Source of the DNA: Scyliorhinus canicula
Taxonomy: Eukaryota
DNA length: 64,000 nucleotides
Direction: 5' to 3'
Assembly (NCBI RefSeq): GCF_902713615.1
Contig: NC_052155.1
Coordinates: 163,531,828 to 163,595,827 of the forward strand
Shown: in pieces, positions 1 to 64,000 of the stretch
Layout: each line of letters begins with the position of its first letter
How positions within the stretch are numbered: the first letter of the stretch is position 1
The notes under the pieces: model-generated
Seen by the model: the letters and a program-made list of their open reading frames with translations, nothing else
Databases searched by the model: none
Told to the model about the DNA's origin: nothing
Translations under genes and position numbers: made by a program

Positions 1-186
1 CAATGAAGAAGCAATTTGGCATGGCCGATCCACCTAGCCTCCATATCTTTGGGTTGGAGGAGGGCCGATGAGACCCACATGAACAAGGGGAGAAGGTGCA
101 ACCTCTACACGGACAGTGACCCAGGGCCGGGATCAAACCAGGGTCCTCAGTGCCGTGAGGCAGCAGTGCTAACCACTGTGCGCCCC
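1..186 (-). mobile_element. HE1/V-SINE-type tRNA-derived SINE
   Basis: Rev-comp of the GGGCGCACAGTGGTTAGCACTGCTGCCTCAC... head and V-core. Confidence 0.85.
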
Positions 187-189
187 TGG

Positions 190-540
190 CTGAAAGGTGA
201 CTTAATTGGAGTGTTTTTAAATTATGAAAAATTTAGGTAAATTGACACAGTAAGCATGTTTTGTTTTGTGGGAAAGAGCAATGAGAGTCTGCCAATAACT
301 ATCGAGAAAGCGAAGAGGGAAATCAGAAGAAACTTTGTTACTCAAAGACAGGTAGAAATGTGGAACTTGCCAGCACAAGGAGTAGAGAATGCAATTACAG
401 GGAATATAGACAAGCATATGCGGGAGAAAGGAATAGAGGGTTACAATGATAGATGCATATGAGGAAAGATGAGAGGAGACTCCAGCGGAGCATAAATAGC
501 AGCATAGTCTGTTTCTGTCCCATATGTCCTATGTAATTCT
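190..540 (+). mobile_element. CR1 3' fragment
   Basis: GDLIGVF..., RRNFVTQRQVEMWN, and tail tcctatgtaattctatgt. Confidence 0.7.
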
Positions 541-830
541 ATGTAATGGAGAGAGGACCATCCCCAATTTTCACATCAAGTCACACACCATTCTAAATTG
601 GAAATATATTGATGTTCCTTCATCATTGTTGCTCAAAATCATAAAACGTCCTCACAGCGATGTATGAACCAGTTCTCCACATGGCCTGCAGTGGTTTGAG
701 AATGTGGCTCACCACCACCTTCATAATAACAATTACGAATGGAGTTTAAATGCTGGCATTGCCAGCAATATCCACATTCATGAATCAATACATCAAAATA
801 AACGAATAAATAAGCCTCCCTGAATATATG

Positions 831-1469
831 CGGCTGGATTCTTCGACTTGAAGGCGAAGTGCTGACGCCGACGTGTGAGCAGTGGCGTTTTACGCCTGGA
901 AAAACAGTGGAAATGCTGCACCGATCTTCCGTCTGGTGGGGGGTAGCAGTCACGCAGCTTAGAGCTCCCGGCTCTAGCTGCGGATACGGCCAGAGAATTG
1001 CCGGGATCATGGCCGCGCCTGCGCACGGCGGCGGCCTGCAGCAGATGCGCCATACAACATGGCGTCGGACGTGCGCGGACCCGGCCTGCCAAATACTGCC
1101 CACCTTTGACTAGGCTCACACCCCCGGACCACCCCCCCACTAGTGCCCCCAGTCCCCGCCAATGTCCCCCTTGCCCGCGGAACGGCTCCCACCCGATTGT
1201 GGAGGCCCTGGACTCAGTCCGCAGCCGCTATGCCGGGTTTCTGATAAATGTATCACACTGTCCCATGCTGTCGGGAATGCAGCCCATCGGGGGTGGAGCA
1301 TCGGGGAAGGGCCTCAGGTGACATCCTGAGGCCGTTACGATGGCGTGTGCCGTACTCTGCGAGTACGCCATTTTGGTGGGGACGGAGAATCGCAAAAGCG
1401 CCACCAACGGGGATTCTCCGGCCAATCAGCAAACGCGATTTCACCATCGGAGACTGGAGAATCCCGCCC
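831..1469. mobile_element. GC-rich Harbinger-type MITE
   Basis: Degenerate TIR CGGCTGGATTCTTC ... GGAGAATCCCGCCC. Confidence 0.7.
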
Positions 1470-2850
1470 CCTATTTCTCCTCAATTTGGTGCTTTCCTCA
1501 GACTCACTGAAAACTCACAGCTGTTGCATTTTAGTCCACTGCCCTGCAATGAACGGTTGACAGATCTGATAATGTTCTCTCACTGCTTTGTTTCTGCCCA
1601 GTCAGCTTTGATGTTCTAACAGATTTGGCCAGTCAACCTGACTCATTAATCTCCCCAGCCCCCACAGCTATAACCCTTAGCTGGTACATTTTGATTTTCC
1701 TAATGGTGAGACAAAGCAGCAGCAGTGAAAGAAAGAAAAGGAGCAAAAACATTGCATTCAATATCCCACTTCCTCCTGGGACAACCTGCCCCATGTACTA
1801 AAGATCTGAGGGTCGATAATAGGCCTGTTCAGTCACTTGAAAGCCCTGGGCAGAACACTGTGGCTCGGTATGGACATTATCCTCGAATCGAGGGATAGCC
1901 GATTATGATGATATTCTGGTCAGCTATGACCTGCTTCTGTACTCAGCGAATTATTACAGTGGTGTAAGGAAGCAGGAACCAGTAAAAAAAAACGAAACTG
2001 GTGTAGCAGTATAGTCCGCATTACACAATTAGTTTTTGTTAACAAATCTGTAATTTATTTAATTGAGGCTCTTTGTAAAAGTCACCTCAAATCTTTGAAC
2101 ATCTTCATATCTTGAATTTTTACCTTTGTTTTTGTTCCTCACCTTGTCCTGAGGGAGGTGAAATTGGCTATCATTTGGTAACACAGCCCTCCAAGTATCG
2201 GGCCTAAGTGCCCAATCTTCTCACGTGAGCCTAAAATGTTAAAGGTTAAAAAAAATTTTTGTTGAATTGAATGCAGTCTGCAGTGGTTTAAGAAGGTGTC
2301 TGACCACCCCATTCTTGAGGGAAGTTAAGGATGACTTTACCACATCCTATTGTTGGGATTTGAACTCTGGACAAAACCAGAGAGGAAGAAAACTCTTGTT
2401 GGGGAATAGCCTCATTGGCAAAAAAGGACAATCACTAATTTAGAATACAAGCTAACAACGTTTATAGGGCAGCAATGCCGAAGACTTAATATTTAACATT
2501 CCACTAGTTGAGGCATGGCACAATATCTTTTCTACGGATCCATGGCATCTTCTCTTCTTGGTTCTTTGAAGCTGGTTGCTTGATTCACAATGTTTTCAGA
2601 GGTTTAAACTTAGTCAACTTAACTGTAACATACAGGCAAAACCTTTTGCAGGTTTTGATTTCAACTCTAATTTCCTAATCTACCCTAACTGCTGCATCTG
2701 GATATTTCACAGTTACTTGCTAAATGTTTCTCTCTCTCTATCGCTCTCTCTCTCTCTCATTCTGTTAAGCTGAAAGCAGTTTCCTAACAAAGATTGCTCA
2801 CTTTTAAGGCAATTACTTTAGCTCTACTACTGGTTTTTAATAGTGATCTG

Positions 2851-3615
2851 GGGCGGGATTCTCCGACCCCCCCCCCCCCACCCCCGGCCGGGTCGGAGAA
2901 TTGCCCGGGGCCGGCGTCAATCCCGCCCCTGCCGTGTCCCGAATTCTCCGCCCCCCCCGAGATTCGGAGGGGGCGGGAATTGCGCCGCGCCGGTCGGCGG
3001 GCCCCCCGCGGCGATTCTCCGGCCTGCGATGGGCCGAAGTCCCGCCGCTGACGGGCCTCTCCCACCGCCATGGTTTAAACCACCTCTCTTACCGGCGGGA
3101 TTGGCGGTGCGGGCGGGCTCCGGGGTCCTGGGGGTGGGCGCGGGGCGATCTGACCCCGGGGGGTGCCCCCACCGTGGCCTGGCCCGCGATCGGGCCCCAC
3201 CAATCGGCGGGCGGGCCTGTGCCGTGGGGGCACTCTTTTTCTTCCACCTTCGCCATGGTCTTCACTCTTTTTCTTCCACCCCGCCATGGCCTTCGCCATG
3301 GTGGAGGTGGAAGAGACCCCCTCCCCTGCGCATGCGCCAGTAGGACATTAGCAGCCGCTGACGCTTGACGCATGTGCGGACTTACGCCGGCCGGCGAAGT
3401 ACTTTCGGCACCAGCTGGCATGGCGCCAAAGGCCGTTCACGCCAGCCGGCGGAGTGGGAACCACTCCAACGCGGGCCTAGCCCCTCAATGTGAGGGCTTG
3501 GCCCCTAAAGGTGCGGAGAATTCCGCACCTTTAGGGCGGCCCGACGCTGGAGTGGTTCACGCCACTCCAACACACTGGGACCCCCCGCCCCACCGGGTAG
3601 GGGAGAATCCTGGCC
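2851..3615. mobile_element. GC-rich Harbinger-type MITE
   Basis: TIR GGGCGGGATTCTCC / GGAGAATCCTGGCC, 3-bp TSD CTG; close paralogue of 22917-23610 and 54502-55184. Confidence 0.88.
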
Positions 3616-3795
3616 CTGGATTTCATACAGCAGGCCCTAACCCTGCTGACAATTATACAAGTCACTTCTGGATTCTTATGGAATTTCCCAGCCACTGACA
3701 ATTTAGTCATTTCTGGATTTTGACAGTGATCCTCAAACTGTGACAATTGCCTGTTGAGGGCGGCACGATGGCACAGTGGTTGGCACTGCTGCCCC

Positions 3796-6700
3796 ACTAC
3801 ACTATAACGTGACCTCGTGCTATAGCTCTACAATGAATTGTAGCTTCTCATCATGTTCTCCCAGAATTCCTTGAGATGCTGCCTTATATACAATAACTTA
3901 GTAATGCCGTCTAGTGTTTGATTTACACATAGTGTCTGATGTAAACCCTTTACTGCACTTGTACGATACATATCATTACATCCCTCTTTTTGATTTAGAT
4001 ATTTCTTTTGTGCATGACTAAAGAAAAAAATGTATAACATTAGTACAGAATACATTGATATGTATACTAAGTTAACAAGTGAGTAAGAAAAAATTATTCA
4101 AACAGTTCATTTGTGTTTCTTCACAAGTTAAGTCTGACTGGTTTCTTTCTTATTCTGGATGATCTCCCCAATCCAGTAAGTGGAGTGGTCAAAGTCTTGA
4201 ACGTCTTCTGAAGTCATCTGGTATCTTGGAAGATGTTATTGTAGTACGAAATAAACTTTCATTGAGTTGAAGATCAGGAAATAACATACTGGAAGATTGA
4301 ACTTTCAGAAGTGCTCTGCGATTTATTTTAACAATCGAACCGTCATTCGTCTGAATGATGTATGAATGAGGTACTTCTTGACGTATTACCTTAGCTAGAG
4401 CAGACCAGTGGGAATGCGAATCCTCACTTGATCACCTGAATTCAGTGGTTCCAGTGGTGTCGCATGTTGATTGTATTTTCTTGATGACTGGCTGAAGATC
4501 TGGATCAGGAAGTCTTATGCATGGAAGACTTTTACGCAATGTTTTGTTCAACAATAGTTGAACAGGAGATAAACCAGTTGCTAGAGGAGTAGCTCTATAA
4601 TTTAATAAAGCTAGGTACATGTCAGAATCAGAATCAAGAGATTTTTTGAAAAGTAATCTCACGATGTGAACTCCTTTTTCAAATTTGCCATTGCATTGCG
4701 GATAAACAGGACTTGAAGTTAGGTGAGCAAAATTGTACACTTTAGCAAATTGTGTCCACTCATAGATATCAAAACAAGGTCCATTGTCTGTCATGACTTT
4801 GCAAGGTATCCCATGTTGAGCAAAAAATTATTTTGTTGCCTTGATCACGGATTTTGCAGTTGAATCAGACAATTTGGTTACTTTGGGATAGTTTGAGAAA
4901 TAATCAATGATTAGAATATAATCATGACCATGAAAGAGAAATAAATCGATTCCAACCTTTGACCATGGAGTCTTCTCAAGATCATGAGGTAGAAGTGTTT
5001 CTTTACTTTGAGTTGATTGGTTGCGTTGACTGGTTTCACATTCAAGAATCAGGTTTGTTATGTCCTTGTTGATGCCTGGCCAATGTTCTGCCTGTCTCGC
5101 TCTTCATTTGCATTCTCTATGGCTAGATGACCTTCATGTATTTTCTGCAGTATCATAGGTCTTCGTGTCATAGGAATAACTATACGATCGAGACGGAGTA
5201 GAAAACCATCTACAGCAGTGAGTTCAGATTGAATGTTTCTGAATTTGGAACAGTGTCCTTTGTGCCAACCATTGTTCAAATGGTTAATGACAAGTTGCAA
5301 CATTTCATCTTTGTTTGTCTCATCTCTGATAAGTTTAAGTTTGTCATCTGAAGCAGGAAGGGTTTCAGTTCGAAGCTGTACTTGAGCTTCAATCTCCTGA
5401 ATGAACTCAGGTGGTCATTTTTCTGAGTAGATATAATGCATCAGCAATTATCAAATCTTTGCCCGGATTATAGACAAGTTGAAAATCATATCGCTTTAAC
5501 TTCATCAGAATGTGCTGTAGTCCAGGAGTCATGTCATTCAAATCTTTGTGAATGATGTGAACAAGTGGTCGGTGATCGGTTTCGACCATGAATGTTGGTA
5601 GGCCATTGTCGTGGGAGTGTCCCTTTAAAAATATTTTTGTCTTATCACATGGCTTCAGTGATATAATTGTGTGGGTGGAGCTGGGCTGTGGCTCTGAGTT
5701 TTACTTTCGCTTTGAGTTTGACCTGATTTTGTATTGCACATGTTGGAAAGAAGTGTATCTCTATCTTCAGTTTAAAAGCTGTTTCCAGGTTACTTGATAA
5801 CTTAAAAGTGATAACTGTTTCCTGGAAGGAATTCAAACCTGCTCTTTTGGAAAGGAAACAGGTGTATCCATACCAAGTCTTGAAGATAGTAAGAGTGCCA
5901 TGTGTTGGGCCACACCTTTCAATGGGGTTCTGGTTTATGGGATCTTGTTATTAAATTGGAACAGTTAAAGGGGGAAATTTATTAAGGGTGATACGTTGTT
6001 TACTGTAGCTGTGTGGAGTATTTCTGTTTGTAGTTGATAAAAATGCTTACTGTGTGTGTTTATAAAAATGTTAACTAAATTTGTAGAATAAAGCTTGTTT
6101 TTGATGAAAAGTGCTTAAGGCCTCTGTTGAATAACACCTGAAGGGCAAGCCTTTGTGCTCATCACAACCAAAATCGATCAACAGTTGTAGGCCAGGTGGA
6201 CTCCATGATATACTTTGGAGTTTTCTAAACCCTGGCCCATAACACCATAGACACAGTCGTGAAACTTGAGAATTCCAATAAGTAAGCCGAAACATTCTTT
6301 TTCTATCTGAGCATACCTTTTCTCAGTAGATGCATTGATCGCAATGCGTAAGCAACAGGTGTCCACAAAGAATCATCATCTCTTTGTCGAAGAACTGCTC
6401 CAATTCCACTTTGACTGGCATCCGTTGAGATCTTTGTTTCTCTTTCAGGGTCAAAGAAGGAAAGAAGAGGTGTGGTAGTCAATGTTGACTTTAGGTCCAT
6501 CCATTCTGTGCGGCGCTCATCAGTCCATGAAAACATCGTGGATTTCTTGATGAGATGGCGCAAAGCCTAGGCATCTCAACACTGCTTTGTTGTCCTCTGG
6601 CACTGTCATCTTCTGTATGGCACAAATCTTGTCATTAACGGGTTGCACACCATGTTCTGAGATTTGATCACCCAGGAATTTCAAAGTTGAGATACCAAAG

Positions 6701-7940
6701 TTGCATTTTGCTCTGTTTAGCGTTAAGCCAAATTTGTGTATCCTCTGGAAAACTTGCAATAGCCTTGCATTATGCTGTTCATGTGTAGATGACCAAACGA
6801 TGATCTCATCCACATAAACGCGTCCTCCATTGATGCCTTCAGTCATTTGTTCCATTGAACGTTTAAATATCTTCAATGCTGAGATTATACCCAAATGGCA
6901 TTCTGTGGAAACAGTATCGACCAAACAGTGTGTTGAATGTGCACAATTTCTTGCTTGTGTCATCTAGCTGTGTTTGCCAAAATCCTCTGGAAGCATCCAG
7001 TTTGGAGAAAAAAAATTCATTTGCCATTTTGCAGGTGATCTCTTCACGCTTGGGTATTGGATCATTTTCAGGCTTTACATTCTTGTTTTGATCTTTTGGA
7101 TCTATACAGATTCCCAATTCTCCAAATGGTTTCTTGATGCACATCATCGAACTGACCCAATCAGTCGGTGCTGTAATCCTGGAGATGATTCCAAGTTCTT
7201 GCTTTAATCTTTCATGTAGGAATTCTTCCAAGAGGGTGTACCACCGGTTTGGTATTTGGTTTCAATTGTATCTTGTACCTTCAAAGGCATGAGGAAATTG
7301 ATCAAGAATTCCCTGACTATCTTCCTGTACAGCTGGCAGAGGTGTGCAGTTGCTATAGATTCTTTGAACTAGGTGAAGATCCTGACAGGTTTATGCACCT
7401 AGTAGCGAAGATCGATTGGATTCAGCAATCTCGAACCGTAAGGTTATCACGGTGTCGTGATTAGTCACTATATGATAGCAAGAAAGCTTATTATAATCAC
7501 GCAATTGGCAATCTGTTTTCTGTATTTTAGGACCTTGACTAAGTTGCGACAGGTCATTAGTGTTGATCAAGTTCATGGAAGCTCCTGCGTCCAGCTTGAA
7601 GATGATTTCTTCATTTACTTGAAGCGGTGTATTCCATTCTGTTCATAGATTGTATTATTTGAGGATTAGAAGTATCATCTGCAGGAGCATTGAACTTTTC
7701 AATTATTCCTACAAAGAAGGAACCTTCTAAGCTATAAACATCAAGATCATTATAAATGTTATCGATTTTTAAAAGTTTCTGCAGTTGTGTCAACATTTCT
7801 TATATTCATGTGTGTCTTCAGTAGATTTACAGATTTAAATTGTGCTGCTTTAAGCAAAGTTCGGCATTGCACAGCAAAGTGATTTAGTTTGCAACAATTT
7901 GAGCAAGTTTTTCTTGTGCTCGGCAATTTTTTTGTGAGTG
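3796..7940 (-). mobile_element. Decayed AT-rich Ty3/Gypsy LTR retrotransposon (gag zinc knuckle, protease, RT, RNase H, integrase, PPT, partial 3' LTR)
   Basis: CSNCCKLNHFAVQC (about 7860-7910); FKLDAGAS protease motif; RT fragments (WVSSM..CIDPK, LDASRGFWQ, YVDEIIV); RNase H (STDASQSGIGAVL, ETDHRPL); integrase (TDNGPCF, SSPVYPQCNG). PPT AAAAAGAGGGA then TG at 3980. Many stops and frameshifts. Confidence 0.9.
5607..6244 (+). mobile_element. Solo LTR inserted in the RNase H region of the Gypsy element
   Basis: TGTCGTGGGAG...GGCCCATAACA with 4-bp TSD CCAT (5603-5606 / 6245-6248). Related to the LTRs at 39324 and 54084. Confidence 0.9.
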
Positions 7941-10502
7941 GGTGTATCTGGGGACCCACTGGGTGTAATAGGAGAAAAGCCCCAAGCAGTATTTGAGTGC
8001 CTTGAGGCTACGGGGAAGGGGAAGTTCCTTAAGGGGACGCATGCGGTCGGGGTCTGGGCCTAGGACCCCATTGTCCACGACGTAGCCGAGGATGGCTCGC
8101 CGGGTTGTGTGGAACACGCATTTCTCTTTGTTGTATGTGAAGTTGAGGGCCCGGGCAGTCTGGAGGAACTTCCTCAGGTTTGCGTCGTGGTCCTGCTGAT
8201 CATGGCCGCAGATGGTGACGTTGTCCAAGTACGGGAAGGTGGCCCGTAAGCCGTACTGGTCCACCATATGATCCATTGCCCTCTGGAAAACGGAGACTCC
8301 GTTTGTGACACCAAAAGGGACCCTGAGGAAGTGAAACAGCTGACCGGCTGCTTCGAAAGCCGTGTAGGGGCGGTCCTGTGGGCGGATAGGGAGTTGATAT
8401 TAGGCCGATTTAAGGTTGACCGTGGAGAATACCCGATACTGGGCGATTTGGGTCACCATTTCTGCTATGCGGGGAAGTGGATATGCATCGAGTTGCGTAA
8501 AGCGGTTTATGGTCTGGCTATAATCTACGACCATTCGCTGTTTTTCGCCGGAGCGGACTACCAATACTTGAGCCCTCCAAGGTACTGTTGCTGGCCTCTA
8601 TGACCCCCTCTTTTAGTAGCCGCTGAACCTCTGACTTGATGAAGGTCATGTCTTGGGTACTGTACCGGTGACTCCTGGTAGCGACGGGCTTACAGTCGGG
8701 AGTGAGGTTCGCGAAGAGGGAGGGTGGCGCAACTTTGAGTGTTGCCAGGCTGCAGACCGTGAGTGGGGGCAGGGGCCCGCCGAACTTCAGTGTCAGGCTC
8801 CGGTGGCTGCACTGAAAGTCCAGACCGAGCAGCAGGGGGGCGCAGAGTGAGGGAGGATGAAGAGTATAAAGCGGGTGTATTCAGCGCCTGAATTGTGAGG
8901 TCAGCGACACAATACCTCGTGATTTGTACCGAGTGGGACCCCGAAGCGAGGGCGATAGTTTGGGAGTCGGGGTGGGTTCACAGGGAGCAGCACCTTACCG
9001 TGTCTGGATGGATAAAGCTCTCCGTGCTCCCGGAGTCGAATAGGCTGGGAGTGTCGTGGCCGTTGACTTGAACCCGCATCATCGAGTTTCGCAGGTGCTT
9101 TGGACGCGATTGATTGAGTGTGATCGCTCCTAGTTGCGGGCCGTCAAAGTCCTCGGTTAAGTCGAACTCACAAAATGGGTGCCCGGAGTCACAGGATGGC
9201 CGCTGCCGCCGGTCGAATGTGTCAGGTTTCGAAGATGGCCGCCGCCAAGATGGCCGCTCCCATGACTCACACGAGGTCGATGACGCGTTGGAAGTGGCCG
9301 TGCTCGGCCGCAGCACGGCCGCGTTGCGGGGTCTGTGAGTCCGGGAGCTTGATTTCTGGGCCTGGTGAGGGTTTCGTTTGTAGCCTTTGGACCCAACCAG
9401 GCAGACTTTAGCGAAGTGCCCTTTCTTCCTGCAGCTGTTGCAGATCGCGGAGCGGGCCGGGCAACACTGACGTGGGTGCTGGCCTTGCCCACAGAAATAG
9501 CATGGGGAACCCCTGGAGTGAGCGGATCGCCGCGTGGCACAGGCCTGTAGCGTGGCCGAGTCTGGAGGGGATCGAGAGGGGTTCGCAAGGTCCGCGGAGT
9601 ACGTACGGAGGGAACGGTGGGCCGTTTTGAGAGAAGAGGCGAGAGTTACCGTGCCCTGGAGATCCTTTGCCCTGTCTTCTAGGAGCCGCTGCCGGATGTA
9701 CGAGGACCTGATTCCGGACACAAGGGCGTCGCGAATGTGTAAGTTACTGTGGTATTCTGCCGTCACTGCTTTGTGGTTGCAGTTCCTCGCGAGCGCAGTG
9801 AGTCTTTCCACGAACTCGTCCAGCGTTTCCCCGGAACGCTGGCTGCAGGTTGAGAGCAAATAGAACATAGAACAGTACAGCGCAGAACAGGCCCTTCGGC
9901 CCTCGATGTTGTGCCGAGCAATGATCACCCTACTCAAACCCATGCATCCACCCTATACCCGTAACCCAACAACCCTCCCTTGGCATGTACCTCGTTAGTA
10001 GGTTTTATGAAGCGTTTCTTCAGTATTTCGACCGCCGCATCATAGGTCGGAGCGTTCTCGATCACAGCGGAGAGTCGGTGGCCCACCCGGCCATGTAGTA
10101 AGTGCAGCTTGCGAGTGCTGTCGACATCAGTCGTTGAGGGGTCCAGATAGTCCTCGAAATACCGGAGCCAATATTAAAAAATTTCCGGGGCTTCCGCCGA
10201 CCTGGCGTCCAGGTTGAGTTTCTCCGGTTTTAGAGCGCTGTCCATCTTGATGTGTCTGTAGATTAAATTGAGGCACCCTCAATTATGACGCGAGAGCGAG
10301 GTCGGTAATCAAAAGGCTTTAATCTACAGAGAACTGAACAGCATCCGAGAGAAGTGTGCTCACCACATGGAGCCTTATCCTATATACCGTTTCCGGGGGG
10401 CGTAGCCAGAGGTGGAGTCCCCCAGGGTTCCAAGCCTCTTAAAGGGGCAAGGTATTAAAGGTCAGGTACCGTTTACGGCAGTTATTAATACCGTTCATCT
10501 CA
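7941..10502 (-). mobile_element. GC-rich Ty3/Gypsy element (5' LTR, gag, protease, RT), 3'-truncated, nested in the AT-rich Gypsy
   Basis: LTR 10502-10269. Gag ATG at 10245 (MDSALKPEKLNLD...), double zinc-knuckle region (CYFCG..HPRQCCPA..CNSCRKKGHFAKVC), protease LFDSGSTES, RT (DLKSAY, PYLDNVTICG, CLGLFSYY). A SINE tail is inserted at about 9859-9980. Confidence 0.9.
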
Positions 10503-11084
10503 AGCTACTTTGCATGTTATTTCTATGTTTCCATTAATGATTCTCTTCTATCTTGAGTATGTTTTTAACATTGACAGTAACTGCCACTCCACTTTGTAGG
10601 AAGGATTAGCATATGTACAACAGGAACAAGCTGCACTTACGAAGTGCCGGTAACAAAAGAAAATGACCAAGGTGCTTGTCACATGCTTGTCAAAGCAATA
10701 GGTTTTAAATTAACATCTTAAAGGTGGACGGCAAGAGGGAGAGAGGCAGGTAGAGGGAGGCAGTTTCAGAGGTGAGGGTCAAAGCAGTTGAAAGCACAGC
10801 CAAAAATGGTGGAGCAAAGAAAATCAGGAATGATCAAGAATCCAGGATTAGAGGAGAGCAGATATCAAGCAAAGTTGCGAGCCTGGACGTGTTTACAGAG
10901 ATGGGGAGGGAAAAGGCCACGGAAGGATTTCAAAACAAACATCAGAATTTTAATTAAAGCGAAATCATTGGGGGTGCTGGAGATCTGAAATAAAAACAGA
11001 AAATGCTGGATGAATCCAGCAGGTCAGGCAGCATCTGTGGAGAGGGAAACAGAGTTAATAATTCAAATCCAATAGGATCTTCTA

Positions 11085-11342
11085 TACAATCGCTACAGTG
11101 CTGAAGAAGGCTATTCAGCCCATCAAGTCTGCACCGACTCTCTGAAGGAGCATCCTACCGAGGCTCACTCCCCTGCCCTATCCCCGTGACCCCACCTAAC
11201 CTGCACATCTTTGGCATGTGGGATGAAACTGGAGCACCCGGAGGAAATCCAAGCAGACACGGGGAGAATGTGCAAACCCCACACAGACAGTGACCCGAGG
11301 CCAGAATTGAACCCAGGTCAGCAGCAGGGCTAACCACTGTGT
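11085..11342 (-). mobile_element. HE1-type SINE
   Basis: V-core plus CR1-like tail. Confidence 0.85.
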
Positions 11343-12619
11343 CAACGTCTTCTTCAGAACCGATGAGAGAATCTTAAGATCAGGGTATTGTTGGAACAGG
11401 AGCCAATGCAGGTCAATGCATTGGAAGAGCTGGAAGTATAAAGCTGGATTGCGCTGTCATGCGTAAACATTTTTGAGGCCTACAGTGAACATCAGGCGCA
11501 TTAGCAGGCATTCCTTGAACCTCCAGTGTCGCCCAGCACTTTTGTGTGGAATTTACAACGCTGCAGATCAGCCCTGACTTCCTCTTCTTCCTCTCATGCC
11601 GTGAGTGCATTGAGAGAGAAAAATATCCATTTTAATTCCATGTTGGAGAAAGAATGCCCAATCGAACAAATAGCTCTGGAATCGAACCAAAAATAAAAAC
11701 TAGAAATACGCAGAGGCTCAATCAGAATCTGATAAAAGTCAAGAGAGATTAGTTTTTGAATAAGGAGTCCACATATGACATGAATCATTCTTTTTTAGTG
11801 ACTGATTTATTTGCTTTGTGCTGCCAGTATTTTGCAGTTCTTTGATGATCTTGACTTGCCCTTTAATTGTTGCCAAATACTTTTCTTGATCAAACTGATT
11901 TGAAGTCGTGACAATCTGCTAACTATATTCAAATTCAACTTATTTGCATCTTCTTTTCCAAAGACATAGAATAATTGGTTGTGAGCAAGCAGGCTCAGAG
12001 CAAAGAGTTATTTCATTCTGGGCACAGAATGAGTCCCTTTATAATCCAACATTATTAAATGAAAAAGTCAATTATACAGTCAAATGCAAGGGATAAACAT
12101 CTGAAAGCTTAATACAATGCAACGTAGAAATGAAAAGAACAGTGCATTGTAACAAATGAACATCTAAAGGGAAATGTAAACTGCAGTACATTGGAATTAA
12201 CTATGTGCGGCTCATTCTATGAAGATTAATCATGCCGTACAATATTCAACATTAATCATTCACACAATATGTGAATATTGACAACCAGAGCTCAATGTGT
12301 GAAGGTTGACTAAGTACAAGCTCAATCCCCAAGGGAGAATATTAACAGCCTCCACAAGTTCATTTGTCCCACTGCTATCTTTTAACCGCTGATTTCATGG
12401 CACATGCCCAGGATCTCGTGATTACGTTTGAATCAACCTTTTAAGCAGATAGCACTTCAAAACCAATGTTTATAGCATGAGTATAGAGAACATGGATGCT
12501 CCACGTGGTAGGAATTACTGGCCAGTGAAAAGATAATTTTATTGCCGTTGAAGGAGAAGGGCCCCCACAAAAATAGCCTAGGTCATTGGCTAGTAACTTA
12601 ACTGGTTTCCAGGTAGGTG

Positions 12620-12815
12620 GGGGCCGGTTTAACTCAGTGGGTTAGACAGTTGGTTGCAGAACAAGGCCAGCAGTGCAGGTTCAATTCCTGTACCAGCTGA
12701 GGTTGTTCATGAAGTCCCTGCCTTCTCAACCTTGCCCCTCGCCTGACATGTGGTGATCCTCAGGTTTAATCACCACCAGTCAGCTCTTCCCCCTCAAAGG
12801 GTCATCTGACTTTAC
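12620..12815 (+). mobile_element. Older tRNA-derived SINE-like element (related copy at about 17940-18120, -)
   Basis: GGTTTAACTCAGTGGG...GGTTCAATTCC (A/B boxes) followed by a core shared with the 17.9-kb copy. Confidence 0.6.
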
Positions 12816-13267
12816 CTTCCAGGTAGGTGACCTCTTGGTTGCCCGATGTTGCTGCCTGATTCTAGCAAGTTGCACTCGGGTACATATTTGGGTCAACAGA
12901 CCTCCTTGTTTGATTTAAATAAACCTGGCTCATGAAATGATCTGTACCTCTCACTGCGTGTCCTGGCTGATTGTCTGCACAGATGATAAAGTGAGCCTGT
13001 AAGTGTATGAAAAATAATGAAGGACGGCTCAATATCCAAATGTGGATAATATGCATCACAATAGTGAATATTGCCAGTATATACTACTTCATGTGAATAC
13101 TGACAATACTCAATGTAGACAGTGTGCAGTTCAGTACATGAATATTTCAGAAATCCCATTGAAATATGCAAACATTCTTACAGGGCTCAACCGAGTAGAT
13201 GCAGGAAAGCTGTTTTCCCTGCTGGGAAGTTAGGCCTGCCCTTGAACTGGAGAAAATAGCTATTTAA

Positions 13268-13490
13268 AAAAAATTAGTTCAGAGTACCCAATTCATTTTT
13301 TTTTCCAATGAAGAGCAATTTGCTGTGGCCAAACCACCTACCCAGCACATATTTTGAGTTGTGGGAGCGAAACCCATGCAAACACAGGGAGAACGTGCAA
13401 GCTCCACATGGACAGTGACCCAGAGCCGGGATCGAACCTGGGACCTCGGCGCTGTGAGACTGCAGTGTTAACGAGTGCACCACCGTGCTG
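13268..13490 (-). mobile_element. HE1-type SINE (short-tail subfamily)
   Basis: tRNA head with A/B boxes, V-core, AATTGGGTACTCT tail. Confidence 0.88.
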
Positions 13491-14139
13491 TCCAGAAAAT
13501 AGTTATTTAATCATTCACCACATGGAATGCCGGTGGGGGTTAATCTCATTTGGATTTTGTGAGGAAAAAGCCGCTGGACCATTTGCTCCAGCTTCCAACT
13601 AGTAAAATACATCTACAGCGGTCCTCATAGAGTCTTGTGGCAGAAGCCAGTCAGCAGAGCTAACTTTCAAAACTGTAGGAAAGCAGTTGGATATCTGCCA
13701 GCCACCCAAATATGGAGCTGAGACATTCATAGTTTAGAGGTCTGTAATGGAGTGTCACGTGAAATTCTATTGGAAAGACTCTCACGGAAACTTTGTTCAG
13801 GGATGGCTGGAACATGGAGGAGAATTAAAGTGAATTCTGAGAGGCTGTGGCATACCTTTGGGTTAGTCTAAAGAAGGGAAAACACCTTCAAGATTGGTGT
13901 TACATGTAAGAAAATTATTGAGGGGAATTAGAATGTAAAACTGCCTTATTAATGAACAGAGTTGTATACTACAATGTTAATATTGTTTAAGTTGTTTAAT
14001 TATTTCTGATATACAATAAAGTTTGTTTTTGTTTAAATATGTGAAAATATATGGTGTAGACCTTAATTGCTGGGTATTTGGGTTTCTTTGTTAAACAATA
14101 ATTGTGCCTAACAGGATTGCAATAATGTGATAGTTGATC

Positions 14140-15130
14140 ATATATAATCCAGCGTGTGAATGTTGCTTACATACAACTCTGTGACTATTGATTAAATGTA
14201 GTTCATTTGCTAAATATTAGTTGCATATGGTATGTTGATAATGTGCAGTTCATATTGTGAATGTTTACTGTATTCACTTCATTTTGTGAATGTTAATTAC
14301 ATGCATTCAATGTATGAATGTTGATTATAAGCTTATTTTCTGTGAATGTTGTTTATGTACTGTTTGATGTCAGACTATTCAAAATCTCCAATTCAATATG
14401 TGAAGGTTCTTTATATGCAGTTCAATTTATTAATGTTGAACATAAACAGTTCACTGAAGCTGGTGATTATACACAGTTCAATCTGAGAACATTGATTCTC
14501 TGAAGTTCATTTTCCAAATAGTGATTCTGTATTGTTCAATATGAGCATGATGGTTGCGTGAAGTTCAAGTTGTGAATATTGATTACATACTGTTCAATAT
14601 GTAAGTGTTAATTATTTATAATTCAATCCGTGAATGTTGAATATGTAGTTTTAATCTGTAAATATCGCCGGTACAATCTGAGAGTGCTTCTTAAAAATTG
14701 CATTTTAAAATTTTTCCAATTGAGCGGCAATTTAGCTAATCCACCTACCTTGCACATCGTTGGGTTGTGGGGGTGAGACCCACACAGACACAGAAGAATG
14801 TGCAAACTCCACACGGCCAGTGACCTGGGGCCTCAGTGCTATAAGGCAGCAGTGCTAACCACTGTGCTACCCTGCCGTCCTTCAATCTGAGAATGTTGAT
14901 TACATACAAAATGTATTTGCAAAATCTTGACTTTGTGCAATTCAGTGCATGAATGTTGGCTGGATATAGTTAAATGAATGAATTTTGATTATATACAGTG
15001 CAATGTATGAACGTTGGTTATGTATAGTTCAAAGCATGAATGTTGAATATATGCAGTTCTTTATGCTAATCTTGACTTCATACAATTCAATGAATAAATG
15101 ATGGCTATAGGTAGTTCAATTTTGATTATG
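14140..15130. repeat. Degenerate AT-rich minisatellite, unit of about 30 bp (TGTGAATGTTGATTATATACAGTTCAAT-like)
   Basis: Recurrent GAATGTT...GTTCAA at about 30-bp spacing. Confidence 0.7.
14710..14878 (-). mobile_element. HE1-type SINE
   Basis: Same head and core. Confidence 0.8.
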
Positions 15131-15242
15131 GAGAGTGTTGTTACACAGAAGGTTGTGTCAGGAAATGAAGATAGTATTAGTAATGCAAAGTTTTATTGTA
15201 TTTGTTCGGAATAAGATGTAGGTTATGTTCAAGTTAATTTTG

Positions 15243-15393
15243 TGTTCGATCCTGGCCCTGGATCACTGTCAGTGTGGAGTTTGCACATTCTCCCTGTGTT
15301 TGCATGGGTCTCACCCCCACCACCCAAAAGATGAGCAGGGTGGTTGAATTGGCCATGCTAAATTGCCCCTTTATTGGAAAAAAAAAGAATTGA
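15243..15393 (+). mobile_element. HE1-type SINE, 5'-truncated, tail split by a MITE
   Basis: V-core; tail resumes near 16027. Confidence 0.8.
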
Positions 15394-16026
15394 GGGCGGG
15401 ATTCTCTCAGCCCTGGGCTGGGCCGGAGAATCCCCGCGACCGGGCAACGCCGCCCCGACCCCGGAACGCGATTCACCACAGAGTGGAGAATCGGTGCCAT
15501 TGGCGCCAGCGTGGATGGCGGGCCGCCAGTTGCTCTACGCGACTGGCCTGCCGATTCCCAGGCCGGGATGGGCCGAAGGGCGCTCGTGGAAACGCTGAGT
15601 CCCACCGGCGACGTCCACACCTGCTCTCAGCCGGTGGGAACTCAGCATGGAAGGGTCGGGTGGTGGTCTGTTTGGAGGGGGGGGTTCCGACCCCATGGGG
15701 TGCCTCCGATGTGGCTGGGGGACTTATTTCCGACGCACCAGCCCCTGGCGTCATGTTGCGTTGGGGCCGGCACGTTGAAGGAAGACACTGCGCATGCGTG
15801 CGTTGGCGCCGGCACCACTGCGCATGTGCGCATTGGCGCCAACGCCACTGCGGATGCGCAGATCCCGCGGCGCCCAGTTCGCACTGGGATTGGCAGCTGG
15901 AGTGGCGTGAACTGCTCCAGCACCGTGTTGACCCCCTGTATGGGCCAGAATTAGTCCCGGGAGCGGCCTGTTCTCGCCGTCATAAAACGCGACGGCGTTT
16001 ACGACGGCGTGGACACTCTGCCGCGG
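15394..16026. mobile_element. Harbinger-type MITE inserted in a SINE tail
   Basis: Left TIR GGGCGGGATTCTC; right end eroded. Confidence 0.7.
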
Positions 16027-16369
16027 GAGTACTCTAAATTTTAAAAAAATAAGTTAATTTTGTATTTCTATATTTGTGTGCTAAGGGAGGTTTCAAACTT
16101 CAGTTTTAGCTTCATGATAAACAAAATGTACCTGCTCATTTGTATGTGCATTTATGTGTGCATTGTAATGAGGTTTTATGATGTTAAAACAAACACTGGG
16201 TTTAAAAAAGCTAAACTGTTGCTTAACAATCAAGGGCCCACACAGAAAAACAGAAGCAGTTAGTGCAACTGAAAGAAAGTTACCCAGGAATAAGCAGCTT
16301 CCCCAGAAACTGCTTGAATAGGCCGAACAATACATAGGGACAGAAAGCCAGATATCTTCTCAAGAACAG

Positions 16370-16873
16370 GGGCCGGGTCATGCCGGAAATTCCCACCAAG
16401 CCTATCCGACGCTGGAACGCGATTCTCTGGTGACCAGAGAATCAGCGCCACTCGCGCGTGCGCGGTCGACGCGGCATCGGTCGGGGGCAGTTGACAACAG
16501 CCCCGCGGAGATTCTCCGCGATTGACCGGCCGAGTTCCGCAGGTGTGGTTCCAACCTGGTACGATCTGGAGGTGGCCTACCTCCTTCCCACGGGCCCACT
16601 GTGTGGCTCCACCATGTTGCACGGTGCCGGCGCAGAAATGGCCACCACGTGCATGCGACGGCATGGAAACGGCCATCACACGCATGCGCAGATCCGTGCC
16701 GGCAGTGCAGGGCTGCATATCGGCGCCAGAAATACATGCAGCACTCCGGCACCGTGCTGGCCCTCTGCTGGTCATTGGATCGCTAAACCAAGAGGCCCGT
16801 TGATGCCGGCGTGAAACATGGCAGTGTTTACGCCGGCGTCAACACTTAACCGGGATTTTGGAGAATCCCGGCC
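16370..16873. mobile_element. Harbinger-type MITE
   Basis: GGGCCGGG... GGAGAATCCCGGCC termini, GC-rich interior. Confidence 0.7.
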
Positions 16874-17724
16874 AGAATTTCTCAGAAACAAGGAGATGGG
16901 ACAGAAGAGAGTTTTAGGAAGGCTGTGAAGATAAAGGAACAAAGAACACTAATCGGGAAAAGGGATTCTGTTCAGTGAAGTGAAGAGCAGAGAGGCTAAA
17001 AGTTACAGTCGGGGCTGCCCGGTGCAAACCTGGGGACATCGGACTTTGAGAAGCCAGATATACAAGGTGATCCAAATTCGGTGACACTTTAAGACAGCCC
17101 ATGACACAGTGGTGTTCTGTTTACATGACTGGATATCTGAGAGGTTGTGTTGAAGCTTGAATGCACTTGGTGATCCAGAGGAATACCGGAAAGGAGACAT
17201 GTGGGTCCTTGGTGAAGGCATCTGAGAGGAAGCATTATTCGGGAGAAGATTCCAAGGTGTGGTCTTCGAGAGCAGAGTTTGGAAGCTCTTGTGTGAAAGT
17301 CAGAGTTCCAGTGAGACCAGTTGGTTCACAATGTGACGAGTGTGTGGGGGGAATTGATGAGAAAGCCATAAAACTTGTGTTAGGTGGCAATAGTTTCGGA
17401 GTATGGTGTGCAAGACCACAGTTGGCCTATTGATTTACATGGACTGTGTACTTACAGAGTCTAAGTTAGATGTTCTAACTTGTGTTATCCCTATTAAACC
17501 TATATCTATCTGTAAGGGTATAGGTGGGTGGAAGGAGTCATGTATTACAGTCAATCTTGTATTGTTTAATGAATGTTCTGTTCATTTGTTCAATGTTCAT
17601 CAGCAGTCCTGGGACGCTGTTCAACCTTGTATCTAAACAAAAAATAAATAAAGCTAAAATCTATCTAGCTGGGTTCCATGCTGGGATCTGACTAGTATAC
17701 TAGCAGCATCACCTGGGATCATAA

Positions 17725-18430
17725 CACTTGATGAGGGCAATGTTATTGATGTGGTGCACATGGGTTACCAAATGGTGTTCCAGCACTGCACAATACAGGT
17801 TTGGCTGAGTAGCCGGATACAGAGAGTAATGATTAATGTATGTTTTTGGGCTGGAGGAGAAGGACGTTATGTTAAACTTGTAAAAGTCACTAGTTTGGCC
17901 TCAGCTGGAGTTCCCCAGCGGTGCATTTCAGGAAGGGAGTGAAGGCAATGTAAATGTTGCCGCAGTCCAAGAGGACCAAAAAGCTGCTCTTCCCCTTTGA
18001 GAGAGAGCTGACTGGTGGCAACTTAACCTGTGGGTCACCACACCTCAGGCGAGGGGCAAGGTTGATACGGGAATTAAAATTCACGCTCTGCATCACGAAC
18101 CAGTCGTCCAGCCAACTGAACTATGAGAGAGGGGGCAGAAACAATTCACAAGAATCTTTCTAGGGCTAAGGGACTTCAGATATGAAGATAGATTGGAGAA
18201 GTTAGGTCTGTTCTCTTTCGAGAAAAGAAGGCCGAGAAGAGATTTGATAGAGGTATTCAAAATCATGAGGGGTCTGGACAGAATAGATAGGAAGAAACTC
18301 TTCTGACTCGTGAGAGGATCAGGCATGAGAAGGGCAAAGATTTAAAGTAATTCGGGAAAGAAGCAACGGTGATATGGGAAAAATCTGTTGCATGCAGTCA
18401 GTGGTTAGGGTCGGGAATGCGCTTCCTGAG
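17725..18430 (+). mobile_element. Old CR1 fragments with a nested SINE-like insert (about 17940-18120, -)
   Basis: Degenerate RFTRIFLGL..YEDRLEKLGLFS..RRDLIEVFKIM. Confidence 0.65.
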
Positions 18431-18899
18431 AGCATTGGCGGATTTACAGTTGGTGGGGCGCTGTGCTCAGCTTCATTTTTGGGGGGCCCCTCCCCAGGAA
18501 AGCTAAAGTGAAGAACATTCACAAATTGATCAGAGCTTCTTCACTTGTAAAAGAAATGTCTGTCTGAAAATTGCCTTGTTGAAATCCAAGCTTACCTCTT
18601 GCCTGAATGATGGTAACGATGGTTAATATTGGGACGTGAGCTGCGCAAACGTGGAACTTCCTGTTACTGTATGTAATTAACCAACACCATTCAGTATGTG
18701 TCTTTTCTTTGGTTTATTTCCTGAACGTGATCCCCTCAAACCCACTCACTTAATATGATCCCCTCCAATCTGCTCACAGATTGGATCAAGTGGATTCCTC
18801 CTCTTGCTTTCATCAAATCCTTTTGGGCCAGCTTTCTCAACAATCGCAATTTACACTAAGTAATCTCTTTAAGCACAATTGGTGGATTTCACCGTTTCA

Positions 18900-20930
18900 G
18901 AAACTAAGTGTTGATGCAGGTACTGAATCGGTGGAATTCTACGACAAATAAATTGGCACCGTTCCTGGAAGACTTCAGGGTCCGTTCCTGGGCTGGCACC
19001 AATGCCACATGGAACACGATAAATTCCAATGAAAAACGGTTTCCGATTACATCGGGGTCGGGATGGCCACTCGAGAGGCTGACAAGCTGCAGCCGCATAT
19101 TAGCACTCCACTCCCCACACACACTCATCCCAGCCAACAAGATGGCAGTATAGGAGTGCAGCACTCCGGTTTGCAGACCGAGTTGGAGACCCAACTGGAT
19201 GCCGTGGTGGAGAGGAAGACCACCCTATTTGCCAGGGTTTGAAGGACGTTGCTACCTGTTGCCGTACACCGGGCCTGAGCTCAGGTGGCAGTGCCCATGA
19301 GCACCGTGGACCCTACCGCAAAGACCGGACAGCAGTGCTGGACCTCCTCAGGCAGCCTGGATGAGTGGGCACCAAACCCTGTCAACAAACACCCATAACA
19401 CACCCTCCACCCGGAATGCAACTGAACCCCACCCACCGGCAGTGTGCTCACTCCCCACCCTCTAGCACATGCCAACACCAATACTGGGGATGGAGAGCAT
19501 TAATGGGTCATTCACCGAGTAGGCCATACCACATGGCACTCCCACATCTCTTGCCCAGTCTCCTGCCTCCTCCGAGGGGGTAGCCCAGACTGTCCTGAGC
19601 GTCCTGGCCCATGCCATCCTCCACTACCCGCACATCTGATCACCAGACTCCCACAAGCCCTCCCCACCCAGCAAACTCTCTTCACCCAGCCCATCACTCA
19701 CACTCCTTGGATGGAGGATGCGGTCATTTGGAAAGTCTGTAAACAGGTGTTTATTGGCGACAGTGTTAGTGCCAATGTATGTGCCCTCACCCCAAACGCT
19801 ATCCTATGCGTTGCAGCTGTGCCAACTTAACTGGTGTCTACTTTTCTAATCTTACATGTCCTAACGCACCATCTGGGTGGGTCCCCAGGTGCTGCATCAG
19901 ATATGGAGGTGGCTTGCTGCATATCTAGCCCTGTGACCTGGGTCCCCTTTGGTGGGCGTTCTCAGGAGCAACCAGGCCTGGATGGGCCTGGCAGTTTTCT
20001 GGTTGTCACAGGTGGCTTGGTGCCACCCTATTCTGCCCACTGCCCATCGGATGCGGCAGGGACAGATGGGGGCGATTCAGCGGTACTGCGGTGTTCCTGC
20101 CCCTTCCCTGCGGGAGTCACCGGCACTGGCCCCATCACCTACTCCTCCCTTAGGGTGCCCGATGGCCCTGCGATGCTCCTCAGGGTGAGGGCGTGGCCAG
20201 AGCGAGCTCAGGGGGTTCGCCATCACCTGCTGCACCAGTCTTTGAGGCCCACTCTCGTGTCGAACAGGGTCTCAATACTCATGGCCATAGAGCACAGAGA
20301 CTGTGCCACGCCCCTCTGGGAGTGTGCCGCATCACTCAGTGACTGTGCCACGTCCCTCTGTGATTGGCTCAGGTCAGCTAGCGCCAGGCCAATGCACTCG
20401 ACGCCTGCAGACATGGCCCCCTGTGACTGTGCCATGCTCTGGAGCGCCGCAGCAATTTCCATGTGGCCCTGGTACATGGCTGCCTGTGACATGACCGCCC
20501 TGTCCTACACCTCAACTACCGCCCACACACGGTGCCCGGGTCCTTGGACATCCTGCCCCATGACCGTAACCCTTGCACCCAAGACCTCCAACGCGGACGC
20601 CACCCGTGTGGTATTGGCCTGAATGGAACGCATTGTTGGCACTGCCTCCTGCTGCTGCAGAATTTGAACACCTCCAACTGCCTCCACAGGTGCTGGATTA
20701 TTGCTGGCACTTCTCATTTCATCCCAGCTCTGCATCTGTATCTCCAACATTGATGTGACTGCCCTTTCCAGAAGGATGCAACCTCTCTGAATAGCAGCTA
20801 ATCCCTGGGGTTGGGCTGGCCTGCCAACTGACCATCAGCCCCCTCGGGGGTCCATGCCTCCACCTGATGAACCATAGCATGTGTGTCGTGCGCATCAGAT
20901 GGTGCCCCATGAGCCTTTTGTGGGGGGGGA
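18900..20930. mobile_element. Harbinger relics: Myb exon 1 (+, about 19142-19365) and Myb C-terminal exon (-, about 19740-20930)
   Basis: ELETQLDAVVERKTTLF...KTGQQC..DLLR on +; IAAALQSMAQSQ...SIETLFDT..GLKDW on -, homologous to the 53133-53400 region. Confidence 0.7.
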
Positions 20931-20934
20931 GGAT

Positions 20935-21360
20935 CTTCATTCACAATGTTTTGGCTGGTGGTAACAAATTCCACAGGCTTACCACTCTCTGGGTGGAATT
21001 GATTTCTCCTCATCTCTGTCCTAAATGGTCTACCCTGTATTCTCAGACTGTGATCCCTGGTTCTTGGCACCTCCACCATCGGAAACATCCTTCTTGCATC
21101 TACCCTGTCTAGTCATGTTAGAATTTTATAGGTTTCTATGCGATCCCCCCTCATTCTACTAAATCCCAGTGAATACAATCCTAACCAACTCAATTTCTCC
21201 TCATACGTCTGTCCTGCCATCCCAGGAATCAGTCTGGTAAACCTTTGCTGCACTCTCTCCAGAGCAAGAACATTCTTCTCAGATAAGGAGACCAAAACTA
21301 CACACAATATTCCAGGTATGGCCTCACCAAGGCCCTGAAGAATTGCATCAAGATATCCCT
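20935..21360 (-). mobile_element. CR1 LINE fragment
   Basis: LALERVQQRFTRLIPGM..YEEKL..LGLYSL...RGDRIETYKIL. Confidence 0.85.
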
Positions 21361-21519
21361 ACTCTAATCCTCTTGATTTGAGTATAAACTTGTCTCAAAA
21401 CGATTTGTTTCCTGAGACAGCTACACAGGTAAGTTTAGGATCCACAGCTAGTCAAGAAATATTTAAAATTCCCTCACAGACTTATTACGGGGGTTGACTT
21501 ATTATCATCGCCTACCCCA

Positions 21520-21810
21520 CAAGTCTCTGTATTTGACAAATAATTCTCTGCCATTCGTGCCACCTCTACCACACGTCTATCAGCAAACACATTTTCCCTT
21601 CACTTCCTTTCAGCATTCCAAAGTCACCATTCCTACCATGACACCCTGGTCCACTGCACCATTACCTCTCAAACCTGTTCCTTTCCAATTTGACTGAAGG
21701 TGATGCAATCCCTGACCTGTGACCTCCTGCCGTTCCACCTTTAAGGGCCCTAAACACCTTCTGGGTGAGCCAGAGATTTATTCCCTACCCAGAATACTGT
21801 GCTCGCTGAG
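21520..21810 (+). mobile_element. Penelope-like element fragment (linker before the GIY-YIG domain)
   Basis: Degenerate I(I)L(R)HF..PSL(P)SAF..HS..DTLVH...GPKHTF-like sequence. Penelope-like terminal pieces also at about 10965-11070 and 44400-44465. Confidence 0.5.
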
Positions 21811-22173
21811 AATGGGCAGAACTAAATTTGTGGAAGAGCTTGACTTCCAGGCAGAGGACAGGTCCAGATTCTAATTACTTTAGCCAGTTTGCTGTACAAT
21901 CCATATAGTTACAGATATTTACCGGCTGTATCCATCATTTCTTTGAAATAAGGATCTGATACCGCAGTGACTTTTGCTCGCCTCTTACGGTTACTCAAGC
22001 CAAAGCTAACCTTTGATTTTACTTCATTTTCGATGTGTGAAAGCTTAAATGTCACGCCAAATGTTCCCGCCCAAGCATCCAGCCCTTGAGTACCCTCAGC
22101 TAGAGTACAGGGCAGGAGCGCAGAACAGTGGAAGTCAAGATTTCACACAGAAAATAATCAAATGGGGTCACAC

Positions 22174-22488
22174 GGGTGCCACGGTGGTACAGTGATACTG
22201 CCTCACAGCACCAGGGACTTGTGCTCAATTTCAGCCTCGGGTGACTGTGTGGAGTTTGTACTTTCTCCCGGTGTCTGCGTGGGTTTCCTCCGAGTGCTCC
22301 GTTTTCTTCCCATAGTCCAAAGATGTGCAGGTTAGCTGCATTGGCCGTTCTAAAATTGCCCCGAAGTGTCCAACGGTTAGGTAGGGTTCTGGGGGACAGG
22401 ACCTGGGTAAGGTGTTCTTTCAGAGGATCGGTGCAGACTCGATGGGCCAAATGGCCTCCATCTGCATTGTAGGGATTCTATGATTCTA
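22174..22488 (+). mobile_element. HE1-type SINE, full length
   Basis: Head, core and CR1-like tail ending GGGATTCTATGATTCT. Confidence 0.9.
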
Positions 22489-22499
22489 CAAGTTCGGAG

Positions 22500-23700
22500 A
22501 GCTGTTTCACTTTCCAACAAAGAACAATACAGCCCTCCAAGTCTACGCTGATGCCTGTTGAAACTAAAACCTTCTGCACTTGCGGGGTCAGAACCGTTCT
22601 ATTCCTATCTTATTAACGTATTTGTCAAGGTGCCTCTGAAACATCACTATCGTATCTGCTTCTACCACCTCCTCTGGCAGCAACTTCCAGGCTCCCACTA
22701 CCTTCTGTGTAAGAGACTTGCCTCGCACATCTTCTCTAAACTCTGCCCCTTTTCCTTAAACCTATGTCCCCGAGTAAAAGGGGAAAAAGCATCTGACTAT
22801 CCACTCTGTCAATGCACTCATAATTTTGTAAACCTCTATCAATTTGCCCCTTAACCTCTGTCACTCCAGTGAAAACAGTAAAATCTGAGTTTGTCCAACC
22901 TCTCCTCATAGTAATAGGGCAGGATTCTCCGTCCCCCCCGCCGGGTCGGAGAATCGCCGGGGGGCGGCGTGAATCCCGCCCATACCAGCCACCGAATTCT
23001 CTGGCACCAGAGATTTGGCGGGGGCGGGAATCGCGCCGCGCCAGCCGGCGGCCACTCGCAGCGGCCTCCCCGGCGATTCTCCGTCCCACGATGGGCCGAA
23101 GTCCCGCTGGTTCTATGCTAGTCCCGCCGGCATGGATCAGACTAGGTCCCTTACCGGCGGGAGCTGGTGGCGCAGGCGGGCTCCGGGATTCTAGGGGGGG
23201 CGCGGGCCGATCTGGCCCCAGGGGGTGCTCCCACGGTGGCCTGGCCCACGGTCGGGGTTCACTGATCCACGGGGGGGGCCTGTGCCTGGGGGCACTCTTT
23301 TCCTACGCGTCGGCCATGTCAGCCTCCGCGATGGCCGACGCATAGGTGAAACCCCCCCCCGCACATGCGTGATGATGACGTCAGCAGCCGCTGACGCTCC
23401 CGCGCATGTGCAGACTCGCGCCGGCCGGCGGAGTCCCTTCGGCCCCGGCTGGTGTGGCGCCAAAGGCCTTCCACGCCGGCTGGTGGGGCACAAACTACTC
23501 CAGCGCCGGCCTAGCCCCTGAAGGTGCGGAGGATTCCGCCCTTTTGGGGCGGGCCGAAGCTGGAGTGGTTAACGCCACTCCGCCCCACCGGGTACGGGAG
23601 AATCCCGCCCAAAGTCTCCAAACCAGACAACATCCTGGTAAACCTCTTCTGTACCCTCTCCAAAGCATCCGCATCCTTCTGGCAACCAAAATTGTACACA
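22500..23700 (-). mobile_element. CR1 LINE 3' fragment (split by the MITE at 22917-23610)
   Basis: DALERVQKRFTRML..LE and CR1 3' region. Confidence 0.75.
22917..23610. mobile_element. Harbinger-type MITE splitting a CR1 3' fragment
   Basis: TIR GGGCAGGATTCTCC / GGAGAATCCCGCCC. Confidence 0.85.
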
Positions 23701-23704
23701 ATAC

Positions 23705-23973
23705 CGGAAAGAGCACCCTACACCTCCATCCTATCCCCGCAATCCAGTAACCCCACCTAACGTTTTTGGACATTAAGGGCAATTTAGCATAGCCAATCCA
23801 CCTAACCTGCACATCTTTGGACTGTGGGAGGAAACCGGAGCACCCGGAGGAAACCCTTGCAGACACGGGAGAACATTCAGACTCTGCACAGACAGTGACC
23901 CAAGCCGGGAATCGAACCTGGAACCCTGGAGCTGTGAAGCAACAGTGCTAACCACTGTGCTACCGTGCTGCCC
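23705..23973 (-). mobile_element. HE1-type SINE
   Basis: GGGCAGCACGGTAGCACAGTGGTTAGC head on the minus strand. Confidence 0.9.
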
Positions 23974-24609
23974 ACTGTGTGAACCTATTCAGCCAATCAC
24001 AGGCTGATACCTGCCTGGAGCCTATCAGCAGCAGAGACAGTGTGGTATCAGCCTGTGATTGGCTGACTAGCTTCACTGCATTTTTCAAGACAGCAACGTC
24101 ATTAGTGAGAACCTGGAATGTGGGTTTAAATTGGCACTCAGAGACATTGCGTTCTTTTGCCGAAACCTTGCAATTGGGTTCAGGGGAAGGATATTCTCTT
24201 TGGATCCAGGAATTGACAGGAATTTGAAACTCATTCATTTTGGCTTGTTAATTCCAGATTTTTATTGAATTCAAATTCCACCATCTTGAAATGAAAAATG
24301 AAAATCGCTTATTGTCACGAGTTGGCTTCAATGAAGTTACTGTGAAAAGCCCCTAGTCGCCACATTCCGGCACCTGTCCGGGGAGGCTGGTACGGGAGGG
24401 ATTCAAAACCTCGGCCCCTGGGTATTACCCTGGGTCTCTGGATTAATGGTCCAAATGACAATATCACCATGCCACCACCTTCCACTGGGAGGGGGGAGCA
24501 GTGGATGTGCAGGGTTACGGAGAGATGATGGGAGAATTAAACCCTGCAGGCCCTTTGCTCAAATGACCTCCTCTGCACCGTTACAATTTTGTGATTCTGT
24601 GATATACGC

Positions 24610-25340
24610 CGCAAAGTGTGAACGTTGGTTACACAGAGTTCAATGTGTAAATATTTACAATATAAAGTTCACCGTTGAAATCATGTTGGATTCAAATCCA
24701 TCTGTGAAAATTGCTTACAGACTGTAAACTTTGTGCGAACTGATCATGCACAATTCAGTGCATGAACGCTGATTAGAGAGAGTTCATTTGTGAATGTTAT
24801 TCATGTGTCGGATTAACCAGTGATTTTTAATGCTGCTCAAGCTTCAAATATTGTTTGTGTACAGTGTAATACGATTTTTGAATATCTACAAGCCAATGCG
24901 TGAATGCCGATTAGACACTGTCCAATTTTGAATGTTTTGCTATTCACTGTTCAATACGTGAATGATGTGCAAGCGGTTCCTCATATGAACATTTTTTTTC
25001 TGCAGTTGAATGGGTGAATGTTGATTCTCTACAGTTCAGTGTGTGATGTTGACTGTCTGCAACTCAATTTCTCAATGCTCTTTATGTACCATTTAATGTG
25101 TGAATGATGTTGCACGTTTCCCGATATGAAAGCTGCCCATGAACAGCTCAGTCGAGCTGATTTTGTGCTTCCTGCAGGGAATCACCTAAATGGAGAACAA
25201 ATTGTAAAGCTGTGCTTCAAACGTTCCTATTGGTTCATTTTAATGAAGGTAAATCATGGGCTGTCTGCCTGTGGATATCTAAGATATGTTCTTGTTGGTG
25301 GTTCAGAAACACAGATTTAGCTCAATCGCGTGAATGTTAA
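24610..25340. repeat. Second block of the same ~30-bp minisatellite
   Basis: Same GAATGTT...GTTCA periodicity. Confidence 0.65.
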
Positions 25341-27201
25341 CCAGGCACAGCTCGTGCCGAATCGTCAAGCATGCAGAGCGCGACATAGACCTCCAGGCAA
25401 ATGGGCTACATAACGCTCATTATTGACTGAAATGAAGAAAAATAAAACTGTTTTAAACCAAGTTTTCATTAAACAACGTTTTGTTGGTGTTTAAACAGTT
25501 GACCTTAAACCAAAAAAAACCTAGAAAAGATCACACAACAGATTCTGGGCCAGGTCTGTCTTGATACATTCACATCATTTTTTTAATGCGGGGGCGGTGT
25601 CCTGATTGGAAGGCGAAAAGAGGGCAATGCACTAGGGTTAGGGTGAGGGTGGATTTGCACTTTGGGTGGGCCTACACTGAACACGGCACCCATCAAGGAG
25701 GTACCCCACCTCTAGTCCTGTATCGAAGCTCACTGGTTTTATCTGACTGGACTGTTGATCAGGCTTGGGCCTCCCCTGTTATGAGTAAAGTCCCAGTGAC
25801 GGCGGGACATGGGGGCATTTAGGTGACCATTAATCAGGAAAGCAGGCTCCCTGATGCCTCTCCCCGCTGCTGGTAAAATTGTAGCGGAAGGGGCATTTTT
25901 GCGAGCACTGACTCTGCTCAGCTTATATTCCGTCTTTTCATCCTAGAGCACATTTTGTCCTTGTCTTTTCTTGGTGTATGTGGCTTGTGCTGTGTCCTGA
26001 GAGGTGTTTGATTGGTGTCTCTATCTGAAAGATTGCAGATTAAATGCTTAAATCATCGTATGTTTCTGGCACTGGAATGAGCTGGGGTGGGTCCCGTGTT
26101 TAGTGGCGTAATTACTATTGAACAGGTTCTCGCCTTGGCGGTATTGTGCGCATCAACGGACGATGGCTGCAAACGAAGATGTTGCTTTGCGGTACAGATT
26201 GTCGGGGCTCAATTCCAGGAGTCGCGGGGCACTTTTGTGGAGGCGATGGGAGGTGCAGGAGAAGGTTCTGGCAATGGATAGGGTACTGTCCCTAGTGAGG
26301 GCCTGCCTCCGCACTATTGGGACTCTGCTGCATGGCTTATCGTTCGGCCTGACGGATTCGGGAGAGAATGAAAAGGCCCCGGAGAGGTGCACTGCCAGAC
26401 CCGTTCCTCGCTGCGAGGTTGTGGAAGACTCCCCCAATGAGATTGAGGGATTGCCAGCATATGCTGGGGTTCTTGATTTGGAGGATGGGTGTATAGTACC
26501 AAATTTGATGGAACACAATGTACCCTGTCTTTGTGGACCTGCGTTGGTAGGGCCTGCTGACCAATGGTCTTGTTTTGTCCTGTTCCAGTTGCGAGAGCTG
26601 GAGATGGCCGAACCGGTCGAATCATCCCATCTGGCCAGGGTCTGAGCTGTAGACCGCCTGGGTGATGGTGAGATGGCCTGGTGGAGGTATTGATGCCTCG
26701 TGCTTTGTAGCAAGATAGGCGAGCACTCCCCAGACTTTTATCCTGGTGATCGTCCTACAGCACAGCCGTTCACCTTGACATTGCTCCCTGTTGTTATTGG
26801 CTTGATGTTCTACTTTCTTCCTTTCAGGGAAATGTGAAGGGGAGATGAGGGTGGCCTGGTGTATCCTTTGCATGGTGGTGATTCCCATGATCCGGTGCAG
26901 TGTCCCCTAAATTTTGGGGTGGGGGAGGGGCGGTTCTTCTCTTTATTTTCTTCTCTGATCAGGGTGAGTATGATGCTGGTCCTGGTTCTGATTTTGTCTG
27001 GTCAGATGAGGGGGAGGTTCTTGGATGTTGGGGAGGGAGAACCAGCCTTCCCTCCCAGGGCACCCATTTCTCGGGTGCCATGATGGTCACCAGGCTCAGC
27101 GAGGACATTATTTGGATGAACCCAGTGTTGAATAAAGTGGGATAGAGTCTGAACTTAAGCCATGACCCCACTTGGTTTACCAGAAAATGGTGGAGAAATG
27201 T

Positions 27202-27535
27202 GGGCAGCACGGTAGCACTGTGGATAGCACAATTGCTTCACAGCTCCAGAGTCCCAGGTTCGATTCCGGCTTGTGTCACTGTCTGTGCGGAGTCTGCACA
27301 TCCTCCCCGTGTGTGCGTGGGTTTCCTCCGGGTACTCGGGTTTCCTCCCACAGTCCAAAGATGTGCAGGTTAGGTGGATTGGCCAAGATAAATTGTCCTT
27401 AGTGTTGGGTGAGGTTACTGGGTTATGGGGATAGGGTGGAGGTGTTGACCTTGGGTAGGGTTCTCTTTCCAAGAGCCGGTGCAGACTTGATGGGCTGAAT
27501 GGCCTCCTTCTGCACTGTAAATTCTATGATCTATG
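27202..27535 (+). mobile_element. HE1-type SINE, full length
   Basis: Head, core and tail ending AATTCTATGATCTATG. Confidence 0.9.
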
Positions 27536-27882
27536 AGACAATCTAAGCAAAAATCTGAAACTATTCTTGGGCATCAGCCTCCATTAGATACAGCGGCAAT
27601 TTTGTGTTATTCTGATCCACGTTTTAATGCTGAACATCCATTCTAATTGTTGTGACAGTTTAGCGAGCACTGTGTGCAATTTCCTTCTTTCTTCCATATC
27701 CTAAGATATAATGCTCACTTTATGAGCCTCAGAGGGTAAAAGATTGAGTGATTCAAAGACAGTGAATTGCACTAAACGAATTGAGCTGCCCAACATTTCA
27801 ATGCAAGTTGAGATTTGAAAATGGAAATGGGAAACAATTCATTAACAGTGAGATACATTTGCGGGGCTGGGGTGATAAATAG

Positions 27883-30467
27883 CGTGATGGTATGAATAGG
27901 AGCACTGCCATTAGTGCAGAGCACTGGTTTCCCATTGGCTCTGGCTGGTCATGTGCCTCTCGGCTGATTGGCTGGGACTAGTCATGTGACTGCTCACCAA
28001 TTGGTCGAGAGGCAAGTAGACCCCGCCTCCGAGGCGGGGTATAGGTACCCAGAGTTCCCGGCGGTCGGCCTTTCACTGTAGTCGACCACCGGGCTAACAT
28101 CTAGCTGATTAAAGCCTAAGTTTGGACATCAACCTCCAAAAATTCCTCCGAACCGCAGAACTCCTTAATTTAACCTACATTAAGGATAAGTGCGTGTTTA
28201 GCACCGACCGTCTAGCCATCCTTGGCTACGTAGTGCGTAATGGAGTGATAGGCCCCGATCCCGAACGCATGCGCCCCCTAATGGAACTCCCTCTCCCCAA
28301 CACCCTCAAACGCTGCCTGGGCTTCTTCTCCTATTGCGCCCAGTGGGTCCCCACCTACGCCGACATAAGCCGCCCCCTCATCCAGTCCACCTCCTTTCCC
28401 CTGTCGATGGAGGCCCGACAGGCCTTTAGCCGCATCAAAGCGGATATCGCAAAGGCCATGATGCATGCTATCGACGAGTCCCTCCCATTCTAGGTCGAGA
28501 GTGACGCGTCCAAAGTTGCTCTAGCGGTCACCCTGAACCAAGCGGGCAGACCCATGGCCTTCTTCTCCCGGACCCTCCACGCTTCCGAACTCCGCCATTC
28601 CTTGGTGGAAAAGGAGGCACAGGCCATAGTTGAAGCTGTGCGATATTGGAGGCACTATCTGGCCGGCAGGAAGTTTACCCTCCTCACGGACCAACAGTCA
28701 GTAGCCTTCAAGTTCGATAATGCACAGAGGGACAAGATCAGGAATGACAAGATCTTGCGGTGGCGGATCGAGTTGTCCACGTACAACTACGATATCTTGT
28801 ATCGTCCTGGGAAGCTCACGAGCCTCCCGATGCCCTATCCCGCGGTACCTCGCCAGCGCGCAGATTGACCGCCTCCGCTCCCTCCACACGGACCTCTGCC
28901 ATCCAGGGGTAACCCGTTTTTACCACTTTATCAAGACCCGCAACCTGCCCTACTCCATTGAGGAAGTCAGGGCCGTCACCAGGGACTGCCACATCTGCGC
29001 AGAGTGCAAACCGCACTTTTACCGCCCCGAGCAAGTGCATCTGATCAAGGCGTCCCTCCCCTTCGAGCGTCAAGGGTTCAAAGGACTTCAAGGGTCCCCT
29101 CCCCTCCAACAACCACAACACATATTTCTTGAGTGTGATTGACGGGTACTCCCGCTTCCCTTTCGCCATCCCCTGCCCCGACATGACCACAACAACCGTC
29201 ATAAAGGCCCTCCTGACCATTTTCTCCCTGTTCGGTTACCCCGCGTACATCCACAGAGACCGGGGGTCCTCCTTTATGAGTGATGAACTGCGTCAATTCC
29301 TGCTCAGCAGGGGCATAGCCTCTAGCAGGACGACCAGTTATAACCCTCGGGGTAACGGGTAGGTCGAGCGGGAGAATGGCACCATCTGGAAGACCATCCT
29401 GCTGGCCCTACGGTCCAGAGATCTCCCTATCCCCCGTTGGCAAGAGGTCATCCCCGACGCCCTCCATTCAATCCGGTCTCTCCTCTGTACCGCCACTAAT
29501 CAAACACCTCATGAACGGCTTCTTGTTATCCCTAGGAAGTCGTCCTCAGGATCCCCTCTCCCGACCTGGCTGGCCACCACCGGGCCCATCTTGCTCCGGA
29601 AGCATGTGTGGATGCACAAGTCCGACCCGTTGGTTGAGCGAGTCCAGTTACTCCATGCCAACCCGCAGTATGCGTACATGGAGTATCCCAACAGTCGGCA
29701 GGATACGGTCTCGCTTCGGGACCTGGCACCCACCGGCGTGCGGCCTTCCGCCCCCACTACATCAACACCTCCCCCCAATCCCGATTCCCCCCAGCGCCCC
29801 CTGCACCCCCATGACCCAGCGCACAGACCCCCCCTTCCCCGATCACAACGTCTCCACCACCGGCCCGGGTTACGGAGACACATCTACGACCGACGCTCCC
29901 GGAGTCAAGGATGACCACCAGCCCGACGTCACCGGCTCCACTGCGACAGTCCACCAGAACACTATGGGCACCCGACAGGCTGATCGAGTCCATCTGATGC
30001 CATCATGGGACTTTATTGGACTCTATTGTAATATTTGTTTTTGCACCCAACTGTATTCGGTTTTGTTCACTTTTGCCACGAGCCAGTGGGCAGCCTCCAT
30101 CTTCTCGATTGTCTCTACTCATGCTACCATTTCCCCTTACAACACCCCCCCCCCCCCCCCCCGGCATCTTTCTACACAAGGGGTGAATGTGTTGTTATGA
30201 ATAGGAGCACTGCCATTGGTGCAGAGCACTGGTTTCCCATTGGCTCTGACTGGTCATGTGCCTCTCGGCTGATTGGCTGGGACTAGTCATGTGACTGCTC
30301 GCCAATTGGTCGAGAGGCAAGTAGACCCCGCCTCCGAGGCGGGGTATAAGTACCCAGAGTTCCCGGCGGTCGGCCTTTCACTGTCGTCGACCACCGGGCT
30401 AACATCTAGCTGATTGAAGCCTAAGTTTGGACCTTCATTGTGTCTCGCGTCCATTGATGGTGCATCA
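27883..30467 (+). mobile_element. Gypsy element related to 7941-10502, with an internal deletion (RT C-terminus, RNase H and integrase retained); two LTRs
   Basis: 5' LTR 27883-~28126 (truncated) and 3' LTR 30188-30467; about 9 differences over about 244 aligned bp. 5-bp TSD AATAG (27878-27882 / 30468-30472) inside a CR1. PPT before 30188. Integrase HHCC (HPGVTRFYHF..CHIC) and core (DRGSSFMS, YNPRGNG). Confidence 0.92.
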
Positions 30468-32150
30468 AATAGTGAGGAGGATAGTCTTAGATTACAGGAG
30501 GATATTGGCGGGCTGGTGAGATGGGCTGATCAATGGCAAATGGAATGAAATCTGGATAAATGAGAGGTGATGCACTTGGGCGAGACAGACAAGGCAAGAG
30601 AATACATGATAAACGACAAGATCACGGGCAGCACCAAGGATCAAAGGGACCTGGAGATTTACCAGGATGTTTCCTGGGCAGGAAACCTTTAGTTATGAAG
30701 CGAGATTGCATAGACTTGGATTGTTTTCTTTAGAGCATAGGAGATAAAGGGGGGACATGATTGATATGTATAAAATTCTGAGGGATATAGATAGAGTAGA
30801 CAGGAAGAAAACTCTCCCCTTGGTGGAGGGATCAATGACTATGGGTGTAAATTTAAGGTAAGGGCTAGAAGGTTTAAAGTGGATGTGAGGGAAAACTTTT
30901 TTACCAAGAGGGTGTTGGGAGTTTGGAACAGGGGGCAGGATTCTGTGATCCTGAGGCTAAGTGTTGACACTGTCGGAAACGCTGTCGCGTTTCTCAACGG
31001 CATCAACACGGCCTCCGGATCAGCAATTCTGGCCCCTACAGGCGGCCAGCACAGCACTGGAGCAGTTCACGCCGCTCCAGCTGCTGATCCCGGCATGAAC
31101 TGGGTGCCGAGGGATCCGCGCATGCGCAGTGGCACCGGCGCCAATGCGCGCATGCACAGTGGCTTCCTTCAATGCGCTGGCCCTGACGCAACATGGCACA
31201 GTACTAGAGGGGCCGGCGCAGAAGAAAGGAGGCCGCCAGCCAGAGAGGCCGGCCCGCCGATCGGTGGATCCCGATTGCGGGCCAGGCAACATCGGAGGCC
31301 CCATCTGGCCCTCTGGTGTCGGACACCCCCCCCACGGGCTGCCTCCCGACCCTTCAACGGCGAGGTCCTGCCAGCCCAGAGCAGGTTAGAATGGCGCCGG
31401 CAGGACTTGTTTTTTATTTACGGCCGCTCGGCCCATCCGGGCTAGAGAATCACGGGGGGGGGGGGGGGGGGGGGGGGGGGGGCGGCGGGGGGGGGGGGGG
31501 GGGTGGGGTGGGGCAGGTAGAGTTGCCCCCGACCAGCACCGCGCTGACCACGCCGGCCCCAATGGCGCCGATCCGGCATCGGGGCGACGTTGCGCGATTT
31601 GCACGGGCCCCAGCGATTCTCCAACCCGACGCGGGATCGGAGAATTCCGCCCGCGTTGTTTTCCTTGGAGCATAGGAGACAAGGGGGGGGGGGACATGAT
31701 TGATATGTACAAAATTATGAGGGACATAGAGTAGACAGGAAGAAACCTCTTCCCTTGGTGGAGGGAGCAATGACTGGTGGTGTAGATTTAAGGTATGGGG
31801 CAGAAGGTTTAAAGTGGATGTGAGAGAAAACGTTTTTACCGAGAGGGTGATGGGAGTTTGGAACATGATGCCTGAAAAGGTGGTGGAGGCAGAGACCCTC
31901 ATAATATTTAAGAAGTATTTAGATGTGCACCTGTCATTCCAAGGCATAACTTTTCACAGTAACTTCATTGCAGTGTTAATGTAAGCCTACTTGTGACAAT
32001 AATAAAGATTATTATTATTACAGGGCTATGGGCCGGAATGCTGGAAAACGGGATTAGAATAGTTAAGTGGCTGGTTGTTTTTGACCAGCGCAGATGCGAT
32101 GGGCCAAAGGACCTTTTCTGTGGTGGAGGACTCTATGAATCTATGATAGT
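30468..32150 (+). mobile_element. CR1 LINE 3' fragment with an internal duplication, a MITE and a short LINE/SINE-tail insertion
   Basis: CR1 C-terminal coding remnants and 3' UTR ending in ctctatgaatctatga; continues to the left at 27850-27882 across the Gypsy insertion. Confidence 0.8.
30933..31652. mobile_element. Harbinger-type MITE containing a long poly-G run
   Basis: GGGCAGGATTC ... GGAGAATTCCGCCC. Confidence 0.8.
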
Positions 32151-32760
32151 GATTGTAGCCATAGTGTACATGATGACATCTAATCAGAGAAAGACATTAC
32201 GAGTTTGATTTTAACTCCTGACAGGAGAATAGGTTTTGAATGAGGTAAAAATCTCGCCCTGTGATTCTCAGTCTGAAGCCAACGGTAGTTTCCTGTTAGG
32301 CAGCTGCAAATATAATTCATTGAGTTATTGTTATGAGATGGTTAGCGTGGTCAGTTGGGAAATTGCAGCGGGTAACTGCACTCGGCAGATTTCCCAGCAT
32401 TTTGTCAATTTCATTGATTCAGTTAACTCTGAAGATTGGGAGAATCAACGGGAAGAAATTTATAACCACTGTGAATCCACACCTCCCCCTCACACTGTAA
32501 CTCCAGAACCCAAGCTGAACCTGCCCAGATGGGGTAAAATTTTCAAGGCTCACAAAGCAGTACATCTCAAAATTCTTTTAACTATTTATTGTCTACCGAT
32601 AACATATAAATGTCAGGGTCATCAGATCGGAAGACCTATAACGCATAAGAGCAGAATTAGGTCATTTGGCCCATCGGGTCTGCTCCACCATTCAATCATG
32701 GCTGATATGTTTCTTGTCCCCATTCTTCTGCCTTCTCCTAATAACCCTTGATCCCCTTAT

Positions 32761-32978
32761 NNNNNNNNNNNNNNNNNNNNNNNNNNNNNNNNNNNNNNNN
32801 NNNNNNNNNNNNNNNNNNNNNNNNNNNNNNNNNNNNNNNNNNNNNNNNNNNNNNNNNNNNNNNNNNNNNNNNNNNNNNNNNNNNNNNNNNNNNNNNNNNN
32901 NNNNNNNNNNNNNNNNNNNNNNNNNNNNNNNNNNNNNNNNNNNNNNNNNNNNNNNNNNNNNNNNNNNNNNNNNNNNNN
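32761..32978. other. Assembly gap (N run)
   Basis: 218 N. Confidence 1.
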
Positions 32979-33216
32979 TGTCTATCTCTGTCAATCTCTA
33001 TCCCTCTCTCTATCTATGTCAGAGTCCTGGCAAATCGTATAACTAGTGCTGTCGATAGAGCTGTCACGCTTGGTGGGTTGGTGAATTTGATGGTGGCATG
33101 TCCTTATGAATGCCATCAATGTCCCTGTGCAACAGGAACCAAGAAGTGGTCAAATCACTTCGCTGTCTGATTTGGAGTCCTTTTTTTCCTCCGATATTTG
33201 TGATGGTGATGTTGGA

Positions 33217-33820
33217 TGGCATCTTGTAGCTGATAAGTTGGTGACGTTGAAGAGGTACCATCAACAGTATCATTCGAGGTCATGTATGTGCCATATGCTG
33301 AAGTTGGATAATACTGTGCATACTGGTTTTGGCCAAATGCTGTGTCGGAAGGGTAATCCTGATGAGAACTGTTGAAGCTTGTCGAATTGGAAACAGAATT
33401 GCTGCTCGCATAAATACCTGGTGATGGTGTGAAACTAGAACCTTGCATCTGACAGGAATATGCCGTCTGGCCAGGCTGGGGTGCAGCAAATCCTGGGCTG
33501 TAACCAAGGCATCCAGTCTGCAGTGCAGATTGTGCAGTAGTCCTCCGTCGGTCTTGATTCCATAAGTGGGCAATCCGTAGTGCTGGCCTGTTTGAGAATA
33601 TGCTGCATAGACTGCTGGCTGCTGCATTCCTGAATACTGGGTGTGTCCAGCAAAAGCTGTCATTGACTGCACTGCTGGTGTGGAAAGAATGTGTGGGTAT
33701 GGCTTGGAAGGATATAGCTGTGATGAATATTGGTGTATTCCTCTTGGACTGTGGCCACTACTTGTTATTACTGACCCAGTGTAATTGCCAAGTGATCCAT
33801 CTCCTGTTGTTGTGGCATCT
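33217..33820 (-). pseudogene. EYA4: Processed (intron-less) EYA4 cDNA fragment, N-terminal P/S/T-rich transactivation region, one frameshift near 33535
   Basis: [93 protein letters not shown] / [104 protein letters not shown] is colinear with vertebrate EYA4 over a region that spans several exons in the parent gene. No introns, no polyA tail. Confidence 0.9.
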
Positions 33821-34489
33821 GCTGTCACCCTGAGCATGCCGTCACTGAGTTTGCGGCACTCCCTGTCTGGAGTAAAGTCCGGCTTACGTGAATCAGAGTT
33901 GGCATTTGGTTGCTCTCCACCTGGAGTCTGGTCTGTTCTCCCGAAGTCAGCTGTGGTTTGTCGGTGCTCCCCGGAGTCAGCTGAGATTTCTGGAAGCTGC
34001 ACGACTGGAGTCGGAACATGCAGGAATGCATTGACTTGTGGAGAGCTTCGAGCGAATGAGGTTGGAAGTACCGTGGTGTCACCGGAGTCACCAGTGGTCT
34101 CACAGTGATCGTCGAATCCCTCTTTACACACTAGCTGACGTCTGTCATATTGCACATCTTGCATCCCATGGGAAGTGGGATGCTGTCGTCAGTCGTCTCG
34201 CACACAGTGGATAGAGCCTCAGTAGCTTCTTGTTGTTCACTTGGGCTGGGTAGACTGTCAGAGTCTTCTCCTTGTGGCTCAGACAATGTGGGTGGACCGT
34301 CATAGTCGCTCTGTTGTTCATTTAGGCTTGGACTGGCATAGTTGCTTTGTTCTTCACTGGAGCATGATAAACCATCATGGTCGTCCTGCTGTGCACAGGA
34401 GCGTGGTAGACTGTCATGGTCTTCTTGCTGTTTACTTGAGCATGACAGACTTGCATCGTCTGCTGCTAGTTGGTCAGAGGAGGTTGCTA

Positions 34490-34750
34490 GACCCTCATGG
34501 TCTTGTTCCTGCAAGGACTGCGCTTTGGAGTCTTGCATTGCTTCAATCATGGAGGCTGTCCACGAGCTCGCTGTGGAGGCTTGTGTCACTCGAGTCACTT
34601 CTTGTTCGTGCAAGGACTGCGCTCTGGAGTCTTGCGTTTCTGCAATCGTGGAGTCTGTCCACGAGCTCGCTGTGGAGGCTTGTGATACTGGAGTCACTTC
34701 TTCTTCATGCAAGGACTGCGGTGTGGAGTCTTGCGTGTCTTCTGTTGTGG
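34490..34750. repeat. ~105-bp tandem repeat, about 2.5 copies, inside the EYA4-carrying element
   Basis: TGCAAGGACTGCG...GGAGTCTTGC recurs at about 34510, 34610 and 34710. Confidence 0.8.
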
Positions 34751-35845
34751 AGTCGAGAACCCTTACCGGTGCATGGACCGCTCTCTGTGGGCTTCTACCG
34801 CTCTCTGTCTCTTGGTTTCAGGCCGCAGCATAATCCTGCACTCACGAGTCGTATATGCTGGGCTGCAGATCCTCAAATCCGAAGAATGAATCCGCGTCTG
34901 CATCGGATTCAGTACGGGGGTCGCCATTTCTAATGAAAAAACCTTCGTCCGAGTCGTAGTCTTCTAGGGCCATATCAGCACTGTTTGCGTCGGAGCTGGC
35001 ATTGGGCTCGCGATGTCCAGAGAAAAAATAAAGGTTGGTGTCGTAGTATTCAAGGTCTGAATCATCTGTTTGGACGTAGCTAACTGCTTGTTGCAGGGTT
35101 CTGCGGAGGTTACGTTCATTTCCTGGTTGAATTTCAGGCATTGTGCTGTCATTCCAGGAGAAGGAAGCTTGATTTATGGCTTTAAGAGATTTTTTTCGTG
35201 ATTTGGGACATTAAATGGGCCTGGTCCAGGGGCCTCTGACGTCACGAAGCGTGTGACATCAGTCGTAGGAAGCATTTGCGCATGCACCTATCGCTGTTCC
35301 TGTACGGGGGCGGGGGGGGGGGGGGGGGCGTTTTCGCAATTGCGCATGCGTGCCTTCTCGCACATGCGCAAACGGACCTTCCCATTCTGTGCGCTTCTCG
35401 CGCACCTGCGCATGTGCAGTACCTTTACAAAGATGGCCGCTGATCAAAATTGTTCTCTGCTCCGGGATCTCGGCCTTGTGGTGAGTACTGGCGTTTCTCT
35501 TACCGTTTTCTGCTGGTTGGAGTGTGTTTTCCTCACAGTATTTACCGAATTTGTCCAGGACTGCCTGGAAGTCGCCCCTGTTTTGCCCTTTGGTGAACTT
35601 GAATTTTTAAAAGATTTCTTCTGCACCGGCGATGGTGAGCAGAAGCTTTTCAGCATCGGCCACGTCTTGTAGGTCGGCTGCTGCCAGGAAGATTTCAAAC
35701 CTTCGCCGGAATGTATGCCAGTTTGCACTGAGATTGACGTGGCACTGGAGCCGCTGCGGAACCGGGATCTCAACCATCTTGCCTGGGTATTGTTGCTGGT
35801 TGTCACTGTGTGCTGAGTTATAGCTATATGAATTGAAACAAATCA

Positions 35846-35856
35846 CTCTGGTACCA
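35846..35856 (-). promoter_or_regulatory. Primer-binding site resembling the initiator tRNA-Met PBS
   Basis: TGGTACCAGAG directly after the LTR-terminal CA; 1 mismatch to TGGTAGCAGAG (complement of the vertebrate tRNAi-Met 3' end). Confidence 0.6.
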
Positions 35857-36292
35857 TGTCTTGTTATGCTCTAGGCGTAGCATAAGCGGCTTCCTTGTGG
35901 TGCACTTGATAAAGGAATGTTCAGACGTGGAGATAACTTCAACACGTTTATTAAACTATTTACACTTCTCCTACTCGGGTTCGCCACTACTGTTAATCCT
36001 TCTTTAGCTACTCAGACTGACAAACCAGTCTGCTACAATCCATGTGGTGGGAGTGATATTGAATCAACCCTGTGTCTCTACTCACTGACTGTCTCCACTG
36101 GAAAGAGGAAGATCATGCGTGTCCTTTATATGTGGTCGTGTCACCTCTGTGTGTATCGTGAATGCCCATTGGTCATGTCCTATCTAACTGATCTATTGGT
36201 TGAGTGTCTGTGTGTCAATTCTCTAGTGCCTAGCTTGTCTACTTGTATTTACATTAACCCCTTGCGTATTTACAGTGATATATATCACCACA

Positions 36293-39120
36293 GTAAGGAA
36301 TAAAGTTAAATCGATAGCAAGATGTGTTATAGGATCAGAAGGCATAGAATCTGTGTGGGTAGAGTTGAGGAATCGCAAAGGTGAAAAGACCCTGATGGGA
36401 GTTATGTACAGGCCCCCTAGCAGTAGTCAGGATGTGGGGCAGAAAATAAATCAGAGATGGAAAAGGCATGTCAGAAAGGCAATATTACAATACTCATGGG
36501 GGCCTTCAATATGTGGGTGCACTGGGAAAATCAGGTTGGCAGTGGATCCCAAGAAAATGAATTTGTGGAATGTCTAAGATGTTTTTTTGGTGCAGCTTGT
36601 GACAGGGCCTACTAGGGAACAGGCAATTCTGGATTTGGTGATGTGTAATGAGGCAGAATTGCTAAGAGAACTGAAGGTGAAGGAACCCTTAGGGGGCAGT
36701 GACCACAATATAATCGAATTTACCCTACAGTTTGGGAGAGAGAAGTTGGAATCAGATGTAACGGCATAACAATTGAATAAAGGTAACTCCAAAGACATGA
36801 GGGAGGAGCTGGCCAGAGTTGATTGGAAATGGAGCTTGGCAAAGAAGACAGTGGAACAGTAATGGCAGGAGTTTTTGGGGGTTATTCGGGAGGCATAACA
36901 GAAATTCATCCCAAGGAGGAGGAACTATACTAAAGGGAAGACTAGGCATCCATGGCTGACGAGGGAAGTCAAGGACAGCATAAAAGCAAAATAAAAAGCA
37001 TACAAGGTGGCGACGATTACTGGGAAGCAAGAGGATTGGAAAGATGTTAAAAGTGAGCAGAGGACAACTAAAAAAGCAATAAGGGAGGAGAGAGTCTAAG
37101 GTAGCTGGTAATATAAAAGAAGAGAGGAAGACTTTTTTTCAATATAGAAAAGATAAGAGAGAGGCAAGAATAGACATTGGACCACTGGAAAATGAGGCTG
37201 GATAAGTAGTAATAGGAAACAAAGAAATGGCAGAGGAACTGAATAGTTACTTTGCTTCAGTCGTCACGGTGGTAATGCTAGTGGGATACCAGGGGCTGGA
37301 TTCTCCGTTCCGCTGTGCCAGATTTCTGGTTCAGCACGCCAGCGAGATGCTCCGTTTCGCTGGCTGGTCAATGGAGTTTCCCATTGTGGGGCAGCCCCAC
37401 GCCATCTGGAAAATCCCGGGCTACCAGCAAAACAGAGCATCCTGACGGCGGAGAATCCAGCCCCAGAGCTCCAGGAGAATCAGGGGGCAGAGGTGAGTGT
37501 AGTGGCCAGCACAAAGGAGAAGGTTCTGGGGAAACTGAAGGGATTGTCGGTGGATAAATCACCCGGACTGGATGGACTACACCCCTGGATTCTAAAGGAG
37601 GTAGCTGAGGAGATTTTGGAGGCATTGGTGATGATCTTTCAGGAATCACTGGAGGAAGGGTCGCTCCCAGAAGACTGGAAAATTTCTAATGTAACACCGC
37701 TGTTTAAGAAGGGAGGGAGGCTGAAGATGGGAAATTATAGGCCGGCTAGCCTGTCTTCGGTTATTGGTAAGATTCTAGAGTCCATTATTAAAGATGAGAT
37801 TGCGGAGTACTTGGAAGTGCATGATAAAATAGGACTGAGTCAGCACAGCTCAGGGCGAGGTCATTTCTGACAAATCCGTTAGTGTTCTTTGAGAAGGTAA
37901 CAAGGAAGTTGGACAAAGGAGAACCAGTGGACGTGATTTATTTAGATTTCCAGAAGGCCTTTGACAAGGTGCTACACAGGAGACTGTTAAATAAGTTAAG
38001 AGCACATGGTGTTAAGAGTAAGATCCTGGCATGGATAGAGGATTGGTTGACTGGCAGAAGGCAGAGAGTGGGGATAAAGGGATCTTTTGCAGAATGACAG
38101 CCGGTGACTAATGGTGTGCCCTACGGGTTTGTGCTGGGAGCACCACTTTTCACAATATATATTAACGATCTGGAAGATGGAACTGAGGGCACTGTTGTTA
38201 AATTTGCAGATGAGAGAAAGATATGCAGAGGGACAGGTAGTATTGAGGAAGCAGGGGGGCTGCAGAAGGATGTGGACAGGCTAGTAGAGTGGGCAAAGAA
38301 GTGGCAGGTGGAATACAATGTGGTATACCAAAATGTGAGATTATGCACTTTAGAGGGACGAATAGAGGCATAGCCTATTTTCTGAATGGGGAAATGCTTA
38401 GGAAATCAGAAGCATAAAGGGACTTTGGAGCCCTGGTTCAAGATTTTCTTAAGGTTAATGTGCAGGTTCGGTCGGCAGTTAGGAAGGCAAATGCAATGTT
38501 TGCATTCATGTTGAGAGGGCTAGAATACAAGAGCAGGAATATACTTCTGGGGCTGTATAAGACTCTGGTCAGACCCATTTGGTGTATTGTGAGCAGTTTT
38601 GGGTCCTGCATCAAAGGAAGGATGTGCTGGCCTTGGAAAGGGTCCAGAGGAGGTTTAGAAGAATGATCGCTGGAATGAAGAGCTTGTCATATAAGGAACG
38701 GTTGAGGACTCTGGGTCTGTACTCGTAGTTTAGAAGGAAGAGGGAGGAATCTTATTGATACTTACAGGATACTTTAACTTCTGTATAGAGTGAATTGGAG
38801 AAGATGTTTCCACTAGTAGGAAAAACTAGAACCAGAGGGCATGATCGCAGACTAAAGGGACTATCCTTTAAAACAGAGATGAGGAGTAATTTCTTCAGCC
38901 AGTGGGTGGTGAATCTATGGAATTCTGTGCCTTAGAATGCTGTGGAGGCCAAATCACAGTGTCTTTAAGACAGAGATAGATAGTTCTCGATTAATAAGGA
39001 GATCTGGGGTTATGGGGAGAAGGCAGGAGAATGGGGATGAGAAAAATATCAGCCATGATTGAATGGCGGAGCAGACTCGATGTGCCAAATTGCCTTATCA
39101 TGCTCTTATGTCTTATGGTC
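36293..39120 (+). mobile_element. CR1-clade LINE ORF2 (endonuclease-RT) and 3' UTR, 5'-truncated by the LTR element
   Basis: ESVWVELRN..GVMYRPP, LGGSDHN (APE endonuclease); KSPGLDGLHP, NYRPASL, YLDFQKAFDKV, KFADE (RT). CR1-type 3' end; many stops. Confidence 0.92.
37293..37463. mobile_element. Short Harbinger-type MITE inside CR1 ORF2
   Basis: Perfect 14-bp TIR GGGCTGGATTCTCC / GGAGAATCCAGCCC with 3-bp TSD CAG. Confidence 0.92.
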
Positions 39121-39323
39121 CTATCTCTCTGTGCCTCGCTCCATCTCTCTATAGCTATCTCCCTCTATCTCTCTATCTATCTATCTATCTATCTATCTAT
39201 ATTTCTATCTACCTCTCTCTCTATATCTCTATCTCTCTATATATTTCTCTATCTATCTATTTCTTTATCTATATTTCTATCTACCTCTCTCTCTATCTCT
39301 CTATCTATTCTCTATCTTTCTAT
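39121..39323. repeat. (TATC)n/(TC)n microsatellite
   Basis: Direct observation; a similar tract lies at 32979-33017. Confidence 0.95.
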
Positions 39324-40001
39324 TGTCATGTGAGAGTACCTTTAAGAAATGGGTGTTTATAAATGGGTGTGTATATAAATATCTGTAGGGAGAGTACCTT
39401 TAGGAAATGGGTGTTTATAAATGGGTGTGTATATAAATATCTGTAGGGAGAGTACCTTTAGGAAATGGGTGTTTATTACTGCAGTGATGTCAGAGAGTGG
39501 TTCGAGCTGGGCTGACTGTCAGCTTTTTACTTTCACTTTAGGCTTTTTGCTGCAGGGTGGGTTTGGTTTCATTTTAGCTTTGGAGAAGCTGCAATCACAG
39601 CAGGATGTGTGTGAATCTCTGCAAGCTTATGCATGTCCATTTGCTGATTTCAACGTGGTAACTGTTCTCAGTAGTGAAGTTAAACCTGAGGTGCTTCTGT
39701 TAAAGGTTTTGTTTTAAGTCTTATGGATGTTAAAAGGAAAGCTCAAGGATTATTTAGTGTTGTATTCTTTGGGGGTTGTATTTGAATTGATGGTTGCTAA
39801 GATGTTCACTGTATGTTTTAAAAAGGTTAACTTGAGTTCATATAATAAACATTGTTTTGCTTTAAAAAATACTTTTCAATTTCTGCTGTACCACACCTGT
39901 AGAGTGGGTCGTGTGCTCCCCATACCACAATCTATTAAAAGCTGTGGGTCAGGTGAACTCCATGATACACTTTGGGGTCCTATAAACACTGGCCCATAAC
40001 A
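39324..40001 (+). mobile_element. Solo LTR of the same family as the 54084 element
   Basis: TGTCATGTGAGAGTACC...GGCCCATAACA with 4-bp TSD CTAT, inside a (TATC)n microsatellite. Internal tandem duplication of about 59 bp near its 5' end. Confidence 0.9.
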
Positions 40002-41098
40002 CTATCTATCCCCTGCTCCCTCCCAGCTCACGCAATACTCACAGACATTATTCCCTCACATCCCCCTCCATTGTGGACAAAACTCACCCTGACGATCAAG
40101 ACGTATGAATCCCCACCAGTATGGGTGATCAATCCGCAGTTACCCTTGCAATCATTCCCTTGTCCCCTAAACGCACACTTCTTACAGTTGAAAGAAATCA
40201 CACCCATGGCAATGATTGACACAACCATTCCATCCACCCCAGCTCCCACACCACCACATTGATTGATTGATTGTAACGTCTTAAACCTTGCATCAATTCC
40301 ACATCCTGGATTTGTGAATAGACCATTAACGTACAAATGGCAAATATTCAGGATTTATCAGAATTAACAGATTGGTGAATGAGTTTCACCCTCTGATGAA
40401 GCTTTGGAATTTGCATTTCCAAGGGATGTGGGTGTCGGCCCTGACGTATTAGAACCACTAGGCTGTAAGTTTGATGGTCAAGGCAGCCACTTAAATCTGG
40501 GCAAACGCATAACTTTGCGTGGCCAGATTGCATCAGTTATCTCGAGGTTAACATATTCATGAAGTCAGTTCATTGTGTCTGTGTCTCTGAATAATTTTCA
40601 TTTCAGCTCCCAGTTTGTTTTATTTTTAAAGCTCAGTCAAAGGTCTTATCGCTTCCGGAGATATGTATGTGACCCATGGCTGATGATTGTCCATTTGCAC
40701 TGCCATTTGTACTGCCTTTGCAGTATAGTCACTTGGCCTTTTAATGTCTGCTCCCTTTAAGTTAAATACATTCTTGCTGAAGGACAGACTATCTTATTTA
40801 AATACTGAGAAATGTAGAACTGGTATCTTTAATATGTGATTGAATAGGAATAATATGCTTTGCAAGTCGCATTCTGGTACATGAAATGAATGTATGAATG
40901 TTGGAAGAAGCCTTTCGTCCGCTCTTTCAGTCATTCCACTTCTCTTCAGTTTGGTGAAGAAGGTTGCGCGTGTCTCCTGTATTTCTTTGGTATTTGCTCA
41001 AAGCTATTTGATCACAGGCCAACACACATCCCTTGGTTAACTTTGAAGAATTTTAGCTGTGAGGTTTATGTGAATGATTTCTTTTTCTCTCCCATTAG

Positions 41099-41327
41099 AT
41101 TTACTTGAGATTTCTTGACTACGAGATGCAGAATTCAAATGAGTGTAAGCGCAATTTTGTGGCAATCTATGATGGAAGCAATGCGGTGGAGGACCTTAAA
41201 GCCAAATTCTGCAGCACGGTGGCCAACGACTTGATGCTTCGCACAGGGTTAGGCGTCATTCGCATGTGGGCTGATGAAGGGAGTCGGAGCAGTCACTTCC
41301 AGATGCTTTTCACCTCCTTTCAAGAAC
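41099..41327 (+). CDS. NETO1: Internal coding exon of neuropilin and tolloid-like protein 1 (C-terminal part of the second CUB domain)
   Basis: Polypyrimidine tract + AG acceptor (ttctctcccattag, ends 41098) and GT donor (gtaagc, 41328). Translates [76 protein letters not shown]. As I recall the human proteins, DYEMQN, RTGLG and [10 protein letters not shown] match NETO1 rather than NETO2 (DYQMEH, KTGIG, FRMLFTSFVE). No other NETO1 exon recognised in the window. Confidence 0.95.
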
Positions 41328-42876
41328 GTAAGCCTGAAATGCAATATTTGGATTGTTTTCTTTTGTTGGTGTAGGCATTATCGGGACATGTTGTGCAAGG
41401 TTAACACGGGTTGCTGACTGGGACAAAGGAATCAGAAGAATCCATTAATGTGTATTGCCATGTGTGTCTGATATCCTTATTTTACACAGAGGAGTTGAAG
41501 TAATATTGTACTATATTGTACTACATGGTATCGATGAAGTTAGGATATTATTACCTGTTTTAATATTTAAATATGCTCCTTTCCTATTAAAAGTAGCTCT
41601 CATTAGTCGTATTCAACCACTGATGATGGATACAATCCACCTTAATGGAATTTAATTGTAAATTAAAAACAGTTGGAGGTGCATTTGCAAGTGTCCATGC
41701 CTCAACTGCCCTGGTCCTTCTAGCTGGTAGACAACATGGGTTCGGAAGGTGCTATCTAAGTACCCTTGGCGAGTTACTTCAGTGCATCTTGTGGTTGGTT
41801 CACGCTGCTGCTACTCTGCATTGTTGTTGGGGCGAGTGAATGTTTACACTGCTGCTTTGGGTGCCGATCAAGTGGGCTGCATTTTCCTGGATGGTGTCAA
41901 CTATCTTGTTGGAGCTTCTGCCATTCGAGCAAGTAGAGTGTATTCCATTACATTCCTGATATGTTCCTTATATCCAGGCTTTGGGGAGTCATGAGGTGAG
42001 TTACTCACCGCAGAATTCCCAATCTTTAATCTGCTCCTTGAACCATAGTATGTGTGGTCCAGTGAAGTTTCTGATCAATGGTAACTCCCAAGATGTCGAT
42101 AGTGACACATTCAGTGATGGCAAGACCATTGGATGAGATGGAGAGATGGTTAGATTCTCTCTTGTTGGAGATGTTTACTCCCTGGCACTTGTGTGGTACG
42201 AATGCTACTTGCTAAAGTGAAGATGATGCTGTGTGAGGTAGTTAAGGAAACAGTTTTAGCAGTGTACTTCCACCTACATACTGGGCCCTGACATGGTTAA
42301 TCAAAGAGATGACCTCATTGTTCACAACCATTTATCACTAGTTTTTTCATATCCATTGCTTTGTGTATAATGTGTCTAATATTGTGATGAATATGCAGAA
42401 AGATCTGGTGGTACCAATACCTAAGGTATGACTGATGTTGCTCCAAGCATATTCTCCACATGCATACTGAATTGGAGGCGATTAAACTTGATGGTAATGG
42501 AACAATGATGAACGTGTTGAATCACAGATTTGCAGATGGCGGTGGCATAAGGTTTTACTGCTGTTGGTTCATAATATAGTGATGAAGGTCCAATTTTAGG
42601 CTGTTCAGTCTGTGCATAGTTTTTTTTCATTCTGCACGACACAATGTTAAAGTGAAGAGAGCAAGATTTTGTCTTTTTCTTCTTTATTCTTCCATGAAAT
42701 GTGGAGATAATTGACAAGGGCAACATTGGTTGCTCATCCCTAATGGCCCTTGAACCAAATGGCATGGTAGGTCAAAGGGCAGTTAGAGTCAACCACATTG
42801 CTCTGAGTAACACGTAGCCCAAGCCAGTTAAGGTTGGCAGATTCCCTTTCCTAAAGGAGGCAACGGACCAGATATA

Positions 42877-43086
42877 GGGCGGAATTCTCTGGCCTCACAA
42901 ACCACTTGTTTATTGGTTGTGGGTGGCAGCGCGCCGTTCTCTGGCAGCAGGATTCTCTGTTCCAGTCGCTGTCGATGTGAGTCCCCATTGAAGCCACCCC
43001 ATGCTGCCGTGAACCCACAGGAGGGTTTGTGCTGCTGGCGAGAACCAGGAATCCTGCCGCCAGGGAATGGTCTGAGAATTCTGGCC
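42877..43086. mobile_element. Short Harbinger-type MITE
   Basis: GGGCGGAATTCTC ... GAGAATTCTGGCC; similar to 37293-37463. Confidence 0.75.
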
Positions 43087-43355
43087 ACATTTTTACAACA
43101 ACCAATGATAATTGTCTTGGTTACCATTATCATGTAATGGAATTGATATGTAATAGAAATAAATGGTTTTTCTCTGACATATTATAGAAGGAGGCAATAT
43201 TTATATTTGGTGAATTTCCTACTGTGAGTTGGCCACTGAGAAAGTGAATAAAAAGTCTAGAATCATTCTGGGCTACACCAGTCTCGTAAAAAACTTCCTT
43301 GATGTATTCCATAAACTTTGGGAGATATTTCTTCTCAATAGAGAATATGGAAAAT

Positions 43356-43695
43356 GGGAGCAGCATGGTGGCACAGTGGTTGGCATTGCTGCCTCACAGT
43401 GCCAGGAATCCGGGTTCAATTCCAGCCCTGGGTGACTGTGTGAAGTTCTCCTCGTGACTGCATGGGTTTCCTTCCAGGTGCTCCAGTTTCCTCCCATAGG
43501 CCAAAGATGTGCAGGTTAGATGCATTGGCCATGCTAAATTGCCCCTTAGTGTCCAGGGATGTGCAAGTTTAGTGGGGTTATAGGGTTTAAGGGTTGGGTG
43601 GGAGCCCTGGTTAGGGTGCTCTTTCAGAGGGTCCGTGCAGACTCGATGGGCCGAATGGCCTCCTTCTGCACTTTAGTGGTTCTATGATTCTATGA
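43356..43695 (+). mobile_element. HE1-type SINE, full length
   Basis: Head, core and tail ending TTCTATGATTCTATG. Confidence 0.9.
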
Positions 43696-45379
43696 AGAGA
43701 ATGTAATCAGGGAGAATTTTAGACGATTAAGGATTTTAACATATCCGACTGATTAATTCCTTGTAAGACGCAGGCTGCAAAGCAGTGGAATATCCTATTA
43801 CTTAGTGACACTGTGAAAGACATCCTCAATCATTTTCCCTTCACAATCACTCATTGGAGCCAGAGACAATGATCACATTGACTGTGCCGCTAGTCAAGAA
43901 ACAGATCTCTAACGCTGGTCAGGCAGTGACATTCTCCTTGCAATTTTTCAATTTGATCATTTGCAATGAATAACAATGATGCTGTCAAAGTGTTCTCGCA
44001 GTGAATAATGCAACAATGTGAGAGATTTAACTACTGGAAGAGACATGGGAAAGAAACAGCAAATAACTGAAGAACATTCGAACAATAATTTATTTTTCAA
44101 CATGTTACTGCGCTGCTGGATGAACGCGGTAAAGACATTTCCTCAGGACAGCACAGGGGACAGTTGAGAGTGTACAGGGGCTATCAACCCATAAAGCAGA
44201 AAATAAATTAAAGAAGTTGATTTGATTTTGCTCACTGGTAGTTATGTCTGCTGTCACCGAAATCACCAGCATGAAGAGTAAATCGAAATGGTTCTGTGAT
44301 TAAGATAGCAAACGTTTTTGCATTGGAAAGAATTCAATGACTGTCCCCAATTAAAGAAAGTGAATTATCACATGACATCTCAACATATTACAGAAACCAT
44401 GAAATTAAAATCAGAAGATGCCGGGAATGCTCAGCAGGTCTGTGGAGAAAGAAACAGAGTTCATCGGTGGGATTTTCCATGCCCACCGAACCCTGCACAT
44501 AGATCATGGCCAATCCATCTCACCTGCACATCTTTGGGTTATCTCAGGCCTATGACCTTCCATCAGAACAAATATATGGTCATCTACTTAAAATAGCGCA
44601 GTTCTCTGTTATGCAACATCACGGGCTGAGTTTCCGTAGCTCAGTTCAGATTGGAGTGGAGACAAGCGGGGGTGTTTTGCTGGCCACGTTTCCATCTTCA
44701 GGGACATTTGTGAGAGTGCAGGCCTCCAACTTCGCCCGCTCTTATAACAGGCCAAATGAAGCATTTGAGGGCTCATCAAAAACGATTCGAATGGTCCTGA
44801 GGAAAGCCGGTTTTTCACAGCTATCTGCATCAAGGGAGCTGAAGTCAGACATGGATCATGTCGGGGACGAATCCTCGACGTCAGAAACGTTTCAAAAGGC
44901 AAGTGTCAATGGTTGAAGGGCTTATACCCTTTTGAAGACAAATTTGCCGCAGTTCATCATAGGTCGTGTGAGGAGGCAGGCTTAATAACTTTGTCAATAC
45001 AGGGACTCATGACCTTACTGGCATTATGTTGGCATCAGAGTAGTGGGCAAGGCTGTTTGGACTTCAATTGAGGGCCAGGAAGGGTTCAGCTCAAAATGGG
45101 TGCTGCACCCACAAGAAGCAAGGACATTTGAAATGAAGAGCAGCAATCTGCAGAGGAGGAGCAGAGCACCAGGTATCAGGAGGTCAGAGGACAGGGACAA
45201 GGACACAAAGGGGAAGGAGACGCTGCACTGAGCTAGGAATTCAGGATGGGTTGCGTCAGGACCCGGACATTCAAGAAAGCTGCTCGAGGGATGATTGGGA
45301 AATACTACAGCCACCTTGGCAATGATTCCCACATTAACAAGAGGGGCTGCATTGAGATTGCCATCATCCCCAGCAAGAT

Positions 45380-45500
45380 GCCTCGCAAAAGGAAGAGCCG
45401 AAGACACCTGGAGATGTCTGAAAATCAGTGCCAAAGGAGACTGTGATTCTCAAGCCAGATGGTTACAGGAATCTGCGACCTGCTCAGTGCGGACCTCTGC
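45380..45500 (+). pseudogene. Old Harbinger transposase N-terminal remnant
   Basis: [23 protein letters not shown] resembles the N-terminal motif of HARBI1-like transposases. Confidence 0.4.
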
Positions 45501-45589
45501 AGAACCTTACAGGTGTGCGCACAGGGCGCATCATCCAGGTGACTGATGTCCTTTTTTGCCAACCCAGGAAAACGCTTCATATTCACATT

Positions 45590-45815
45590 TAAAAAAAATA
45601 AATTTAGATTACCCAATTATTTTTTTTCCAATTAAGGGGCAATTTAGTGTGGCCAATCCACCTACCCTGCACATCTTTGGGTTGTGGGGGTGAAATCCAT
45701 GCAGCCATGGGGAGAATGTGCAAACTCCACACGGACAGTGACCCAGGGTCGGGATCGAACCTGGGTCCTCAGTGCCGTAGGCAGCAGTGCTAACCACTGC
45801 GCCACTGTGCCGCCC
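45590..45815 (-). mobile_element. HE1-type SINE (short tail)
   Basis: Head and core; flanked by TTCAYATTCACAT direct repeats. Confidence 0.88.
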
Positions 45816-48800
45816 TTTCACATTCACATATGGTGAGACATCATAGCCTCAGAGGGTTCTGTACCTGGATCAGTCATTTGGTAGCCAGCAATGACCTCCT
45901 GCAGGAGCCTTAATCATTGTGATGGCTCACTGGGGGAGGAGCAGGAGGTAAGACAGGACGAGGAATTGGAGGCGGAAGTAGATGATGTTGAACAGAGACG
46001 TGGCACCACTACATTGTGGGGTGTCTTTCTCTTGCCACCTTATGGGATGAGGACTTTCCCCCTCTCGCTGATGGCTGCCAGGCTTCTCGCGCTGCTGTGA
46101 CTTTGCGCTTTCTTCTTGAGCAGTGTAAGTCGAGGCATAAATTCCCTCCCTCAACAGCCTCAGTGTTGGGCTGCCTTGGTTTTCTGAAACCAAACCACAC
46201 CTGCCCCTATCAGCTTTAATTGGGCAGGAAAAATGTCCCCTTGGACTCACCTCCGGGAGAATCTGAATTCGAATCAGTTTTCCACCAGCGATGAGTTTCT
46301 GACACAAAAACAGCCTTGGTTTCTGTTACCCCCACCCCTTGTAGCAAAGATCCAACCCCAGGATAAATGGAGAGAGACAGCTGGGACTGAAGTTGGGGCC
46401 AGATGAATGAAGTGTATGAGAAGTTGATAAAAATGTTTTGTGGATGGCTGTACAGAACATTGGAAGCGTGTGCTAAAGGATGAAGGAGAGCAGGGAGGCT
46501 GTATAAGTTCAAGACGAGGATGGAAGAGAGCAGCAAAAGACAGTGGTAGAATTGGGCAGAGGGTGAAGAGAGTACTCAACTAAGAGAAAAGTAGTTAAAG
46601 TCCACAAGCGGTTGGGAGAGAGGAGACAGTACAAAAGTTGAGAGTCACATCCTGTAAGGAACAGGAAAAGACAACTGAAGTCAGAAGGAAAAGCAGCATA
46701 TGGTAGTATTGAAATCAGTAAAGAGAATTAATGTATTTGTTTCCTGTGATGATTGTCCCTTTAAGGGCCACACAGCAGAGTAAGGGTCACATGGCCTATG
46801 CAACCAATCGACCAATGGAGTGTGGAATCATCCCATGGTGAGAAGGCCCTGAGGCAGATACATTTTGGGAACTAGCTGCTAACATGAGGTTCTGTTCAAA
46901 TCACACCAATAAATAAGTTTTGTGTTTATTAATGAAGTGCATGATTCTCCAGCCTTGTTTTCATCTCGCTCAAGCGTAACAAAGCCAGTGAATAGCGGGA
47001 GAAGCCAAAAATGAGATCCGCGACAGGCGATGTAGCTGGCCTGCTCCCAAAGGCGAAATCGGGCTCTCGCTGTAGCATGGTGAGAAACCAGTTATCACCA
47101 CTTAAGCCCCATTTCCATACAACTAACGAGAGTGACCCCATATCCAAAGGTCTCACTTCATTCAGCAGCCTCCCCAACAAGTGGTCATGCTGGCGTCGAT
47201 TAGTACTCCTTTTGAAAAACGTGATCCGATTGGAAGGGCTTCAGTGGACCGAGGAGGTGAGTAGGCATCTTTGCTCACAAGCAAAGAACCTGGGGGTGCT
47301 GGGCTTTCCAACCCAGTGCTTAGTGGAGGGTGGGAGAACCGTCCGCAAGGGTGGGCCACCATAGAGGGGGTGTGGGGGATGCCTGGAGAGATGGGCAAAG
47401 GGTCCGGGGGTTGGCCCGCATTCTGGAAGGAAGTGACACAGGCATTATAATGGTTTTGCAAAAAGGTGTTTAATGTGTTGTACAAGCCCCACTTGTGATG
47501 TTGTCACGCTGTCCCATGTGCTGACTGCAAGATGCAACCTCATCAGAGGAGTGGAACACGTGGGAGCTGGTGGCCAACATCCCCGGTCCCTGGGACGTGT
47601 CCGGCCTGGCACCCAGCACCTCCTCCTCCCGATCGGTGCCCTTAGGGCCCTGGGGTCCACCTTGGGATGGAGGGACAGCTGGTTTGAGCACTTGCTGCCC
47701 CTGCATCACCTGGCTCTGCCAGTCCTGCACCATGTGTCGACACACTCGGCAATGCTCCTCAGGAACTGGGTCATGCTCTGCGGTGCCTCAGCCATGCCCA
47801 CCTGCGACTGGGACGAGCTCCGCAGCACCTCGGGCTATGCCCATCTGAGAGCAGGACATGTCCTGCAGAACCTCAATGTCGGCCTGGTACTGGGTCACAT
47901 CCCCCAGCGAGTCGGATATCCAGCCGAGATCCTCAGCCACGGCCATCACCGACTGCGCGATGCCTTTGACACCTTCACTCATGCTGTCAATTTTGTGCAC
48001 CAGGCTTTGCACTGAGGTCGCCACCATAGCAGTGTTGGCCTTTGTGCCACTCATTTCCAGAACCATCTCCTGTTCCCCTAGCCTCTGGGACTCCTCCAAG
48101 CGGCTATGGATCTGCTGTAGTGATGCTCACATCTCCCTTTAAAGGACAATGTTGGTCACTATCATCACCATCAACTCTGGGTACCGCCGTACCACAGGCT
48201 CAGCATCATCCTGGAACCCAGCTGGGTCCAGGGATCCAGCAGACCTCCGACTGCTGTCTCGCCTGGGGGTTCCTGCCTCCACTTGATGTACATCAGCAGC
48301 AGTGTGATGCTCACCAGATTGTGTCCCAGAAGGCTGACCACTAACATTTGCGCCCCGAGGTGTGTGTATCTGCGCTGGTGGAGGATGGGGATGACAGCTC
48401 CTCGGAGGTGGTCTCCTCGGAGTCAGGAGAGGGGGGGCCACCCGGGATGGACCAGCGCCATCGGCTGGAGGATCTGCAGGAGAATGGACATCTGGTCAGT
48501 GGGACGGATGAGTCGGTCAGTAAGTCAATCACTACTCATGTTTGACAGGTCCTCCAGCTGGAGCCGGTGATTCCTAACCTCTGTGGCATCCGACAACCTC
48601 CCCATGACTGACCGATCTGTCCTCGACCAGCCCGGTCACCTCCAGGGCCTGCTCCTCGAAGGAGGTAAGGATTCCTAAGTCCGGCAACACTCAGCTAGCC
48701 TGTGCCCTATCACTATGTATAAGGGAGAGCTTTTTCTGAGGAGTCACAGAGAGGGCATTGTGAGACGGGTTTGGTACGTTTCGGCGTAGCTGATTCGGCG

Positions 48801-48907
48801 TGGCCGATTCGGCGTCAGGGAAATAATTGGACTATTCGGCGCAGCCGTTTAGGCGCCAGGACATTTTGACGTCATCCCATTGACAATCTGTACTCTGCCA
48901 GACAAAA

Positions 48908-49498
48908 ATGCTGACTGAATTGTTTGTCGCTGTTTCTTTGGATTCTGCTCAATGAGGGTCTTCTAACACCTCTGGAATCATTGTCACCGAGGAGTTCAGC
49001 ACACACAGGCAGTGACAACATAATTGAGCTTTCAGGGGATGGAGTTCTGAAACTCCAACGCGTTCGGCGTGGCTGGATCTGGAACCAGTTCTTCGTCCTG
49101 GAGGAATATAGAACATAGAACATAGAACAGTACAGCACAGAACAGGCCCTTCGGCCCTCGATGTTGTGCCGAGCAATGATCACCCTACTCAAACCCACAT
49201 ATCCACCCTATACCCGTAACCCAACAACCCCCCCTTGACCTTACTTTTTAGGACACTACGGGCAATTTATCATGGCCAATCCACCTAACCCGCACATCTT
49301 TGGACTGTGGGAGGAAACCGGAGCACCCGGAGGAAACCCACACACACACGGGGAGGACGTGCAGACTCCACACAGACAGTGACCCAGCCGGGAATCGAAC
49401 CTGGGACCCTGGAGCTGTGAAGCATTTATGCTAACCACCATGCTACCGTGCTGCCCCTATGGGAATATATAGGGTCAGAACCTCAGTATGTGGGAGAG
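48908..49498 (+). pseudogene. CDH12: Captured first coding exon of a type II cadherin (CDH12-like), frameshifted and split by a SINE
   Basis: MLT-(frameshift)-NCLSLFLWILLNEGLLTPL...[19 protein letters not shown][SINE 49111-49461, 8-bp TSD GGAATATA][10 protein letters not shown], then GTAAAA donor at 49499. Matches my recollection of the CDH12 N-terminus ([23 protein letters not shown]...[28 protein letters not shown]). Followed by AT-rich intron-like DNA to about 49980. Confidence 0.85.
49111..49461 (-). mobile_element. Young HE1-type SINE inside the captured CDH12 exon
   Basis: Full head and core, (TTCTATG)n tail, 8-bp TSD GGAATATA; tail nearly identical to the insert at 9859-9980. Confidence 0.92.
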
Positions 49499-51344
49499 GT
49501 AAAATACATTACTGCTACCCGATAGAATTATCATAATTTGACAAAGATCTTTGAGTTTATGAAATTAGTAACATTTGATAAAAATGTTTCTCATATTTGA
49601 TTAACATAACTTTTAATTTAGATCTTTGCTAATTATTGTGTGGAAAATTTGAAACCAGCTAATTTCATCATATGTATTATTTAGAAGAGGGAAAAGCATG
49701 TTACTCCACCTGACACCACATCGAACCAGTTGCTGCAATTAATTCACTACCCTCACACAGCATCTGGAATTCTTATAAATCTTCTCAATAGCTGCAACCA
49801 TCCTTGCTGGGATGCATATGGAAAGACCTTTCCAAAGTAAGCTCTGATGTAACCTATAAATATCTTGGTGAAGTCAATAAAGTTGTTGGCAAGGGAATGC
49901 ATGGTGCTCTTAGAAGTTTTCAATAATGTGCCATTGTGTAAAATTCTGCTTGGCACAAGCGCGTTTTGGTCTGAAGCCTTAAAAACATTTGACGCCGAAA
50001 CGTCCCTCTGCCGAAAAATTCCTCCGTAGAATCGGCTACACCAAATGGGCCACGCCGAACTGGCCACGCCGAACTGGCCACGCCGGAACGTCCCATTCCC
50101 TTGTGAGACACACATGTGGTGGGAGGTGTGAGGGAGGGGTTAGGGTTGAGGAAGGGCTGGAGAGTTCACATGGCGATTTGGGGGGTGGATGCTCTTTTGC
50201 GCAGGGTGCGGAGGGGGGTCTGGGGGCTTTGATGTCTACTCACTCGTGCTACCCGGTGTAGCTCGTTGACCTTTTTCCAGCACTGAAGGCCAGTACTCCT
50301 GGTCACATTCCCCGAGCTGACAGCTGCCGCCACCTCATCCAGGCAGCACTGGCTGACTTGTGGCTGACTCTACAGGGCCCTCGGGGGAACAGGACATCCC
50401 TCCTGGCCTCCACCCCATCTGGGGCCTCGCCAGGTCAGCATCTCCGAATCTTGGGGCCGGCCTCCTGGGCGCCTTGGGCGCGATTCTCTGCTCCAGCGGC
50501 AGAGTGTCGGCTCCGGCGTCAAAACGGGAGTGTTTCACTCAGTGGTCAGCGCTCGTTCCGGGACCCCATTCTGCGCTGTACAAGAGGCTAGCAGAGGTGC
50601 GGCGGGGGGCGTGGCAGGAGGCATGGAGACGCGGTGTCATGCAATCGACACAATGCCTCGTCGCACATAAGGTGACGCAAACGTACAGGCTGCCGATGGA
50701 GCAACATGGCGCCACACCGAGCAGCGCCCCAGTTCATCGACCACGACCTGGAGACGCTCCTGGACGCCCTCGAGGAGAGGAGGAGGTGTCTGTACCCTGG
50801 ACCCAGCCAGAGGGTCCCACCCAACGTGGCCCAGCGTCTGTGGAGGGAGGTGGGCACGGCCGTCAGTGCCATTGCGTTGACACCCAGGACTGGCGAGCAG
50901 TGTCGCAAGAAGCTCAGCGACCTACTGAGGGCAGCCGGGGTGAGTACCCAGCAATGTGCCCATGGCTCCAACCCACCTACACCACACATCTGTGACACCC
51001 ACCCCCTCCCTAGGGGACGGTACAACCACAGCCGTGACCCGCATGGCTGCAGCCACCTATGCAAGCCGCGTTGGCCGTGTGTCCTGTGCACCCATGCCAA
51101 CATAGATCCAGCCGCATGCATCGGACCACCTAACAATGCTGTCATTCCCCCCCCCCCCCTCCCCCAGGAGAAGAGGGCCCATAACCAACGGGAGCGAGCC
51201 CGAACCGGAGGGGGTGAACCTGATTTGCGACCCCTCACCGTGCACGAGCTGAAGGCACTGGGCATAGCTAGTTCACCCAAGGACCGGGAGATTGCCCATG
51301 CCGAGATGGGGTTGCGCCACCAAGTGAGATCCCCCCCCCGGCCT

Positions 51345-52060
51345 GGCCCCTTTCCCCTCAGCAGTCTCTCCTCAGCACACTATCCCCAGCACTCTCCCCT
51401 CAGGACTCTCCCCTCAGCACTCTGCCCTCAGCTCTTTCCCCTCAACCCTTTCCCCTCAGCCCTTTCCCCTCAGCACTCTCCCCTCAGCACTCTCCCCTCA
51501 TTCCTTTCCCCTCAGCACTCTCCCCTCATCCCTCTCCCCTCAGCACTCTCCCCTCAGCACTCTGCCCTCAGCTCTTTCCCCTCAACCCTTTCCCCTCAGC
51601 CCTTTCCCCTCAGCACTCTCCCCTCAGCACTCTCCCCTCATTCCTTTCCCCTCAGCACTCTCCCCTCAGCACTCTCCCCTCAGCACTCTCCCCTCAGCTC
51701 TTTCCCCTCAACCCTTTCCCCTCAGCCCTTTCCCCTCAGCACTCTCCCCTCAACACTCTCCCCTCAGCACTCTCCCCTCATTCCTTTCCCCTCAGCACTC
51801 TCCCCTCAGCCCTCTCCCCTCAGCACTCTCCCCTCAGCACTCTGCCCTCAGCTCTTTCCCCTCAACCCTTTCCCCTCAGCCCTTTCCCCTCAGCACTCTC
51901 CCCTCAGCACTCTCCCCTCATTCCTTTCCCCTCAGCCCTTTCCCCTCAGCACTCTCCCCTCAGCACTCTCCCCTCAGCACTCTCCCCTCTTCCTTTCCCC
52001 TCAGCATTCTCCCCTCAGCTCTTTTCCCTCAACCCTTTCCCCTCAGCACTCCCCCTCACC
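51345..52060. repeat. 14-bp pyrimidine-rich minisatellite (CCCCTCAGCACTCT)n, apparently within a Harbinger Myb intron
   Basis: About 50 tandem units, directly visible. Confidence 0.95.
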
Positions 52061-52319
52061 CTTTACCGCGACCCACAGCCCCCTCCACCTGCCTAACCAT
52101 GATGGTGTATTGTGTGTCGCAGGGCCATGCGGTGACCAACGTGGAGCACCTGGCAGATACCGCCCGCATCCAGCGCCTGGACGGCAAGCCGACGCAAATC
52201 AACCAGGCGCATCAGGCTTACACCGCCCCCGGCCAGCGCCTGAACGGCCAGCCCACAGGGACTCTAGCAGCGATGGGGTGGGCAGCTCCAACAACAGCCC
52301 TCCAGCCCAGTTCAATGAC

Positions 52320-52590
52320 AACACGATGACCCAGGACACCAGCACACAGGGGACAGTCAAGCACGACACGACAACACAGGACACAAGCACACAGGGGACA
52401 GACAGACATGACACGACGACACAGGACACAAATACACAGGGACAGACAGGCACGACATGACAACACAGGACACAAGCACACAGGGAACAGACAGGCACGA
52501 CACGACGATACAGGACACTAGCACACAGGGCACAGACAGGCACGACACGACGACACAGGACATGAGCACAGAGGGCACAGACAGACATGA
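52320..52590. repeat. 39-bp tandem repeat (13-aa unit TTTQDTSTQGTDRHD-like)
   Basis: About 6-7 units visible. Confidence 0.85.
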
Positions 52591-53850
52591 AAGAACGCAA
52601 CGCAACACCACCATGGAGGGGATGGACATACAGGACATGGCACCCCAGGGGACCCCCCCACTACAGGTCCGATGAAGACACTGAGGTTGCGTCACAGCTG
52701 TCCCCTGCACCATCCGCCACCGCAGATACTCTCACCTCGGTTGGCCATTTTATTGGTGAGGCTTCTGGGACACTAACTGGTGCACACCACACAGCCGCTC
52801 CGGTACAGCAGGTGGAGGTAGGAGCAGCCGAGGGGCCGGACGGTCAGAGGGCAGCCCAGCCCCGGCAAACACCTGCCACCCAGACGGGTCCCGGGTTCCT
52901 GGAATTCCCCCGCCCACCTATAGACCCGATGCAGTCAGGGACCCAGGGGCGTGAGAAGGTGACGGCCAGTTTCCAGCACCTGCAGACACAAGTGCAGGAG
53001 TGCATCTGCGTCCAGGAGCAGGAAATGGTGCCAGTCATGAGTGCCACACGGGCGAGCACCGCATGGGCGGCATCCGCAGTGGAAACAATGGTGGCGACGG
53101 TGTCGGGCATGCGACTGAGTTAGCGGGACCTAGTGCTATCTGTGCACGCGGCCTCCGCGGCCCAGGACAGGGCTGCTGACTCACAGGCAGCCATGAGCCA
53201 GGGCCAGTTGAACATCGCAGAGGCGCTCAACAACTTGGCACGGTCTCAGCAGACCATCGCTGAGAGCATCAGCGCCATTTTGTGGGTGATTGCCGGCGTT
53301 ATACAGAACCAGACAGGGATGGTGAACTCCCTGAGCTCCATGGCTGCGAACGTCCAGACCCTGGTCGATACCAGCATGGGCCTCCAGGACTGGCAGCGCC
53401 AGGTGATGCCGGTGCCCCAGGTGCTGGATCCACTCGCACCCCCATCCCACGGAGAGCTCCAGGGGCCACCAGGCACCCCGGGGGCGGGGGGGGTGGGGGG
53501 GGGGGTGGGGAGAGGAGAAGCTGGGGAGGTGCCAGAACCCTGCACCACCTCGGACTCCCCTCCCCCCCCACACCCGCCATCCCTGGTGCATCTGGTGGGC
53601 AGCGGGCAGAACAGGGTGGCACCACGCCACCCCAATTGCCCGAGGTTCAGCCTGGCCCATCCAGGCCAGGCCGCCCCAGGAAATAGCTGCCAAAGGGGAC
53701 CCTTGTCACAGGGCAGGAATCAGATTAGTCCACCTCCAGTTCTGCTGTACCGTCTGGGGGAACACTGAGACATAATCATAGGGCCCATAAGGCCAGAAAG
53801 GTAGACACGGATGAGTAAGTTGGCACGGGTGCAGGGCACAGAATAGTTAA

Positions 53851-54083
53851 ATGTTGTGCAGGACACAGCAGACCACGACAACGCGGCCGACCCTCTCCGG
53901 CGGGTACTGGAGGGCCTACCCAGAGCGGTCCAGGCACCTGAAGCGGCCCAGCAGCACAAGGCACCTCTCGACCACACTCCTGGTTGCTGCATGGGCATCA
54001 TTGTAGCGGTGCTCCGCGACGGTCTGTGGCCTCCGTATAGGGGTCATCATCCACGACCGCAACGGATAACCCCTGTCGCCCAG
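53851..54083 (-). pseudogene. Harbinger (HARBI1-like) DDE transposase C-terminal fragment, convergent with the Myb gene
   Basis: Minus strand reads LGDRGYPLRSWMMTPIRRPQTVAEHRYNDAHAATRSVVERC..RFRCLDRSG*ALQYPPERVGRVVVVCCVLHN; cut by the Gmr1-like insertion at 54084. Confidence 0.9.
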
Positions 54084-54275
54084 TGTCATGTGAGAGTACC
54101 TTTCAGAAATGAGTGTTTATTACTGCAGTGATGTCAGGCAGTGGGTGGAGCTGGGCTGTCTGTGTGCTTTACTTTCGCTTTTGAGCAGGCTGCAATAGAG
54201 TGGGGTTTTAGTTTTGTTTTCAGAGAAAGCCAGCAGATGTGCATGGATCTCTCTGCAAGCTAAAGAGTGTTTATT

Positions 54276-54456
54276 TGAAATTGAAATAGAAAATCGCTTA
54301 TTGTCACGTGTAGGCTTCAATGAAGTTACTGTGAAAAGTCCCTAGTCGCCACACATTCCGGCACCTGTCCGGGGAGGCTGGTAGGGGAATCGATCGTGCT
54401 GCTGACCTGCTTGGTCTCCGTTAAAAGCCAGCGATTTAGCCCAGTGAGCTAAACCA
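54276..54456 (-). mobile_element. Short tRNA-derived SINE of a second family (a related tail also lies at about 24288-24397)
   Basis: Minus strand TGGTTTAGCTCACTGGGCTAAATCGC (A-box-like) ... TTTTCACAGTAACTTCATTGAAGCCTAC..GTGACAATAAGCG tail. Absent from the sister LTR. Confidence 0.75.
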
Positions 54457-54501
54457 GTGATTTCAAAGGAATAACTGATCTCATTCAAGAATTTAAACCT
54501 G

Positions 54502-55184
54502 GGAGAGTGATCTCCCGCAATCGGCACGGCAGGTCGTACCGGCGCCAAAGAGTGGCGTGAACCACTCCGGCGTCGGGCTGCCCGGAAGGTGCGGAATTCT
54601 CCGCACTTTCGTGGGCCAGGCCGGCGCTGGAGTAATTGGCGCTGCGCCAACCAATGCCGAAGGACCTCCACCGGCCGCCACGAGTAGGCACATGCGCAGG
54701 AGCGCCAGCATGTTCTGGCACATGAGCAGAACCACTGCCGTAATTCCTGTGCATGCGCAGGGGGTTTATTCTCCGCGCCGGCCGTCGTGGAGCCTCACAC
54801 AGGCCGACGCGGAGGGAAAGAGAGCGCCCACGGCACAGGCCCGCCCGCAGATCGGTGGGCCCTGGTCGCGGGCCAGGCCACCGTGGGGGCCCCCCCGGAG
54901 CCGGATTCCACCCCCCCCCCGAGGACTGCGCAAGCCTCCCTCAAAACCAGGTCCCGCCGGTATGGACCTTGTCCATTTCACGCCGGCGGGACTGGCCGAA
55001 CACGGGTGGCTGCCTGGCCCATCGGGGCCTGGAGAATCGCCGGGGGGGGGGCACTGTCAACGGCCCCTGACCGCGCGGCGCGATCCCTGCCCCCACCCAG
55101 AAACCGGCGTCGGAGCGGTGGGGCGGGATTTACGCTTCCCCCGGCGATTCTCCAACCCAGCGGGGGAATCGGAGAATACCACCC
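54502..55184. mobile_element. Harbinger-type MITE inserted in the 5' LTR of the Gmr1-like element
   Basis: TSD CTG, confirmed by the empty site (TTTAAACCTGATC) in the 3' LTR near 59330. Confidence 0.88.
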
Positions 55185-55436
55185 CTGATCTCTGTGTTAA
55201 AAGGGTCTTTTGTCTTCTGGATGTTGTTCAGGAATTTATTAAGGATTACTTAGTGTTGTATTCTTTGGGGGATGTATTTGAATTAATGGTTGCTGAGATG
55301 TTCACTGTATGTTGTAAAAAGTTTAACTTGAGTTTATAGAATAGACATTGTTTTGCTTTAAAAAATACTTTTCCATTTCTGCTGTACCACACCTGTAGAG
55401 TGGGCCGTGTTCTCTAAACACTGGCCCATAACAAAT

Positions 55437-55454
55437 TGGGGGCTCGAGCGGGAT
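55437..55454 (+). promoter_or_regulatory. tRNA-Pro primer-binding site
   Basis: TGGGGGCTCGAGCGGGAT versus canonical TGGGGGCTCGTCCGGGAT (2 mismatches), 3 nt after the LTR end. Confidence 0.85.
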
Positions 55455-58400
55455 AAAAGTCTATCTATTGGATTGGCTTAGTGAACTTAAAGACAGTGAG
55501 GGATGAGCATATCGTGGTTGCTTTTCAGGTGTGGTATTCCAGTTTAAGTAGGGAGTGTGTTGTGGACAATGGCTCTTCCAGAGGCTGTGAAGTTTTTGGG
55601 GGTGGAGACGGTCATACGTAATACCTTACGGACAGAGACCAAAAGCAGACTGTTAGATTTGGCAAAAACATTGCAGTTAACTTTACCTGACAAAATGCGA
55701 AAAAGATGAGGTAATTATGGCGGTGGCTAAGCATTTAAGGTTGCAGAAGGTACAGTTTGAATCATTGGAAATGGCAAAAATTCAGTTACAAATGAAACAA
55801 ATGGAACATGAGAAAGAATTAAAGCAGCTTGAAAACGAAACTGAGAGGGAGGAAAAATATAGAGAGATATAGAGGAAAAAGAAGAGCGATAGAGAGGACA
55901 AGGAAAAGGAGAGAGAAGAAAGGAGAAAAGAAAGAATAGCCCTAGTAGAACAAAAATAAAGAGAAAGGGAGATACAGGTCAGGGAAAAAGATAAATAATA
56001 AGGGGAGTGTACCTCAGACTAAAAAAGAAATCCAGGATAGTGGAAAAGACATGAAAAGTTTCTAATGTTTTCACTGTAATAAACTAGGCCATGTAAAGTC
56101 ACAGTGTTGGTGGTTGAAGAAATGCACTGGGAAGTCTGATGTGGTAAAACAGGATAAGACAGTGGGGTTTGTTAAGTGGGAAAGGAAAGCCCAAGGAAAA
56201 TGAAGGAGGTGCAAAAGATTGTACAACTTGAACAAGAGGTGATTGATAAGAAGGTGCCAGATGTCTTTAAAGAATTTACTTGTGTGGGTAAAGTTTACTC
56301 ATGATATTAGGAGGAGCAGGTAAAGAAGTCACAATTTTAAGAGATAAGGGAGCTGGTCAATCTTTAATGGTAAGAGATGAGGAGTAATGTAGTTTGGGAA
56401 GAATATTGCCAGAAAAGGTGGTAATATGTGGAATTCAGGGTGAGAGAAGTAGTGTTCCATTACATAAGGTAAGGTTGGAAAGTCCAGTGAAGAGTGGTGA
56501 AGTGGTAGTAGGAGTAATAGAGAAACGATCTTGTCCAGGAATACAGTTTATCTTGTGTAATGATATAACTGGATCGCAGGTGGGAGTGATGCCTACTGTG
56601 GTTGATAAGCCAGTGGAAAATCAGACAACTGAAGCGTTGAAGGACGAATTTTCTATGATTTTTACAGATTGTGCAGTAACAAGGTCGCAAAGTCACTTGT
56701 TAAGACAAGAGAAGAAATCAAAGAGTGAAAATGAAGTTGAAGTGCCATTATCAGAAATTATTTTTGATCAGATCGTTGAAGAAGAACAAGAACAGGTGGA
56801 GGATGAGGTGGATATTTTTAGTTCAGAAAAATTGCCAGTTACAACATAAATATGTAGTAATAAAATGGATATATCAGAAAACATATACGGAAGAGAAATC
56901 TTGAGTGTATACCGGAGTGTTATTACTGTAAAAGTGATGTCTTGAGAAAATGGAGACCTTTACATATGCAGGCGGATGAAAAGTGGGCAGAAGTTCATCA
57001 AGTAGTATTGCCGGAAGGGTATAGAAAGGAGGAGTTGCGAGTTGCACATGAGGTACCAGTGGGAGGTCATTTGGAAACAAGGAAAACTCAAGCTAAGATC
57101 CAGAAACATTTTTATTGGCCTGGAATACATAAAGATGCAGTTAAATTTTGTCAATCATGTCACATATGTCAAGTGATAGGGAAACCTCAAGTAGTGATAA
57201 AACCAGCACCCTTAATACCTATTCCAGCATTTGAGGAACCTTTTTAAAGTGTCCTAATTGAATGTGTAGGACCGCTTCCTAAAACAAAAAGTGGGAATCA
57301 ATATCTTTTGACGATAATGGATGTGTCGACTAGGTTTCCAGAGGCCATTCCAGTACATAATGTTACAGCTAAAAAGATTGTGGAGGAGTTACTTATATTC
57401 TTTACTAGATATGGACTACCCTCAGAAATACAATCAGATCAAGAATCAAATTTTACCTCAAGGTTATTCAAAGAAGTTATGGATAGTTTAGGAAGAAAAC
57501 AATTTAAATCAACTGCGTACCATCCAGAATCGCAGGGAGCGTTAGAAAGAGATTCCCTGTGCTATCAGTGGTAGGTGAACCTTTAAAAGCAAGGTTTTCT
57601 AGACCTTATCAGATTGAAAGGTAATTAAGTGAGGTGAATTATGTGGTAAAAACACCAGATAGAAGGAAGACTCATCGAGTGTGTCATGAGGATATGCTTA
57701 AAAGGTACTTTGAAAGGGAAGGAGAGAAAATGGAGGAGACTCTAATGATTCTAACTCAAAGTGACGAACCAAATCCAGATGACTGTGAATTTGACATACC
57801 TTAAATTAAATTGGAAAGTGAGGATATTCTTAAAAATTGGGATAAATAGTTGAGTTACCTTCCAGAGGAAAAACGGACTGACCTGAAATGAAGTACTAAA
57901 ATGGTTATACATGATATAGATGTGGGAAATGCTGTTCCAATCAAACAACATCCATACAGACTTAGCTCTTTAAAATTGGCACAAGTTAACAAAGAGATTG
58001 AGAGTCTGCTTAAAAATGGCATAATTGAAGTGGGTTGCTGCCAATGGTGCTCACCCATAGTGATGGTACCTAAACCGGACGGTACCCAATGGTTTTGTGT
58101 GGACTATAGAAAGGTTAATGCAGTTACAAGAACGGACCCGTATTCTATTTCACATTTGGAGGATTGCATTGAGAAAGTGGGACAGTCAGCTTTTATTACC
58201 AAACTGGATTTAATTAAATGTTACTGGCAGGTACCTTTATCCGAAAGGGCGAAGGAGATTTCAGTTTTTGTGTCTCCAGATGGTACACACCAATTCAAAG
58301 TCATGCCATTTAGCATGAAAAATGCCCACATTTCAACGGTTAACTAACAAAGTCGTTTCAAGATTACCCAATTGTGCGGTATACATCGACGATCTGGTAA

Positions 58401-59460
58401 TCTTCAGCCAGAGAGGGAAAGAACATGTAAAACATCTGATTGAGTTATTCGATCGACTTCAGGAGGCGGGTTTGGTGGTAAATCTAACCAAAAATGAATT
58501 TGGAAAAGCCCAAGTCACCTTCCTTGGCCATACAAATGGGCAGGGTCAAATGGTCACATGGGATGTGAAGACAACAGTTATTGAGGAGTTTCCAATACCC
58601 TCGACACGAAGGGAAATAATGCGATTTCTTGGCATGAGTGGATTTGATCGAACTTTTGTGCAAAATGTTAGGAGCGTGGTTGCTCCACTGATGGACGTGC
58701 TGAAGAAACATTGAAAATTACAGTGGACAGCGGAGTTTCAACAGGCATTTGACTGCCTGAAAGCTGTGATAACCAATGCTCCTGTGTTGGAGAATTACAA
58801 GGGACCCTGTGATCAGATTGAACTAAAATATCTGACTTTAAAGAGAAATGCCGAGGCGTAGAGAAATGGACGGATCGTGCAGAGACCTTCTTGTTCAAAG
58901 AGACTATCAATCAAGAGGGTTTCCAGTTGGAGGAGGAACAAAAAGGGACTATATAATTGTACCTGTTTGCATGTGCTTTTTGAAACGAAAAACTATATTT
59001 ACTGTGTGTGTTTCTTAAAGGATAGTGAAAAGGTGATAAATGAAACCATCTTGAAGTTGATGGGTTTTTTTTCTTGGGTGGAGTTGCCATGTGAGAGTAC
59101 CTTTAAAAAATGGGTGTTTATTACTGCAGTGTTGTCAGAGAGTGGGTGGAGCTGGGCTGACTCTGCTTTACTTTCGTTTTTGAGCAGGCTGCTATAGAGT
59201 GAAGTTTTAATTTTGTTTTCAGAGAGCAGAGCTGCAGTGAAAGCCAGCAGATGTGCATGGATCTCTCTACAAGCTAAAGAGTGTTCATTTGGGTGATTTC
59301 AAATGAGTAACTGCTCTCATTAGAGAATTTAAACCTGATCTCTATTAAAAGGGTCTTTTGTCTTCTGGATGTTGTTTGGGAATTTATTAAGGATTACTTA
59401 GTGTTGTATTTTTTTGGGGTTGTATTTGAATTGATGGTTGCTCAGATGTTCACTGTATGT

Positions 59461-60098
59461 TTGGCACACGTCAGGACGGCCAGACCGCCTGCGCCGCGAC
59501 AGCGAACGGGTTGGGTGGACATCCGCGTGTCCGCCGTCATGGGGTCTGAACGTTAGATCCGCCCTGCCATGGCAACCCGTGGCCACCGGCAGCCTTTGTC
59601 GCTGCCACCGCCCCTTCCCCCCCCCACCCCCGGTTGTGTGGTCCGCCCCACCCCCGGATGTGTGGGCCCTCCCCCCCACCCCCGGCAGCCTCCCCCCACA
59701 CCGCCTGCAGATACTACTGTGCCGCTCCCCCTCCTCCCGGGCACCCCCCCCCCAATGCCGTCAACCACCTCCCCCCCCAACCGCCCTCACCCACATCCTT
59801 CCGCAGCGTCAGCCAGCACGACTGGTTGACGCTGATTTACAGCATGTTAGAATGGCTCCGGCGTGACATCCGGTCACGTCGGCGCGACTTCGGCCCATCC
59901 GGCCCTGAGAATACCTGCTCCATCGGAGAATCACCGCAACGGACGTTTTCGGTGATTCTCTGTGCGGCAGTGCGCCATGCGCGGGCACCCTTTTGGCACG
60001 CCTCAGAGAATGCCGTCCTGGCGTCAGAGCGGCATCACGCGATTCGCACTGCGCCAGGGCGATTCTCTGACCCAGCAGGAGGTCGGAGAATCCCGCGC
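59461..60098. mobile_element. Probable right end of the Harbinger element interrupted by the Gmr1-like element
   Basis: GC-rich; ends in the family TIR GGAGAATCCCGCGC. Confidence 0.65.
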
Positions 60099-60679
60099 CT
60101 CATTTGCGAGCTGCCTGCGGTTGCCTGAGTAAGCGCAGATCTTGGTTAGCAAGGAAGTGTGGATGGTGCCAGGAGAAAGAAGATGGAGAAAGGGACAGGG
60201 AAGCTGGGTTCAATTCACGGCGTTCCCACTTTTTACAGTTTGTCCCTCCGCCCCTCAGAGCCCTGCATGTTGCCCCCTGTCCTGACGACCAAATCTGCTC
60301 TCGCACAGGTGCTTGTTGGCAGTCATTGATGTGGCCCTCATGGCCTACAAAACCCAAAGGATGTTCACCATCAGCATCTCCTCTGCCAGAGCAGGCCTTT
60401 ATGCAGTCTACCTTTCACACTGCTGAAGTGACAGAATAATCAGCAACAGAAGCTAAAGCTTTAATAAATGCAGCAGGAAATTCACTTGGCTGATCATAAA
60501 AATGACAAGATGTGAATGTATTGCGAAATGTAAATGTACCCTGCACTTTATTTCAAGCTTACGTAGCCCATTCCTCTCCTTTGTAGCCTCTTGTTTTGTC
60601 TTGAAGAGAATAGTATGACCAGGGTAGAAGACATGTAAAAGGGTTTAACTGAGATGGACAGACTGTGTGAATAAAATCC

Positions 60680-61300
60680 ATGGAATCCCTATCGTGCAGA
60701 AGAAGACCATTTGGCCCATCGTGGCTGCAACAACCCTCTGAAAGAGCACGTAAACTTACCTAGGTCCACTCCCCTCTCTACCCCTGTAACCCCACCTAAC
60801 CTGCACATCTTTGGACACTAAGGGTCAATTTAGCATGACCAATCCACCTAACCTGCAATCTTTGGACACTAAGGGGCAGCACGGTGGCGCAGTGAGTTAG
60901 CCCTGCAGCCTCACGGCGCTGAGGTCCCAGGTTCGATCCCGGCTCTGGGTCACTGTCCGTGTGGAGTTTGTACATTCTCCGTGTGTTTGAGTGGGGTTCG
61001 CCCCCACAACGCAAAAGATGTGCAGGCTAGGTGGATTGGACATGCTAAATTGCCCCTTAATTGGAAAAAATGAATTGGGTACTCGAAATTTAGTAAAAAC
61101 AATCTTTGGACACTAAGGGGCAATTTAGCATGACCAATCCACCCAACCTGCATTTCTTTGGACTGGAAGGAATCGGGAGCACCTAGAGGAAACCCATACA
61201 AATGCTGGGAGAATGTGCAAACTTCACACAATCACCCAAGGTTCGAATCAAACCCAGGTGGCAGGCGTTGTGAGGCAACGGTGCTAACCACTGTGCCACA
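60680..61300. mobile_element. Minus-strand HE1 SINE with a plus-strand HE1 SINE (about 60874-61099) nested in it
   Basis: CAATCTTTGGACACTAAGGGG is duplicated on both sides of the inner copy. Confidence 0.85.
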
Positions 61301-62189
61301 AAGTTTGTGTTTGGTTGGTGGTGGTGTATTTATTATGAATTATGCCTTCACACACTCAGGTTATCTCTGCCGTGCCTGTGTGAATCCATCATGGGACTAC
61401 TCTGGCAGTGAGGTATGTGGCTGCGGAACCCTGGTAATCTCAGGAACCTCCTCTTCCTCCTCCTCATCATCCGCTTGGGGCTTTTCACAATAACTTCATT
61501 TGAAGCCGACTTGTGACAATAAGCAATTTTCATTCATTCATCCTCCTTAAAGCTAATTCTCTGATTTTATACACTCTTGACGGTAAAATCAATTCCTTTG
61601 ATCTAGAGCTCTGTGGCCATCCCTTCTGTCCTGTTGAGGCACATTTAACTCTGGCGAAGCGAGCTGCTGTTGTGTTTTGCTGCTGCGGGTGACATTGGTG
61701 TTGTTATTGTTCATCTTCCTCCTGTTATCTCCGGTGTTGCAGCTCCTTTAACTCCTCATTAGAGGTGCATGGTGTAGCTGCATAAGCTGTCCCTGTGCTG
61801 TGCTGAAGGCTGCCAGTAGGGAGGTTCAGATCAAAATGAACAAATTGTGTGAGAGAAATGGCTCCCAAGAAGTTGAAAATCTCCTGTCATGCACTGAAAA
61901 CACACTCTCAAAACAGGTCCCGTGAGCCCTAGCCAATCACCTTCGCAGCACAGCAGCTCTGCAGTTTCCCGGATTCCTGGCTTCCTAGCCTGCCTTTTTC
62001 GTTGACCACTGGCTCCCTGCTGTGCTGCCACCCTGGTGCCAATGGCGAGTCCCACTCAGCTTGGCGAACCCACACACTGGCTGTTTAGGTTTCCCAGAAG
62101 GCCTGAGAATGCACCCCAGCGAAAACTGGAAGTCGTACCCACTCATGCCCTATGAGATTTGGCAAAAAAGTTCACATCACAAACCATTT

Positions 62190-62412
62190 TTAAAAATATT
62201 TAGAATGCCCAATTCATTTTTTTCCAATTAAGGGGCAATTTAGCATGGCCAATCCACCTACCCTGCACATCTTTGGGTTGTGGGGACGAAACCCACGCAA
62301 ACATGGGGAGAATGTGCAAACTCCATACGGATAGTGACCCAGAGCCGGGATCGAACCTGGGACCTCAGCGTCGTGAGACACCAGTGCTAACCACTGCGCC
62401 ACCGTGCTGCCC
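62190..62412 (-). mobile_element. HE1-type SINE (short tail)
   Basis: Head and core. Confidence 0.88.
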
Positions 62413-62937
62413 CCTACATAGCAACTATTGAGTAGTGATCACAAGCCTGTGCCTGTCCACACGCTGGAATACATTCGCAAACACCACTTTATGTTTCTTC
62501 ACATTCCGTGCCACCTTGGCGAAGAGCTACCTATTACTAAATAATGTTGGAGTAGGAAATAAAATTAAACATTTAACACTCACACACACAAGGAATATGT
62601 TTGCTGTATACCATACATTGGACTTTACCTTCCAGACACAAAATTAATTCATCCCATACCACAGCTGGGATTTTCTGCTTAACAAGAAGCAGGTTCATGT
62701 TATGTCAATTCAAGAACCGTGCTGCAGAATGGCATTCTACTTGTTGCCGTTACCGTCTGCAGACTCCTCTCACAACCCTAGATTTTCCTTCTGGAATGTC
62801 ATACATGAGCTACAAGAAGTCAAGTGATTGGCTGGTCTGGTCGCTGAGCACACATTATACAAATGTACAGCTTGTGCAGAGTTAATGTTATGTTAAGCCT
62901 AGCCACTAGAGGGGGCTAAGGGACAGTACTATAAATT

Positions 62938-63240
62938 GGGTAGCACAGTGGTTAGCACCATAGTTTCACAGCTCCAAGGTCCCAGGTTCGATTCCCGGCT
63001 TGGGTCACTGTCTGTGTGGATTCTGCACGTTCTCCCTGTGTCTGCGCGGATTTCCTCTGGGTGCTCCGGGTACCTCCCACAAATCCCGAAATAAGTGCTG
63101 TTAGCTAATTTGGTCATTCAGAATTCCCCCTCTGGGTACCCGAACAGGCGCCGGAATGTGGCAACTCGGGGCTTTTCACAGTAACTTCAATGAAGTGTTA
63201 ATGTAAGCCTACTTGTGACAATAAAGATTATTATGATTAT
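62938..63240 (+). mobile_element. HE1-head SINE with an alternative 3' tail
   Basis: Tail GGCTTTTCACAGTAACTTCA...GCCTACTTGTGACAATAAAGATTATT; TSD TATAAATTG. Confidence 0.85.
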
Positions 63241-64000
63241 AAATTGCACTGGCTCTTAAACTAAGGGTAGGAGATTGGACTGGAGCTGAACAAGATAAAA
63301 TTCATAGTTATAGATGCATAGATGCAGAGTTACTTAAGGTATAATAGTTATAATTAGTAGATAGAGATAGCGTTAGTGAGTGTAGTTTAACTCTTACATG
63401 GATGTTTGCTATTCAGAATAAGAATCAAACTCAAATGTAATAGTGTTAATAAAATTAGTTTACTTCTTCAAAAGAGTTTTGTGTGTCTTTGTGATCACTA
63501 TGCCTTCCATCCTGGAACCCCTCACAAAGATCACCACACAACCCTTTCACATTTTGGGTCTGGGTGGCGATGCTCTGTTTCATAGTTGGCAATCGATCAT
63601 ATTAAAATTTAAAAAGCCGCTCCTGATTCGACGCTAAGGATAATAAATTGTTCTCTCAATTGTAGGAGACAATAGGATGACTGGCACGACAAGCGGAAAT
63701 CTATACTTGGTACATTTGGAAGATGTTTTGTAGTTGTGTTGAAGGTGCTCTGTTGCAGCCAATTAAAGATTGTAAAACTAGACTCCGTAGACCGCAATGC
63801 TGGAAATCAATGCGATAAGTGGATAAGTATTCAGTTCCCCAGAGGTGACATCTATGATCTTCGTGAATAGGGACAAATAAATGGCAGAAAGAATCATCAA
63901 TTTAAAACAAACATGTGAAATTTTCTTTTGAGAGGAAATACATTGAGTGGATGGTACTTGTTTTCCTGTTGCATGACCTTAAGATGTAATCATAACTAGA

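Follow-up and report, generated by a model that had tools for sequence, protein, structure and literature searches.

How did part of a host mRNA come to lie inside an LTR element in a catshark genome, and does it do anything there? The question is raised by a locus in the window, the whole stretch of 64,000 nucleotides of Scyliorhinus canicula DNA that was analysed. EYA4 is a regulator of sensory placodes, and Eya4 has a role in lateral-line and electrosensory development. The window itself is rich in repeats, among them remnants of LINEs, LTR elements and DNA transposons, and no intact host gene was recognised among its 145 stop-to-stop frames of at least 100 aa, 13 of which were scanned against Pfam.

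Anatomy of the element and its EYA4 cargo

The element lies on the minus strand and has the order LTR, primer site, gag stub, linker and EYA4, all in one orientation (Table 1). The first-pass annotation had described it as an LTR element carrying spliced EYA4 mRNA, and this is confirmed by the LTR, the primer site, the HMMER matches of the gag stub and an intron-free match to EYA4 at 94% identity. Neither a second copy of the LTR nor a sibling element was found within the window by self-BLAST. The primer-site-like sequence presumably matches the 3′ end of a Leu tRNA. No zinc knuckle was seen in the gag stub. Tandem repeats occupy two parts of the linker (a 99-bp unit repeated 2.6 times at 34501-34754 and a 39-bp unit repeated 2.5 times at 34355-34451), and its reading frame, open in the gene model P0051, is broken in the window's copy near 34844-34820 and near 34165. 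The window's copy, with gag interrupted by a stop and the frame broken in no fewer than three places, is dead as a coding unit.

Table 1. Features of the EYA4-carrying element and its neighbours (positions counted from the first nucleotide of the window).
Feature	Position	Strand	Remarks
Assembly gap, 218 N	32761..32978		covers the element's 3′ end, and the 3′ LTR if present
TCTA/GATA-type microsatellite at contig end	32979..33020		
3′ flank common to the family, 185 bp	33021..33205	-	matches P0001 down to 33070
Last five parent codons, one-base shift	33206..33220	-	3′ junction mid-exon
Captured EYA4, second part (P0055 residues 204-308)	33221..33535	-	after the copy-specific break
Captured EYA4, first part (P0055 residues 109-201)	33538..33816	-	in frame with the linker
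294-aa ORF	33280..34164	-	116 aa linker + 93 aa in-frame EYA4 + 85 aa out-of-frame EYA4
Low-complexity D/E/S/T/Q-rich linker, common to the family	33817..35210	-	~1.4 kb
gag stub from ATG 35777	35261..35777	-	about the first 87 codons Ty3/Gypsy Gag-like; in-frame stop at 35609
Primer-binding-site-like sequence, TGG start	35840..35856	-	directly after the LTR
5′ LTR, 436 bp, TG...CA ends	35857..36292	-	TATA-like TATAAA at 36130; AATAAA at 35952
LINE, presumed CR1 type	36293..39131	+	weak RVT_1 match

No pol sequence was found in 35777-33021, the part of the element in view. The earlier description of the element as pol-less therefore stands for these 3.3 kb, while the element's 3′ end lies in the 218-N gap, and neither a 3′ LTR nor a target-site duplication is visible. 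Because this gap is shorter than one LTR, either the gap is under-sized or the element is truncated. Five frames of the element, among the 13 window frames scanned, had no Pfam match, and Rfam gave none in 32600-36500, the 3′ flank included.

The affinity of the gag stub was examined with a full HMMER scan of the first 100 codons from ATG 35777, with X at the stop at 35609. There were 121 matches at E<=0.001, nearly all at protein N-termini, and 13 of them, picked by rank or length, were scanned for domains. Three are full polyproteins with reverse transcriptase (RT), RNase H and integrase in Ty3/Gypsy order, six contain protease, RT or zinc-knuckle domains, two gave no match and two belong to unrelated families. 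The window's Gag is 27-47% identical to its relatives over ~80 aa. A 171-aa version of the stub had no Pfam family and no useful PDB match, and a word-index search of longer proteins with it returned none of 987 candidates. Judged by sequence, from the TG...CA LTR, the primer site and the kinship of Gag to PR-RT-RH-IN polyproteins, the element is classified as Ty3/Gypsy-type, and we take the start of its Gag to resemble the Mag clade. The absence of pol over the 3.3 kb in view indicates that it would be non-autonomous; no autonomous partner was found by the word-index protein search or by self-BLAST of the LTR in the window.

The plus-strand LINE, which we take to be of the CR1 type, starts inside its own endonuclease region exactly at the LTR edge. 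Beyond the gap lies the 3′ end of a minus-strand LINE instead of the 5′ part of the CR1-type LINE. This LINE was probably the insertion target of the element.

Using tblastn, S. torazame EYA4 (P0055) matches the window with 94% identity (E 1e-103). The match is in the element's own orientation and lacks the C-terminal Eya domain, both as originally proposed. The cargo of ~610 nt (33816-33206) is intron-free and represents the middle third of the EYA4 mRNA (residues 109-313 of 610), running without interruption across four or more inferred exon joins; about half of the EYA4 coding region is missing on its 3′ side. The earlier estimate of ~600 bp is correct as to presence and falls short in extent by five codons, which continue out of frame to ~33206. 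Exon joins were inferred at the protein level, by comparing 152 named EYA4 isoforms and gene models for insertions and deletions. These are concentrated at residues 123/124, 145, 193 and 234, with a weak cluster near 262, corresponding to joins near 33771, 33705, 33561 and 33442, and weakly 33358, with no introns there. Both ends of the cargo lie inside exons. No poly(A) tail is present, in agreement with the earlier reading (downstream, A runs reach at most 7 nt, the longest lying 19 nt beyond the 3′ junction), and self-BLAST at E<=1, which very short duplications would escape, found no repeat between the cargo junctions. The cargo does not have the form of a LINE-made processed pseudogene: its 3′ end is cut within a coding exon and carries no tail.

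The lack of a short segment known from human EYA4 had been read as the capture of a particular splice form. We found the direct join in 30 of 33 cartilaginous-fish EYA4 records and the 7-residue segment in none (two are unscorable and one has another insert), in a sample that is biased to the query's form and includes X1 or X2 isoforms of five cartilaginous-fish genera; the segment occurs in 8 of 119 bony-vertebrate EYA4 records. The direct join is therefore the normal shark EYA4 sequence, with no special splice form, and that claim is withdrawn.

The 294-aa ORF, previously called element-derived, exists and contains 93 aa of in-frame EYA4, and only its first 116 aa derive from the element. 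Its start corresponds to an internal Met, residue 388 of the longer frame of P0051, just past the frame change near 34165. The frame break near 33536, at which four bases of the parent sequence are missing, is specific to the window's copy, a point that the first-pass annotation had proposed to test: ten of the 12 other listed models cross it in frame and two leave the frame earlier. A functional 294-aa protein was rejected, the ORF being a fragment set by two copy-specific frame breaks. The function implied for the fused ORF is likewise not supported, in view of the internal Met start, the private frame break and the neutral-looking substitutions described below.

Residues 52-122 of human EYA3 align with the first part of the cargo (E 2e-13), as does the EYA3 peptide from a PP2A:B55 structure. 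A core B55 motif within this EYA3 region is described as conserved across the EYA family in two reports (PMC12350174; PMC11328874). The counterpart of the EYA3 PP2A:B55-recruiting motif lies at ~33705-33682 and is intact in the window's copy. The second part contains a conserved tyrosine-rich stretch with six Tyr, one of which is changed in the window's copy. An EYA tyrosine motif is tied to innate immune signalling in PMC3419738, and the six-tyrosine stretch may be that motif. An Asn encoded in the last five parent codons is common, among 10 other shark records, to S. torazame only; its value as a date marker is weak, since 11 records from rays and skates have it too.

EYA4-carrying copies in two Scyliorhinus species

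A near-length protein search yielded 50 matches among 842 candidates, including 11 Scyliorhinus EYA4-like or uncharacterised models and one parent model. In a longer protein search (1653 matches among 3843 candidates) the best 120 contained one more element-type model. There are thus at least 12 EYA4-like or uncharacterised models with the segment, seven in S. canicula on five chromosomes and five in S. torazame on five chromosomes, the chromosomes being told apart by their sequence lengths and none of the 12 listed being on the 376-Mb sequence of the S. torazame parent. All 12 element-type models listed carry EYA4. Among the matches listed, the element-type relatives all come from Scyliorhinus, a catshark genus. 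Six other shark genera in which the parent gene was found have no element-bearing model listed, and unannotated copies are possible there. The proposal that capture by an LTR element was followed by amplification of a family is borne out by these models.

The window's upstream linker is matched by 10 of the 12 listed models and its downstream flank by three (E<0.01), as compared with none of six parent controls. P0007 has the same shifted tail at a score below the E<0.01 threshold; P0009 has neither flank and is placed by two substitutions in common with P0002. Eight of the 12 keep the same linker frame as far as the 5′ junction, apart from small deletions, and in four the 3′ tail shows the same one-base shift, the other eight ending or splicing away earlier. 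None reaches the gag stub; P0051 has linker and EYA4 in one frame. The shared shift and shared junctions indicate one capture followed by copying. Neither of the two findings that the first-pass annotation named as speaking against its reading was made: the segment is multi-copy rather than a single copy with LINE hallmarks, and there is no chimeric contig end, both junctions recurring in models on chromosome-scale sequences of 113-328 Mb. With copies on 10 chromosomes in two species and recurring junctions, an assembly chimera is excluded.

The family is known from protein models, and annotated copies are selected for open frames. By stop-path counting, only ~0.4 of copies of such age would keep the frame stop-free, before indels are considered, so the true copy number should well exceed 12.

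Substitution pattern of the EYA4 segment

We compared residues 109-308 in 11 named copies and the window, hand-trimmed to their in-frame parts; P0010 was left out as out of frame. Divergence from the parent amounts to 5-12% of sites in the copies and 6% in the window; for 11 orthologues from sharks, rays and chimaeras it is 1-9%. The window is 94% identical to the parent and 84-91% identical to any copy. The tree of copies is star-like and supports among copies are low, mostly under 80. Substitutions in the copies are mainly private (99 private versus 20 shared), and eight of the 20 shared ones occur in both species, some perhaps in parallel.

A site was counted as conserved if 95% or more of 88 bony-vertebrate records retain it, which gives 161 of the 200. 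The copies have 89 of 119 substitutions at these sites (95.8 expected at random) and the orthologues 18 of 39 (31.4 expected), a significant difference between copies and orthologues (Fisher P=0.0015). Shared copy substitutions fall at conserved sites in 15 of 20 cases. At sites invariant in 13 orthologues the count is 87 of 120 (91.8 expected, P=0.33; site 259 included). As the copy substitutions are spread almost randomly over conserved sites, the EYA4 segment behaves as a neutral passenger. The copies lack the features of a functional EYA paralogue: PF00702 is listed for none of the 12 models, and the substitutions are near random.

At the DNA level, the parent was read in two frames over 87 codons, the second of them supplied by a faulty S. 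torazame gene model (P0004). The window differs from the parent by five non-synonymous changes, one of them on the parent lineage, and four synonymous changes, over ~202 and ~62 sites. The resulting ratio of ~0.4, against a neutral 0.5, is compatible with neutrality and comes from too few changes to exclude constraint. The eight-residue counterpart of the B55 motif is intact in five of 12 copies (11 named and the window), with ~6.6 expected from the mean change of 7.2%, and the six tyrosines are intact in five of 11 copies as compared with 11 of 11 orthologues. Selective retention of either motif was rejected on these counts. The pattern of change suggests that the EYA4 segment is probably non-functional.

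Origin of the chimera and related cases

We consider it most likely that an LTR element captured EYA4 mRNA by template switching, spread with the aid of a helper and that the cargo then decayed. A Ty3/Gypsy-type particle in the germ line of an ancestral catshark would have co-packaged spliced EYA4 mRNA. Reverse transcriptase would then have switched template mid-exon onto the EYA4 mRNA and back ~610 nt later. The resulting chimera, retaining LTR and primer site, would have been copied in trans by an autonomous partner, since no pol is seen in it. It has spread over many chromosomes, before or across the split between S. canicula and S. torazame, with the EYA4 segment as a passenger and each copy decaying neutrally, at the protein level, after insertion; the window's copy would have inserted into the presumed CR1-type LINE.

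Oncogene-transducing defective retroviruses carry spliced host mRNA fused behind gag and depend on helpers, and their oncogenes are selected for function. The EYA4 element is alike in having spliced host mRNA behind gag sequence; it differs in that no env or retroviral features were seen, the Gag relatives are of Ty3/Gypsy type and the cargo decays.

Alternatively, a processed EYA4 pseudogene made by LINE machinery could have inserted into a non-autonomous LTR element and been multiplied with it after a deletion had removed the pseudogene's 3′ part and tail. LINEs account for 34% of the S. canicula genome and are the dominant source of recent activity in it (PMC11979771), and insertion of sequence into elements is common in the window. 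Neither junction, however, has a poly(A) tract or a duplication, the mid-exon ends and the loss of about half of the coding region on the 3′ side are the pattern given for LTR-mediated copies in PMC5131818, and an additional deletion is needed before amplification; we regard this route as unlikely. Multiplication of one chimeric locus by segmental duplication or a DNA transposon, or an assembly artefact beside the gap, might be suspected from the position of the segment 230 bp from the gap and from the fact that the other copies are known from protein models only. It is hardly credible in view of the dispersal over 10 chromosomes in two species with both junctions recurring; dispersed copies with shared junctions are treated as secondary retroposition in PMC5131818.

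The segment may instead have been selected in a master copy, as a fusion of Gag, linker and EYA4 recruiting PP2A:B55 or serving as an immune or transcriptional decoy of EYA4, or as a source of RNA that regulates the parent. In favour, the 5′ junction keeps the frame, for which the odds by chance are 1 in 3, the segment spans the counterpart of the EYA3 B55 motif (PMC12350174) together with the presumed tyrosine motif (PMC3419738), and no amino-acid change is common to all copies save one from the parent lineage. LTR-borne partial cDNAs silence their parent in the diamondback moth, according to PMC9674220. Against such selection, the numbers of copies retaining the B55-motif counterpart and the six tyrosines are those given above, and changes to the former include Leu-to-Phe in three copies, in both species, and a 5-residue deletion in two. 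Conserved sites are hit equally often by shared and by private substitutions, and no listed model joins gag to EYA4, all of which makes this explanation very unlikely. A broader idea is that the capture was kept for its benefit. A Gag-side fusion made by the master, with PP2A:B55 and tyrosine motifs and without the SIX-binding phosphatase domain, would hijack PP2A or damp nucleic-acid sensing as viruses do, or the family would wire EYA4 into the anti-transposon small-RNA system, so that silencing of the element tunes the parent gene. We hold this to be improbable; neutral decay of inserted copies may be compatible with selection on master copies or on RNA.

Capture by an LTR element, the reading we prefer, is an already described kind of event, LTR-mediated retroposition, as set out in Tan et al. 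2016 (PMC5131818). Such retrocopies are reported there as partial, tail-less and lying in LTR elements of fly, mosquito, zebrafish, chicken and mammals, with secondary copying. The EYA4 family resembles them in being a partial, intron-free copy of host mRNA, in its lack of poly(A) and in its dispersed shared junctions. The cases given there (e.g., Drosophila CG17604_r, zebrafish, chicken, mouse) have few insertion sites, whereas the EYA4 family has at least 12 dispersed annotated copies, 13 if the window's copy is not among them, is older (~3.5% per-site decay) and has a developmental co-activator as its parent. In the type of Tan et al. 2016 the copy lies between element sequences with a 5′ and a 3′ LTR; the EYA4 cargo has LTR-element sequence on its 5′ side and a family-shared flank on its 3′ side, where the gap covers any 3′ LTR.

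Maize Bs1, as summarised in PMC5131818, is similarly a non-autonomous LTR element with gag-side sequence plus host exons and with switch points shared across related species. It differs in carrying pieces of three genes in 1-5 copies and in being reported to encode a protein, as compared with the EYA4 family, in which a single donor is identified, copies are more numerous and constraint is not apparent. Pxyfem, the W-linked PxyMasc retrocopies of the diamondback moth, is also a multi-copy partial cDNA of a developmental regulator with LTR-retrotransposon remnants including gag; PMC9674220 describes these copies as W-clustered and their piRNAs as silencing the parent, while the EYA4 copies are dispersed. 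Multi-copy truncated retrocopies on fish B chromosomes are reported in PMC12758807.

We found no description of the Scyliorhinus EYA4-carrying family in the literature; Repbase and Dfam, which were outside the scope of this search, may catalogue it. In PMC11979771, which describes the S. canicula genome, one "eya-4-like gene" is given without comment in the chromosome 2 gamma-crystallin cluster of S. canicula, and it may well belong to this family. The family provides a vertebrate case in which a retrotransposon transduces part of a developmental regulator and spreads as a family across a speciation, and with two chromosome-level genomes the junctions, copy number, age and selection are directly testable. 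A cargo with a PP2A:B55 docking motif could feed small RNAs against EYA4, although present evidence favours no function. The family also accounts for a set of spurious "EYA4-like" annotations in one of the main model organisms among cartilaginous fishes, and probes, primers, read counts or CRISPR guides directed at EYA4 codons 109-313 in catsharks may match its copies.

Variation among EYA4-element copies

The subfamily markers of four annotated protein models of EYA4-element copies in Scyliorhinus torazame (P0001, P0006, P0011 and P0051) form a mosaic. Three of the copies have in common one substitution and, at the 5' junction, a 3-residue loss; a 5-residue loss is common to one of these three and to the fourth copy, which carries neither of the other marks. 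This distribution of markers hints at recombination among the copies. The frame of the acidic low-complexity linker, which lies upstream of the EYA4 piece, is uninterrupted for ∼480 codons in P0051, and a Pfam search with the linker yielded 0 matches.

Possible joins to other domains, and the contig end

The S. canicula model P0003 extends beyond its EYA4 part, and residues 317–369 weakly match an integrase core (Pfam search, E = 0.084). This stretch may come from a neighbouring sequence joined by splicing, or it may be what is left of the element's own pol. Among the proteins that match the gag stub, the second in rank is P0172 (1328 aa), whose matching residues 154–240 precede a guanylate-binding-protein domain; this arrangement could represent a gene-model fusion or another join of gag to a host sequence.

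Upstream of the LTR of the EYA4-carrying element lies a LINE whose TCTA tail (39132–39323) resembles the contig-end microsatellite (32979–33020), a low-complexity match only. Based on this resemblance, the element may be interrupted at 33020 by another LINE, which would also account for the adjoining gap.

Other features of the window

Features identified in the window, by position
Feature	Position	Strand
RT and integrase remnants	4432–7261	−
gag-protease-RT remnant of another element	7884–9952	−
Ty3/Gypsy-type element with two LTRs	27884–30460	+
Acidic low-complexity linker	33817–35210	−
Three mutually related LTR-like starts	39324, 54084, 59085	+
594-aa stop-to-stop frame, Myb/SANT-like domain PF13873 above cut-off (Pfam scan)	50676–52460	+
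pol remnants	56388–58714	

The 5' LTR of the Ty3/Gypsy-type element is cut at 28127 and followed directly by remnants of RT, RNase H, and integrase; its two LTRs are 97% identical over their common 244 nt. The gag-protease-RT remnant sits immediately upstream of the RT and integrase remnants, and the two elements are probably nested. The pol remnants lie between the second and third LTR-like starts. The Myb/SANT-like frame, which we take to be of Harbinger-type origin, is broken up by a tandem array of 50 14-bp units (51353–52058) and is followed by a 45-bp array.

Follow-up and report, generated by a model that had tools for sequence, protein, structure and literature searches.

A transposon unit of 1334 bp (48767-50100) lies inside an intron of a NETO-family gene in the window, the whole 64-kb stretch of shark DNA that was analysed, and its cargo, copied from genomic DNA, is the first coding exon of cadherin-12 (CDH12) together with both splice sites. 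As a transposon the unit is of the non-autonomous TIR kind, with a TSD of 9 bp, and its CDH12 exon copy is dead. We consider it probable that the unit is a decayed "Pack"-type element, in which a non-autonomous carrier gained a genomic CDH12 fragment by template switch and then decayed neutrally. New exons and chimeric genes can arise when DNA transposons capture gene fragments, a process well documented for Mutator in plants and for hAT and mariner in animals but rarely seen in vertebrates with a carrier of the present type. As it stands, this is one dead copy without sign of function, of modest interest as a candidate vertebrate Pack-MULE. Should its family be confirmed, a shark element that combines Mutator/Foldback hallmarks with a clear host exon would add a useful data point and offer a way to ask if transposition is needed for capture in cartilaginous fish.

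The original prediction had described a 1334-bp unit with a perfect 9-bp TSD, and indeed the exact repeat was found directly at both ends (Table 1). It had also proposed imperfect TIRs made of 14-bp subrepeats over 48767-48870 and 49985-50100, of which the outer 49 nt and the subrepeats stood while the inner parts turned out to be only degenerate. The outer arms (GGG...CCC) are 80% complementary over 49 nt, and a likeness of only that degree over only that length counts against the Pack-type reading. Their inverted match has a blastn E value of 3e-6 within the window, and the probability that the 9-mers fixed directly next to the arms agree exactly by chance is about 4e-6. Taken together, these two values exclude a chance origin. 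The 14-bp motif occurs five times in the window, against 0.23 expected, and all five occurrences are within the unit. Complementarity was significant only in the outer 49 nt of each end, with P of about 0.06 for the inner zones, and the left inner limit and the cargo breakpoint could be placed no closer than 48816-48891. A duplication of carrier sequence at the junctions was sought at both cargo edges and only weak similarity was found, direct with P of 0.04 and inverted with P of 0.06, too little to be of use. The interior had been predicted to lack a transposase; in agreement, none of the ORFs inside the unit has a Pfam domain, that of a transposase included, and the largest of them showed low protein-likeness (Atlas).

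Table 1. Positions of the transposon unit, its cargo, the secondary insertion and the host exon in the window
Feature	Positions	Strand	Description
NETO-family exon	41099-41326	+	intact; C-terminal half of CUB2; AG acceptor and phase-1 GT donor
Left TSD copy	48758-48766	none	9-bp TTGTGAGAC, exact repeat; adjoins left end directly
Left TIR	48767-48815	+	12-nt terminal motif with GGG start, then 14-bp subrepeats (TTCGGCGT.GC..)
Left subterminal zone	48816-48870	+	subrepeats degenerate
Upstream-intron end	48892-48901	+	pyrimidine-rich tract and AG acceptor, conserved against contig L001 of a relative
CDH12-derived pseudo-exon	48902-49498	+	short 5' leader, ATG at 48908, signal and pro-peptide, RVRR furin site, first 23 residues of EC1
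Secondary SINE	49111-49461	-	351 bp; tail (GTTCTAT)n leftward, head GGGGCAGCACGG rightward
Post-exon DNA	49499-49984	+	GT donor at 49499, then AT-rich non-coding
Right subterminal zone	49985-50051	-	degenerate subrepeats and an inner terminal-like motif copy at 49992-50006
Right TIR	50052-50100	-	CCC at end; three perfect 14-bp subrepeats
Right TSD copy	50101-50109	none	9-bp TTGTGAGAC; adjoins right end directly

The assignment of the cargo rests on homology to a contig of a related fish (L001) and to a protein, P0001. The cargo exon is 82.8% identical in DNA to the CDH12-type exon of the related contig over 48892-49110 and 93% identical over 49463-49506, and a 64-aa cargo ORF has 84% identity with P0001 (E 1.6e-26). 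The nearest named relatives of P0001 are Cadherin-12 of three species, of which fragments (Myotis, Apodemus and Nibea) were aligned, and type II cadherins in PDB match the mature N-terminus of P0001. In addition, the cargo shows the pattern of the CDH12 first coding exon, with a signal peptide MLT..., a pro-peptide ending in a furin site, GW(V/I)... and the exon end at that point, and its splice sites flank the exon exactly as they do in the related contig. The search of the protein collection with short ORFs returned no CDH12 homologue closer than this distant relative. The identification of a CDH12 signal and pro-peptide exon with a GT donor is supported, and the fragment is shown to have come from genomic DNA rather than cDNA, since both the acceptor and the donor are kept and are homologous to the real CDH12 exon of the relative.

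The 486 bp that follow the exon are AT-rich, as had been noted, with a GC content of 0.25-0.41, and are presumably CDH12 intron. Only their first 8 nt could be aligned to the related contig. A sensitive alignment of about 480 bp with its 1.7-kb intron gave a score of 15 against a shuffle mean of 13.9, which is uninformative at this divergence. A part of higher GC content on the minus strand, 49756-49980, was examined either as further coding cargo or as the relic of a transposase, and both ideas were rejected, the best Pfam E value being 0.12 and Atlas recognition low.

The copy is dead because its frame is shifted by a 2-bp deletion after 48915 and because a SINE splits the exon. The SINE is flanked by its own 8-bp duplication, GGAATATA, at 49103-49110 and 49462-49469, and belongs to a family with more than 15 copies in the window. 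Removal of the SINE and one copy of the 8-bp duplication restored the protein reading across the site (14 residues). The order of events is shown to be capture first and SINE later. The last codon has also changed from Lys to Glu, as the exon ends with GE before gt in the cargo and with GK before gt in the relatives. With a frameshift, a SINE and a NETO exon upstream of it, the copy cannot be the real CDH12 exon. Neither the 2-bp deletion nor the exact limits of the SINE with its 8-bp duplication had been part of the original prediction.

Which superfamily does the carrier belong to? The exact 9-bp duplication directly outside both ends is of the length made by the Mutator superfamily, 8-11 bp and typically 9 bp (PMC6446971, PMC3169594). 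Each end combines a 12-nt terminal motif with 14-bp subrepeats, the composite TIR of Foldback/Phantom MULEs; with a period of 14, TRF returned 2.6 copies at 90% on the left and 2.7 copies at 100% on the right, and degenerate units follow. As in a Pack-TIR, the TIRs and the TSD enclose host DNA, here the CDH12 exon with its splice sites, without a transposase. By analogy, we infer that the ends resemble Foldback/Phantom-type Mutator elements most, which would make the unit a candidate vertebrate Pack-MULE; gene-fragment capture itself is a known kind of event. No Pack-MULE turned up in a published survey that covered 100 animal reference genomes, the text of which nowhere mentions sharks (PMC8277862). 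Within the 64-kb window, no further copies of the ends were found by searches with the motif and the terminal 25-mer with mismatches, by self-BLAST or by a whole-window inverted-repeat scan. A scan of metagenome contigs with two tandem subrepeats gave no true match; the lone hit, L002, is an unrelated bacterial contig of high GC content in which 2 units coincide by chance.

The ends are built like those of Tm1 of Meloidogyne, a Phantom-subclass Mutator/Foldback family with 9-bp TSDs, in which tandem repeats, varying in number, come after a short terminal motif (PMC3169594). The Tm1 repeats are 13-15 bp, mostly 14 bp, its ends are unequal in length and many of its copies are non-autonomous. However, the Tm1 subrepeat sequences are unrelated to those of the shark unit, the host is a nematode and not a vertebrate, and a copy with FLYWCH plus MULE transposase was identified among 61 copies analysed, whereas the shark unit has no known partner. 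Ssk-FB4 of Drosophila melanogaster, a Pack-MULE on the Foldback element FB4 (Tan et al. 2021, PMC8277862), shares a Foldback-type carrier, the lack of a transposase, an interior made of a host gene fragment and TSDs of 9-10 bp, against 9 bp in the shark unit. It differs in that FB4 TIRs are about 700 bp, compared with a clear match of 49 nt here, and in that Ssk-FB4 is multicopy with distinct TSDs, expressed and under positive selection, whereas the shark unit has one known copy, which is dead. Rice Pack-MULEs are likewise flanked by TIRs and 9-bp TSDs, lack a transposase and carry genomic gene fragments with exon-intron structure, but these occur in thousands in plants, about a third of them multicopy, with long MuDR-type TIRs, and the shark unit is single with modular Foldback-like ends. 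Vertebrate Pack-TIRs on hAT and Tc/mariner carriers, such as hAT-N8_XT with a CAPSL fragment in Xenopus, are also short elements with degenerate TIRs and captured host DNA, mostly single-copy and often intronic (PMC8277862). Unlike the 9 bp of the shark unit, their duplications are 8-bp or TA.

How, then, could the cargo have got there? In the proposed course of events, a short non-autonomous cut-and-paste transposon would have entered an older GC-rich repeat in the NETO-family intron and generated the 9-bp duplication. About 760 bp of interior would have been copied from the genomic CDH12 locus, from the end of the upstream intron through the first coding exon and its donor into the non-coding DNA beyond. 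This cargo may have been gained by a template switch in DNA synthesis, either while a break within the element was being repaired or where a fork had stalled. Neutral decay could then account for the 2-bp frameshift, the change of Lys to Glu at the last codon and the SINE insertion. The template switch is suggested by analogy, as it is the published mechanism for animal Pack-TIRs, of which 98.6% are single-copy, a fact ascribed to transposition-independent gap filling (PMC8277862).

It is conceivable, if somewhat doubtful, that the unit instead belongs to an active Mutator family and arrived by transposition with a CDH12 exon acquired at another site, as part of a system repeatedly moving host exons. 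This was the reading of the original prediction, and it would make the unit a true, possibly multicopy Pack-MULE. The perfect 9-bp TSD directly adjoins full-length ends, which speaks for transposition of a loaded element, but an empty element filled later would leave the same 9-bp TSD. The Ssk-FB4 Pack-MULEs of Drosophila did spread by transposition with their cargo; however, only 4 of the animal Pack-TIRs (1.4%) exist in several copies, and transposition played no part in the origin of most Pack-TIRs (PMC8277862), and no second copy or second cargo was found in the 64-kb window, the metagenome contigs or the protein collection. The location of the two genes bears on the same question. Human CDH12 is on 5p and NETO1 on 18q, and such a separation on different chromosomes would favour movement over local repair. 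On balance we lean slightly towards capture in place rather than before the transposition of a loaded element.

We regard it as unlikely that the non-autonomous carrier belongs to the Merlin superfamily or to another one outside Mutator, in which case the unit would be a Pack-TIR and not a Pack-MULE. Merlin elements have TSDs of 8 or 9 bp, TIRs of 24-462 bp and conserved 5'-GG termini (PMC8101967), and the unit, with its 9-bp TSD and GGG...CCC ends, fits this description as well. The 9-bp TSD and the GG termini cannot tell a Merlin element from a MULE. Moreover, Merlin has been reported from several vertebrates, whereas vertebrate MULEs are disputed, those previously reported having been doubted by Dupeyron et al. 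(PMC6446971). What argues against Merlin is the short motif with 14-bp tandem subrepeats at the ends, a hallmark of Foldback/Phantom MULEs such as Tm1; the word "subterminal" is absent from the Merlin paper (PMC8101967).

A use for the pseudo-exon, either as a cassette exon in NETO transcripts or as an RNA regulating CDH12, is very improbable. The exon upstream of the unit matches Pfam CUB (E 1.2e-5) and residues 219-294 of NETO2 7f56_E (E 1e-40), homology that shows the host to be a NETO-family gene. The unit lies 7.4 kb downstream, in the intron after this CUB2 exon, and the pseudo-exon is on the same strand, in the sense orientation that had been predicted. It keeps its native acceptor and donor, and some animal Pack-TIRs are transcribed as chimeras with host genes. 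However, the pseudo-exon is frameshifted and carries the 351-bp SINE, and its inclusion after the phase-1 donor at 41326 would read C+AC AAA AAT GCT GAC TGA, a stop after 5 codons, so that inclusion would destroy the transcript or truncate the NETO protein. The CDH12 pseudo-exon shows no sign of function and probably has none. Although the region is repeat-rich and an N run lies elsewhere in the window (32761-32978), it is scarcely credible that the pattern arose by chance or that a mis-assembly placed CDH12 sequence in the NETO locus, as the TIR match and the exact adjoining 9-mer far exceed chance, the ends bracket the cargo symmetrically, and private lesions (the 2-bp deletion and the SINE with its TSD) are not expected in a chimeric join of a real gene.

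One further observation concerns the captured exon itself. Positions 49062-49073, which at the furin site run from the VRRG codons into the first two bases of the Trp codon, match the TIR subrepeat exactly over 12 nt. It is improbable that a recently active Foldback/Phantom-type Mutator family repeatedly transduplicates shark host exons, as what would be the first vertebrate Pack-MULE family. If that were true, the 12-nt match might be the reason for the choice of CDH12, through mimicry of a transposase site or as microhomology guiding the template switch.

Within the window, a direct 9-mer (TTGTGAGAC) brackets a transposase-less unit of 1334 bp. Directly inside the two copies lie inverted arms of 49 nt that are 80% complementary, starting with GGG and ending with CCC. 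Tandem Repeats Finder detected repeats with a period of 14 bp in either arm: the left arm has 2.6 copies at 90% and the right arm 2.7 copies at 100%. When one mismatch was allowed, the core motif TTCGGCGTGGCC occurred five times in the 64-kb window as compared with 0.23 expected, and all five fell within the unit. The inverted-arm match alone had an E of 3e-6 in a window-wide blastn search, to which the exact 9-mer at a fixed adjacent position adds a further factor of 4^-9. A chance origin of this arrangement is therefore excluded. The perfect 9-bp target site duplication (TSD) and the G-initiated, imperfect terminal inverted repeats (TIRs) of 14-bp subrepeats are thus present as originally predicted. 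The greater length proposed for the TIRs held for the outer 49 nt; further in, the proposed end regions contained only degenerate subrepeat-like pieces of borderline similarity (P ~0.06 inverted, ~0.04 direct), because of which the inner limits of the carrier and the breakpoints of its cargo can be placed no closer than the ranges in the table. A weak direct similarity at the inner borders (ACATTT(T)GACG...TC.CCC, P ~0.04) might be the short duplication left by a template switch, or just another degenerate module.

Features of the element, its cargo and its surroundings (positions in the window)
Feature	Position	Remark
Run of N	32761-32978	218 N
Host-gene exon	41099-41326	plus strand
GC-rich repeat	47600-53500	~5.9 kb
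Inverted arms of GC-rich repeat	47612-47727/53385-53500; 48271-48347/52747-52823	long, diverged
ORF in GC-rich repeat	50706-52457	584 codons
Tandem array in GC-rich repeat	51350-52067	units roughly 70 bp
TSD copies	48758-48766; 50101-50109	9 bp
Carrier	48767-50100	1334 bp
Inverted arms of carrier	48767-48815/50052-50100	49 nt
Ranges of carrier inner limits	48816-48891; roughly 49960-50051	
Inner-border similarity	48861-48878; 49985-50008	direct
Pseudo-exon	48902-49498	GT donor at 49499
ORF in pseudo-exon	48924-49115	
DNA alignment with L001	48892-49110; 49463-49506	82.8%; 93%
Subrepeat core in exon	49062-49073	partners 50049-50074, 48794-48805
SINE	49111-49461	minus strand
Duplication flanking SINE	49103-49110; 49462-49469	
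RVT_1 ORFs	57901-58711	plus strand

The ORF in the pseudo-exon matched 45 proteins at E <=0.001 among 1.84 billion representatives. The best match (84% identity, E 1.6e-26), and the only near copy in the protein collection, was P0001, a 92-residue ORF from a relative's 2606-bp Logan contig (L001, run SRR089296). P0001 begins with MLT..., continues through the pro-peptide, RVRR and 23 more residues, and then reads into the intron; positions 662-897 of L001 are a genuine first coding exon of the CDH12 type with introns on both sides. A search with P0001 returned short N-terminal fragments source-named Cadherin-12 from Myotis brandtii, Apodemus speciosus and Nibea albiflora, whose start and exon end are identical to those of P0001. 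The mature N-terminus matches type II cadherins in the PDB, with cadherin-7 as the best (E 1.5e-9) and none of the PDB matches bearing the name cadherin-12. Because of the source-named fragments and the PDB matches, the assignment of the cargo exon to CDH12 is supported by sequence searches. With the DNA alignment to L001, these matches bear out the predicted CDH12-like signal/pro-peptide exon.

The L001 alignment starts about 10 bases before the AG acceptor (..ACTCTGCCAG/A) and extends 8 bases beyond the GT donor (GAG/gtaaaata; slashes mark exon borders), so that the donor named in the original prediction aligns with that of L001. Since intron sequence is retained on both flanks of the exon, the source of the capture was genomic DNA rather than cDNA, in agreement with the earlier claim. 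The remaining 478 bp up to 49984 are AT-rich and non-coding; their alignment with the L001 intron was no better than shuffled, a comparison that is uninformative at 83% exon identity, and we infer that they are colinear with the CDH12 intron. Overall, the evidence supports reading the unit as a Pack-type transposon that carries a genomic CDH12 exon.

The host-gene exon is intact and keeps its AG acceptor and its GT donor, the latter in phase 1. Its coding sequence specifies the C-terminal half of a CUB domain (CUB2; Pfam E 1.2e-5) and corresponds to residues 219-294 of NETO2 in PDB 7f56 (E 1e-40), which by similarity places the host gene in the NETO family. Short peptide strings that we take to be NETO1 match the exon exactly or nearly so, better than the PDB NETO2 sequence does, and NETO1 is for this reason the likely host. 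In the window, where this is the only host-gene exon located, no further NETO exon turned up downstream; the element thus sits in the next intron and is sense-oriented. The predicted sense insertion in a NETO1 intron therefore stands as to the NETO-family intron and the orientation, with NETO1 itself only likely.

Compared with L001, the window copy of the captured exon lacks 2 bases after 48915, which cuts the ATG at 48908 off from the downstream reading frame, and its last codon carries a Lys-to-Glu change. The SINE, which has more than 15 relatives in the window, is flanked by the duplication GGAATATA; deleting it in silico together with one copy of the duplication restored a 14-residue peptide colinear with the relative's. 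Because a functional CDH12 exon is incompatible with a SINE inside it, this insertion is later than the capture. The SINE, the frameshift and the Lys-to-Glu change point to a pseudo-exon decaying without constraint. If it were spliced to the phase-1 NETO exon, the frame would stop after five codons. Nothing points to a function, the regulatory roles once suggested included.

The TSD length is 8-11 bp in Mutator (PMC6446971) and 8-9 bp in Merlin, which has 5'-GG termini (PMC8101967). As the duplication here is 9 bp, the choice of superfamily narrows essentially to these two. The ends of the element are modular: behind a short terminal motif come 14-bp tandem units, whose number varies and differs between the two ends. 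Foldback elements are likewise built, as is Tm1, a Mutator family of the Phantom subclass whose duplications are 9 bp and whose repeats are mostly 14 bp long (PMC3169594). Judged from these features, a Mutator carrier is somewhat probable and a Merlin carrier unlikely.

Among the 370 Pack-TIRs (TIR elements with captured gene fragments) that Tan et al. found across 100 animal genomes, nearly all were hAT or Tc/mariner, none was Mutator and only 1.4% were multicopy (PMC8277862). Timing and microhomology pointed to template switching while a resident element was repaired; for the few multicopy elements, among them the Foldback-based Ssk-FB4 of Drosophila, the authors invoked fork switching followed by transposition (PMC8277862). 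The phenomenon is known in kind; the modest novelty lies in a Pack-MULE candidate from a vertebrate genome. The 9-bp duplication is proof that the carrier reached the NETO-intron site by transposition; the same duplication is no proof that the exon travelled along, and nothing in the window distinguishes an exon filled in place from an element that arrived loaded. Because of the published base rate (PMC8277862), we lean towards filling in place; the arrival of a loaded element by transposition, as in the mobile exon-shuffling system first proposed, is the less likely reading.

The exon also holds an exact 12-nt copy of the TIR subrepeat core (GTTCGGCGTGGC), which at the furin site spans the VRRG codons plus bases 1 and 2 of the Trp codon. 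A 12-mer match arose in 0.5% of dinucleotide shuffles (P ~0.005), and the relative's exon agrees at 10 of 12 bases at the matching place. Since the match is internal to the exon instead of sitting at a junction, a simple microhomology breakpoint does not fit; the agreement may be a post hoc coincidence, or it may hint at the reason for the capture of this exon.

The element lies within an older GC-rich repeat, the ORF of which contains a Myb/SANT-like DNA-binding domain; this repeat could be Harbinger-like or another DNA transposon. Elsewhere the window contains a run of N and two adjacent ORFs that carry halves of a reverse transcriptase (RVT_1), which indicates a retroelement broken by a frameshift.
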